A stretch of DNA of 63,786 bases, counting the filler, from Octopus bimaculoides (taxonomy: Eukaryota): the NCBI RefSeq assembly GCF_001194135.2. It is 5 parts of 4 records of this genome, joined end to end, with 100 filler letters (N's around TTAATTAATTAA, not from the genome) between each part and the next. Parts side by side here need not be neighbours in the genome. Positions count along the whole stretch, not along the records: positions 8,541 to 28,035 come from NC_069001.1; 4 more parts are not named here. One strand, 5' to 3'. The translations under genes were made by a program, and so were the position numbers. The notes under the pieces are model-generated. The model was not told where the DNA came from and made no database searches. It was given only the letters and a program-made list of their open reading frames with translations. Position 1 is the stretch's first letter. The number at the start of each line of letters is the position of its first letter. This document shows positions 1 through 63,786 of the stretch, piece by piece.

Positions 1-280
1 GGGCAAGTGTTTTCTACTAGTGCCTCAGGCCGACCAAAGCCTTGTGAGTGGATTTGGTAGACGGAAACTGAAAGAAGCCCGTCGTATATATATATATATA
101 TATGCATGTGTGTGTTTGTCCCCCAACATCGCATCACAACTGATGCTGGTGTGTTTACGTTCCCGTAACTTAGCGGTTACCGATAGAATAAGTACTAGGC
201 TTTCCAAAAGAATAAGTCCTGGGGTCGATTTGCTCGACTAAAGGCGGTGCTCCAGCATGGCTGAAACAAGTAAAAGAGTA
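1..280 (+). mobile_element. SINE family A (tRNA head, CORE-like GGCACCTTGGGCAAGTG, internal microsatellite), partial
   Basis: Shares body and tail (GGCGGTGCTCCAGCATGG...TGAAACAAGTAAAAGAGTA) with about 20 copies in the window. Confidence 0.85.
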
Positions 281-441
281 TATCTGTTGCAGGTAGTGAT
301 CATTACGATTATGCGGGTATATGATGTGGAGTCGGATAATTCACAAACCCCAACTCTATTTATTTTGATGAAATGTGCAAAATGATCGCCACCTTTATTT
401 TTCGCCCACTTGAAATTACAGTAAAATCGTAATGTACGCAA

Positions 442-1469
442 GAGTGGCTGTGTGGTAAGTAGCTTGCTTACCAACCACATAGTTCCGTGTTCAGTCCCAC
501 TGCGTGGCACCTTGGGCAAGTGTCTTCTACTATAGCCTCGGGCCGACCAAAGCCTTGTGAGTGGATTTGGTAGAGGGAAACTGAAAGAAGCCCGTCGTAT
601 ATATGTATATATATGTATGTGTGTTTGTCCCCACCTCCCCACCATCGCTTGACAACCGATGCTGGTGTGTTTACGTTCCCGTAACTTAGCGGTTCGGCAA
701 AAGAGACCGATAGAATAAGGGCANNNNNNNNNNNNNNNNNNNNNNNNNNNNNNNNNNNNNNNNNNNNNNNNNNNNNNNNNNNNNNNNNNNNNNNNNNNNN
801 NNNNNNNNNNNNNNNNNNNNNNNNNNNNNNNNNNNNNNNNNNNNNNNNNNNNNNNNNNNNNNNNNNNNNNNNNNNNNNNNNNNNNNNNNNNNNNNNNNNN
901 NNNNNNNNNNNNNNNNNNNNNNNNNNNNNNNNNNNNNNNNNNNNNNNNNNNNNNNNNNNNNNNNNNNNNNNNNNNNNNNNNNNNNNNNNNNNNNNNNNNN
1001 NNNNNNNNNNNNNNNNNNNNNNNNNNNNNNNNNNNNNNNNNNNNNNNNNNNNNNNNNNNNNNNNNNNNNNNNNNNNNNNNNNNNNNNNNNNNNNNNNNNN
1101 NNNNNNNNNNNNNNNNNNNNNNNNNNNNNNNNNNNNNNNNNNNNNNNNNNNNNNNNNNNNNNNNNNNNNNNNNNNNNNAGATAGATAGATAGAGAGAGAC
1201 AGACAGACAGACATATAGCTCGCTCCGGCCAGTCATGGTATTAGCTGTCAGTAGCCAAAGAATCGACAGGCCAGCAACAGGCATGCAGGCAGACAGACAG
1301 ATACTTCACTAGCAGGCAGTGAGCACTTTCACTTCTGACAGCTAATAACATGACAGTGCCAGAATAAGTACTAGGCTTCCAAAAGAATAAGTCCTGGGGT
1401 CGATTTGCTCGACTAAAGGCGGTGCTCCAGCATGGCCACAGTCAAATGACTGAAACAAGTAAAAGAGTA
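442..1469 (+). mobile_element. SINE family A, full length, interrupted at 720-1360
   Basis: Head GTGGCTGTGTGGTAAG...GTTCAGTCCC; the tail resumes at 1361. Confidence 0.85.
720..1360. mobile_element. GGCA...TGCC element with 8-bp TSD inserted in a SINE (mostly gap)
   Basis: AGAATAAG at 712-719 and 1361-1368 brackets GGCA- and -TGCC; the SINE sequence resumes in register; 20-bp inverted repeat at 1232-1251 and 1335-1354. Confidence 0.7.
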
Positions 1470-2399
1470 CGTCATCTGAATGGTATTTGTTGAATAATTC
1501 ATTTTAGACACAGTGATGGGCAATAGAATTTACTATTAATGTCTGACAAACAACATCAAAACACTTTACATTATACATGTCCAAATACTTTTACTAAAAT
1601 ATCTGCATTATTATATCTTACCTGCTATGCTACATAAATCTGTTTCTAGTGAAATATCTTCAATTACAACAAAAACAACTTTCACGACGCCATTTAACTT
1701 GAAATATATACTTTCGCAATAGAAATTATTAAAAAACCGACTAGGAAACAAAAACGACGGAATGTACTTGTTTTGGATTTATAAACACTTAAAAAATATA
1801 CACGCATTATTCCTAAAAATTTTACTTATGAATATACAAACAGTCATGGTTAACTTTTCCGAAATTGAATTCTACTTGAAATACAAACACAAGTCAATTC
1901 TGTACATTTTCTTTATCTGCAAAATCTGATCGACTGAATAGAGTCGGAAAGTACACTAAAAGTTAGTGACATCATTCCGAAGAAGAAAGAAGTATCGATT
2001 TAGCTTTATCTGAGTCAAAAAATAAAAAAGAAGTACCATTCTCACTTTAAATGTGTTTCTCCAAGTAATTAAATAGATGAAGAATGGGGACAAAAGGTGA
2101 CTGGCCTAATATTGTAGTACGTTTCGTTTATTCCATATCGCTGTTTTAAGTTGTGCCATGAAATTTTAGTTACAGTAGAATGACACTATGAAATATACAG
2201 ATTAGCCACAACAAAAATAGATTTGGGAATGGGAATTAAAAATAACAAATACATGGAAAAATACAAATAAGTATTTTAGTCAGCAGTGGGATTCCGAAAG
2301 TAATAACTGATTTCATTGATTGAGTGTATAAAATAACTAGTATTAAATATGTAGTCTTCAATATATATACTGACACTATCCAGTGCAGCATGATCTCGG

Positions 2400-2790
2400 A
2401 CTAACTGTGGACCGCCCTAACCAGATGACCAGCATGTTCCCGCTCGGCCACCAAGCACCACAGCGGTGCCTAGCTCAGCGCAGTGTCGGCAATCTTGACT
2501 GGCACTCAGCTTGATAGCGACTGTTTGCACATCGTTGTTCTTTATGGTTTGACATCTGTTCCTGAGAACCTCACAAATGCGGCATAACTCTGTAGTTATG
2601 CCACAAATGCTGCTCCAGGTACACTGTGGATTCTCTCGTCCTCCACCCGGGACCACATCCCTGCTAACCGCTAGTGCAGGCCTCATAAGTCAAAGTGGCT
2701 GCTTCAGCGCATCTCTCTCGCGATAATCCGAGGCAACGCCCCTTCCTTTTTGTCCGCTGGGACCATGAGCGGCGCTGACAAACCTGCTAC
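2400..2790 (+). mobile_element. Degenerate 3' coding end of a CRE-like non-LTR retrotransposon
   Basis: GC-rich island in AT-rich DNA; the + frame ends KSKWLLQRISLAIIRGNAPSFLSA, matching the QR[IL]S.AI.RGNA C-terminal motif of CRE-clade RLE elements; in-frame stops upstream. Confidence 0.55.
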
Positions 2791-3010
2791 ATCTACATTC
2801 CCTGTTTAACGATAGAAATATAACTTTGTTTTCGCTCTCACCAAATAATTGTTTGTTTATACGTATGTTATTCTTGATGTAGATTACGAGTGAATTTATA
2901 TGGATGATACTTTATTTTATCTAAAATAGTTTTTACAAAAGAAAGACAAAGAAAAGAAATTTAATACGAAATATTCTTTTCTACTCTAGGCAAAAGGCCC
3001 GAATTTTTTT

Positions 3011-3048
3011 GTAAATTTTTAGATTAACACGCGCACGATTTTCACTAA
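3011..3048. mobile_element. One-ended remnant of the TTAGGG-MITE family
   Basis: GTAAATTTTTAGATTAACACGCGCACGATTTTCACTA matches 15852-15888 with 2 mismatches; adjoins a SINE B tail. Confidence 0.75.
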
Positions 3049-3104
3049 GAAAAAGAAGAAAAAACTCGATTTTTGTGTGTGGAATCAAGTACCCCGACCT
3101 CTTA

Positions 3105-3202
3105 AGAAATAAGTCCTGGGATCGATTTATTCAAATAAAACATTTCAAGGTGGTGCTCCAGCATGGCCGCTGTCAAATGACTGAAACAAAATAATAAAAG
3201 AA
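3105..3202 (+). mobile_element. SINE family A tail
   Basis: AATAAGTCCTGGGATCGAT...GGTGCTCCAGCATGGCC...TGACTGAAACAA. Confidence 0.75.
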
Positions 3203-3600
3203 TTGTAAAATCTCTCGACATTGCTACCTGGTGTCCTCATTCTTCACCTCCTGTGTAATGACATTTTAAATTCACATCTAAAGTGAGAATAAAACTTCAT
3301 TTGTTCATTGAACTCATTTAAATCTAGATCGATATTTCAATTTTTAGAAACATATTCAGAATCAAATCATTTTGTACGTCCCGACACTGTTGCAAGCCTA
3401 TCATAGAGAAATTTATAGAATTCCACTTTTGTTTATATTTGAAATAACATTTTAATAATTGCAATATGTTTAACAATGACTCTTTACATATTTTGAGTTA
3501 ATTTTTTTTTTAAATAACACCTATTTATTTTTTTCGCGGCTTATAAACAGAATCTAAATACATTTCGTTGTTTGTATGTCCAAGTCGGTTTTTATAATTT

Positions 3601-3726
3601 CTCTCGTGAAAGTTTACTTCGACTTCAATGACGTCATGGAACTGTAGCGAAGCCACAAAACGGTTGTCTTGTGTAATTCAAGATATTTCACTATAAACAC
3701 AGATTAATGTAGCATAACAGGTAAGC
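3601..3726 (+). promoter_or_regulatory. Candidate promoter and non-coding first exon of the ZNF gene
   Basis: Perfect CRE palindrome TGACGTCA at 3629-3636 in CpG-containing unique sequence, followed by a consensus donor CAG|GTAAGC (GT at 3721). The link to the ZNF gene is inferred. Confidence 0.4.
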
Positions 3727-4250
3727 TACAATAATACAGATATTGGCGATCTTTCGATACTAGTCCTTTTTTTGTCACCGAAAGATCACCCAGATATTTT
3801 AGTAAAAGTAGTTGGATATGAGTAATGTAAAATGCTTTGATGTTGCTAATCAGACATTGATATTCTATTCTCCAATGATTAAATAGACTTACACATAAAC
3901 TACACGTGTGGAAACTGGTTATTTTAAAATAACTTTTAGATGGTATACATCACGATTTACTCGGAATTTGAGGTGTGTGCTAAACATAAGGGTGGCGGTA
4001 ATTGACACACTTCTTCAAAATATGTGAGGAAACAAAGTCAAAGTTTATAAATTATCCGACTCACCCCAAATTTTGTTTTCACATCAAATTCCCACATAAT
4101 TGTAATCTACATTATCTGAAACGTATTCAAAAGTATTTGACCGTCCATATGCTGACCATGTGTGAATTATTGTTTTTAAACATGAAGATATCTTTATTAA
4201 TAAATAAAACTATAATCAGGAGAATAAGCTTTTCTAGTATATATATATAT

Positions 4251-4913
4251 GGTGGTGGTGGTGGTGGTTGTCTACTCCTTACAGAGTTTGACCACCTCCT
4301 GCACCTACACCTTAGCCCTTTCATGGCATCTGATGTGGCTTTTTAAACCAGTGTTTTGAAAAAACACCCACACAGATTGCACCTCTGATTTGCACTACCA
4401 ATACCTGCAGGTAAGTTCTGCTCATTGTGGATCCTAACATGTCTTTTAAGACCCCCACCCCCCACTGGATTTGCAAGCCCTCTGGCACACACCATATTCA
4501 GACGTGTGCACAGACATATAATCAGAATACCTGGTTGAAGTTTGTTTTCCATGGGTTCGCAGGTGAGATTTGAGGCCAGCCAAAGACAGACATGGTCTGT
4601 CACAGACTGTGCACACAAAAAGGTCCTTGTCATTCACCTTCTCGATCTTTACATTTTTCCTTAAATATCTCTTGAGCCCTGCTTGTGTCATCCTGGCCTC
4701 TTCAAACGATTTCACTCCACTCCACACCCTTGTTCGCCATCCAACTCAATCTTAAGTGAGGGCTTCTATATCTTTTGGAGCCATTCCAATTGACTTCATA
4801 GCAGTCCTTATGCCATCCTTAAACCTTTTTTTAGGTTTATGCCGATAACGTTTTCCCTCTGCAAGCTCACCATAAAACAGCTGTTTCAGCATGCGTTCAT
4901 CTGCCATTCGAAC
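4251..4913 (-). mobile_element. 5'-truncated RTE-clade LINE with C-terminal C2H2 fingers and (ACC)n tail
   Basis: Minus frames give RMLKQLFYGELAEGKRYRHKPKKRFKD...GVKSFEEAR...KRYLRK, then CTVCDRPCLSLAGLKSHLRTH and two frameshifted fingers; (GGT)n tail at 4251-4268; TTTCTAG(TA)n duplicated at 4231 and 4926. Confidence 0.8.
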
Positions 4914-5039
4914 AATATATATATATTTCTAGTATATATATATATATATACTAGAAAAGCAGAAAATTTGAGAAATGCCATTTTATATTTACACAAGAAC
5001 TATTTGAGGTAACCAATAAGCATCACAAAGCGTGATATC

Positions 5040-5330
5040 TTATTAACATTCACAAATGGTCAAAATGTACTCCATGCACTTCATGACAGCATTTTAATTG
5101 AGAAATCCAAGCTTGTGTGGCATTTTGAAGTGTTAGTTGAGGGATGTCATTTTCAATTCATCTGTGACAGTTATATAGCATCGATATTTCTGTATCTCTG
5201 CTAATAACAAGCTCCAGACACAGTAACCCGTCACATTTAAGTCTGGGCTCTTTGAAGGCCAATCTTCAGGTGCAATAATGAATCAGAAACCACCTGTTGC
5301 ACAGTTTATTGATGATCTATCTAATTAATG
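5040..5330 (-). mobile_element. Tc1/mariner-superfamily transposase 3' remnant
   Basis: Minus translation WPSKSPDLNVTGYCVWSLL (about 5205-5263) and a frameshifted C-terminus ending in HGVHFDHL* (about 5050-5085); these match the WPxxSPDLN and GGHFEH motifs. Confidence 0.65.
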
Positions 5331-5536
5331 CTTGTTAGTTTTGCCTTCAAATTTTCCACTTTTCTAGCGACCGCCCTTTATATGCATATGTTGACTCTAG
5401 ACTGGCATTGTGTTGTATTAGTTGTGATAATGAAGTGAAACCAAATAGTGTTATTTTAAAATCATTTAATGTGTGCGCTCAAGGTTTGCGTAAAATATAA
5501 CAGGAAATGCATCCAGAGGCACAAGTGTGACATATA

Positions 5537-5829
5537 GGTGCAGGCATGACTGTGTTAAGAAGCTTGCTTTGCAACCACTGGATCTGGGTTCAGTCCCACT
5601 GCATGGCACCCTAAGCAAGTGTCTTCTACCTACTATAGCCTCTGGCCAACCAAAGCCTTGTGGGTGGATTTCCTAGGCAGAAACTGAAAAAAGGCCATCA
5701 TATATATGTGTATATATTTATGCGTGTATATGTGTACCCCACCATTACTTGACAACCAATGTTAACTTATTTATGTCCCTGTAACATAGTGGTTTGGCAA
5801 AAGAGACTAATAGAATAAGTACTAGGCTT
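5537..5829 (+). mobile_element. SINE family A, diverged
   Basis: Head and body match other copies; 3' truncated. Confidence 0.8.
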
Positions 5830-6029
5830 CTCTGTCATGGTGAATGCAATGATCACATGCTACACACCTTCCTACCAAGCACTGCTGTAAACAGCAGAAG
5901 TGAGCTAGAATGTTAAAACTTAGTGCGCATGCACAGCAGAGTTCAAGGTCAATCTGTGCCAAGCAGTTTCACTCGTGCTTTAGCTTCCTTACTATGGCAA
6001 CAGTCCGGATACTTATTGATCAGACCTCG

Positions 6030-6185
6030 TATACAACAGGCTTTCACACAGACATTGGTCTTTGTGAAAATTCACTCACAAGGCTTTGGATGACCCAGTG
6101 CTACTGTAGAAGACCAATGCCTGTGGTGCCACACAGTAGGATTGAACTCAAGACCAAATGGTTAGAAAGCAAGCTTCTTCACCGT
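6030..6185 (-). mobile_element. SINE family A 5' half, old
   Basis: CACTCACAAGGCTTTGG...GTGCCACACAGTAGGATTGAACTC. Confidence 0.7.
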
Positions 6186-6360
6186 ACACAGTATTTATAC
6201 GATACATATATTTATTCATATACACCATTATAATATACATCTTAAAAATAGAGGGAGAGGGATACATTTCATTTGTTCAGGTAAATGTTTATTTCTGAAG
6301 CTTGTCTCTAAGAAATATACTAAAATTTATACTGTTGTATTTTAAATATTCCCTATATCT

Positions 6361-6387
6361 TATATTCTTGTTTCTCTACTATTTCAG
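6361..6387 (+). promoter_or_regulatory. Candidate splice acceptor opening the ZNF coding exon
   Basis: Polypyrimidine tract TTCTTGTTTCTCTACTATTTCAG ending at 6387, about 340 nt before the first in-frame ATG. Confidence 0.5.
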
Positions 6388-6802
6388 AATAACAAATAAC
6401 ATTGGCATCAAAGAATTGTAAAATCAGATACATCGTCAAGGAAAATGTTGTACAGAACAGATGTAACTCTCCTTATATAAATGCATGGCAAATAACAGGC
6501 AAATACGTTTTTTGAGCTGAGATTGATATCAATGATTCTTTTCTTGAGTGTCTCGAATGTATACAAGAATGATTTTGCATTCAAATTACTATTGAACAGT
6601 TTTATAAAGGAGTTTGCAACCCACATAATATATCAACAAAGATCACAATGGTATAAATATGTATTAGCAATAAAATATATCAATGAAAAGAAGATAAACA
6701 TCTCGAAATTGTGGTGAGGAAATAAAAATGATAGAAAATTAATTTTGTGAGAATAAGTTTAAATTTAAAGGAAGGTGTGAAAGTATTCATTTTCCTAATG
6801 AC

Positions 6803-7582
6803 ATGAATGAAGAGAAGGGGAAAACATCATACCACTGTGATATTTGTGGTAAATCATTCTCTGTGAACGGTAATTTAATTAAACACAAACATATTCATAC
6901 AGGAAAGAAACCATATCACTGTGATATCTGTGGTAAATCATTCGCTCGAAATAGTTACTTAGCTGAACACAAACATATTCATACAGGAGAGAAACCTTAT
7001 CATTGTGATATCTGTGGTAACTTGTTTGCTCTAAAAGAACACTTAAGTGCGCACAAACGTATTCATACAGGAGAGAAGCCGTATCATTGTGTCATCTGTG
7101 GGAAATCATTTGCTCGATGTAGTAATTTAACTATACACAAACGTGTCCACACAGGAGAGAAGCCATATCATTGTGTTATCTGTGGCAAATTATTCTCTCG
7201 AAATTCTCACTTAAATTCACACAAGCGAATTCATACAGGAGAGAAGCCATATTGCTGTGATATCTGTGGTAAATCATTTTCTCATGGAACTAACATAGCT
7301 ATACACAAACGTATTCATACTGGAGAAAAACCATATCACTGTGATATCTGTGGTCAGTCATTCTCTCAGAATGGTGAATTGATTACTCACAAACGTATTC
7401 ACACAGGAGAGAAACCATATCACTGTGATATCTGTGGTAAATCATTCTCTCAAAAAAATCAATTAACTACACATAAACGTGTTCATACTGGAGAGAAGCC
7501 ATATGGCTGTGATATCTGTGACAAATCATTCTCTCAAAGGACTCACTTAACAAAACATGTAGGCATTCATACACTGCAGTGA
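6803..7582 (+). CDS. Tandem C2H2 zinc-finger protein (9 fingers, no KRAB), of the type expanded in cephalopods
   Basis: Uninterrupted 259-aa ORF with nine C-x2-C-x12-H-x3-H units on an 84-bp period, joined by TGEKPY/TGKKPY linkers; AATAAA at 7623-7628, about 40 nt after the stop. The frame is open upstream to 6743, with an in-frame ATG at 6728 separated by TAA at 6740-6742. Confidence 0.92.
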   Translation: MNEEKGKTSYHCDICGKSFSVNGNLIKHKHIHTGKKPYHCDICGKSFARNSYLAEHKHIHTGEKPYHCDICGNLFALKEHLSAHKRIHTGEKPYHCVICGKSFARCSNLTIHKRVHTGEKPYHCVICGKLFSRNSHLNSHKRIHTGEKPYCCDICGKSFSHGTNIAIHKRIHTGEKPYHCDICGQSFSQNGELITHKRIHTGEKPYHCDICGKSFSQKNQLTTHKRVHTGEKPYGCDICDKSFSQRTHLTKHVGIHTLQ

Positions 7583-7720
7583 CTGTATCAATGTGAAAAT
7601 TCAGGTTGTCAATAATAGTTTCAATAAACGATTAATTTCTCGTGTATGGTATTTAATATAACTTTGTCTTTATTGTCCAAATTCATTTCACTGCTTACTT
7701 TGAGTTATTTTTCTTGGCTG

Positions 7721-8028
7721 ATCATCATCATCATCATCATTTAACGTCTACTCTTTATGCTGGCATGGGTTAGACGGTATGACTGAAACTGGTAAGCTGG
7801 AGAGCTGCACCAGGTTCCGGTTTCTACAGCTGAATACCCATCCTAACACCAGCCACGTCAAGAGTGTAATGGGTGCTCTTTATGTGCCACCAGCATCAGC
7901 CACGACTACGATCTCACATGGCTTGACAGGTCTCAAGCACAGCGTTATCATCAAAGGTCTTGTTACTTGTCATTGCCTGTGTGAGGCCCAACATTCAAAG
8001 ATCATGCTTCACCATCTTGCCCCATGGT
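7721..8028 (-). mobile_element. RTE-clade LINE 3' end with (GAT)n tail
   Basis: Minus translation KHDL*MLGLTQAMTS...AVLETCQ followed by a 3' UTR and (ATC)n on the + strand at 7721-7740. Confidence 0.7.
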
Positions 8029-8091
8029 ATTTGTCATCTGTATGTATATATATATATATGTGTGTGTATGTATATATATGTGTGTTTATGC

Positions 8092-8128
<37 letters not shown>

Positions 8129-8484
8129 AAAATGAAAAAAAGCCAGAATGCTGAACTGGAAGCATAATTTAATAAAGATTTTTTCTAACCGGTTTTCATT
8201 GCGATGAAGCAAATTATCAAGAAGACGGAGAATGAAAATGTTTTTTTACAAAGAAGTACAAAAAAGTACAAAATGAAGAAAATAATATATAAAATAATAA
8301 TATATAAAAAAATATAAATATACCCATACATTATATTGTCTTTGAGCTTTTGTAGTTCAATAGTAGTTCATGTATAAATTGGTAGGAAAAATAAGGATGC
8401 ATGAGAGTTGAGAGTTTTGTTAGGTTTTAAAAAAAGGGTTNNNNNNNNNNNNNNNNNNNNNNNNNNNNNNNNNNNNNNNNNNNN

Positions 8485-8496
8485 TTAATTAATTAA
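8485..8496. other. Artificial scaffold linker TTAATTAATTAA (also 28080-28091, 39280-39291, 51624-51635)
   Basis: Each is flanked by exactly 44 N on both sides (100 bp in total) and carries stops in all six frames. Confidence 0.95.
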
Positions 8497-8540
8497 NNNN
8501 NNNNNNNNNNNNNNNNNNNNNNNNNNNNNNNNNNNNNNNN

Positions 8541-8671
8541 TCGGCAACAAGAGATTCGATAGAACAAGTACAAGGCCTACAAAAGAATAAGTCCTGGGTT
8601 AGTTTCTTTGATTAGATCACTTTAGGGCGGTGCTCCAGCATGGCCGCAGTCAAATGACTGAAACAAGTAAA
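8541..8671 (+). mobile_element. SINE family A tail
   Basis: Tail motif directly after a gap. Confidence 0.8.
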
Positions 8672-8909
8672 TGTGTGTGTGCGTGGTTGAGGGGGGGGGT
8701 ATGTATTCGTTCTTTGATCACATTATCTGATATGCGCCCCCACCTTTTTTTTCTGTTGTTTCGAAAACTGTAGGCTGTGAACGGAGGGAGATTTTTAACT
8801 GTTATTTCTTGCACTTTCAAGAGAGACTGGTTCTCCCGTCCGACGGCGGAGTGGACCAACACAGCACCTTAACATGTACAACGGATACGCTGATACGGTT
8901 CTTCCAGTG

Positions 8910-10190
<1,281 letters not shown>

Positions 10191-10425
10191 CGCTGAATTA
10201 TCACAAAGCTATTAACATCATTTTTTTGGCTACAAACACGAAAACAATGAAATATAGATGGCTCCAGAGCTGCTGCCTCCTCCGCTTTCGTAGTTACCAC
10301 CATCATGGCTACCAGCCCTACGAGCCGACGTAGGAAAGAGCCTGCCTCCTACGTGGTCGCTCGAACTTCTAGAAATAGCAGTTAAAATCTGCTTCATGCC
10401 TCTGTATTAACACACTGCTCTCTGA

Positions 10426-10464
<39 letters not shown>

Positions 10465-10465
<1 letters not shown>

Positions 10466-10702
10466 GTAGCACCTACTATTAATAAAAAAATATTCAGACA
10501 AATACATAACAAAAATACCAGGACTTACAAATATATATAACATACAGAAAATTGCACTACTGGGTACTGCACACATTCTACGCAAAACACTTTCAATACA
10601 GTAAACATAAGAGCACCACAGCAAACCACAGCACGTACCCAAGGCGCACAGAGCTGCGCTCGGTAGTGAAGTGGAAAGCACGTTATAAAAATAAAACTAC
10701 TG
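10465..10702 (+). mobile_element. R4/Dong-like non-LTR 3' end inserted in (AAT)n
   Basis: KIPGLTNIYNIQKIALLGTAHILRKTLSIQ* followed by a 3' UTR; (AAT)n on both sides. Confidence 0.75.
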
Positions 10703-13164
10703 AATAATAATAATAATAATAATNNNNNNNNNNNNNNNNNNNNNNNNNNNNNNNNNNNNNNNNNNNNNNNNNNNNNNNNNNNNNNNNNNNNNNNNNNNNN
10801 NNNNNNNNNNNNNNNNNNNNNNNNNNNNNNNNNNNNNNNNNNNNNNNNNNNNNNNNNNNNNNNNNNNNNNNNNNNNNNNNNNNNNNNNNNNNNNNNNNNN
10901 NNNNNNNNNNNNNNNNNNNNNNNNNNNNNNNNNNNNNNNNNNNNNNNNNNNNNNNNNNNNNNNNNNNNNNNNNNNNNNNNNNNNNNNNNNNNNNNNNNNN
11001 NNNNNNNNNNNNNNNNNNNNNNNNNNNNNNNNNNNNNNNNNNNNNNNNNNNNNNNNNNNNNNNNNNNNNNNNNNNNNNNNNNNNNNNNNNNNNNNNNNNN
11101 NNNNNNNNNNNNNNNNNNNNNNNNNNNNNNNNNNNNNNNNNNNNNNNNNNNNNNNNNNNNNNNNNNNNNNNNNNNNNNNNNNNNNNNNNNNNNNNNNNNN
11201 NNNNNNNNNNNNNNNNNNNNNNNNNNNNNNNNNNNNNNNNNNNNNNNNNNNNNNNNNNNNNNNNNNNNNNNNNNNNNNNNNNNNNNNNNNNNNNNNNNNN
11301 NNNNNNNNNNNNNNNNNNNNNNNNNNNNNNNNNNNNNNNNNNNNNNNNNNNNNNNNNNNNNNNNNNNNNNNNNNNNNNNNNNNNNNNNNNNNNNNNNNNN
11401 NNNNNNNNNNNNNNNNNNNNNNNNNNNNNNNNNNNNNNNNNNNNNNNNNNNNNNNNNNNNNNNNNNNNNNNNNNNNNNNNNNNNNNNNNNNNNNNNNNNN
11501 NNNNNNNNNNNNNNNNNNNNNNNNNGCCCACCCCTCTCCTCTGGACCTCTCCCCCCACGCCTCCCTGTAATTCTCCGTGTATCTGCTCCACACACACACA
11601 AAAGACTGATGAGGGATAGCAGGAGGGGATCGTACGGCATCGATAGAGAGACATGTATAAAGTGAGTGAAGAGAAGACGTGAGAGGAAGGTAAATAAAAA
11701 AGCAGAGATAAAGAGAGAGAGTGTGTGTGTGTGTGCGTGTGAGAGAGAGAGATGGCATGGAAAGATAACGAGGTGAGAAGGAGACACAGAAAGTGAGTGA
11801 AGGAGAGAAAGAAAGATATAGAAGTGAGAGAGGGCAAGTGAAAGGGAAATATAGAAGTGAGTAAGAGAGAGAGAGACAGACAGACAGACAGAAATAATGA
11901 GGGAGAAAGAGCGAGACAAAAATATAGAAGTGATATAAAAGAGAGAGAAGGCAATAAAGAAAGACAGAAAAAGAGAGAGAGAGAGAGACAGAGACAGAGA
12001 AATGTAGAACTGATAGAAGGAGAGAGGGAAAATATAGACGAGAGAGAAAGCAATAGAGAAAGATAGAGAGAGACACAGAGAGAAATAAGGGGAAGTGATA
12101 GAGTGGATGAAAACGAAAAGAAGAAAAAAAGAAAGGAAACTCCAAGCTGAGTTTTAGCAATGCTATTATCCAAACTAGTCGTTGCACGCCTTATAATGAG
12201 TTGCTGTTAATATCTTCTACGTCTGCTTACTATAATAGTTTAAATACACTCTCTCACGTATTTATAAACACCTACAGACACATATACACACTTATCTATC
12301 TATATACACATACAAGTACATACACAAATACACATATATATACCTACACAAACACACATTCGTACATAGATTCATATATATATATATATATATGTATATA
12401 GATCCGTGTGTGGTGTGTTAATTATGCTAATATAACAAGTACTTATTTTTGCTTTTTATCTATCTCTGCATCATCATCTTCGCCAACTTCCATTAAGAAA
12501 CCGTTTTTGTGCCATTCGCTCTGAAATTCCTTCCTACCCTGATTAGCTGTGAATGCTGGAGAAATGAAAGGGAAGTATATATTTGTTAATCTACTTAACT
12601 AAGCCTGTTTAGCACCTTAAAACTAACCTAAAACTCTCTGAACGATTGCCAAAGGTGAAGAAATAATAGAAAACGGAACAAGATACTTCGACATAATCAT
12701 TTACAATAAGTTCTTATTCCCACAACAAACTATAAAACCTGGACTGCTTTGCTATGTTTTATTACACAAGCGAGATAATGATTAGACTATTAATTATACC
12801 CTGGTTTTAACTGACATTAACTCTAACAAACAGCAGGACCAACACTTTCAGGAACAACAATTACATTTACGACGCAGTGAAGTAATTTCGCGCGTTTACA
12901 TGGCTTGCTAGAAACAGCAGTCAAATCACAGCCAACCACCATTAAGAGAAAACAAAATATAATATATATATATATGTATATATATGTATAACAAATGAAC
13001 CTTCAGAAGAAATAAAACGGGAGTACATTGAGTTATGTAGTCCCGGATGAATATTGCTTGAAACAAACAAAAACAAGACGGGACCGGGACACTCACCACT
13101 TGCACCTTTGATCATCATAGGTCTGTCTTGTTCAACTCAGAACTGAGCTAAACGATAACAACAA

Positions 13165-13200
<36 letters not shown>

Positions 13201-13667
13201 CTACTAATGATATTTGTAATTAGTATAGCTTGCTTTTATTAATTACAAATACGACTAACGGAGGAGAGAGGTCGATGACAAAAGGAGTTAAAATAACGAA
13301 AAACCAAATTCTACATTGAAAAACAAACTCAGGACAAATATAGACACAGATAATAATAAAAAAAAAACGGTTTCTTTTCAACTATAAATACAATCTATAG
13401 TGTTTATACAAAGTATATACATATATATAATTATATATATTATGCCATGCTTTGCTGCAGAAGGATAATATAACGGCTGTGGAAGATATACATTGTATAT
13501 ATTTGAATCCTATTTCGTATCTACGTACATATGATCAGCACCTATCGTCAATACAAAGGTATTTTATATCACAGGTATGCTATTATAGATTGTCTTTTTA
13601 TCTCTTATGTTTATCGATGTTTATTTATCTATATACGCGTGTCTGCATATGTATTATAAGTGTCAGT

Positions 13668-13707
<40 letters not shown>

Positions 13708-13751
13708 GAGCGTGATGTTTTTGTGTAAGCATGTTTTATGCTATGTAAGCC

Positions 13752-13784
<33 letters not shown>

Positions 13785-14639
13785 ATATATNNNNNNNNNN
13801 NNNNNNNNNNNNNNNNNNNNNNNNNNNNNNNNNNNNNNNNNNNNNNNNNNNNNNNNNNNNNNNNNNNNNNNNNNNNNNNNNNNNNNNNNNNNNNNNNNNN
13901 NNNNNNNNNNNNNNNNNNNNNNNNNNNNNNNNNNNNNNNNNNNNNNNNNNNNNNNNNNNNNNNNNNNNNNNNNNNNNNNNNNNNNNNNNNNNNNNNNNNN
14001 NNNNNNNNNNNNNNNNNNNNNNNNNNNNNNNNNNNNNNNNNNNNNNNNNNNNNNNNNNNNNNNNNNNNNNNNNNNNNNNNNNNNNNNNNNNNNNNNNNNN
14101 NNNNNNNNNNNNNNNNNNNNNNNNNNNNNNNNNNNNNNNNNNNNNNNNNNNNNNNNNNNNNNNNNNNNNNNNNNNNNNNNNNNNNNNNNNNNNNNNNNNN
14201 NNNNNNNNNNNNNNNNNNNNNNNNNNNNNNNNNNNNNNNNNNNNNNNNNNNNNNNNNNNNNNNNNNNNNNNNNNNNNNNNNNNNNNNNNNNNNNNNNNNN
14301 NNNNNNNNNNNNNNNNNNNNNNNNNNNNNNNNNNNNNNNNNNNNNNNNNNNNNNNNNNNNNNNNNNNNNNNNNNNNNNNNNNNNNNNNNNNNNNNNNNNN
14401 NNNNNNNNNNNNNNNNNNNNNNNNNNNNNNNNNNNNNNNNNNNNNNNNNNNNNNNNNNNNNNNNNNNNNNNNNNNNNNNNNNNNNNNNNNNNNNNNNNNN
14501 NNNNNNNNNNNNNNNNNNNNNNNNNNNNNNNNNNNNNNNNNNNNNNNNNNNNNNNNNNNNNNNNNNNNNNNNNNNNNNNNNNNNNNNNNNNNNNNNNNNN
14601 NNNNNNNNNNNNNNAACACACACATACACACACACGTGA

Positions 14640-14790
14640 GATACTTTCAGTTTACTAAATCCACTCATATGGCTTTGATCGGCCCAGGGCTATAGTAAAG
14701 AGAGACTGGCCAAGATACCACGCAATGGAACTGAACACAAGACCACAGTTTGGCAAACAAACGTCTTAAGCCCAAAGCTACACCTATACC
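14640..14790 (-). mobile_element. SINE family A 5' half, old
   Basis: TTTCAGTTT...AAATCCACTCA...GCTTTG...GGAACTGAAC. Confidence 0.7.
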
Positions 14791-14816
14791 TAATTAAATT
14801 CAAGATTAAGATTCCA

Positions 14817-14857
<41 letters not shown>

Positions 14858-15175
14858 CTTTCTTTCTTTAACGACCCCAGAATAATGAGAACAAACTTAA
14901 CTGCAGAGCTATTTGAACCCTGATCTAAATAACCGTATTTAAATTTGCCCGATATCTATGATGATTTTGTAATCCATTGATAACCGATTAAATTGATCTC
15001 AATACTTGACTGGTACTTAATCGATTTTGGCAAAAATTATTCCGTACATGTGCATGTAACTTCGCTTCTGTGTGTGTATGTCTGCAAATGTAATAAGTAT
15101 TCTTCGAGTTTGTTTTCATTCTCCCTGGCTGTCTTTTAAATGTTTGTTTGTGTGTACATACACTCATGGAAACAC

Positions 15176-15588
15176 ACTCTTTTACTCTTTTACTTGTTTC
15201 AGTCATTTGACTGTGGCCATGCTGGAGCACCACCTTTTAATCGAGCTAATCGACTCCAGGACTTATTCTTTGTAAGCCTAGTACTTATTCTATCGGTCTG
15301 TTTTGCCGAACCGCTAAGTTACGGGAGACGTAAACACACCAGCATCGGTTGTCAAGCGATGTTGGGGTGACAAGCACAGACACACAAACATATATACACA
15401 CACGTACACATATATACATATATACGACGGGCTTCTTTCAGTTTCCGTCTACCCAATCCACTCACAAGGCTTTGGTCGGCCCGAGGCTGTAGTAGAAGAC
15501 ACTTGCCCAAGGTGCTACGCAGTGGGACTGAACCCAGAACCATGTGGTTGGTAAGCAAGCTACTTACCACACAGCCACTCCTACGCCT
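15176..15588 (-). mobile_element. SINE family A, full length, ungapped (best reference copy)
   Basis: Head, CORE-like block, internal (TA/CA)n, right arm and tail all present. Confidence 0.9.
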
Positions 15589-15646
15589 CACAAACACACA
15601 CATACACATACACACTCTCTCTTTCTCTCACACACACACACATGTG

Positions 15647-16024
15647 CACGAGAGGGTGCTGAAAAGTTCCTGGTTTGGGTAAGAGAAAACACAGGATGAT
15701 CAGTTAATTATGATTTTATTCAACATATTTCCCTCTCAGATTCACTCACTTATTGCAGAGGTCCTTCAGTTTTTCTAAGCCCCGTAAAAGAACTTGGAAG
15801 GCTGGAATTCCAACCAGGTTTTTCGCGACACCCTTAAAACCAGGAATTTTGGTAAATTTTCAGATTAACACCCGCACGATTTTCACTAGGGTGTTAGGGT
15901 TAGGGTTTTAGGAGCCGGGTTAGGATTAGGGTTAGGGTTTAGGGTTACGGTTAGGGTTAGGGACGGAATTAACGTGCGGGTGTTAATCTGAAAGTTTACC
16001 GGAATTTTTCAGGGTCTCCTCGTA
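15647..16024. mobile_element. Mariner-type MITE hosting a nested insertion in its right TIR
   Basis: Left end CACGAGAGGGTGCTGAAAAGTTCCTGGT versus the reverse complement of the reconstructed right end TACGAGGAGACCCTGAAAAATTCCTGGT; ends in TA. Confidence 0.7.
15851..16000. mobile_element. 150-bp MITE with 28-bp TIRs, 8-bp TSD and (TTAGGG)n interior (Merlin-like)
   Basis: TIR GGTAAATTTTCAGATTAACACCCGCACG, 1 mismatch with the right end; TSD GGAATTTT at 15843-15850 and 16001-16008. Confidence 0.9.
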
Positions 16025-16109
16025 GATTGTTTCTCGTTCTATGTGGAGGTGAGTTTAGAGATCTGTGTGTGTGTGTGTGTCTTTTTTCTTGTTCCATTCA
16101 CTGGGTCGT

Positions 16110-16537
16110 ATCCGTGCTGGGACACTACCTTGAAGGGTTTAGCTGAACAATTCGACCTCGACCTCGGTACTTCTATCGTTCTCCTTTTGCCAATCAACCG
16201 TCATGTTACGGAGACGTAAACAAACCAACACCAGTTATCAAGCGGTGTGGAGGGAAACGAACATCAAGAAACACAAACACACATTTATATAGATGTGTGT
16301 GTGTATGTTTGTTTATGTTTCTCTCACCCCCACCCCCAGTGCTTGTTAACCGATGCTGGTTTGTATATGTATGTATGACGGGCTTCTTTCAGTTTCCGTC
16401 TACTAAATCCCCACGGAAGGTCTTGGTCGGCCCGAGGCTATAGCAGAAGACATTTGCCCTAAGTACCATGCAGTTGGACAGAACCCGGAACCATGCGGTT
16501 GGGCAGCAAGCTTACCACACAGTCACGGCTGCGCCTA
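16110..16537 (-). mobile_element. SINE family A, diverged, with internal rearrangement
   Basis: Left arm 16375-16537; right-arm sequence appears twice (about 16190-16260 and 16330-16360). Confidence 0.75.
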
Positions 16538-17099
16538 TAAAGTGTGTGTGTGGAGGGGGGGGTTATGGTTTGTAAATTCGTGTATGGAGATGAGTGTAGA
16601 ATTCGTTCGGTCCACTAAATTAGATTGCTTGATCTGTATTCGTTCTTTAACGCCAATATTTGACCGCGAGGACAAACAATTCTCAAGGGACCCACAAAAA
16701 GCTTATGGGCGCTGGCCTTCATCTTATGTAAACCATGAAATAAACTAAAATTTGCATTGACATTTCATTAGACGCTTGGATAATGAGAGAGAGAGACAGA
16801 CAGACAGAGTGTGTGCGTGTGTGTGTGAAAACGCTGTTGATTATGTATCGAAGTATCAATTTAATGTTTGGACAGTGTGATCATGTTTGATCAATTAACC
16901 TGTAAGAAGTGTGTGTGTGTGTGTATTCATTTCCCAGATCTTTCGTATCACCGATATTTGCTGTTACACTCGCGCTAAAGACCTTGAGGTTATCTTGTAC
17001 TTGAACGACGTCAACTGAAACAAAGTTCTGATGTAATGGATGTGTGTGTGTGTGTGTGTGTGTCTTTTATCTTTATATTATATTTCATTTTTTTTTTAG

Positions 17100-17390
17100 A
17101 CCAGGCACTTTTTCTTTCGGTCTCCTTTACTGAGCCGCTAGGGGACACATACACACTAACACCGGTTGTCAAGCAGTGGTAGAGGGCAAACACAGGCACA
17201 AAGTCAAGTCACACACACACACACACACACACATACATGTGCCTGCGTGTGTACTTATATTTATATATGACTGACTTCTTTCAGTTTCCGTCTACCAAAT
17301 CCACGCTTGCCCATAGTGCCACGCTGTGAGACTGAACCCGGAGCCATGTGGCCAAGAAGCAAACTTCTCACCACACACTTATACCTGTAT
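17100..17390 (-). mobile_element. SINE family A, diverged
   Basis: Both arms recognisable around (CA)n. Confidence 0.75.
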
Positions 17391-17939
17391 GTGCATATAT
17401 GTAATGTATGAAACTTACTTGGAAAAGGATGCGTGGCGTTCGATGATATAATATAATAATATATAAATATATGCATATATCCATATATATATGTACACAC
17501 CTACATCTATATCTATACATACATGCATATATGGGTACAGGACATGTTAAACACAATGAGAAAGGAAAACAGAAAACGAACTTTTTCGAACAACGTATAA
17601 AACAAACAGAGAAACGAAACATGCAACATAAGGAGTATACCCCTTCGTCAGTTGTCCCTGTTCCAATGTATATGTATATATGTATGTGTGTCTGCATACA
17701 CATATTTAATTCTATGTATGTGTATATGGTTAATTATACGTAAGTGAACGTATCTGTATGTATTTGGAAATATATATATATATATAAATACACACACACA
17801 CATGCACGTGCGCGTTGTTTTAACAAAACAAGAGAAAAGAATATTGAATACAGTAGCAATAAATGTGAAATTTCTCAGAGGTTAACAATAACAGTTCAGA
17901 AAACGTGTGTCGATCTACATGATATTTGTATAACATATA

Positions 17940-18092
17940 TACGACGGGCTTCTTTCAGTTTCTGTTTACCAAATCCACTCACAAGGCTTTGGTCGTCCCG
18001 AGGCTATAGTAAAAGATATTTGCCCAAGGTGCCACGAAGTGGGACTGAACCCGGAACCATGTGGTTGGTAAGCAAGCTACTTACCACAAAGC
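17940..18092 (-). mobile_element. SINE family A 5' half
   Basis: Near-consensus left arm. Confidence 0.85.
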
Positions 18093-18333
18093 CTACAAAT
18101 TTTGACAACAAATTAAAAATTATTCCTTTTCGTTATATGGGTTCATAAAAAGTAAAACAAAACAAAACATGATTAGATTATATTATTGCTAATAGATTTT
18201 CGATTTATAGCTCTTTTAGATGCAGTTTTGTATNNNNNNNNNNNNNNNNNNNNNNNNNNNNNNNNNNNNNNNNNNNNNNNNNNNNNNNNNNNNNNNNNNN
18301 NNNNNNNNNNNNNNNNNNNNNNNNNNNNNNNNN

Positions 18334-18367
<34 letters not shown>

Positions 18368-18707
18368 TATATGTATATATATAGACATTACATGGCTAAA
18401 TGTATATTAAATAACATGGAAGCAAAAAACACTTCATTTCTTGAAAATGATCTCTGCTTTCAGAGGTTGTAAGTTCATCTGTTGGCACCACCTCTAATGA
18501 GAAGGGTAGATAACCTGCAGATTCACATTGCTTTTAAATTGTCATTTCATTTATGAGCAAACACCTGAATTGTCTGAAGCATTTGGGACATACTTACATA
18601 TATATGAATATACATATGAATATATATATTTAATAATACGTATGTATATATATATATTTAATTATAGGGATATATAAAGATATATATACATATATATACA
18701 TATATAT

Positions 18708-18748
<41 letters not shown>

Positions 18749-18860
18749 CAGGGTGTCCACAAGGTCTGGGTACATGAAGTAAATAAAATCATAATATAAA
18801 CAATTAAATATAAGAAATAATAATTTCTTAAACCACATTCTCCTAGCAGGCATATTCTGC
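18749..18860. mobile_element. Tc1/mariner-like TIR fragment after (TA)n
   Basis: TA|CAGGGTGTCCAC start; truncated by a SINE; the partner TIR is not seen. Confidence 0.4.
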
Positions 18861-18861
18861 C

Positions 18862-19477
18862 CGTGGCTGTGTGGTAAGTAGCTTGCCTACCAACCACATG
18901 GTTCCGGGTTCAGTCCCACTGCGTGGCACCTTGGGCAAGTGTCTTCTACTATAGCCTCGGGCCGACCAAAGCCTTGTGAGTGGATTTGGTAGACGATAAC
19001 TGAAAGAAGGAAGTCGTATATATGNNNNNNNNNNNNNNNNNNNNNNNNNNNNNNNNNNNNNNNNNNNNNNNNNNNNNNNNNNNNNNNNNNNNNNNNNNNN
19101 NNNNNNNNNNNNNNNNNNNNNNNNNNNNNNNNNNNNNNNNNNNNNNNNNNNNNNNNNNNNNNNNNNNNNNNNNNNNNNNNNNNNNNNNNNNNNNNNNNNN
19201 NNNNNNNNNNNNNNNNNNNNNNNNNNNNNNNNNNNNNNNNNNNNNNNNNNNNNNTATATATATATATATATGGATGTGTGTGTATATGTTTGTCCCCCCA
19301 ACATTGCTTAACAACCAATGCTGGTGTGTTTACGCTCCTGTAACTTAGCAGTTCGGCTAAAGAGACCGATAGAATAAGTACTAGGCTTAAAAATAATAAG
19401 TCCTGGGTTCGATTAGCTCGACTAATGTCGGTGCTCAGCATGGCCGCAGCTAAATGACTGAAACAAGTAAAAGAGTA
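18862..19477 (+). mobile_element. SINE family A, full length, gap at the internal microsatellite
   Basis: Left arm 18862-19020, right arm 19270-19477. Confidence 0.88.
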
Positions 19478-19973
19478 TGGTTACACAGGAGATGTAATAG
19501 AAACACAGGTATATTAACTGTGAACATGTGCTTCATATATGACAGATACAAGGATGCTGTAAAAATTCTGAGCCCACAAGAAATTGATTCTCTTCACAAC
19601 TCAGGTGGATTATTAGAAGCATTTATAGATTTTGTTATCTGTGAGATATAATCAGCAGGAGAAATTGTTGCTTTGAAAGTATAGCATTCAGGGTAAGAAT
19701 AAGCTTGTAAAAGTTATGGGTACTATCAGGGTTTTTTGACGAAGCTTATAAAAGTTGAGGGTACCAGCAGGGTTTTGTGATGAAGCTCATTTGGCCATCA
19801 CTACTGCCGACTGCAGGAGTCCAGGGAACAAGGGCAAACGCAAGTGTGTGTGTGTGTCTGTGTATTATTGCTGGTTGCTGTTTTCAACAGGAGGCAAGTC
19901 GAAGGTTGCTTTAGCAAGTGTTTCATATTCACGCAGTAACTGCAGGCTCGTTGATGATGAAGACAAGCATATA

Positions 19974-20229
19974 TTCTTCTATTTATTTCAGTCATTTGAC
20001 TGTGGCCATGCTGGAGCACCGCCTTTAGCCAAGCAAATCTTATTCTTAGTAATACTGGTACTTATTCTTTGTAAGCCCAGTACTTATTCTTTGTAAGCCT
20101 AGGACTTATTCTTTGTAGGCCTAGTACTTATTCTATCGGTCTCTCTTGCCGAACCGATTACTGATGGGGATGTAAACACACCAGCATCGGTTGTCAAGCG
20201 ATGTTGTGGCGGACAAACACAGACATACA

Positions 20230-20261
<32 letters not shown>

Positions 20262-20430
20262 NNNNNNNNNNNNNNNNNNNNNNNNNNNNNNNNNNNNNNN
20301 NNNNNNNNNNNNNNNNNNNNNNNNNNNNNNNNTTGTAAAAGACACTTGCCCAAGGTGCCACACAGTGGGACTGAACCCAGAACCATGTGGTTGGTAAGCA
20401 AGCTACTTATCACACAGCCACTCCTGCACC
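19974..20430 (-). mobile_element. SINE family A with an expanded 22-bp tail repeat
   Basis: Both arms present; TACTTATTCTTTGTAAGCCYAG about 3.5 times at 20059-20136. Confidence 0.85.
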
Positions 20431-20524
20431 TTCGGATATGCTGAAGAACTAGAAACAAAGTAGCCGAAAAATATGCAATGTAGTATCATTAGATATGAAA
20501 TGAATGATATCTGCTTCATTGTAT

Positions 20525-20800
20525 AGATTGATGGGTAGATTGTATGACACTTGTGTCAGGACTGTAATGCTGCATGGTGGTGAGACAAGGACTTTGAGTG
20601 TAATGGGTGAATACTTGAGCAGACTAGAAAGGAATAAATTTAGTATACTCTGTTGAATATGCATGAATGTTATAGTATAAATGGGCTGAGAGAAAAACTG
20701 GACATAAGGGGAGTCAGATGTAGTCTGCTAGAAAGAAGATTGCTCTGGTATGGACATGTAATGTGTATGGATGAAGACAGCAGTATAAGACATTCCGATA
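20525..20800 (+). mobile_element. RTE-clade RT C-terminal fragment
   Basis: GRLYDTCVRTVMLHGGET...RLERN...LREKLDIRGVRCSLLERRLLWYGHVMCMDED. Confidence 0.8.
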
Positions 20801-20889
20801 AGTAGATTATCTCCCTTGGCTAGGTGGCTCTCCGTGCAAACAATTCTACATCTGCAGACTACCCACGCCATTGTTGTTGTGTGTCATCT

Positions 20890-20995
20890 CATGAATATTA
20901 AGCAGCTCGAGTTAAAGAATTATTTGAGAAGGTCACTGGCAATGTGCATCCAGTTGATTGCAACTGCACTGCAGGGAAAGAGCCTGTCTAATTAT
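20890..20995 (+). pseudogene. SWIM-like zinc-finger remnant (transposon accessory ORF)
   Basis: Translates RVKELFEKVTGNVHPVDCNCTAGK, then AC after a frameshift; resembles the CxCxAG..CxH SWIM motif. Short and disrupted. Confidence 0.4.
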
Positions 20996-21345
20996 TTTGA
21001 CTTTTTTTCCCCCTTGTATAATAAATTGTATTTTTCATGGTTGTAAGGAAATAAATGTATAATTAAAACAATAAATAATAAAAGTTTATAGCATAGACTC
21101 CATCTAAGAATATCTGAAGAAGGAATTGTATTCCGAAATATCATCGGATTATAGATAACTTAATTACAACAAATATATAGTCCATTTTTTTATATTATAG
21201 TGCATCGTTGTACCTTTCAAAACTTTTTATGCTTTACAATAAATAATAAATAAATGAGACTTAATTTTGAATATTTTTTTTTTTATCCCTATCATATTTA
21301 TCAAATACAAATGCACAGTCACATACACATGTCTCCGAAGTTTAT

Positions 21346-21990
21346 CTAATAAACGGATGGCAAGGGGTAATCTGTCGATGGTCCTTTAGATTTGATGAAA
21401 TGCTGGGAGCAAATCTGGCTATTTGCAGTGTAAACAAAGTCTTTCTTTACAAGTCTCCATCTCTGGAACCAAATAAGATGAATAGTGACATTTGCAGGGT
21501 ATCTATGAAGTGAAATAACTTTGCTGTCTACATTCTCCCCTCTATAGTGGAGGCGCAATGGCCCAGTGGTTAGGGCAGCGAACTCGCGGTCATAGGATTG
21601 CGGTTTCGATTCCTAGACCGGGCGTTATGAGTGTTTATTGAGCGAAAACATCTAAAGCTCCATGAGGCTCCGGCAGGGGATGGTGGCGAACCCTGCTGTG
21701 CTCTTTCACCACAACTTTCTCTCACTCTTACTTCCTGTTTCTGTTGTGCCTGTAATTCAATGGGTCAGCCTTGTCACACTCTGTGTCACGCTGAATATCC
21801 CCGAGAAATACGTCAAGGGTGCACTTGTCTGTGGAGTGCTCAGCCACTTGCACGTTAATTTCACGAGCAGGCTGTTTCGTTGATCGGATCAACTGGAACC
21901 TTCGTCGTCATAACCGACGGAGTGCCAACCAATCTCCCCTCTATAATTACTGCATTTACAACAGTATTTTCACGATTTCTTCGGAGACAT
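21346..21990 (-). pseudogene. THAP-domain (C2CH zinc finger) coding remnant split by a SINE
   Basis: Removing 21547-21932 plus one TSD copy joins a single frame: MSPKKS*KYCCKCSNYRGENVDSKVISLHRYPANVTIHLIWFQRWRLVKKDFVYTANSQICSQHFIKSKGPSTDYPLPSVY*. It has the N-terminal Cys pair, HRYP, W, CSQHF and an AVPTIF-like PLPSVY box. Confidence 0.8.
21547..21932 (+). mobile_element. Full-length tRNA-derived SINE (family C) with 13-bp TSD
   Basis: tRNA-like head (TGGCCCAGTGGTTAGG A-box, GGTTTCGATTCC B-box); TSD TCTCCCCTCTATA at 21534-21546 and 21933-21945. Confidence 0.85.
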
Positions 21991-22291
21991 CATATTAACC
22001 GGTCATACACCCTGTGAGTCGTTAGTCTCGCAGAAGTAGAAGCAAATCACATACAGGAGAGAGTTTGAATCAGGGGTGGATAACTACCTTATTGGAATGG
22101 CCCCATAAAGAAATGCCAATCACTTAATGTAGATGGAGCTTGTAGAAAACATGGGATGAAGTGGTGATGGCTGAATCTCAGGACCTTGAACCCTCACAGG
22201 GAAGATAACAAAGGACCAAGATGAATGGCAATATATTGTTCTCTGGAAGACCTGCCTAACTTGATGAAGTACTAAAAGTGGTGTCATCATC

Positions 22292-22830
22292 ATCAAATAC
22301 CGCCAAGGTTGACTTTGCCTTTCATCCTTTCGGTGTCGATAAATTAAGTACCAGTTGGGTACTGAGGTCGATCTAATCGGCTGCCTCTCCTGCCCCCAAA
22401 ATTTCGGGCCTTGTGCCTAGTGTAGAAAAGAATTGTTAGCACGCCAGGAGAAATGTTTAGCGGTATTTCGTCTGTCTTTTCGTTCCGAGTTCAAATTCCA
22501 CCGAGGTCGACTTTGCCTTGTATCCTTTGGGGGTCGATAATCAAGTACCAGTTGCATACTGGAGACGATCTAATTGACTGGTCCCCTCCCCAAAAGATTC
22601 GGGCCTTGTGACTAAAGTAGAAAAAATTGTTAGCACGCCGGACGAAATGCTTGGCGGCGTTTCGTCCGTCTTTACGTTCTGAGTTCAAAGTTCACCAAGG
22701 TCAGTTTTACCTTTCATCCTTTCGGGATCAATAAATTGGTATCATTTGAACGCTAGGGTTCGATGTAATCGACTTAGCCCCTTCCTCCACCCCGAAACTA
22801 CTGGGCTTGTGCCAAAATTTGAAATCAATA
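22292..22830 (+). mobile_element. Head-to-tail trimer of SINE family B (Meta-domain-like)
   Basis: Three units with GACTTTGCCTTTCATCCTTTCGGGGTCGATAAATTAAGTACCAG-like cores; junctions near 22432 and 22627. Confidence 0.85.
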
Positions 22831-23679
22831 AATGATCAAGTTTTAACAGTTTAGACATTTCATAATTTGTGTCTTCTGACGTCACACGAGAACGGCTTCG
22901 ATGGTGATGACCACGACCGAGACAACAAGATTAGCAACAACAACAACAACACTGATATAAGGATAACCACAAGAACAACAACATCAATAACTAAAACACA
23001 CATAAAAAAAGGACAATAGAAATTACAATTAACAAACTATAGAATAATTGCTCGGAGATATTTTAGCACCAGAAGTGCTTGCGGAGGGAAGCCGTATATT
23101 GTGTGCGTGCGCACGTCGTCTCGATTGTTGGAGATGAATAACGGNNNNNNNNNNNNNNNNNNNNNNNNNNNNNNNNNNNNNNNNNNNNNNNNNNNNNNNN
23201 NNNNNNNNNNNNNNNNNNNNNNNNNNNNNNNNNNNNNNNNNNNNNNNNNNNNNNNNNNNNNNNNGGGGGGAGAAAAGAAAAGACATTTTCCTTTTTCAAA
23301 TTGAAAAAATAAAAATAGAATAAAATAAGATATTAAAATTTTATTATTTCAGCAAGCTAAACTAATTTTAAAAGATGTACAGATTATAAATTTCAATGTC
23401 TTTGTCCTAAGAAGGCGACGGAATGAATCAGTGGAGATGTAAGAATAATTGATGATGGGAGTGTTGGTGTTGGTGGCAGCTTGTTCGCGCGTGTTAGTGT
23501 GTGTATGTGTATGTGTGTGTATGTGTGTGTGTGTGTGTGTGTGTATTTATGCACAACCAGTTTGGTTCACCGCCCGGCACCATCCTGTCTTTCCTTCTCT
23601 CTTCCTATACCACACCTTAATTTATTAGAACGTATTGTCTTCTCACTCGCCCTCACACACACGCACACGCACGCACGCA

Positions 23680-23730
<51 letters not shown>

Positions 23731-23904
23731 CAGAGCTGAGGGGAAGAACCCGAGCAGATCGTTCTCCATGGTGCACGAACGTACGGTGGTGTGTCTCGCG
23801 AGTGAAAATACCGAGTCGAAGAACCAACGATTAAATTAACAACATTATTATTTTGTAACTATATTAGTTGTAACAGGGAACAACCGAATCGATGTGGTGA
23901 TTTA

Positions 23905-23936
<32 letters not shown>

Positions 23937-23997
23937 NNNNNNNNNNNNNNNNNNNNNNNNNNNNNNNNNNNNNNNNNNNNNNNNNNNNNNNNNNNNN

Positions 23998-24033
<36 letters not shown>

Positions 24034-24207
24034 CAGAGCTGAGGGGAAGAACCCGAGCAGATCGTTCTCCATGGTGCACGAACGTACGGTGGTGTGTCTC
24101 GCGAGTGAAAATACCGAGTCGAAGAACCAACGATTAAATTAACAACATTATTATTTTGTAACTATATTAGTTGTAACAGGGAACAACCGAATCGATGTGG
24201 TGATTTA

Positions 24208-24245
<38 letters not shown>

Positions 24246-24249
24246 TATA

Positions 24250-24406
24250 CGGCGGGCTTCTTTCAGTTCCCGTCTGTCAAATCCATTGAAATGGCTTTGG
24301 TCGGCCCGAGGCTATAGGAGAAGACACTTGCCCAAGATGCCACGCAGTGGGACTCAACCTGGAACCATGTGGTTGGTAAGCAAGCTACTTACTACACAGC
24401 CACTCC
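24250..24406 (-). mobile_element. SINE family A 5' half
   Basis: Near-consensus left arm ending at (TA)n. Confidence 0.85.
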
Positions 24407-24522
24407 AATATATATATATATATAATAATTAATTCTCTCCCTCATACTCACACGTTTGTGTTCTTTATTCCAGTTCTTTGCGTTCTGAAGTCAATGTTTA
24501 CCTTTCTTCCTTCTGATTAAAT

Positions 24523-24884
24523 CATCGGTTCTGTACCGGGGTGCATATGACCATTTGGAGTCCATAGAACATTTTTTTGGAGACCATACAAGCAAAATTG
24601 CAAATTGGGAGATCCACAGGATTATTTTAAGAACAGATAAAAAAATTTTGACTTAGACGTATTTATTGCAAGAATGCAAGAAACAAGTAACAACTAGATT
24701 TCATTCTCTAGCGTTTTACTTAGTTCAACATGTTTCTGGTCCCTGAGTCATGTTCTATTGCAATTCTACACAACTGAACTTGGGAAGGGCAAAATAACAT
24801 TGAATAGATGTAGGGGTCCCTCCAGGTGAAATAGTAATCAAAGGGGTTCATAGATAGAAAAAGAAATTGGTTGAGAACCTCTAG
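24523..24884. mobile_element. Degenerate hAT-type MITE
   Basis: Ends resemble CAGTGGTTCTCAACC / GGTTGAGAACC; no clear TSD. Confidence 0.5.
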
Positions 24885-25219
24885 CTTAGATGAATAAGTC
24901 CTTGTCTAAGACGGTGGTTCGGTGGAAAAATTAGCGCATTAGACAAGATATTTTGTTAGCATGCTAGCATGCATTCAGCTCTTTGAGTTCCGGGTTCAAA
25001 TCGCACCGGGAGCTACTCGTGTGATAGACCCGTCACTCGTTTCATGAGCACCACCTGATCATTAAGTGTTTTTAGTGGAGTCCTGCTCTGTTGCAAGTAT
25101 CGGGACCAGACCCTGCCCGCTTTGAGGACTCTTTCTTCCCTCTTTTCCCCCACGAGGTTCGTTCCTGAAAACGATTATGAGCCCTGCCTCCATCTTAATA
25201 AGTGATTAGAAAGCAAGAA

Positions 25220-25415
25220 TCTGGCAGAATAGTTGGGACGTCAGACGAAATGCTTATAGCGGCGTTTCCTCCGTTTCTTTTCTGAGTTCAAATTCTGCCG
25301 TGGTTAACTTTGCCTTTCATCCTTTCAGGATTGACAGAAATAAGTACCGGTAAAGTACTGGGGTCAATGTAATTGACTGACTCCTATCGCTCAAAAATAC
25401 TGGCCTTGTACCAAA
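25220..25415 (+). mobile_element. SINE family B
   Basis: TGGCAGAA...GAAATGCTTA...GAGTTCAAAT head plus core. Confidence 0.8.
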
Positions 25416-25431
25416 ATTAGAAAGAAAAATG

Positions 25432-25477
<46 letters not shown>

Positions 25478-26029
25478 TATGTATTTCTTCTATCTTAATG
25501 AATAAAAATTCTTCGGATAGAATAAATGGGTTAATAGAAACCAATGTAGCAAAGAACAGAAAATAACTGTGGTGTTGTTCCTGTTTTTAAGGCAGGAACT
25601 CCTTGAAATTTTGGGTATTTGAGTATATTTAAAAATTTAAGGAATGGAGAAAACGCATNNNNNNNNNNNNNNNNNNNNNNNNNNNNNNNNNNNNNNNNNN
25701 NNNNNNNNNNNNNNNNNNNNNNNNNNNNNNNNNNNNNNNNNNNNNNNNNNNNNNNNNNNNNNNNNNNNNNNNNNNNNNNNNNNNNNNNNNNNNNNNNNNN
25801 NNNNNNNNNNNNNNNNNNNNNNNNNNNNNNNNNNNNNNNNNNNNNNNNNNNNNNNNNNNNNNNNNNNNNNNNNNNNNNNNNNNNNNNNNNNNNNNNNNNN
25901 NNNNNNNNNNNNNNNNNNNNNNNNNNNNATATATATATATATATATACCTTTTTTCCAGTTCGATCGCTATCTGCGTTCCTTCCTGTCTGTCTCTCCCCT
26001 CTCTCTTCATATATGTTCTCTGCGTGAGA

Positions 26030-26560
26030 GCCTCTACGTGGTCATATCGCTAGCTAGAAACAGAAGCCAGTTCCTCATGTATTGTCTTGAAAAGGTCGGA
26101 GACACATTGGATGATGACCTGCTGAAGCATTTATCGTTCGTGAAACGGACGGCGTGATCATGGCCAGAATGTCTTTGATAAAAGATCTACTTAATCCTTC
26201 GATCTAAACAACAGCAACACCAACACTAACCTTAGCTCTTTGAGAACATCTGTATGGTCGTTCGACTCGCTAGATATAACAGTCAAAATCTTCCTTCAAA
26301 ATCATATTCTACAATCTTCAAAAGCAGAACATATTGGTTACCATGCATAATGCTACATCATCTGCCCAAATACACTGATGAGGTGGTCATCGATGGAATG
26401 TCTTTGATCAGAAGTCCACTTAATCAGAGTTGACCAGCAACAGAAACTTCTCCACCCGTACCTACCACATGACGCCACTCGACCTGCTAGAAATATCAGC
26501 CAGCTCCCTTCAAATTGCATCCTACCCTCTTAAAAACGGATGCGTTGTATTACCATATTG
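26030..26560. repeat. Three tandem diverged copies of unclassified repeat family D
   Basis: Recurrent GGTC.TTCGAC..GCTAGAAA...CAGC and GGTCAT.GC..GAATGTCTTTGAT blocks; other copies at about 9525-9692, 10345-10400 and 12895-13150. Confidence 0.65.
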
Positions 26561-28155
26561 TCCTGGGTTCTTTCCTCATAGGAAAAGACAGTTTAGAATG
26601 CATTTCAATAGCAACGATAACAAACTTCATTTCTGTGAGGCATAACCATCCGTCCGTCTGTCTGTCTGTCACCCTTTTATCTGCCTACATTCTATCACTA
26701 TCTATTGGTATTCCTGTAGAGTAGAGTCGGAAATCATCTAGTGCCACGACAAATACCATGTTTGCATCGGTTTAAGTGGTTTAAGTATCCTATTATAAGA
26801 ATCTGTCAAAAAAGAAAGAGGGAGAGAGAGAGAGAGGGATCTATGTGTGAATGCTTTTGCCCCTCCTTCCCTTTCCGTAAATTTTTTAGTTTCGTCTCGT
26901 TTTGGAAAAAAATTTCGGGGAATTTAGTTTCGCATAATTTTAAAGAAATAATCTTCATGTTCACATATAAGTTTGTAAAATAAAAGAAAAATGACAAAAA
27001 ATGTTCAAAAGAAAGTCAAAACTGAAAGACTAAAGGAGAAGGAGTCCCCTTTCAATAGTTGTGGGAGGCTGAGGTGTTGGAAATTTACGATTTTACGATT
27101 TCCAGCGCTCTAGATAATATCCGACTCTATTCTCTCGGAATGCCTTCTATCTATTATATCTCCGTATCAGCTCTGCAGTCCATCACCGCAAAACTTATCT
27201 ATTTTTCCCTTCTTTCCATCCACCTATCGTTTCCACTATCGCCACCACAACCACCACCTACAGCATCATGACAGTCGCCGCCGCCACCACCACCACTACC
27301 AGCATCAACATCATCATCTCTCTCTCTCTCTCTCTCATCTCTCCATCTCATTCGATAGTAGCACCACCATGAATAATATGCTTTTAGACATAGGTAAATT
27401 ATTAAATCAGAACAAAAAACACAATCTAGTTTTATCTCTGTAGATAAAGACACGGAGATACATGTGTGTATGTGTATGCGCGCGCATATATCTATGTATA
27501 TGTACGCACACATTCACACACATCCAATAGAAAGAGAGACAGATAGTTATTGTAAGGGTGGCGGTGGTGATAGGGTGGTGACGGCGCATTAAGCATGACT
27601 CTCCTCTCGTTTGTTTATCATGTCTCTCCTATTGTTACTTTATAATTGCTTTTCCATTTGCTGTTACTTAAGCTGCAGCTAATATGATAGCGCTGTCCCC
27701 CCACCTCTTTCCCTCTGCCTCCTTGTTCTCTCCCTTACAGTGGTAGTAGTAGTAGTAGTAGTAGTAAATGCTGTAGCACTAGTAATAATGACATGGCGGC
27801 GGCGGCGGCGGAGTCGTCGGAGGGTATATGTGTATGGGGGGAAGGATTGGAGATGACCTTATCTCGTCAAAACCGAACAATAAATATCTCCGTCTCTGTC
27901 TCTCTCTTCCTTCGGGGTCCCCCCTCCCCCTGTATCCCCCCCCCCTCTAGAATTCTAATTTTCTCATGATGACGAAAGAAAGACAGAGAGAGACAAAGAG
28001 GCAAAGCGTTATCCAGTTCCACATATATTTGATTCNNNNNNNNNNNNNNNNNNNNNNNNNNNNNNNNNNNNNNNNNNNNTTAATTAATTAANNNNNNNNN
28101 NNNNNNNNNNNNNNNNNNNNNNNNNNNNNNNNNNNTATATATATATATGTATATG

Positions 28156-28188
<33 letters not shown>

Positions 28189-28200
28189 GTAAATATATGC

Positions 28201-28231
<31 letters not shown>

Positions 28232-28602
28232 GACATATATATACTCACATTCATGTCTGTGTATATAAATTTTTTTTTGTTTTTTAGCAGAAGCAACAGA
28301 TGCATTCATATATGCACACACACATATGTATTCAGACGTATACACATACATATATACATTCACACAAACACACACATATATACACGCACACACAATCACG
28401 TTACTCACGCATGTGTGCATACGAATACATTCTCAGGTTAACGGTTTATATATGTGTATATATATATATATATGTATGTGTATGCATACACACACACACA
28501 CACACACACAGATGATTATTTGCACATTGACACGAACACGAACTATTCATGCCAATCAGCGCATGCGCCGCCATAAGTTTTCACACTCATCACTATCTTA
28601 CA

Positions 28603-28635
<33 letters not shown>

Positions 28636-28711
28636 ATATATTAGAGTATACCGTGAAATAAACATAATTGCAAGCACGCATATATATATATATACATATA
28701 CTCACGCAAGA

Positions 28712-29000
28712 CAGGCATGTGGCTGCGTGGTTAAGAAACCTGTTTTACAAACCACACGGGTTTGTGTTCCATCCCCCTGTGTGTCACTTTAATAAGTGTT
28801 TACCATCATAACTATGGGGTGACTGATGCCTTGTGAATGGATTTGGCAGATGGACACTGAAAGAATCCCGTCGAATATATAACTATGTGTTTATGTGTGT
28901 TTATCTCACGCCACTAGTTGACAATTGGAGTTGATTTGTTTACATCCTCGTAACTGAGAAGTTTCTGCAGAAGACACCGATAAATTGAGTACCGGTTTTG
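28712..29000 (+). mobile_element. SINE family A, old
   Basis: GTGGCTGCGTGGTTAAG head and GCCTTGTGAATGGATTTGG body. Confidence 0.7.
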
Positions 29001-29785
29001 AAAAGAAGTACCGGGGCGCAACCAGGAACCATGTCGTTTACAAACAATCTCTTTATCACACAGCTCCGGCCTGTGCCGTTTTTAACTCATATTTTATCGA
29101 CTCCGGAAGGATGGAAAAGAAAGATGACCGCTGCGAGTCGGAAACAAAATACCACTTAACTTTCTAAAAAAAAAAAACCCCTGCTTATTCGCTATCAGCA
29201 TATTCAGAGGATCTTCAACATCATCCGTCTGGTATCAGACATTCTACTAGTAATCTTCCATTGGAGAATGTGGATTCTCTTGCCGTAAACGATAAATAAT
29301 TCGTTTATAGTGATCAAATGCTTGTGGTGTGCAATTCAACGTGGTTTGTACAGATGCACGACGTGCTTGTACAGATGTCGAATTAATTGCATAGATATAT
29401 ACACACACACATATATATATATATATATGTATACATACAGACACCTGCTTGGTTCGGCTGCTCTTCATTGATAAGGGGCAAATACTCTGAAACTAGCCTG
29501 TAGATGCTAGACCAGCACGGGGAAGCGGCTGACCTCCCCTGTTCGAAGGTTATAATAGACACAGGTTCGTTGATGATGATGATGATGATGATGATGATGT
29601 CGTCCATTTGTTGTCTGTCGTTGATATTTTAGGCCAGGTCAACGTTGGTGGATCGTTTGGTTGAGGTCTTCGGGCTGTGGTTGACCGCATTGTTGATTGC
29701 TTATTAAAAAAACAGCGTTGGATTTACACTTCATACGTGACAGTGGCTCAGTGAATGAAAGTGTGAAAAGACGGGTTTAACAAAC

Positions 29786-29816
<31 letters not shown>

Positions 29817-29929
29817 GGATGGCTTGGAATGTAGGTCATAGGTTTGTGAGGAGTAGGTAGATGAGGGTGTTTGGTGGATGAAATTGATTCCAGAGTGAGA
29901 GAATGGCAAACGAAGTAGAATGAGGTAAA

Positions 29930-30183
29930 TCTAGGGAGAGGTGGAAAGGGTGGAGATGGTGGGTGGAGCGATTACGTAAATGAGATAGAGAGAGAGAGAA
30001 AGAGAGAGAGAGAGATGTGAGAAGAAGGCTAGAGAAGTTGAGGAACAGTAAGAGGGAGAGACAGGAGGTGAAAAGAAGTGACGGAGAGAGGAGGCGGTGA
30101 AAGGAAGTGAGAGAAGGAGGGAGAGAGGTGAAAGGAAGTGAGAGAGAGGAGGTGAAAGAGGAGGAGATAGATAGATAGATAGA

Positions 30184-30248
<65 letters not shown>

Positions 30249-30870
30249 CGAAAGGGAGGTATAGATATAGACAGGCAGTGAGACAGCAGTAAGAGAAATA
30301 CTTAAAAGATCAGGAAACAATTAACAGAGAAAGAGAGAGAAGGGGAGATGGGGGAGAGAGGGGAGGAGAGTAAAGAGGGAGAAGATAGATAGAGGGAGGG
30401 GGAGGTAAAGCAAAGAGAAAGCTACAGAGTATGGTATAAACAAATAGAAAGATGGAGTTGGAAAATGATAAGAGATACACAAATACGAACGCATGTGTGT
30501 GTCTGAGTGTGCGTGTGTGCGTGTGCGTGTGTGTGCGCGCGTGTGTGTGTGTGTGTATACGTAATGATGCATTTGTGTATACGCGTAATGATGTGTATAT
30601 ATTTATATATGTGTGTAATGATGCTGATGCTGTCGTTGAGAGAGAGAGAGAGAGAGAGAGGGAGGGAGAGGGAGAGGGAGAGAGTGAGAGAGAAAGTTAG
30701 TTGTGTATGGTCAACTGGTTTCAATGACAGATGTCAACGGATGACACTGACATATGTCATAGAGAGATAAAGTCTGCTGTAGAAGGGACTAGAAAATGTC
30801 ACACACACACACACACACACACACAGAGTTAAACAGTCGTTCACATACATACATACATACATACATACGT
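29930..30870. repeat. Purine-rich (GA)n low-complexity and microsatellite field
   Basis: Visible directly. Confidence 0.95.
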
Positions 30871-31657
30871 ACGTACTCACAGACATATATATATCGTATA
30901 CACAAACAGTTACGTTGATAACGCAATCACACATACACAGCACATCCACAACGAACTTACACAAACAGTTATACAACATGCACGCAAATAACTGCCCATG
31001 CAAATATTGAATAACGAATGGATAAACAATTGGACAATTAAACGAATTTGGAAATTATGATGGAATAATGTGGCAGTTCCCAAACATATTCAGTTGCCGA
31101 CACCCTGTTCCATTTTCCAGAACATGTTTAGACTTCAACGTTTAGCATTCTGGTTATTTTTGTCAAATGTAATGCTTATTTATTCACATCGCTCTGCATA
31201 GATCTAGCATTTGCTCGTAGCTTTGAGGTTTCAATGATGGGAGTGTTTATTTTTAGAATGACATTGTAAGGTAGGTGTGAGAAGCCAGACCTGACCAGTT
31301 TGAACATAAAACAAGGTATATTATTTGGGCGACATCATCATCATCATCATCAGCAGCAGTAGCAACAATAGGGTTCTCCCCCCACGTGCAGTTTCATCAC
31401 ACACACACAAACAAAAAGACGTAACATGGAACTTTCAAAGAACACGTTCGGTTTTGCAATGAACTATTGATTCTGAAGAATGAAAGAATGAAAGAATAAA
31501 AGAATTTATTTGTGTGCACGAACGTATGCGTGTGTGCATGTTTGTGCATATNNNNNNNNNNNNNNNNNNNNNNNNNNNNNNNNNNNNNNNNNNNNNNNNN
31601 NNNNNNNNNNNNNNNNNNNNNNNNNNNNNNNNNNNNNTATATATATATATATATATC

Positions 31658-31698
<41 letters not shown>

Positions 31699-31861
31699 GG
31701 ACGTATGTATACACACATATATATGTATGTATATATGTATATGTAATTATATATCTTTCCACATGCACAAAACACATGCATATTATATCTGTGTGAGTGT
31801 GCGCATGTACATATAATATATATACATATACATATACGTGTTTGTATATAATTGTCTATGT

Positions 31862-31907
<46 letters not shown>

Positions 31908-31928
31908 ATCTAACTAACTGTTTTTATA

Positions 31929-31967
<39 letters not shown>

Positions 31968-32188
31968 GTGCGTGCATATATTTATATATAGGTATAAGCA
32001 ATACGAACAAAGGGATTGGCAAATATGTAGATAGACAGGAAGACAGACAGACAAAGAAATATATATATATATATAGATAGATAGATAGACAGAGAGAGAG
32101 AGATAAATAGATAAATATATTTAAATACATAGATAGATAAACAGAGAGAGAGGGAAAGAGAGAGAGAGAGAGAGAGAAAAATGAAGTA

Positions 32189-32239
<51 letters not shown>

Positions 32240-32799
32240 CAGAGAGAGATCGAAAGAGCAAGAGGTATAAAGAGAAATCTATAAAAATGAAAGGTGTGAG
32301 AAAAAAAAAAAATCAAATTGAAGCAAAAAAACAATCCAGGAAAAAATATATAAAAGAAAAGACAAATATATTGTGCGGAATGAAAAAAATGTCCAAGAAT
32401 GAGAAATGTTTAATTTCCGGTTGTAGATAATTTACTTGGAACAATTTGACCTAACGTTTAAAGTCTCGGTTGGGGTGGCATCTCGATTTTTTTCAATTGG
32501 ACATTGCAATATACGTCTTTTGTGCCTTCATGTTTCTTGAAGAAAAACGCGTTTCGATTATCTTACTATTTTTTTATTTTTGTCTAGTGATGTTGGTTTT
32601 ATTGCTGGTAATTGGGATGTTTGTGATGATGGTGTTGGTGGTAGTGGTGGTGGCGGTGAAGGTGGTGATAATGGGGGTGATGATGGTGGTGGTAGTGATG
32701 GTGAGGTGATGAATACAGGTCGTGGGGTTGTGCGGTCGTAGGGCTCATATCTACCTGTCTAAGACTAAGCATATCTCTAAATCTATTTATCTATCTATC

Positions 32800-32830
<31 letters not shown>

Positions 32831-32839
32831 CTATCTATC

Positions 32840-33213
32840 TGTTGTGTCGACGCCCCCAGGCGAAGAAGTAGGATCTTCCAAGACATATAAATAGAGGTAA
32901 ACTGGCCGTAGTAGGTGTGTTGAGTAGCAGTCGAGTAGCAGTTGTGTAGCGGTTGAGTAGAGATCATCCGAAGGTGCTACATAGCAGTAGCTTGAGATAT
33001 AACACTATCTATCTATCTATCGATCTATCGATCTATCTATCTATCGATCTATCGATCTATCTATCTATCTACTTAATAAATGTTTTATTGGGCTCCATGC
33101 AACTTAAAGTTTCGTAGGTCGTCACATGAAACTAACTCCTCAGATTTTGGCGCCTTCGCCTGAGGAGCTTGGCACGCCCGACGAGTCTGCGAAACTTCGT
33201 GTTGGATGCAACC
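32840..33213 (+). mobile_element. Candidate solo LTR
   Basis: Starts TGTTG and ends CAACC (one change from CAACA); TATAAATA at 32886-32893, AATAAA at 33075-33080; no clean TSD. Confidence 0.45.
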
Positions 33214-33519
33214 GAATCAAACTGTTATTAAATACTAATCTACACACATATATATGTATGCATGAAAAGGTACATACGTACATACATACATGCAAACTTC
33301 CACAACCATACATACACATACACACAAATATTTATATGTAGGAGAGAGAGAGAGAGAAAGAGAATGAGAGGGGGAGAAGGAAGAGGAGACGGAAGAGCGT
33401 CTTTATGAAAGACGCAAGCACTTCAATATGGTTGATTAAGTTTGACACAAATTGTCTTAATTGATTTATAGGGAGACTTTGTTACCTGAATGGTGGCTTG
33501 TGTAGGTTTTAGAGTCTGG

Positions 33520-33766
33520 CATGTGACCGTGTGTATGTGTGTGTGTGTGTGTGTGTGTGTATGTATTTGTATGCATGCATGTGTGTGGAGATAATTCCTG
33601 GTTTGTCATTGCTGTGTGGTGTATGCGTGCATGTGTGTGTGTGTGTGTGTTTGTGTGTCTGTTTATACAAACATACACACAAACATACATATACATGCAT
33701 ATATACATACACACACACGCAAGCACACACCTATATACATACATATATTCATATATATACATATGT

Positions 33767-33797
<31 letters not shown>

Positions 33798-34050
33798 CAC
33801 ACACATATGTATGTATGTATGTATGTATGTACGTATGTACGTATGTATACCTGTATATGTGTATGTACGCATATATGTATGTATGCATGCATGCATGTAT
33901 GTTTGCATGCGTACATGTATTTACATATGCATGTATTATGTGTGCATACATGTATGTATAAGGATATATGTATGTATGCATGTATGTATGTATGCATGTA
34001 TGTATGTATGTATGTATGTATGTATGTATGTATGTATGTATATGTATATT
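33520..34050. repeat. (TG)n/(CA)n/(TATG)n microsatellite field
   Basis: Visible directly. Confidence 0.95.
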
Positions 34051-35589
34051 TGACGATTTGTGATTGGTGACTAGAGATTGGTGATTGGTCCGCCGATGGC
34101 ATATAGCTGGCTGGTGGTGCTGGTGATAATGCGGTGGGGATTAAATTATTTGTAATGACTGCAATAAAATGTCTCTTCTTCTTATTAATGATATTGGTCC
34201 AACCACTGGGGATGGTGGTAAGGTTAGGCGGGGTTTGAAAGTCTTCGTTAAGATGGTTACGGCTAATATAATGATGATGGTTAAGATAGCATTGGTGATG
34301 GTGGTGATCGTGGTGGAGATCGTTATGTTGATGGTGTGATGGTGGTGGTCGTGGTGATGGTGGTGGTGGTGGTGGTGGTGGTGGTCGCGGTGGTGGTGGT
34401 GGCCTTTGTCGTGCTTGTGCGGAGGTGTGGGTTAGCGATGGTTAAAGAGTCGAGACAGCGCTAACGGACAGGCTACAGTAAATATAAGAACAATANNNNN
34501 NNNNNNNNNNNNNNNNNNNNNNNNNNNNNNNNNNNNNNNNNNNNNNNNNNNNNNNNNNNNNNNNNNNNNNNNNNNNNNNNNNNNNNNNNNNNNNNNNNNN
34601 NNNNNNNNNNNNNNNNNNNNNNNNNNNNNNNNNNNNNNNNNNNNNNNNNNNNNNNNNNNNNNNNNNNNNNNNNNNNNNNNNNNNNNNNNNNNNNNNNNNN
34701 NNNNNNNNNNNNNNNNNNNNNNNNNNNNNNNNNNNNNNNNNNNNNNNNNNNNNNNNNNNNNNNNNNNNNNNNNNNNNNNNNNNNNNNNNNNNNNNNNNNN
34801 NNNNNNNNNNNNNNNNNNNNNNNNNNNNNNNNNNNNNNNNNNNNNNNNNNNNNNNNNNNNNNNNNNNNNNNNNNNNNNNNNNNNNNNNNNNNNNNNNNNN
34901 NNNNNNNNNNNNNNNNNNNNNNNNNNNNNNNNNNNNNNNNNNNNNNNNNNNNNNNNNNNNNNNNNNNNNNNNNNNNNNNNNNNNNNNNNNNNNNNNNNNN
35001 NNNNNNNNNNNNNNNNNNNNNNNNNNNNNNNNNNNNNNNNNNNNNNNNNNNNNNNNNNNNNNNNNNNNNNNNNNNNNNNNNNNNNNNNNNNNNNNNNNNN
35101 NNNNNNNNNNNNNNNNNNNNNNNNNNNNNNNNNNNNNNNNNNNNNNNNNNNNNNNNNNNNNNNNNNNNNNNNNNNNNNNNNNNNNNNNNNNNNNNNNNNN
35201 NNNNNNNNNNNNNNNNNNNNNNNNNNNNNNNNNNNNNNNNNNNNNNNNNNNNNNNNNNNNNNNNNNNNNNNNNNNNNNNNNNNNNNNNNNNNNNNNNNNN
35301 NNNNNNNNNNNNNNNNNNNNNNNNNNNNNNNNNNNNNNNNNNNNNNNNNNNNNNNNNNNNNNNNNNNNNNNNNNNNNNNNNNNNNNNNNNNNNNNNNNNN
35401 NNNNNNNNNNNNNNNNNNNNNNNNNNNNNNNNNNNNNNNNNNTATATATATATAATGGGTAAGATATTAGTATAAAATTATTATAGATCACATCTTAATA
35501 GACACAAGATGTGATCTATTTCTAGCGCATTAATTGTCCACGTTAGTGGTCGACGTTATTTTTTAAAATACATATATATATAGATATAT

Positions 35590-35750
35590 ACGACGGGCTT
35601 CTTTCAGTTTTCGTCTACCAAATCCACTCACAAGGCTTTGGTCAGCCTGAGGCTATAGTAGAAAACACTTGCCCAAAATATAACGCTGTAGGAGTCAGCC
35701 CGGAAGTGTACGATGTGGTTGCGACGCTAACTTTTTACCATAAACCACTG
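35590..35750 (-). mobile_element. SINE family A 5' half
   Basis: Left-arm body match; head degenerate. Confidence 0.75.
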
Positions 35751-36244
35751 CTAATTTATGCTTTAAATAATATTCCCCAAATCAAAGTCTGTATTCGGTG
35801 AATGTATTAATAAGGCAATTATAACAAAATCTTCCAAGACAAAAAGAAGTTTATCGTCTTAACATTCCTTGTAACAAATTTCACACTAGACATCATGGCC
35901 AAATAATTTCCTGTTTGCTTAAAGACAACTGACGCCTACAGTGCAAAAATTTAAACTCCAGTAATAACGACCGAGAAACAGACACGAACGGCGTTCGTAT
36001 AATTCACAGCTATCGTAATGACGGCAATAAAAGACCGCCATGAAATAATTTCATTTTGAAGATATGTCCGTGGAGGTGACGATATGTTTAGGAGACAGTT
36101 TGAAAAATTTATTATTGTATTGTTGCACACCAAATGTGAAGGATAGATAAGGAAATGTGTAAAATGCTTTGAAGAACACATACATATATACACACACAAT
36201 CGCGCGCACGCACACGAATAATAATAATAATCATTATTATTTTT

Positions 36245-36478
36245 TAAAATTCTTTATTGCCCACAGGGAGCTAAACATTAAGAGGACAAACAAGGACAGA
36301 CAAAGGGACTGAGTCGATTACATCGATCCCAGTGCGTAACTGGTACTTATTTAATCGATCCCGAAAGGATGAAAGGCAAAGTCGACCTCAGTGGAATTTG
36401 AACTCAGAACGTAACGGCAGACGAAATACCGCTAAGCATTTCGCCCGGCGTGCTAACGATTCGGCCAGCTAGCTGCCC
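36245..36478 (-). mobile_element. SINE family B with alternative 3' tail
   Basis: Consensus head and core; the tail ends CCCTGTGGGCAATAAAGAA rather than GGCCTTGTGCC. Confidence 0.85.
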
Positions 36479-36496
36479 TAATTATTATCATTGTTG

Positions 36497-36564
<68 letters not shown>

Positions 36565-36840
36565 GAGTGAGAGAGCAGTGCATGCCATCAAAGTGACACT
36601 GGGGTACAATTATACGAAGCCCAGTATACCCATTATGACTACCCGTCTGATAAGGGTACAACAGGGACATGCATCACGACCAAATTTGCGCAACATGGTG
36701 AACTTATATCAAGATAAATAGCGCATGACCTTGCAGGTGGGGCCCAGTTAGAATTTTCTCAGTTTGAGTAGCTCATCCTGCTCAAAAGGTCCCTGAATAA
36801 GGTTTGTTTAAGGATGATGAACAAAACACCCATGTTTCCA
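36565..36840 (-). mobile_element. Unclassified retroposon 3' end with long (AAT)n tail
   Basis: Complex 275-bp block that abuts (TTA)n at 36481-36564 and (GATA)n on the other side. Confidence 0.4.
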
Positions 36841-36864
36841 GATAGATAAGTAGATAGATAGATA

Positions 36865-36899
<35 letters not shown>

Positions 36900-37007
36900 A
36901 AAAATAGATAAGGAGGGAGATGGAGAGAAAGATGGAGTGAAAGAAAGAGTGATAAAGAATGCTGAAGAAAAAGACATACAATAAGCAGAAAGAACAGAAA
37001 GAGGAGC

Positions 37008-37052
<45 letters not shown>

Positions 37053-37203
37053 NNNNNNNNNNGAAAGAAAGAAAGGAAGGAAGAAAGAAAGAAAGAAAGA
37101 AAGGAAGAAAGAGAGAAAGAAAAAAAGAAAGAAAGAAAGAAAGAAAGAGAAATGCATACACAGGCGAAACGGTTAAAGGTAGATTGAGGAAGATTGATAA
37201 AGA

Positions 37204-37255
<52 letters not shown>

Positions 37256-38061
37256 GATAAGCCGAAATGGATTGATAGATAGTGATAAATGGTGATAGAT
37301 AGATAAATAGATATATAGATAGAAAGAGAGAGAGAGAGAGAATGACGGAGGGGTGAAGAAAGGGAGGCGATAGTAGCGGGTGTTTAAAAATATGTCTCCC
37401 AGGAAGTGACTACTGACCAATGTCTGTAAAAGAGTCATAGAAGAAGTATTGAAGAAAAGCCATAAATTTAAGAAGCTCTCTGGCATGTCATTTCTGCTAG
37501 ACATTTTGCTCATGCGAACAAATTTGTACCAAGAACGGTGCCAACGTATTTCACAGGAAAGAAGAAGAAACAACATAACAGAGAATGGTACGAACATCTG
37601 CCAAGACTATCGCTGTGTGTCTTTTTTTTTTTGTTGTTGTAGTAGTTGTTGTTGTTGTTTTATCAAAGTGAAAAGTGAGTCAGAATATATTTTAAGTTGA
37701 TTGAGGGAAGCTGGAATGGTTTGAGTTCTATGTCTATGTCCGTTGGCTATTGGCGATGAGGTCGATCGGAGAACGGTCCTGTTGATAACGGCTACTGAAC
37801 CAGAAGAAACAGGTGTCCACGATTTGTTGTTTTATCTCCAGACATACAGGTATTTCCTTGTCCTTAACGGCATGTCAACTTTGGAGAAATTCTTGAATCT
37901 TGAAGTTATCTCCCCTTAGTCAATTAAAGATAGTGTTAATTGCCGGTTGGTAATTATGGTACATCCTTCGGTGGTGGAGATAATTCTAATAAATCAAAAA
38001 TTTATATTGCGTGGTATTTCATGTGTGTGTCTGTTATTTGTGTCTTTGTACCCCCCCCCCC

Positions 38062-38215
38062 CCATCGCTTGACCACCGATGTTGGTGTGTTTACGTCCCC
38101 GTAACTTAGCGGTTCGGCAAAAGAGTCCGATAGATTAAGTACTAGGTTTACAAAGAATAAATCCTAGGGTCGATTTGCTCGACTAAAGGCGGTGCCCTAG
38201 CATGGCAAGAGTAAA
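38062..38215 (+). mobile_element. SINE family A 3' half
   Basis: Right-arm match. Confidence 0.8.
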
Positions 38216-38386
38216 CACAACCTGCTTTTAGAAATTTATTAATTCGAGTCTATTAAATATAATTTAATTCTTTACTCTTGAAAGCTTATTTTACATTTTA
38301 AGTATATATTTAGAATGGAAACTGGAAAATCCAGAAATCCGGAACATTTCCACTTCGAAGCTTACCGGATAATTGTTCCGGTACTG

Positions 38387-38417
<31 letters not shown>

Positions 38418-38652
38418 AATAATAAATGAGTATATGCATATATACGTACAGGTATGTGTGCATACCTACGTCTACCTGTATATATAGGTGCATATCTGGG
38501 TACAGGACATTGCAAACAAAACGTAGACAAGAAAATAATAATAACCAGAGTACAGAAAACACACAAACCACATAGAGAACATTTTCCTTCATCAGCTACC
38601 ACCGTTTTAACACCGGCGTTTCGAAGNNNNNNNNNNNNNNNNNNNNNNNNNN

Positions 38653-38683
<31 letters not shown>

Positions 38684-39175
38684 GGACACTAAAAAGGTCG
38701 TTTAAGAAAGTGCATTAGGTTGGGAAATTTTTAATAGCAACAAAAGTCACAACAGACGAATTTGTAATAAGCACGACTACAAAACGGATGAACAATAAAC
38801 TCGCATTAGACTCTATTGAGGTTACGTTTAATTTCTGACTTCAATCCTTGAGTAAGACAAGCGACTGTTGATAAACAATACAGAAAATCACGACAAAGGC
38901 TGGAGAGCAAAAAGATGGCGGATGACGAGGAGATTTTACAGAATTTCGTATTGTTTTGTAAGTAGTCTAGATAAACACTGACAGCTTACATATGTATGTG
39001 TGTGTGTTTGTGTGGCGGGGATGGTGGGTTATATACAAGCATACATATATTTATACTACATAATATATATATATTTATATATATTATTATTAGTATATTA
39101 TGAGTATATATATATATATATACACACACATACAGACACAGACGCATATGTATATACATAAGCATATACACTCGT

Positions 39176-39235
<60 letters not shown>

Positions 39236-39403
39236 NNNNNNNNNNNNNNNNNNNNNNNNNNNNNNNNNNNNNNNNNNNNTTAATTAATTAANNNNNNNNN
39301 NNNNNNNNNNNNNNNNNNNNNNNNNNNNNNNNNNNCACACACACACACACACACACACTTACGCAAACACAAGCACACTTTCACGAATACACACACATAC
39401 ATA

Positions 39404-39572
39404 TGGCAGAATCATTATCGCGCCGGGAAAACTGCTTAGCGTCATTTCGTCTGTTCTTACGTTCTAAGTTCAAATTGCGCCGAAGTCGACTTTGCCTTTC
39501 ATCCTTTCGGGGTTGATGAAATAAGTACCAGTTCAACACTGGATTCGATGGCCAATGTGCCAAAATTTGAAA
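39404..39572 (+). mobile_element. SINE family B, internally deleted tail
   Basis: Head and core match. Confidence 0.8.
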
Positions 39573-40159
39573 TTGTTGTTGTTGTTTTTGTTGTTGTTTA
39601 CTATCGTCCTGACTAGCTATGAACAATATTTATTTTGAAATATAAAGCAGCCATTTTGCTGTCGAGAAATGTGTTTAGTTAATCTCTGAGTGATATGATA
39701 TTGAACAATGTCGAGGCTGTTGCACTGGGTTTTTTCCTAGCAAACCGTCTCTAAATATAACATAGCTGATTCTTGTTCGACTTGTCTCAAACTGGGAAGG
39801 TCTCTCCACTATTACTTAGTCTGTGAGAAAGACCCTTTAAGAACGGTGGCTCGGTTGGACCAGACTTAGCCATCCGCTTGCGTAGCATTAGGACCGCATC
39901 GCAAATGCTATCAGTGCTCGCCTAAAAATCATATTTAAATAGTCACATTTTCGAGTTAAATAATAAACTTCACAAACTGGTACAGAGTCGTGCTCGTCAT
40001 TGCTAGAGATGTCTCCAGCGTTTACATGGTATGATGGTAACTTCCAAAATTGTGTAGCGAATCCTAAGACTCGAACCCCCTTTTCTAAATTATCAGTTCG
40101 CTATTATGAGTGAACCACAATTGAGGCATGCATTTAGCACGCGCATGTTCTATTTCGGC

Positions 40160-40936
40160 TGAAGTGTCTGTTGCTGTAAGTATGTCTGTGTCTGTGTGCA
40201 TGTTTATAGTCTTGTTTATGTGTGTATTTTTGTTTGGTGTGAGGGGGTGGGAGAGCTTTCCTTGTTTCCCCCTAGGGTGGTTAATGTCTTTGGTGTTGNN
40301 NNNNNNNNNNNNNNNNNNNNNNNNNNNNNNNNNNNNNNNNNNNNNNNNNNNNNNNNNNNNNNNNNNNNNNNNNNNNNNNNNNNNNNNNNNNNNNNNNNNN
40401 NNNNNNNNNNNNNNNNNNNNNNNNNNNNNNNNNNNNNNNNNNNNNNNNNNNNNNNNNNNNNNNNNNNNNNNNNNNNNNNNNNNNNNNNNNNNNNNNNNNN
40501 NNNNNNNNNNNNNNNNNNNNNNNNNNNNNNNNNNNNNNNNNNNNNNNNNNNNNNNNNNNNNNNNNNNNNNNNNNNNNNNNNNNNNNNNNNNNNNNNNNNN
40601 NNNNNNNNNNNNNNNNNNNNNNNNNNNNNNNNNNNNNNNNNNNNNNNNNNNNNNNNNNNNNNNNNNNNNNNNNNNNNNNNNNNNNNNNNNNNNNNNNNNN
40701 NNNNNNNNNNNNNNNNNNNNNNNNNNNNNNNNNNNNNNNNNNNNNNNNNNNNNNNNNNNNNNNNNNNNNNNNNNNNNNNNNNNNNNNNNNNNNNNNNNNN
40801 NNNNNNNNNNNGATTACGCATCCCGGAAGCCAGCAAATATCTAGTTATTTGGTGGGCCGAAAATCAACCCTCTGGGGGCTACACAACCATAAAAAAAAAC
40901 AGTAATAGGTTCCTGGTGTTTCTATTGAATAGTTAT
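40160..40936 (-). mobile_element. Second, internal ORF1 fragment of the same Tx1-like LINE
   Basis: 40160-40298 matches 50731-50869 (2 mismatches in 139 bp) and 40812-40931 matches 51237-51354; the middle is N. Confidence 0.85.
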
Positions 40937-42552
40937 GATGGCACAGGCGATTCAAGTAAACCTAGCAACCTTTAATGTTGACTTGGCAAATGTAGCTGAC
41001 ATCAACTTCATTGTGAAGATGACGTTCACAATGTTGATGATCAGATTATGGAGACACGATAACTGTGATACAGTGTATACTCCACTCGCACTATAGTAAA
41101 TCTATGGGGAACCCACTTGAGATCTAGTCTGTTTGGCTGCCAGCATCAATTCTGTTCGAACTGATTTCATATACAGTGTAATGATACACTTTTATTGGCT
41201 AATGAATGACGTTAAAACCATTTTCGCTATAAAGAGTTATTAGCAATTAAAGTTTGAAAATTTTGGTAATTTTAGCCAATCGCAAGCCACAGACACATTC
41301 ATGTTTGTTTCCATAGTAACAAGAGGAATCGAGAACTCTTTCTTCTGCGAGAAAGCACGTGTTGACAAATATATTGAAACAGCTTTTTTCTAACCTGAAA
41401 GATGGTACCAACACTCAACAAGTGGAGAGTACGTAGGCCTCACCATTGTATGTTAGATTGATACCTCTATGAATTTATGCGACGCAGGATTTGTTTGAGA
41501 AATTGATTGAGTGTATCTAACTTTCGCTTTTAATTAAAAAAATATTTTGTAATGTGTTGCTTATTGCACGCTTCTTATATAAGGATATTTTGTTCACTCT
41601 TTTGTTTTCATATATAACATATAAACATGTACATCTTTTAGAACATTGTGATTTTATAAAATTTTGCTGGCAAATTCTTAAATCAACATAAACATGTATT
41701 TATATGAAAGAAAATTACCGGAGAACTTTCATCTAATTCTTCCAAATCCTGCTGTTAAAACTGTATTGAAACCATTTGTGGGGGGAAATTGTAATGTGTT
41801 TATCGCATGTAACGTGTTGTTCATCGCATTTGCATTAAATGTATATTTAATGTTTAAAACTACTTGTTTACTTGTTTCATTTTGTCATTGAAGTGGTTGT
41901 GAGGTGTGCTAAAAATAACAGCTAAATAACGTTTTTTGGATAAATCTTTTAAGTTCGTGCTATCGCATTAAATGCATATTGAATGCTTCAAACTACAAAA
42001 CATGTGTTGCTCGCAAATTTTGACAACACGTGCTANNNNNNNNNNNNNNNNNNNNNNNNNNNNNNNNNNNNNNNNNNNNNNNNNNNNNNNNNNNNNNNNN
42101 NNNNNNNNNNNNNNNNNNNNNNNNNNNNNNNNNNNNNNNNNNNNNNNNNNNNNNNNNNNNNNNNNNNNNNNNNNNNNNNNNNNNNNNNNNNNNNNNNNNN
42201 NNNNNNNNNNNNNNNNNNNNNNNNNNNNNNNNNNNNNNNNNNNNNNNNNNNNNNNNNNNNNNNNNNNNNNNNNNNNNNNNNNNNNNNNNNNNNNNNNNNN
42301 NNNNNNNNNNNNNNNNNNNNNNNNNNNNNNNNNNNNNNNNNNNNNNNNNNNNNNNNNNNNNNNNNNNNNNNNNNNNNNNNNNNNNNNNNNNNNNNNNNNN
42401 NNNNNNNNNNNNNNNNNNNNNNNNNNNNNNNNNNNNNNNNNNNNNNNNNNNNNNNNNNNNNNNNNNNNNNNNNNNNNNNNNNNNNNNNNNNNNNNNNNNN
42501 NNNNNNNNNNNNNNNNNNNNNNNNNNNNNNNNNNNNNNNNNNNNNNNNNNNN

Positions 42553-42642
<90 letters not shown>

Positions 42643-42819
42643 TAGATAGATAGATAGATGCATGTATGTATGTATACATAAATAAGGGTATATATATATA
42701 TATATACATGTGTGTGTATGTGTGCGTGCGTGCGTGCGTGCGTACGTGCGTGCGTGTGTGCGTGCGTACGTGCGTGCGTGCGTGCGTGCGTGCGTGTGTG
42801 TGTGTGTGTCTTTGTGTCC

Positions 42820-43030
42820 GTGTTTGTCCCCCACCGCCATCGCTTGACAAGTGATATTGATGTGTTTACGTCACCGTAACTTAGCGCTTAGGCAAAAGAG
42901 GCTGATAGAATAAGTACTAAGCTGACAAAGAATAAGTCCTGGAGTCGATTTCTTCGAGTAAAAAACCCTTTAATATGGTACTCCAGTATGGCCGCAGTCG
43001 AATGACTGAAACAAGTAAAAGAATAAAGGA
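42820..43030 (+). mobile_element. SINE family A 3' half
   Basis: Right arm and tail after (GCGT)n. Confidence 0.8.
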
Positions 43031-43049
43031 TAAATACGTTTTACGATGA

Positions 43050-45245
43050 TAATAAGAAGTTTATCAAGCAGTGTGTTATGTTTATAGATGCAACACGGAA
43101 TAATGAATTATCTAGTAATCTAAACACACCATTAAGCTCATTGAAAAGACAGGTATATCCATTAAATCTGTTATCTATAAGTCTTACTACTTTGACAATT
43201 CCACTTGTCAAAGTAACTGCGTGGTACGTGTCATAAACACGCTTATAAAATGGAAAACTGGAATCGCTGTGTAGCGGAAAGAGCATTAGGTGAAACTTTT
43301 AGGAGTATCTTATCTACTCATGCTCTGATACTATGTTAAGGCAAGTCACAAAGTCCGTTTGCATGCGAGAATGTAGACTAAGCCTCAACTGCAAGTCCGA
43401 ATGGGATGTCACCTATACACCTTACGCAATAGGTACTCAATTCCCCCATCCCTCTGTGCCTGTCAATGATGAATTTGCTATCATAATGTTTGATGAGCAC
43501 GGAAAACTTGGTAGAAGGGAAGTGGACTTTTAGAGGGAAAAGGGAAAAACACAAGACCGAAAACACTCCAAAAGCCACACATTTTTTGTATTGGAGAATA
43601 CCATTTTCATCTACATTAAATTGATCCAAGAACAGGTCAATAAGCCGGTGAAGCAATCAATTTCAAAGAATTCTATGCTTTTTATTTCTTAGCATGAGAT
43701 TTGTTCAACCAAATTCTGTGTTTCAAAGAAGTAACCTGTGAGTACATGGTGAACATGCATGCCAAAATTGAGACAGAAAGATTAGCTGGGGTTGAGAAGA
43801 AATCAAGATAAAGGTAAATGATTGTGTTCCCCTTCGAAATGCCATCACTACATTACATGCATGAAAGAACTCAAGATACAGTGACTTGTCGTGAAATTTA
43901 GTCATCTGTAACCCGACATAGACATAAATCTCCGATGAAATTTTTCGATATCAGAAACTGAAAGATCGACATGACCTTGTTGCTCACATGTTTCATGACT
44001 TCTAAAAGATGAGTGAATTTTTCGTGTGCTCAATGCTTGGATGGCTATTATTGGATTGCAGAAAAGATGGCTTCTTCATTTTAATACACTAATTTAATAC
44101 ACTTAATTGATGCAACAATATAAAATGAAATTGCATGGACAATATAATTTTAGCTGAGTCGTCTAATAATAGTTCAGAGTTGTTTTGAAATAATCAAGAT
44201 CCTAGTTTATCTATGGCTTATGTGGAGTCTTCAATCAAGCTTTGCCCTGCATGTAAGATGAAAAATGCACCAAACGATACCAAAGAGAGTTTCTTCATAA
44301 AACTCAGGCCGTGAATGAAGGATATGCACTTTCCATGGGCGTTCACTGAAAGATGGAGGCATAACAACTCTTAACAATTCAAGAGAAACTGACTTTGGAC
44401 ATTGTATGAGTGATCTCGTACAACAAATTGTTTTGCCATCTTCTAAAAGCCCACATCAATGATGAGTACTGCATCTCCCTTAAAAAACAATCCGATATGT
44501 TACAATAAAGGCAGTGACGTGGTTACCTTTGTTTCTGACAAGGAGTGCATTGATAAAGTGCGCTGGATAAAGTCAAATGATATAATACAAGCCAATCTAT
44601 CTCTTGCAAAGAAGCAATGTAAAGAATTTTTGGATATGACACCCACCAACGCCACACAACAGTAGTGTACTTAGCAGTCTATCTAGAGAATGACCAGAGA
44701 GTGCACTTGAGAGACTACGGTTTATCAATAAGAATAAGCACCAACTGATTTCATCCTAACTTATTTTCAAATTGTGCAAGCAGGATAGATTTGTTCGATC
44801 TCTCCTACATGTAGAGAGCTCGACTTAGACTAATCTGAAGACATGAATTCGAAGAAAGCAGGGTCATTCGATATATGGACACAAAGTTGTCCAGGCAGGT
44901 GATATTAATAGGCGTATTTGCACTGTCCATTCCACGTCAGAGAGTTTTTATTTGCAGCTACTTCACATGGCCCAAAGATCTCGATCATTTAATGACATCA
45001 GTTATTTTGAGAGAGAGAGGGGGGAGAGAGAGAGGGGAGAGAGAGAGAGAGAGGTGGAAGAGAGTGATAGTACGTACAACATACCAAGAAACATGTCTTC
45101 TTCGACATCTACTTGTTAATGGACATTGGAAACAGATTCTAAAAGAAGCAGCAGTCACTTGCACGTCAAGTCAGATCAGTCAATTGTTTGCTGTTGTACT
45201 CACAGCGTGTAAAATGTTCAACTCATCTACTCAGGATGGCAATGT
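43050..45245 (+). mobile_element. Decayed Helitron Rep (RepHel N-terminal half)
   Basis: Ordered motifs across frames: PVNDEFAIIM, CEYMVNMHAKIETERL (43737), YMHERTQD, DRHDLVAHMF, LQKRWLLH (for WQKRGLPH), YNKGSD, AVYLENDQRVH, TYQETC...HWKQILKEAA...QLFAVVLTAC. Many stops and deletions; no helicase seen. Confidence 0.85.
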
Positions 45246-46339
45246 GTAAATGAAATTTTGCACTTGTATAAAGACTTTGAGTTATCTCCACCACAACCAC
45301 TTCAAGTTATCTGCTGGTAACCTGAAACCGATTTTCAAATTGAACCCGATTTTAAATTAGCCTTGCACTGTTCTTCGCTAAAATGATAAATTCCAACGTT
45401 TACAACATATGGTATGTTTAATGTATGAAAGACGGTAACTTCCAAAATTGTGTAGCGAATCCTAAGACTCGAACCCCCTTTTCTAAATTATCAGTTCGCT
45501 ATTATGAGTGAACCACAATTGAGGCATGCATTTAGCACGCGCATGTTCTATTTCTTGACCAGACAGTTTCCATAAAATCAGAACAAAAGTAATTATCTTG
45601 ATAGTTATGTATTATTGAACGTTCGCCAGTTTTGTTCTTGTTTATAGCACACGCAGCCAGCTTAATCCATAATTTAAATCAACGATCAAAAATATCCTGT
45701 GACATTGATGACAAACACAACTCTATCTTGAGAGCAATTGTAAGCAAATTTTCAAATATGAGCATAACCAAAAAGTATGAATTTTTTAAACAACCTAAAC
45801 ATTTATAGGATACTTCAGAAAAAAAAAAAAAATCTTTCAACATAGGAGATTCTGAATCTGCAAATTTTTTTTTTTAAACATACGCATTTTTTTTTTTTTT
45901 TTTTTTTTTTTCATAACTATCTGAAGTGTGTAAATATATTTTCTGATAATTTAAAACTGTTTGTTCAGCTCGAATTATTAAAGATAAAATGCAAGTACAA
46001 ATATATTTATACGCGATCGAAATATATACATTATACAAAACAAAATATACACTTTACACTCACAGACAACTTTAAATGCAAACAAAAGATATCAATACAT
46101 TTTAAATGAGATCGATATGTATTTATATACAAAACGAAATATATTTATTCACTTTAAGTACAAAGGGTACGCATTTACATACAAGAACACGAGGACACAC
46201 ATACACACAAAATAACATAGATTGATCTGGCCCGTTATCTCCCTTGAGAAAAACCTCTCAAATTTTCTAATGGTATTTAAAAATTATTGTCATTGGTAGC
46301 TATTAGAATTATGTTATAGAAAAAATGTTAATAATAATA

Positions 46340-46725
46340 ATCCTTTCTAGAAAAGGTACAAGGCCTGAAACTTTGGGGAAGAGAACTGGTCGATTACATT
46401 GACCTCAGTATTTCACTGGTACTTACTTTATCGACCTCGAAAAGAGGAAAGGCAATGTCGGCATCGATGGAATTTAAACTCAGATTGCCACCTTAATAAT
46501 AATAATAATAATAATGTTTCAAATTTTACCACAAGGGCAACTTTGTGGAGGGGTATGAGCCGATTACCTCGACCCCAGTGTTTCACTGGTACTTAATTTA
46601 TCAACCCCCAAAAGGATGAAAGGCAATGTCGACCTCGGCGGAATTTGAACACAGAACGTAATGACAGAAAAATTACTGCTAAGCATTTTGCCTGGCGTGC
46701 TGACGAATTTGCCAGCTGGCCGCCG
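46340..46725 (-). mobile_element. Tandem pair of SINE family B separated by (AAT)n
   Basis: Units at about 46340-46490 and 46515-46725. Confidence 0.82.
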
Positions 46726-47311
46726 TAATAANNNNNNNNNNNNNNNNNNNNNNNNNNNNNNNNNNNNNNNNNNNNNNNNNNNNNNNNNNNNNNNNNNNNN
46801 NNNNNNNNNNNNNNNNNNNNNNNNNNNNNNNNNNNNNNNNNNNNNNNNNNNNNNNNNNNNNNNNNNNNNNNNNNNNNNNNNNNNNNNNNNNNNNNNNNNN
46901 NNNNNNNNNNNNNNNNNNNNNNNNNNNNNNNNNNNNNNNNNNNNNNNNNNNNNNNNNNNNNNNNNNNNNNNNNNNNNNNNNNNNNNNNNNNNNNNNNNNN
47001 NNNNNNNNNNNNNNNNNNNNNNNNNNNNNNNNNNNNNNNNNNNNNNNNNNNNNNNNNNNNNNNNNNNNNNNNNNNNNNNNGCAAAGAATCGTGTTAACTG
47101 GAACGACTCATATACTGAGAAGAGCATTATCGCTGTGAAAACAACATCCATTCATGAATTTATTATTTTTTTTTTAATACATATTTTACCTGTGAATTTG
47201 TGTGTATAAACTGGGAATGCATACAATGAGCTTCTCTGCCCTAGGTGTACGGAAAACACTCGGCAAGAAATGGAAGAAAATTTAAAGAAAGAAGAAAAAA
47301 ACATAATAATA

Positions 47312-47632
47312 ATAGGAATGATCGCAAAAGGGGCTGATTGCTACCTAACTCAGAGACTAGGAAACCCCAAAATGGCAGAAATTCAAACGATAGTGCTCAT
47401 GGGAACTGCCCATATCCTACGTAAAATACTGTCTATATAATCTCAAATTTTCAAACAAACTCATAATTTTCCTATGTTTTCTGAAACATTCTCTAAAACA
47501 ACACAATGTGCAAAACCAAATATATGACACCATAGGCATAACACCAACACGAACTTCTAACTTGTTGTCTTTTGAGGTTTGGTGAGACTTGGAACCAACT
47601 TGTACAAATACAAAGCAAAAGTCAAATAAATA
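47312..47632 (+). mobile_element. Second R4/Dong-like 3' end (different subfamily) in (AAT)n
   Basis: GMIAKGADCYLTQRLGNPKMAEIQTIVLMGTAHILRKILSI*; the 3' UTR is unrelated to the 10.5-kb copy; short (AAT) run 5', long (AAT)n 3'. Confidence 0.7.
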
Positions 47633-47645
47633 ATAATACTAATAC

Positions 47646-47700
<55 letters not shown>

Positions 47701-47702
<2 letters not shown>

Positions 47703-48035
47703 GAGCACTCAGAAAGCGCAAACCTCCGCCAAGGCAACACCAACGTCCTCTCAACGATTAGCCGGAGATGACTATTTAAATGAGAATAGTAAAATGAACC
47801 CGACCGCCCTCAAAATTTAAGCTTAAAAAACCGGAAAAATAATCCAGAATCCTTGTCCAGTACCGGATCGATCCCAAAATCTAATCAGTTCGTGACTGAC
47901 ACGAAGCCAAACATTCCTGAAAGTTTCATCCGAATCCTTCCAGAGGTTCTTGAGATATTTTGTCCTCGGACAAACAAACAAACAAACAAACACGACTGAA
48001 AAGAATACCTCCGCCTTCGCTAAGGCAGAGGTAAT
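47701..48035 (+). mobile_element. Non-autonomous Helentron/DINE-like (HINE) element
   Basis: 5' subterminal ACCTCCGCC (47722-47730), internal (ACAA)n, 3' hairpin TACCTCCGCCTT-CGCT-AAGGCAGAGGTA (48006-48033); sits in (AAT)n. Confidence 0.55.
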
Positions 48036-48703
48036 GATAATAATAATGATAATAATAATGATAATAATAATGATAATAATAATAAAACCCTNNNNNNNNN
48101 NNNNNNNNNNNNNNNNNNNNNNNNNNNNNNNNNNNNNNNNNNNNNNNNNNNNNNNNNNNNNNNNNNNNNNNNNNNNNNNNNNNNNNNNNNNNNNNNNNNN
48201 NNNNNNNNNNNNNNNNNNNNNNNNNNNNNNNNNNNNNNNNNNNNNNNNNNNNNNNNNNNNNNNNNNNNNNNNNNNNNNNNNNNNNNNNNNNNNNNNNNNN
48301 NNNNNNNNNNNNNNNNNNNNNNNNNNNNNNNNNNNNNNNNNNNNNNNNNNNNNNNNNNNNNNNNNNNNNNNNNNNNNNNNNNNNNNNNNNNNNNNNNNNN
48401 NNNNNNNNNNNNNNNNNNNNNNNNNNNNNNNNNNNNNNNNNNNNNNNNNNNNNNNNNNNNNNNNNNNNNNNNNNNNNNNNNNNNNNNNNNNNNNNNNNNN
48501 NNNNNNNNNNNNNNNNNNNNNNNNNNNNNNNNNNNNNNNNNNNNNNNNNNNNNNNNNNNNNNNNNNNNNNNNNNNNNNNNNNNNNNNNNNNNNNNNNNNN
48601 NNNNNNNNNNNNNNNNNNNNNNNNNNNNNNNNNNNNNNNNNNNNNNNNNNNNNNNNNNNNNNNNNNNNNNNNNNNNNNNNNNNNNNNNNNNNNNNNNNNN
48701 NNN

Positions 48704-51354
48704 ACCTTTCACAGTGCTCAGCGCCGGCCGCCGAGAGACGCAGCAAACCGTCGAGGTAGTGACTGAAGTTCGCCACCATCTCCGCCCCGCCACTCTCTCC
48801 GAACAACCGAACAAAGTGCTGGTGAAAGGTTTCACACATCTGCCTGGAATCGCTCAGCTCATGTCCGTCTCGATCCGTCAAAGTCTGAATTGTAGTTTTA
48901 TTATTACGCTGCACCTCCGCCACGCGGACCATCGAACAGCTTTGATCCCCTAGTTTCTTAGAGCACGCGTCTTAGCTCTGACAATGCAACCTTCGTGTTT
49001 CGCATTGAAGAACTGGTCTAATGCCATTCTCGCTGCTAGCACGTCGATTGCAATGCCACTACAAATAGCCTCGTCTAGTTTAGCTACTAACCTTTCCACT
49101 TTTCTAATTTTTTTTTTCTAACACTATGTCTTTCTAACACTATGTCTCTATCGACATTACTCTAATCTCTCTTTTGAGAGCCGCCCACCACTTGTTGTTG
49201 ACGACCCTCCCCTATCCTGTCAACTTCTGCTTAACTAAATTGGTGACTCAGTCCCTCTAAGCCTTACCTGACGGAAACGACATGTTCAGCTTCCAGTACT
49301 AGGGCCCTAACCTACGCGTCTTATTTGGGTCTACCGTACAGATCACAAACTTATGGTCTGAACAGGCGACCGTTTTAAAAATTGACATCCTACACTATTA
49401 CTATTTTCCTAGTGAAAATCCTATCTATATACTATCTAGATGACCCTAAGCAGTTGGTTCAGGTCCACACTGGCGCATTAGGGAAATCTCGTCGGTACCT
49501 GTCATACAGTTGGAACTGCCTGATCAGGTGCATGAGGCTTTTGGACACCACTCTTCTATCAGCTACTCCCACACAATCCCAACGCTGATCCAAGATTCCG
49601 TTCCAGTCCCCTACTAACAGTAAAGGGTGAGACGTACCTAGAAAGGCTTCCAGAAGTCCAAAGAAATCTGGTAGTTTGACTCTTGTAGTGGCGTAAACGG
49701 CTACCAGTCTAAAGACACTACCTTCACTATTGCTCACGTCTGGGACCACCAACTTCCCGTCCGGGTCCCGGAAGACCGAATATACCTCGAGATTCAGTTC
49801 TTTCCTAAACAGCACTGCCATTCCACCTCCCATTTCCGGCCGACTAACAGATGCAAAGATCTGATAATCGTCGAACATGGGGGCCAGTGTGCATGTATTG
49901 GAAGTCCTTGTCTCTCTGACAGCAATTATATCCAATTCTAGAGACCTAAGGTCGTTGGGCAGGCGCCCCTGATTCCAGGGCGACCCCAGGCCTCGAATAT
50001 TAAAAAATCCTACTCTTAGTATTGCCATGTTGGCAAGCTTAAGAGAGAAAAGAAAGGTTTACTTACTTCCTGGTGTCTTGTGAAGGTCGGGTGGTTCGAC
50101 CGCCATAATTGGTGGGGTCTTTTTTGGGAACCCCTTTAAGAGCTTTGATGTGGGTCTCACGTTCGGAGTTCCCACNNNNNNNNNNNNNNNNNNNNNNNNN
50201 NNNNNNNNNNNNNNNNNNNNNNNNNNNNNNNNNNNNNNNNNNNNNNNNNNNNNNNNNNNNNNNNNNNNNNNNNNNNNNNNNNNNNNNNNNNNNNNNNNNN
50301 NNNNNNNNNNNNNNNNNNNNNNNNNNNNNNNNNNNNNNNNNNNNNNNNNNNACGAGGGCCACCAGTTCCTTGCTGTCCCTTCTGATGAGTACGAAGTTGG
50401 GTGTTTTGTGTTGGTGTTGTTTAATTTGTTTACTTGACTGTAGTGGTGATGGTCTTGTTGTTGTTGTTCCTGATGTGTTTGTGTGTGCTGTGAGTGTTAT
50501 GTCTGCAGTTTTAGATGTTTGCGTGAGAATCTGTTCTTGTTTAGGTTGTTTGCGTCTGGGGATTCTAGTGATAGTGATGGTGTTGGTGTTGGTGTTGGTG
50601 TTTTGGAGGAAATTCTTGCGTGGGTGTTGTTATACTTTGTGGAGTTTTCCTTCTGTGCTTTGTTGTTTTTTTTTTTGTTTTCTTTTGTTTTTTGACCTTT
50701 TGGTTTTCCTTCATCTTCACTACTGGAAGATGAAGTATCTGTTGCTGTAAGTATGTCTGTGTCTGTGTGCATGTTTATAGTCTTGTTTATGTGTGTATTT
50801 TTGTTTGGTGTGAGGGGGTGGGAGAGCTTTCCTTGTTTCCCCCTAGGGTGATTAATGTCTTTGGTGTTGCTGGTGGTTTTGCCGGTGCTGGTGTTGTTTG
50901 TGGTTCTCGTCCCGGCGTAGGCAGCAGTGGAGGCCTTTGACCCCTTGCACTTTGTACCAGTTGGGAGCAGCGAGCTCATAAAGGAGTCGTTTCTCCACAC
51001 ACGAANNNNNNNNNNGAGCAGCGAGCTCATAAAGGAGTCGTTTCTCCACACACGAAACGATGACGCCTTTTGCCCTCAGTTATATGCATCACCATCCTGT
51101 TCTGGAGACGGATGTGGTCCGGGATTTTTATTATGTTTTTGGGTCTGATCTGGAGAAGTATCTCCAGGTCAGCTCCGGACCAGTCCTTCCTGACAGCTGT
51201 TGTCGCCTCTATCGAGACAGCATCCGTCCCCTCTACGATTACGCATCCCGGAAGCCAGCAAATATCTAGTTATTTGGTGGGCCGAAAATCACCCCTCTGG
51301 GGGCTACACAACCATAAAAAAACAGTAATAGGTTCCTGGTGTTTCTATTGAATA
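48704..51354 (-). mobile_element. Tx1/L1-like LINE: ORF1 with decayed CCHC knuckle and ORF2 APE endonuclease, disrupted
   Basis: ORF2 starts at 50028: MAILRVGFFNIRGL...DIIAVRET...AVYA...LVGDWN...WT, then SDHKFV and GP*YWKLN (49280-49370) and continues to the gap at 48704. ORF1 has IPDHIRLQNRMVMHITEGKRRHRFVCGETTPL*ARC (about 51020-51125) and a Thr/Ser/Lys-rich tail. Confidence 0.85.
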
Positions 51355-51429
51355 ATTATTGAAAAAGGACACCAACCCTGGTGTAAATAAATATTTTGAA
51401 CTGGACTTGCTTGGAGCGTTCCTGAAGCA

Positions 51430-51579
51430 ACAACCCCAAAAAAGGACCATTAAAACAACGAACTTAGCACCTGAGCAACTCTGGGCCCCTATAACAACTG
51501 AAGAGGTCACCCAGACACTGCAAAGACTAAGCAACTGGAAAGCACCTGGACACGACAAGATCCCCAATTTCTGGTTAAA
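51430..51579 (+). mobile_element. R4/Dong-like reverse transcriptase N-terminal fragment running into a gap
   Basis: ITTEEVTQTLQRLSNWKAPGHDKIPNFWL, the NWKAPGxDxIxNFWL motif. Confidence 0.75.
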
Positions 51580-52219
51580 NNNNNNNNNNNNNNNNNNNNN
51601 NNNNNNNNNNNNNNNNNNNNNNNTTAATTAATTAANNNNNNNNNNNNNNNNNNNNNNNNNNNNNNNNNNNNNNNNNNNNATATATGGCAAAAAGAAAATG
51701 GAGAGGATACAAAAATGACATACATCAGTCGGTAGACATTCTATTATGTCTATTTTTTTCAAAACAAAAGGGACTATTATAAGAATACATGCACATGCAA
51801 AGACTGTGTGCTACACAAATATATACTAGTAATACATAAAAGAGTAAAAAGATTAAAATATTAGTTCATTACGGCCGTTTCTGCCAAGAGGCCATGATAT
51901 CCTCCATGGTAGCTCCATCTCTTCAGTGTTCTGTAGGGATTGGTAGGTAAAGCTTGGATGTTGAGTGTGCCTCTAGGCTTCAGCAGGGTGTCTAAATGTT
52001 TATATATATAGGATCAAGAGCAAACCAGTTAAGAGACACGATACAGCCAACACATATACACATTTCGTAACCATAGCAAGGTAACAACGAATCAGGTATA
52101 AACTTTGTACTCATCAATCCTACCATATTCTCACATTGACGAACAACATTTTGCATCTAGCTTCTGAACTAGTTTCTTCATGCAAGTATAAAATCATTAA
52201 CACTAAAATATTTCAGACT

Positions 52220-52625
52220 AGTAGGCGCATGCGTGGCTGTGTAGTAAGAAGCTTGTTTCCCAACCACATGATTCCGGGTTGAGTCCCTCTGCGTAGAAAC
52301 TTGGGCAAGAGTATTTTAATATAGTCTCGGACGACCAAAGCCTTGTGGGTGGATTTGGTCGACGGAAACTGAAAGAAGCCCGCCGTATGTGTATATATAT
52401 ATATATGAGTGTGTGTGTGTTTGTGTGCGTATGTCCAACACTGATTTTCAACTGGTTTTAGTGTGTTTGTACCCCATAATTTAGCGCTTTGGCAAAGGAG
52501 ACCGATAGATAAGTATCAGACTTTAAAAAGAATTTTGGGGATTTATTCATTCGGCTAAAAAACCTTTAAGGCAGTGCCCCAGCATGGCCACAGTCTAATG
52601 ACTGAAACAACTAAAATATAAAAGA
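52220..52625 (+). mobile_element. SINE family A, full length, diverged
   Basis: Head, internal (TA/TG)n and tail all present. Confidence 0.82.
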
Positions 52626-52949
52626 AAACCTTTTTTCTAACGGCTAAATAATATCTCATCACCTTCTCTCTGTCCACTTCCACCACAAACTATCCACAAA
52701 ATTTACATAAAAATCATTTTACAGTTTTACATTAGACAAGCACCTCAAAATTATCTAAAACTTCCCTAATCTCCAACCAAAATTCCCAGAAATGTTTTTT
52801 AACATAAGTGCATAAACCTACACGTACATAAATATATATTTATATGCAAGCATGTTAGAAGACCTTTTCCTCTTATTCTCTGGTTTTTTAATTGAAAATT
52901 TTATACGCACATATTTATTAATTATTTTTAATTTTAAATATTTCAACTA

Positions 52950-53800
52950 TTTCTAATCTTATTTTTATACATGTTTTTATAACCCCCACTTCCATATATA
53001 TTCATAGGTCTAAAATAATATACAAAATATCCTCATTTGAAACAGAATTGAAAAACATATTTAATAGAAGCCCACCAACACTCTCGCCATGGAACAGAGA
53101 GATTGAAATTTCTACATCTCAACCACATTGGTTATAGAACCCAGAGCGCCAGAGAGAAATATACTAACAAACTTTACACTGTCTTATGAACACCAAAGCA
53201 AAAGATAAATAAATTTCTATACAAACAGCACCATGACATGTTCAGCTTATTATCTCCACTTTTCAAATACAAACTGGAAATACCCTACATAACATCAACT
53301 GCAAGTGAATAAACTTACCATTTACTTTCATTCTCTTGTGAATACTTAAAATTCCATTGCCAAAAATATTGATCCACCAAATTACTACATATTTTAATGC
53401 TGGACTAATCTTTAAACTTTATATTGACTAAGTAAAAATCCAATAGAACCGAAAATAACTAAAATTAATGACACACCCACTTCTTCTCCATACCTACTTC
53501 CTTTTGGTGGACAACTAAAAACATTCTCACAACCTGAAGCTGTCAAACTTAAATATACATATCGTTTTACATGGTTCTACAAGCTTGCAGTAATTCTGAA
53601 CTAAAAATTACCCGAAATTAATTTAATCAATAAAAATTCTTTACAACAACACTTTGTCACAACTTACCCTACAACCTAAATACCAGTCAACCGATCCCCC
53701 AAGACCCTGGACAGAAATTAACTTAATGCATCTCAGTCGATGATGACTTAGCTGGCCAAAACTTCGAAGTCACCGTTAATATTATTCTTGTTAAAGAATA
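52950..53800 (+). mobile_element. Possible highly decayed Penelope-like fragment
   Basis: A/C-skewed strand, LPFGG and YRFT-like peptides, GATGATGAC...AAAC near 53740. Weak. Confidence 0.3.
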
Positions 53801-54699
53801 ATAAACATTCATTCATACTTACATACGTACATACATACATACATACATACATACATACATACATACATACATACATACATACGTACGTACGCACGTACGT
53901 GTGTGTGTAGATGTTTGCTATTTTCATAGCGCTATTTATAATTGATTAACAAGAGTTCAGAATTCCATAGCTGTTTCCTAAGTGGCTCTCTTTTCGATTC
54001 TGCCTGCTGTTTTTCTAAAAGCAAATGTAATTGCAAATAAATATATATGATATATAGTTTTTCTGCTCGAAATCAAATGTCAGAATTATTCATATAAGAA
54101 AAGGCTGTCTACATCCAATTTCTTACTGGACTGTTATTTTAATGAATGACGTCAACTGTGCATACATTTTTGCTTCAATATCTTTGCGACAGTCCTCTCA
54201 AGTATTTCTCATAGAAATCTCCAATATTGCACTGCACAGCAAACAATATATATATATATATATATATAATTTGTTTATCTCTTGCTTTGGTGTTCACAAG
54301 ACAGTGTAAAGACGTCGCCCGGGTATCCATATAGTGTCTCATTCGCTCTTCCTCTCTCACCCTTTCACTCACTCTCCCTCTCTATCTATTTATCTATCTA
54401 TCTCTCACTCTTCTAAATTCTATTTATGGTCAGCATAAAACAAAATGTTTGAACAAATGTTGTTATAGAAAGTCTGAGTTAAATCGTCGCATACTCATTT
54501 CACCCAAGGCCCCTGACCCTAACCAAATAAAGGAAGTTAGCTAACGTTTTATGACAATTGTCATTTCAATACACCAAATTTTTAAACCCAGTACAAGAGT
54601 TTTGGGTCTCAAGTTAATCTCTTCAGTCTTCACAGTAACTTTATTTATGTATTTTAGCAAAGTAAAGTCGTAGATTCAGTAATATAGAATTTAATGATT

Positions 54700-55010
54700 C
54701 ATTCAGCCATTGTCTCCACCCATCATTTCTGGGAGGGTCTTTGGATTTGTGTTCTCAAGTACTTCCTTCATGGGGTTCTATCAGAAGCATCCTCGTTACA
54801 CTTTCCGGCGGCTGGATTCCAGTCGTGTTCAGCTGAAACTACAGATATTATCCAATCATCGCGCTTTTGGTCTACCCCTAGGTCGCCTGCCAGTTCTCTC
54901 TGTTTGAAGAATCCATCTTGATATTCCTTCTTGTGATATTTTAGTTATACTCTGTTATAGCGTCTATAGTGAACTCTCATCGCGATAAATCGCAGCACGA
55001 TCATAATTTT
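54700..55010 (-). mobile_element. RTE-clade LINE 3' coding fragment
   Basis: Minus translation SQEGISRWILQTERTGRRPRGRPKAR*LDNI, the GKRPRGRPR.RW.D motif. Confidence 0.7.
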
Positions 55011-55192
55011 TCGATCATATTTGTTACTACCCTAAGAGCAATGAAGTGACTATCTTGAATTAAATTGCAAAATTTCGCTCAATTTGTCGATTTTGGTTTG
55101 AACAAAGTATGATTATTATGTTTGAAACTCATTTCACATTTAAGGTGAGTAAGCCATCGCCGTAATTAGATAAGCATCTAGTATCAGACTCA

Positions 55193-55229
<37 letters not shown>

Positions 55230-57964
55230 GAGGTTAAAATAGCCTCATTAAAGAATAAAAATATCCAATGAATTACTGGTTCATTGCTTAATATATTTTT
55301 GTGAATGGTGATATTCATAAAATAATAAGTCTAAGTATAAATCTCGGTTTATAAATACTCAGAAATAAATTCGGAAAATGGAGACGTAGCATTAATATAA
55401 TTTATTAACTGCAAAAATCCAACATATTCCCTTACAGCTGTTTCATTTTTATCCACAAATTAAAATTACAATAATTAAATCATTGTGTTAGGCAAAATCT
55501 TATCAGAGGAGTAGAAAAGAGATACCATTAGGTTATTAGGTGTTACGTTTCCAAATCATCTCACCAAAGTCTGGGAAATCTAGATTCAAATAAGCGTGAC
55601 TCGAAGAATGAATATATAAGTCCCCTAAAATGATAACTAAGAAAAAATTCTATGCATATTTTAAACGAGTTTTTGTTCATTCTTATCTTCCTTTAAATAT
55701 CACCTACTGAAGAATACAAATTTAACCATTACGATGTTCTATTTATGAATATCTTGGTCCATTTGTAAGAAACAATTGTACGGGAATGTGAAAATAAAAA
55801 CTAAAATCCATTTTAACATCCAATCTCCTTCATTTCATAAATATAAATAAATTTGTTGAAATTTGTTTAATAAGCTAAGTTATATGCTGATTATTTCTAT
55901 ACAAGATTTCATTCCTATACGAACTTCAAAAAAGTTTCGAAAGTATGAAGAAAAGACATTAGAAATCTAAGGAAAAAATTCCAATTAAAGAACGAACATA
56001 CATTNNNNNNNNNNNNNNNNNNNNNNNNNNNNNNNNNNNNNNNNNNNNNNNNNNNNNNNNNNNNNNNNNNNNNNNNNNNNNNNNNNNNNNNNNNNNNNNN
56101 NNNNNNNNNNNNNNNNNNNNNNNNNNNNNNNNNNNNNNNNNNNNNNNNNNNNNNNNNNNNNNNNNNNNNNNNNNNNNNNNNNNNNNNNNNNNNNNNNNNN
56201 NNNNNTATATATAAATAAAAGATGAACCAATAAATAAATGGCTAACTGTGCCTAAGTTTAGTCTTTTTTATTTTAGATATTTTGTGTCTTTATATGCTGC
56301 TTTTTACTACTATTTTGGAACAATAATGTTCCTAAACTTCTATTCAATGTTTCCGCGATTTATATTGATCCGGAATGGTTGTAGAAAAGAATACAAAATA
56401 TTCTAAAATCAAAGAAGACAAAGTCGAGTATTACAGGAAAACATACCCATGTATGTTTGTGTCTATGAATATATGTATGTACGTACGTATGTATGTATAC
56501 ATGTATGTATACATGTATATGTATACTTATGTGTGTGTGTGGTTTCTGAATTATTGCGCTCTCCTTTCTTTGTTACAATCGACGCTGGGTTGTACGATGA
56601 TTAACATGGCAGTCATAATAAATGGAAAGATAGCGAAAGATTACAAAGACGTTCCCACTTCTCTAAGAAAAGTCTACTGCTATTGAATTTTCAGTTTATG
56701 AACTCATTGAATTTGTCCTTATTTGGGTGACATACTAATATCATGTGACTGTAGTTTATAATAACAGCATGGTTGATAGATATTGTATATTACTATTGTA
56801 ATATACTTGCTATTACATGGACGAGTGAAATTCATTTGTCACGAAACACTGTCACGAGATATTGAGAAAATTCCTCATTTGCATCCGCCACACATGTTAC
56901 ACTAAAGAAAATGACAAGCCCAATAGTATTGATACTATATATTTTAAGTTTCTATTAAATTTTATTTGTAAATAGACTGTAAAGTAAATTCTTTAAGTTA
57001 CCTTATTACATTCCTTGTAGCTGTACTTTTTTTTATAGAAGTTTGTTTTAGAAAACAAAATTGTACCAGTATAGAATGGATGTTTTTATAATCTATTTAC
57101 AAATATTTCGTTTTGTACGACCTGGCAGCAATTAATAAGCATTGCAATTTGGAAAATATTTTTGACTGATAGCATCTATGTCAGGTCAGATGTAATCTGG
57201 GTTCTGAAGGAAGCCATGAGCAAAGTAAAGTTGAATACCATTGACGAGATTTTATTTTTCAAATACAAACCGGCATGTGTAGCTATTATTAACACTGACA
57301 CGTTTCTTGAGGCATTTAGTTCACTGGCCATCCTTCTGTTTGGCTATATTAGAAACGTGAATTAAAATGCAGTGGTTTCTTTTCAGAGTATACACACACT
57401 TTTAGGATAGGAGCCAAACATTTAAAGGAAATAAATTCACATGGTATTGCTATTACAAACCTACAGTAATTGAACAAGAATAATACATACGGTATTGATT
57501 GCCTGCTCAAACCTAAGACTAAGATCTACGAGGAAGAAATGAGAGGTTAGAAGGATCAGGTATTTATAAATGTGTTAGCGATGTAAAGGGTGCTGGAATA
57601 GTTTCAAACAAAAATTAAAACACCGCCTTCTGAACTTCGACTCGGTTCCTAGGATAAAATTCTCTTATTCTACAGAAGCGAAGAACACGGTGTGACGAGA
57701 AATAGGTTATTACAACATTCATAATTCGTTCCAAAACATCGGAAGCATAAGTGAAAAGAAACGTCTGTAATCAAGAATCTGACTCATTTCAGAAACTTAT
57801 CTAAATGCATCTGCACGCGTGTTTAAAAATCCTCATTCTTTTTTTTATCAATAACTACATAATAATATTCCGGTGAGATAATTCGAAAACTGTTTTAATA
57901 CCTTTGCGTTGCATACATTTTTGAGAATATAAGATTATCTTCATTACTATAGTAGCAGAATTAG

Positions 57965-58390
57965 GGTGGTGAGCTGACAGAATGGGTAACACATCGGGCA
58001 AAATGCTTAGCAGCATTTCGTCTGTGTTTACATTCTGAGTTTAAATTCCGCCGAGGTCGGCCTTGCCTATCATCATTCCGGTGTCTATAAAATGAGTACA
58101 AGTTAAGCACTGGAGTAGATGTAATTGACTTACTTCCTTCTCCGGAATTGCTAGCCTTGAGCCAAATTTTGAAACAAATACAGAGGAAGAATTCCTAACA
58201 AGAAGGACAAAATAATTAGTGGCATTACTTCCGGTTATTTACATTCCATGTTCAAATAACACTGACGTCAGCTTTGCCTTTCATCTCTCCGGGTCGATAA
58301 AATAAAGTACAATTCAAATATTGGAGTTAATAGTATTAACTAATTCCCTCCCCTCAAAATTGCTAGCCCTGTGCCTAAATTAGAAACCCT
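57965..58390 (+). mobile_element. Tandem pair of SINE family B
   Basis: Units at about 57965-58185 and 58225-58390. Confidence 0.8.
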
Positions 58391-58884
58391 TAATAAAATA
58401 TGAATACTAAATATCAATTCCGTTTTCCTATGAATGAAGAATACACTTTTTAGATGGTAAAACATAATTTGAAAAATTCATACCTTTTAAAAGACACTGT
58501 ATTAGAAACACCTAGTTCACTGATTAAAGTATCCGATTACATGCCATAACGACACCACAAATCATGATTTGCATGTCTATATGTACATGTTTGCAGTACA
58601 ATGTGATGGATGAAATAATCGAAGCAACATAATTTTGATACTTGAACAATAACCGCTGCACCATATCCTATGTGAAGTGAGTTAATAAAATCATCTCCAT
58701 CATTTTCTTGCACATGCATGATGGTTAGACACTGAGTGTCCATTTCTCTAACTTTGTGTAATAAACTTCAAAGAGCTACCTAACATTGTCAAGGTTCAAT
58801 TGGAAATTATTTTCATAATTAATCAAATATAGAAAATAAACATTTTTTGCAGAAAAGGTCAAAACAAACATTACAGTGTGTGTA

Positions 58885-58930
<46 letters not shown>

Positions 58931-59039
58931 TGTGTGTGTATTGCATCTCATAACTAATGCGCTTTTTTCAATTGTATCAAATAAAAAGTCGGAGGGGGAC
59001 GGGATAAACTACCTGCATCAACTTTCCATAAAAGCAGGT

Positions 59040-59400
59040 AGTAAATTTACCTTGCACTAAGAATGAGCGGGCATATCGACGGATACGCAAGTAATACAAC
59101 GCCGAATTTTCATATCTTCCAATTATACCCATGCAAAGATTCAATCTCAGTACAAGAACCCCTAAACAAGGAAAAACATGTTCATACGAAAGTACAGACC
59201 ACACCTCCATATACAAATTTAACCATTTTCAAAAATTATACTAAGGAGCCAGTTGTCCCCCTGTTGCTACCCTTGGTTCACTCTCTCGACTCATTCTCAT
59301 TTTCCAACCATCCAAAATGACGCGACACCTCTGCACGAGAATTGATTACTGTACAATGTCCCTTAAAAAGCTAATTTAAATAGCGAAAACCGGTTGAATT
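59040..59400 (+). mobile_element. Penelope-like element, GIY-YIG C-terminus and 3' region
   Basis: LRMSGH...TTPNFHIFQLY...QEPLNKEKH resembles the PLE GIY-YIG end (RMxxH...F.I.P...R..KE..FI); decayed. Confidence 0.5.
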
Positions 59401-60449
59401 TCACGACATCCATATAATATGTATACATTTATAAAAAGATATTAAACTATATGAAACGAAGGCATATATATATATATATNNNNNNNNNNNNNNNNNNNNN
59501 NNNNNNNNNNNNNNNNNNNNNNNNNNNNNNNNNNNNNNNNNNNNNNNNNNNNNNNNNNNNNNNNNNNNNNNNNNNNNNNNNNNNNNNNNNNNNNNNNNNN
59601 NNNNNNNNNNNNNNNNNNNNNNNNNNNNNNNNNNNNNNNNNNNNNNNNNNNNNNNNNNNNNNNNNNNNNNNNNNNNNNNNNNNNNNNNNNNNNNNNNNNN
59701 NNNNNNNNNNNNNNNNNNNNNNNNNNNNNNNNNNNNNNNNNNNNNNNNNNNNNNNNNNNNNNNNNNNNNNNNNNNNNNNNNNNNNNNNNNNNNNNNNNNN
59801 NNNNNNNNNNNNNNNNNNNNNNNNNNNNNNNNNNNNNNNNNNNNNNNNNNNNNNNNNNNNNNNNNNNNNNNNNNNNNNNNNNNNNNNNNNNNNNNNNNNN
59901 NNNNNNNNNNNNNNNNNNNNNNNNNNNNNNNNNNNNNNNNNNNNNNNNNNNNNNNNNNNNNNNNNNNNNNNNNNNNNNNNNNNNNNNNNNNNNNNNNNNN
60001 NNNNNNNNNNNNNNNNNNNNNNNNNNNNNNNNNNNNNNNNNNNNNNNNNNNNNNNNNNNNNNNNNNNNNNNNNNNNNNNNNNNNNNNNNNNNNNNNNNNN
60101 NNNNNNNNNNNNNNNNNNNNNNNNNNNNNNNNNNNNNNNNNNNNNNNNNNNNNNNNNNNNNNNNNNNNNNNNNNNNNNNNNNNNNNNNNNNNNNNNNNNN
60201 NNNNNNNNNNNNNNNNNNNNNNNNNNNNNNNNNNNNNNNNNNNNNNNNNNNNNNNNNNNNNNNNNNNNNNNNNNNNNNNNNNNNNNNNNNNNNNNNNNNN
60301 NNNNNNNNNNNNNNNNNNNNNNNNNNNNNNNNNNNNNNNNNNNNNNNNNNNNNNNNNNNNNNNNNNNNNNNNNNNNNNNNNNNNNNNNNNNNNNNNNNNN
60401 NNNNNNNNNNNNNNNNNNNNNNNNNNNNNNNNNNNNNNNNNNNNNNNNN

Positions 60450-60502
<53 letters not shown>

Positions 60503-62637
60503 ATGTATGTATATATATATGTATATATATATATGTATATATGTATATATATATGTATCTGTATATATATGTATTTGTATATATATATATATCTATGTAT
60601 ATTTATATATGTATATATATATATATATATATACACAGATATTTATATATAAATGAGTGGGCGTTTATATTATATAAATATAGATTTCTTCGTAGTAGTG
60701 TATGACATGCATATGGTGATAGAGTCCTACCCATAATTCACATAATGAAATTGGGTTGTCTCATACTAGAAGCTGGGAAACTTCTTTTAGAAGAGGAAGT
60801 CATAACCGTCCTACATTATTGTAATTTTAGTATATTATTATTATTATTACAGAATTCAATCTTTCTTTTTTCGTTTTTTAATTTTTATTTATTCAAGATA
60901 GTAAAATACAATTTCAGAGAGATTTTGATTGCTATTTCAAGCGAATCATGTGATTACATAGCGACTCTCCCAGTAAGTCACAAGTCGTGTAGTTATGATT
61001 GTAGGCGTTCTTTATAGATCAATATTTTAGTAATAATATCTCCATGTACTTTCAAAGCAACTCTTTTTTTCTAAAATTACCCTATAATACCAAGTCTCTG
61101 TGATTTCATATTTTTAATAACTAGGCTTGCCAACATTCTCGAAAACTTGTTATTAAAATGGTATATGAGAGTCAATTGAAATTATCCTTAGAAATGGAAG
61201 GAGGAAAATATTGTGATATTGATTCCTATCTTTTATGAAATATATACATATATAGGCAAACATATCAAGCTTCGTAGATGTGCTATCTGGAAATATAGTG
61301 TTTACATATTTATGCAAATCATGTTGTTTTTTGTTATAAATTTAGCAAAAGACGTAATGGAGTTAAGATGAAGCTGACAGTTTGCAGATATTTCGGCACA
61401 ACACATCGCAATTGTGTTTAGTTTATAATTCAAATGCTATAGACATTCCATGCCATGTAAACGTATTGCAAGTTCAAACGCTTAGACATACCATAAAGTA
61501 TTTCAACTTTACTAAACGCATGTAATATAAATTAGCAGAAAAAGTTTGCAGGTTCCACTTTCGGCAGTCAGTAATACGATGATGCATGATAATACAGTAG
61601 TGATTAGATGTCGTTAAAACGACATCTAATCACAAGCTGTTGTAATAGTGGGGTATAGGCATGAAGGTGTTGCAATATTTAGTGGCATAACTTTGTAATG
61701 CAACATGGCTGAATAGTTAAGGTGTCCGCTTTTTAATAACGGGACCCCGGTTTCACTCCAGCTGTGGGTTATTTAAAACAAATTGCATTTACCATTTCCA
61801 CTGATGATTTTAAGTGAAGTTTAGTTGAAAACTGTGTGGAAGGTCATTAAGTGGAGTGCATCTATAACAGGCTCAGTTGCTTTGATGCTTATGCAATGAA
61901 CTAGCAGTTCAGCTGAACTGTAAAATTGAATAGTCATTTTCGAAATTAATGGAAATTCATTCATTTACTTTATGCCTTTTGCACTCTGATGCCAAATCTC
62001 TGAGTAATTCGCTTCATCTTTTGTTCTTGTTTTGACAATATCGTGGACTATAAATATATCGATAAAATTGACTATATACTGTTTCGCTACGAATGGATGG
62101 CCTTTTGTCAAGGTTATAATTCAATATTTAATATTTAGATATCAATATGTTGTTAATAAACTGCTAAAAGAAACATCCCCTACTAAGTCAGGTGACATGT
62201 AGCCCCCTAAATAATTTCTTCATACAGAAACTAAAAATTTCTGTATCCTAACTTAACATTAAACAATATAACTTGAGCTGTATAATGTGAAAGTAGAATT
62301 TTAAAGATATTCCTGAAAACGACATTCGATCATCGAATATTTGAAAACCTAATTGAAAAATTATTAAAAAAAACTTAATTTTAATTTCGATCCATAACAG
62401 AATAAGATGTAATATAATCTACATCACCACAAAAGTTTTAATCACATGGAACAAGATGAAACTAAATGGAGAAAAAAGAAAAGCTGAAAGAAGTTAGCAT
62501 GTTCCTAATTAAAGTAATTGTAATATTCAAATAGTAATGAAACTAAATTTAATACATTTAATTTTCTTAGTCTGCAAAATTAATAATCAATTAAGAGATT
62601 ACACATTCATACATATATACATACATACACACATAGG

Positions 62638-62673
<36 letters not shown>

Positions 62674-63097
62674 TATGGTATCACACGTGAACACACATGT
62701 ACATAAAGATATGTTATTACTATAATGAATAGCTATATTTACCAACATACAAAGTCTGACACCATGTTCGTAAATAAGGACGCTATCATTCCCACCCACA
62801 GAACTCTCCCTACTCTGATAAATTCAATCTGGCTTTCTCTTTTGTGCTCTACTATATCCATAGAGCTCAGTATTTTCCTTGAGATTTTATTTATATGTAT
62901 ATCAATTTAATAAATTTTCATTTCATTCAAATTTTAATCGATTGTAAAGTGGATCGATTACTTTGGTGGATATTGATTAGTTCACATTATTGTAATTAAT
63001 CTGAATGTAAATAGTGCTCCTGTTCGGTTTTTCTCCAGGATTGATAAATAATGCTTCCTCTTCAAGTGTATCTTAATACCTATTCGCTTGTAATACT

Positions 63098-63290
63098 AAG
63101 GCGGCGAATTGGCAGAAACGTTATCACTCTGGGCGAAATGCTTAGCGGTATTTCGTCTGTCTTTACGTTGTGAGTTCAAATTCCACGGATTATCAAATTT
63201 GCCTTTCATCCTGTCTAGGACAATAAATTAAGTACCAGTTACGTACTGCGGTCGATCTAATCGACTCGCCTCCTCCCCCAAAATTACGCA
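63098..63290 (+). mobile_element. SINE family B
   Basis: AAGGCGGCGAATTGGCAGAAACGTTA head plus core. Confidence 0.82.
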
Positions 63291-63337
63291 TTTACTTGTA
63301 GTAATGCCCTTAATATGATAAATATATATATACATAT

Positions 63338-63375
<38 letters not shown>

Positions 63376-63399
63376 NNNNNNNNNNCGAAGAAATCAACT

Positions 63400-63612
63400 A
63401 CAGGATTTATTCTTTGTAAGCCTAGTACTCATTCTATCAGTGTCTTTTATTAAACCGCTAAGTTACGAAAATGTAAACACAGCAACATCAGTTGTCAAAC
63501 AATGGTGGGGGTACAAACACAAGACACAGGCACACACATACACAAATATACACTATATACGACAGTCTTCTTTCAGTTTCCGAGTACGAAATCCACTCAC
63601 AAGGTTTTATTA
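63400..63612 (-). mobile_element. SINE family A, partial
   Basis: Right arm plus part of the left arm. Confidence 0.75.
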
Positions 63613-63748
63613 TACAGTGCCGTATTTTACAATCCTGCAATAACTAAGGAAAATAGTCTAATAACGGGGCATATAAGCCCCCGAGAGAAAAAAAGAAGGC
63701 TTTCCCATCCACGTGGGACGCGAGCCCACATTCCTTTGTTAACATGAT

Positions 63749-63785
<37 letters not shown>

Positions 63786-63786
63786 A

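What the first reader, a model, noticed from the sequence alone, without database searches (positions are those of the whole stretch)
21329..21990. Complete THAP domain hidden by a SINE insertion
The ORF track shows only the C-terminal part. Excising SINE C (21547-21932) and one 13-bp TSD restores an 81-codon frame from ATG 21990 with all THAP landmarks (Cys pair, HRYP, W, CSQHF, PLPSVY) and one internal TGA, plausibly CGA>TGA decay. THAP domains occur in P-element, Kolobok, Harbinger/ISL2EU transposases and in domesticated host genes. This locus is therefore either a transposon relic or a SINE-killed gene, and the empty-site allele may still exist.
Basis: partly seen in the sequence, partly recalled or inferred. 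Interest (0 to 1): 0.75.

Follow-up and report, generated by a model that had tools for sequence, protein, structure and literature searches.

The report
Dead transposon THAP exon split by SINE

Summary
A 386-bp insert (21547-21932, + strand) lies between two exact 13-bp direct repeats. Removing it and one repeat restores a minus-strand frame (ATG 21993/21990 to TAG 21346) that passes Pfam's THAP threshold (28.4 bits against a cut-off of 23.9). All four zinc ligands are present (C-X2-C-X47-C-X2-H). Eleven relatives align across the junction in one ungapped stretch, including three Octopus bimaculoides gene models and bivalve proteins.

The longer relatives of this THAP subtype carry THAP + HTH_Tnp_4 + DDE_Tnp_4, which is the ISL2EU-type transposase of the PIF/Harbinger (PHIS) superfamily. 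In two fetched loci, the THAP part is exon 1. It ends at a GTAAGT donor, and an intron and a catalytic exon 2 follow. One of these loci has long terminal inverted repeats.

The window copy holds exon 1 only and carries three lesions:
- a TGA at codon 8, where close relatives have Arg;
- a 2-nt deletion at the exon's end, probably shared with a SINE-free octopus copy;
- the SINE itself.

No exon 2 and no inverted repeats were found in the piece. The SINE is a dispersed octopus repeat. It is a transposon relic, not a SINE-killed gene. Interest is low.

The parts
21946..21993 (-). Start of the THAP exon: ATG ATG (21993-21988), in-frame TGA at 21972-21970 (codon 8), first zinc-ligand pair C11 (21963-21961) and C14 (21954-21952).
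   Evidence: This N-terminal stretch hits the same relatives on its own (E 3e-8 to 1e-4 in a 1.4-kb subject).
21933..21945 (.). Target-site duplication, copy next to the SINE 3' end. It reads TATAGAGGGGAGA on the minus strand and encodes Y17-R18-G19-E20 plus the first base of N21.
   Evidence: Exact 13-mer found at only two places in the window; also family D11.
21547..21932 (+). SINE insert of 386 bp, antisense to the THAP frame. It has a tRNA-like head (exact A box TGGCCCAGTGG at SINE positions 12-22; B-box-like GGTTTCGATTCC at 56-67), no poly(A), and ends ...CCAACCAA.
   Evidence: Flanked by an exact 13-bp TSD. ARAGORN at a relaxed setting finds a degenerate tRNA at SINE 7-78, but default ARAGORN and Rfam find no tRNA. 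The antisense translation is 82-86% identical to the C-terminal ends of three unrelated O. bimaculoides gene models, so it is a dispersed repeat.
21534..21546 (.). Target-site duplication, copy next to the SINE 5' end.
21349..21533 (-). Rest of the THAP domain: LHRYP (P33), W42, C62-S-Q-H65-F66 (21411-21397), GP, and PLPSVY ending at 21349.
   Evidence: Pfam THAP; tblastn hits from more than 100 THAP-family proteins; codon coordinates.
21321..21348 (-). Decayed end of exon 1. TAG 21348-21346 is created by a 2-nt deletion relative to bivalve and ENA relatives. About 22 nt follow that align with ...PNKVF(K/Q)TS. GTATGT at 21326-21321 aligns with the GTAAGT splice donors of the relatives.
   Evidence: DNA alignment A5; donor sequences in L001 and L002. 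The assignment of this tail is an inference from a 3-sequence alignment.

Best explanation
The locus is the decayed first coding exon of an ISL2EU-type DNA transposon (PIF/Harbinger-ISL2EU-Spy, 'PHIS', superfamily) in an Octopus genome. A tRNA-related SINE later inserted into it. In intact elements of this kind, the N-terminal THAP zinc finger is the DNA-binding part of a THAP + HTH + DDE transposase that cuts and pastes a TIR-bounded element of about 4.8 kb. Here only exon 1 survives, and it cannot make a protein. It has a stop at codon 8, a 2-nt deletion that ends the frame just before the old splice donor, a 386-bp SINE between the first Cys pair and the rest of the domain, and no catalytic exon downstream. 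The SINE arrived by LINE-mediated target-primed reverse transcription and left a 13-bp target-site duplication. Shown: the TSD, the restored frame, THAP membership, colinearity with relatives, the domain architecture and the exon-intron structure of relatives, and the dispersed nature of the SINE. Inferred: that this copy once belonged to a full element, the order of the lesions, and the retrotransposition mechanism.
For: - TSD and insert.
- Restored frame and THAP score above the gathering cut-off.
- A profile of the family hits the solved structures of THAP2, THAP1 and THAP11 (E 7e-9 to 2e-7).
- An exhaustive HMM search gave 119 relatives. The long ones (P0009, P0010, P0013, P0017, P0043, P0063) carry THAP + HTH_Tnp_4 with or without DDE_Tnp_4.
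- Among 115 relatives scanned, 12 have HTH_Tnp_4 and 6 have DDE_Tnp_4, against 1 with a P-element-type domain.
- The named relatives are molluscs: Octopus bimaculoides (3), Sinanodonta, Haliotis, Dreissena and Mactra.
- In L001 (Sinanodonta) and L002, the THAP exon ends at TS|GTAAGT. The HTH + DDE exon follows 0.4-0.5 kb downstream on the same strand.
- The L002 element has TIRs of about 170 bp and spans about 4.77 kb. This fits the published ISL2EU description of a THAP + HTH + DDE transposase and a mean length near 4.84 kb (PMC4482050; PMC4122938).
- The window exon aligns base for base with these exons. The only indel in the coding part is a 2-nt deletion.
- The octopus copies are themselves damaged: P0001 has C->Y at a zinc ligand and a 4-aa duplication; P0124 has LYKYP and QHS.
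- The SINE is a dispersed repeat.
Against: - No TIRs, no AT target duplication and no exon 2 were found in the piece. This copy's membership in a mobile element therefore rests on homology of one 82-codon exon.
- The piece has assembly gaps (for example 20262-20332) that could hide sequence.
- No YqaJ-type second ORF was seen in L002.
- All four zinc ligands are still intact in the window copy, so the decay is moderate.
- The tRNA origin of the SINE head is weakly supported: default ARAGORN and Rfam are silent.
- The species of the window is not proven.
Confidence: 0.85

Rival explanations
1. A host (domesticated) THAP-only gene that was working until the SINE landed in it, i.e. a SINE-killed gene.
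For: Short THAP-only gene models of 86-109 aa are annotated in O. bimaculoides. The four zinc ligands are intact in the window copy. The perfect 13/13 TSD suggests the SINE insertion is not ancient.
Against: There is a TGA at codon 8, before the first Cys, with no in-frame start after it. The frame ends through a 2-nt deletion just before a position that is a splice donor in relatives, and the SINE-free copy P0001 ends at the same place, so the truncation probably predates the SINE. The octopus models have ligand or core substitutions. The short 'proteins' end in read-through of a GTAAGT donor, so they look like exon-1 calls and not like true small genes.
Confidence: 0.05
2. A copy of a non-autonomous, internally deleted ISL2EU derivative, or a segmental duplicate of an already dead copy, that never had exon 2 at this site.
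For: The window and P0001 share MMSPKKS, the LHRYP Tyr and the ...PLPS[VI]Y-stop ending, which suggests multiplication after inactivation. No exon 2 lies within reach downstream.
Against: No TIRs were found flanking the exon. No second copy of the flanks exists in the piece. Only four octopus copies are known to me. A LINE-like fragment and another SINE lie downstream (20335-20810), so later insertions or deletions could equally explain the loss of exon 2.
Confidence: 0.1
3. A relic of a different THAP-bearing transposon, such as a P element (THAP9-like) or Kolobok.
For: THAP domains occur in those superfamilies (established knowledge). One of the 115 relatives carries a TNP-like RNase H domain.
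Against: The nearest multi-domain relatives (E 1e-16 to 1e-12) are all HTH_Tnp_4/DDE_Tnp_4 proteins. The family-specific motifs (KYCCxCSNYRGK, GP, PSIFPxKxFKTS) and the exon boundary are shared with them.
Confidence: 0.02

Closest known systems
ISL2EU group of the PHIS (PIF/Harbinger-ISL2EU-Spy) DNA transposon superfamily
   Same: The THAP subtype here is the one fused to HTH_Tnp_4 + DDE_Tnp_4 in the long relatives. That is the transposase architecture published for ISL2EU (PMC4482050, PMC4122938). A related element in L002 is about 4.77 kb with long TIRs and AT-rich flanks.
   Different: The window copy has only exon 1, with no catalytic exon, no TIRs and no AT target duplication. The YqaJ exonuclease ORF described for most autonomous ISL2EU elements was not seen in L002. 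The L002 TIR starts GT..., not the usual GG.
Octopus bimaculoides THAP-type gene models A0A0L8HI11, A0A0L8HAV8 and A0A0L8FQ40
   Same: They are 68-77% identical over the domain by BLASTP. A0A0L8HI11 is colinear from MMSPKKS to ...PLPSIY-stop and has Arg where the window has TGA.
   Different: They lack the SINE. They carry their own defects: a 4-aa duplication and Cys->Tyr at a zinc ligand in HI11; LYKYP and QHS in HAV8; a foreign N-terminus in FQ40.
Human THAP1, THAP2 and THAP11 DNA-binding domains (solved structures 2ko0/2jtg, 2d8r, 2lau)
   Same: They share the C2CH zinc-finger signature and conserved P, W, F and P positions. The family profile matches them at E 7e-9 to 2e-7.
   Different: Those are host transcription factors. 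The sequence here is a pseudogenised transposase exon.
tRNA-derived SINEs of octopus (OK, OR1 and OR2 of Ohshima and Okada 1994, cited in PMC4758252)
   Same: A short insert of about 0.39 kb with A/B-box-like motifs, no poly(A), a TSD, and dispersed copies in O. bimaculoides.
   Different: I could not compare it with the published consensus sequences, so the family and any central domain (CORE, Ceph, Deu) are not assigned.

Membership tests
THAP domain (PF05485) | Score at or above Pfam's gathering threshold | tested here: met
   The joined peptide scores 28.4 bits against a cut-off of 23.9. The C-terminal half alone scores 23.4 bits.
THAP domain (PF05485) | C2CH zinc signature C-X2-4-C-X35-53-C-X2-H plus conserved P, W, F and P | tested here: met
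   C11-X2-C14-X47-C62-X2-H65, with P33, W42, F66 and P79. The consensus spacing is from established knowledge of the family.
THAP domain (PF05485) | Zinc-dependent, sequence-specific DNA binding | not testable with these tools
   This needs biochemistry, and the frame is not translatable as it stands.
ISL2EU-type transposon (PHIS superfamily) | Transposase with an N-terminal THAP followed by HTH and a DDE (DDE_Tnp_4) core | tested here: not met
   This is met by relatives (P0010, P0017, L001, L002) but not by the window copy. No HTH/DDE match exists anywhere in 8541-28035. The window is therefore filed as a relic, not as an element.
ISL2EU-type transposon (PHIS superfamily) | Terminal inverted repeats (6-259 bp, usually starting GG) | tested here: not met
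   No inverted pair flanks the exon; the best is 15 nt at E 0.22, inside a tandem repeat. TIRs of about 170 bp are present in the related L002 element.
ISL2EU-type transposon (PHIS superfamily) | AT target-site duplication (target A|AT|T) | tested here: inconclusive
   The element ends are not identifiable in the window. In L002 both ends abut ATATATAT, which is compatible but ambiguous.
ISL2EU-type transposon (PHIS superfamily) | Second ORF with a YqaJ exonuclease domain (most autonomous copies) | tested here: not met
   None in the window. None in the ORFs of L002 that I scanned.
SINE (non-autonomous retroposon) | Short insert flanked by a target-site duplication | tested here: met
   A 386-bp insert with an exact 13-bp TSD.
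SINE (non-autonomous retroposon) | Many dispersed copies in the genome | tested here: met
   SINE-derived segments 82-86% identical occur in three unrelated O. bimaculoides gene models. There is no second copy in this piece. The copy number was not measured.
SINE (non-autonomous retroposon) | Pol III head derived from tRNA (A and B boxes, cloverleaf) | tested here: inconclusive
   There is an exact A box and a B box with one extra base. ARAGORN finds a degenerate tRNA only at a relaxed threshold. Nothing appears at default settings or in Rfam.

The most novel reading that the evidence does not exclude
The exon-1-only THAP copies in octopus (the window, A0A0L8HI11 and perhaps others) share the same truncating lesion, so they multiplied after the catalytic part was lost. 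This could mark a non-autonomous ISL2EU derivative family. Less likely, it could mark a former THAP-only product that acted as a transposition repressor, by analogy with truncated P-element repressors. A0A0L8HI11 could even be the orthologous SINE-free site in another species, which would date the SINE insertion.
Probability: 0.1. Interest if true: 0.3.

Novelty: new member of a known kind. Interest (0 to 1): 0.12.

Why it matters
It matters little beyond annotation. It is a clean example of nested mobile elements, a SINE inside a DNA-transposon relic. It shows that intron-naive or automated gene models in octopus and other molluscs pick up transposase first exons as "THAP-type domain-containing proteins" and pick up SINE antisense frames as protein C-termini. 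It also records ISL2EU-like transposase remnants in an octopus genome; I found no paper in the searchable library that mentions the two together. The exact TSD makes this SINE insertion a usable presence/absence marker if the empty site exists in other individuals or species.

Tried and rejected
- Pfam scans of six-frame translations around the locus (19255-23144 on the + strand, 20333-23144 on the minus strand) found only the THAP hit and no transposase domain.
- tblastn of 120 family proteins, including full-length transposases, against the whole piece found only the THAP exon. A cluster of weak hits at about 11560-11763 (best E 0.025) lies in low-complexity Ser/Leu/Cys-rich sequence, and I rejected it.
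- A search for TIRs between the upstream and downstream flanks found nothing credible.
- A self-comparison found no second copy of the exon's flanks or of SINE C in the piece.
- Exact-product look-ups for the three octopus proteins and for the window's 70-aa ORF found nothing on record. No octopus genomic DNA could be fetched, so the species, the copy number and the empty site remain open.
- All Rfam hits in the piece are microsatellite matches to miRNA models far below their gathering scores, and I rejected them.
- The joined peptide could not be submitted to the search of protein representatives, which accepts only sequences exactly as they occur in the window. I used an alignment of exact sequences instead.
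- Structure prediction was not run. Sequence evidence for THAP was already sufficient.

Full report
**What is in the sequence.** On the minus strand the window reads ATG ATG TCT CCG AAG AAA TCG TGA AAA TAC TGT TGT AAA TGC AGT AAT TAT AGA GGG GAG A. An unrelated sequence follows. The mechanical ORF list shows only a 70-aa ORF further on (21346-21558, minus strand), and that ORF carries the C-terminal part of a THAP-like sequence. The 13-mer TCTCCCCTCTATA (+ strand) occurs exactly twice in the window, at 21534-21546 and 21933-21945, bracketing 386 bp at 21547-21932 (also family D11). Removing the insert and one repeat gives a single frame:

MMSPKKS*KYCCKCSNYRGENVDSKVISLHRYPANVTIHLIWFQRWRLVKKDFVYTANSQICSQHFIKSKGPSTDYPLPSVY*

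The TGA lies at 21972-21970 and the final TAG at 21348-21346.

**Is it a THAP domain, and are the halves really contiguous?**
- The joined peptide scores 28.4 bits on Pfam THAP (gathering score 23.9, E 2.8e-6). The C-terminal half alone scores 23.4 bits, just under the threshold.
- The zinc signature is complete: C11-X2-C14-X47-C62-X2-H65, with P33, W42, F66 and P79.
- A word-indexed protein search found two Octopus bimaculoides proteins. One of them, A0A0L8HI11 (P0001, 86 aa), is 77% identical over 100% of the query. It runs straight across the SINE insertion point, has Arg where the window has TGA, and ends at the same ...PLPSIY-stop.
- With the SINE in place, tblastn gives two separate colinear matches for each of ten of eleven relatives; for the eleventh, P0017, only the C-terminal half matched. 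With the flanks joined, each relative gives one ungapped match across the junction (P0001 residues 1-86, E 2e-48; the bivalve protein P0122 residues 1-81, E 1.5e-37).
- A profile of the family matches the solved THAP domains of human THAP2, THAP1 and THAP11.

**What kind of THAP is it?** An exhaustive HMM search with an alignment of exact sequences gave 119 relatives at E <= 1e-3. They share a distinctive pattern: KYCCxCSNYRGK ... SLHRFP ... W.QR ... LCSxHF.G..GP ... PSIFPxKxFKTS. The long relatives (P0009, P0010, P0013, P0017, P0043, P0063) combine THAP with HTH_Tnp_4, and several also have DDE_Tnp_4. Across the 115 relatives scanned:

| Pfam domain | Relatives |
|---|---|
| THAP | 104 |
| HTH_Tnp_4 | 12 |
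| DDE_Tnp_4 | 6 |
| P-element-type RNase H | 1 |

. THAP + HTH + DDE is the transposase architecture published for the ISL2EU group of the PHIS superfamily. That group has AT target duplications, TIRs of 6-259 bp and a mean length near 4.84 kb (PMC4482050; PMC4122938). The named relatives are all molluscs: three O. bimaculoides models, Sinanodonta woodiana, Haliotis rufescens, Dreissena polymorpha and Mactra antiquata.

**Gene structure in relatives.** I fetched two loci, L001 (Sinanodonta chromosome) and L002 (an ENA contig). In both, the THAP part is a separate first exon that ends ...(Q/K)-T-S|GTAAGT. The HTH + DDE part follows 0.4-0.5 kb downstream on the same strand. This explains why so many short "THAP proteins" in the databases end in ...TSVS and then diverge: they are exon 1 read through the splice donor. 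The L002 copy is bounded by inverted repeats of about 170 bp, built from a repeated palindromic motif (8607-8784 and 13226-13372). It spans about 4.77 kb, and both ends abut ATATATAT. That fits a mobile ISL2EU-like element, although I found no YqaJ ORF in it.

**State of the window copy.** The empty-site exon aligns base for base with the L001 and L002 exons. The only indel in the coding part is a 2-nt deletion right after ...GTT TAT T, which creates the TAG. The window's GTATGT at 21326-21321 lines up with the GTAAGT donors of the relatives. The copy therefore holds the whole of exon 1, with three lesions:
1. TGA at codon 8. Close relatives have Arg there, and a CGA-to-TGA change in the TCG-CGA context is plausible but inferred.
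2. The 2-nt deletion at the exon's end.
3. The SINE.

No HTH or DDE sequence exists anywhere in 8541-28035, and no inverted repeats flank the exon. P0001 lacks the SINE yet ends at the same Tyr-stop. The truncating deletion therefore probably predates the SINE insertion, and the two copies probably descend from an already broken ancestor. This is an inference from protein sequences only. The other octopus copies carry their own defects: Cys-to-Tyr at a zinc ligand and a 4-aa duplication in P0001, and LYKYP and QHS in P0124. This pattern is neutral decay, not a recently disabled gene.

**The SINE.** The insert has an exact A box (TGGCCCAGTGG) and a B-box-like motif with one extra base. ARAGORN calls a degenerate tRNA at SINE 7-78 only at a relaxed threshold; at default settings ARAGORN and Rfam find nothing. 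The insert has no poly(A) and ends ...CCAACCAA. It has no second copy in this piece. I translated its longer ORFs and used them as a probe. The antisense frame (...ALRRL.RRRFQLIRSTKQPAREINVQVAEHSTDKCTLDV...) is 82-86% identical to the C-terminal ends of three unrelated O. bimaculoides gene models: an MFS transporter, an RGM-domain protein and an adenosine deaminase. Similarity begins within about two codons of the TSD-defined 3' end. The insert is therefore a dispersed octopus repeat whose 3' boundary agrees with the TSD. The perfect 13/13 TSD suggests that the insertion is younger than the relic. The mechanism, LINE-driven target-primed reverse transcription, is inferred from general knowledge of SINEs.

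**Context.** The neighbourhood is repeat-rich and has no recognisable genes. It contains:
- a 194-bp tandem repeat at 22293-22734, with a further copy at 25226-25426;
- a second, more abundant SINE-like family with five copies in the piece;
- a LINE reverse-transcriptase C-terminal-like fragment at about 20534-20805;
- many microsatellites and assembly gaps.

The window is most likely from an Octopus species, given the hits to O. bimaculoides for both the THAP exon and the SINE. The species was not proven, because no octopus genome DNA could be reached.

**Verdict.** The "SINE-killed gene" branch is not supported. The existence of an empty-site allele is untested. This is a new member of a known kind and of low interest. 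Its main use is as an annotation caution and a possible presence/absence marker. No paper in the searchable library mentions ISL2EU together with octopus, so the record of this relic type in octopus may be a small addition.

Noticed in passing
L002:8607-13372 and flanks (ENA contig ERZ26273219 ctg27254): A seemingly intact THAP + HTH + DDE transposon of about 4.77 kb, with TIRs of about 170 bp made of repeated AGCCATTTCATGAAATGGCT palindromes. It sits inside a protein-primed polymerase-B-like gene: the right flank reads ...LDANNLYGWAMS..., with a weak DNA_pol_B_2 hit. A double-jelly-roll capsid-like gene lies a few kb away (4361-5548). This looks like a transposon nested in a Polinton-like or virus-like element.
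   Followed up: partly
P0135, P0136, P0137 (O. bimaculoides UniRef gene models): Three unrelated gene models (an MFS transporter, an RGM domain protein, an adenosine deaminase) end in the same antisense-SINE peptide of about 40-55 aa (...LRRLRRR.QLIRSTEQPAREINVQVAEHSTDTCTLNVV...). This is either SINE exonisation or annotation run-on into a SINE.
   Followed up: partly
window 20534-20805 (+ strand): Two frames read like the C-terminal tail of a non-LTR retrotransposon reverse transcriptase (GRLYDTCVRTVMLHGGETRTL......LLERRLLWYGHVM...), broken by stops and a frameshift. This is a LINE 3' fragment lying where exon 2 of the transposase would be expected. The identification is from memory of LINE motifs; Pfam gave no hit.
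   Followed up: no
window 22293-22734, also 25226-25426: A tandem repeat of a 194-bp unit (2.3 copies, 80% matches) immediately upstream of the THAP exon, with a further copy of about 70-74% identity 2.5 kb away in the same orientation. Its family is unknown.
   Followed up: partly
window 20335-20431, 18009-18093, 18863-18949, 15492-15588, 24321-24406; inverted arms 19296-19407 and 20098-20209: A second, more abundant short repeat family (92-94% identical fragments in both orientations), distinct from SINE C. Several copies abut assembly gaps or microsatellites.
   Followed up: no
window 11560-11763 (minus strand): Several THAP-family proteins give weak tblastn hits here (best E 0.025) in Ser/Leu/Cys/His-rich low-complexity sequence next to an N gap. 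I judged them spurious.
   Followed up: partly
(database proteins P0003-P0008, P0121): Many short 'THAP-type domain-containing proteins' from metagenome, Logan and genome sources end ...KTSVS and then diverge. The 'VS' is the GTAAGT splice donor read through. They are first exons of ISL2EU-like transposases miscalled as whole proteins.
   Followed up: yes
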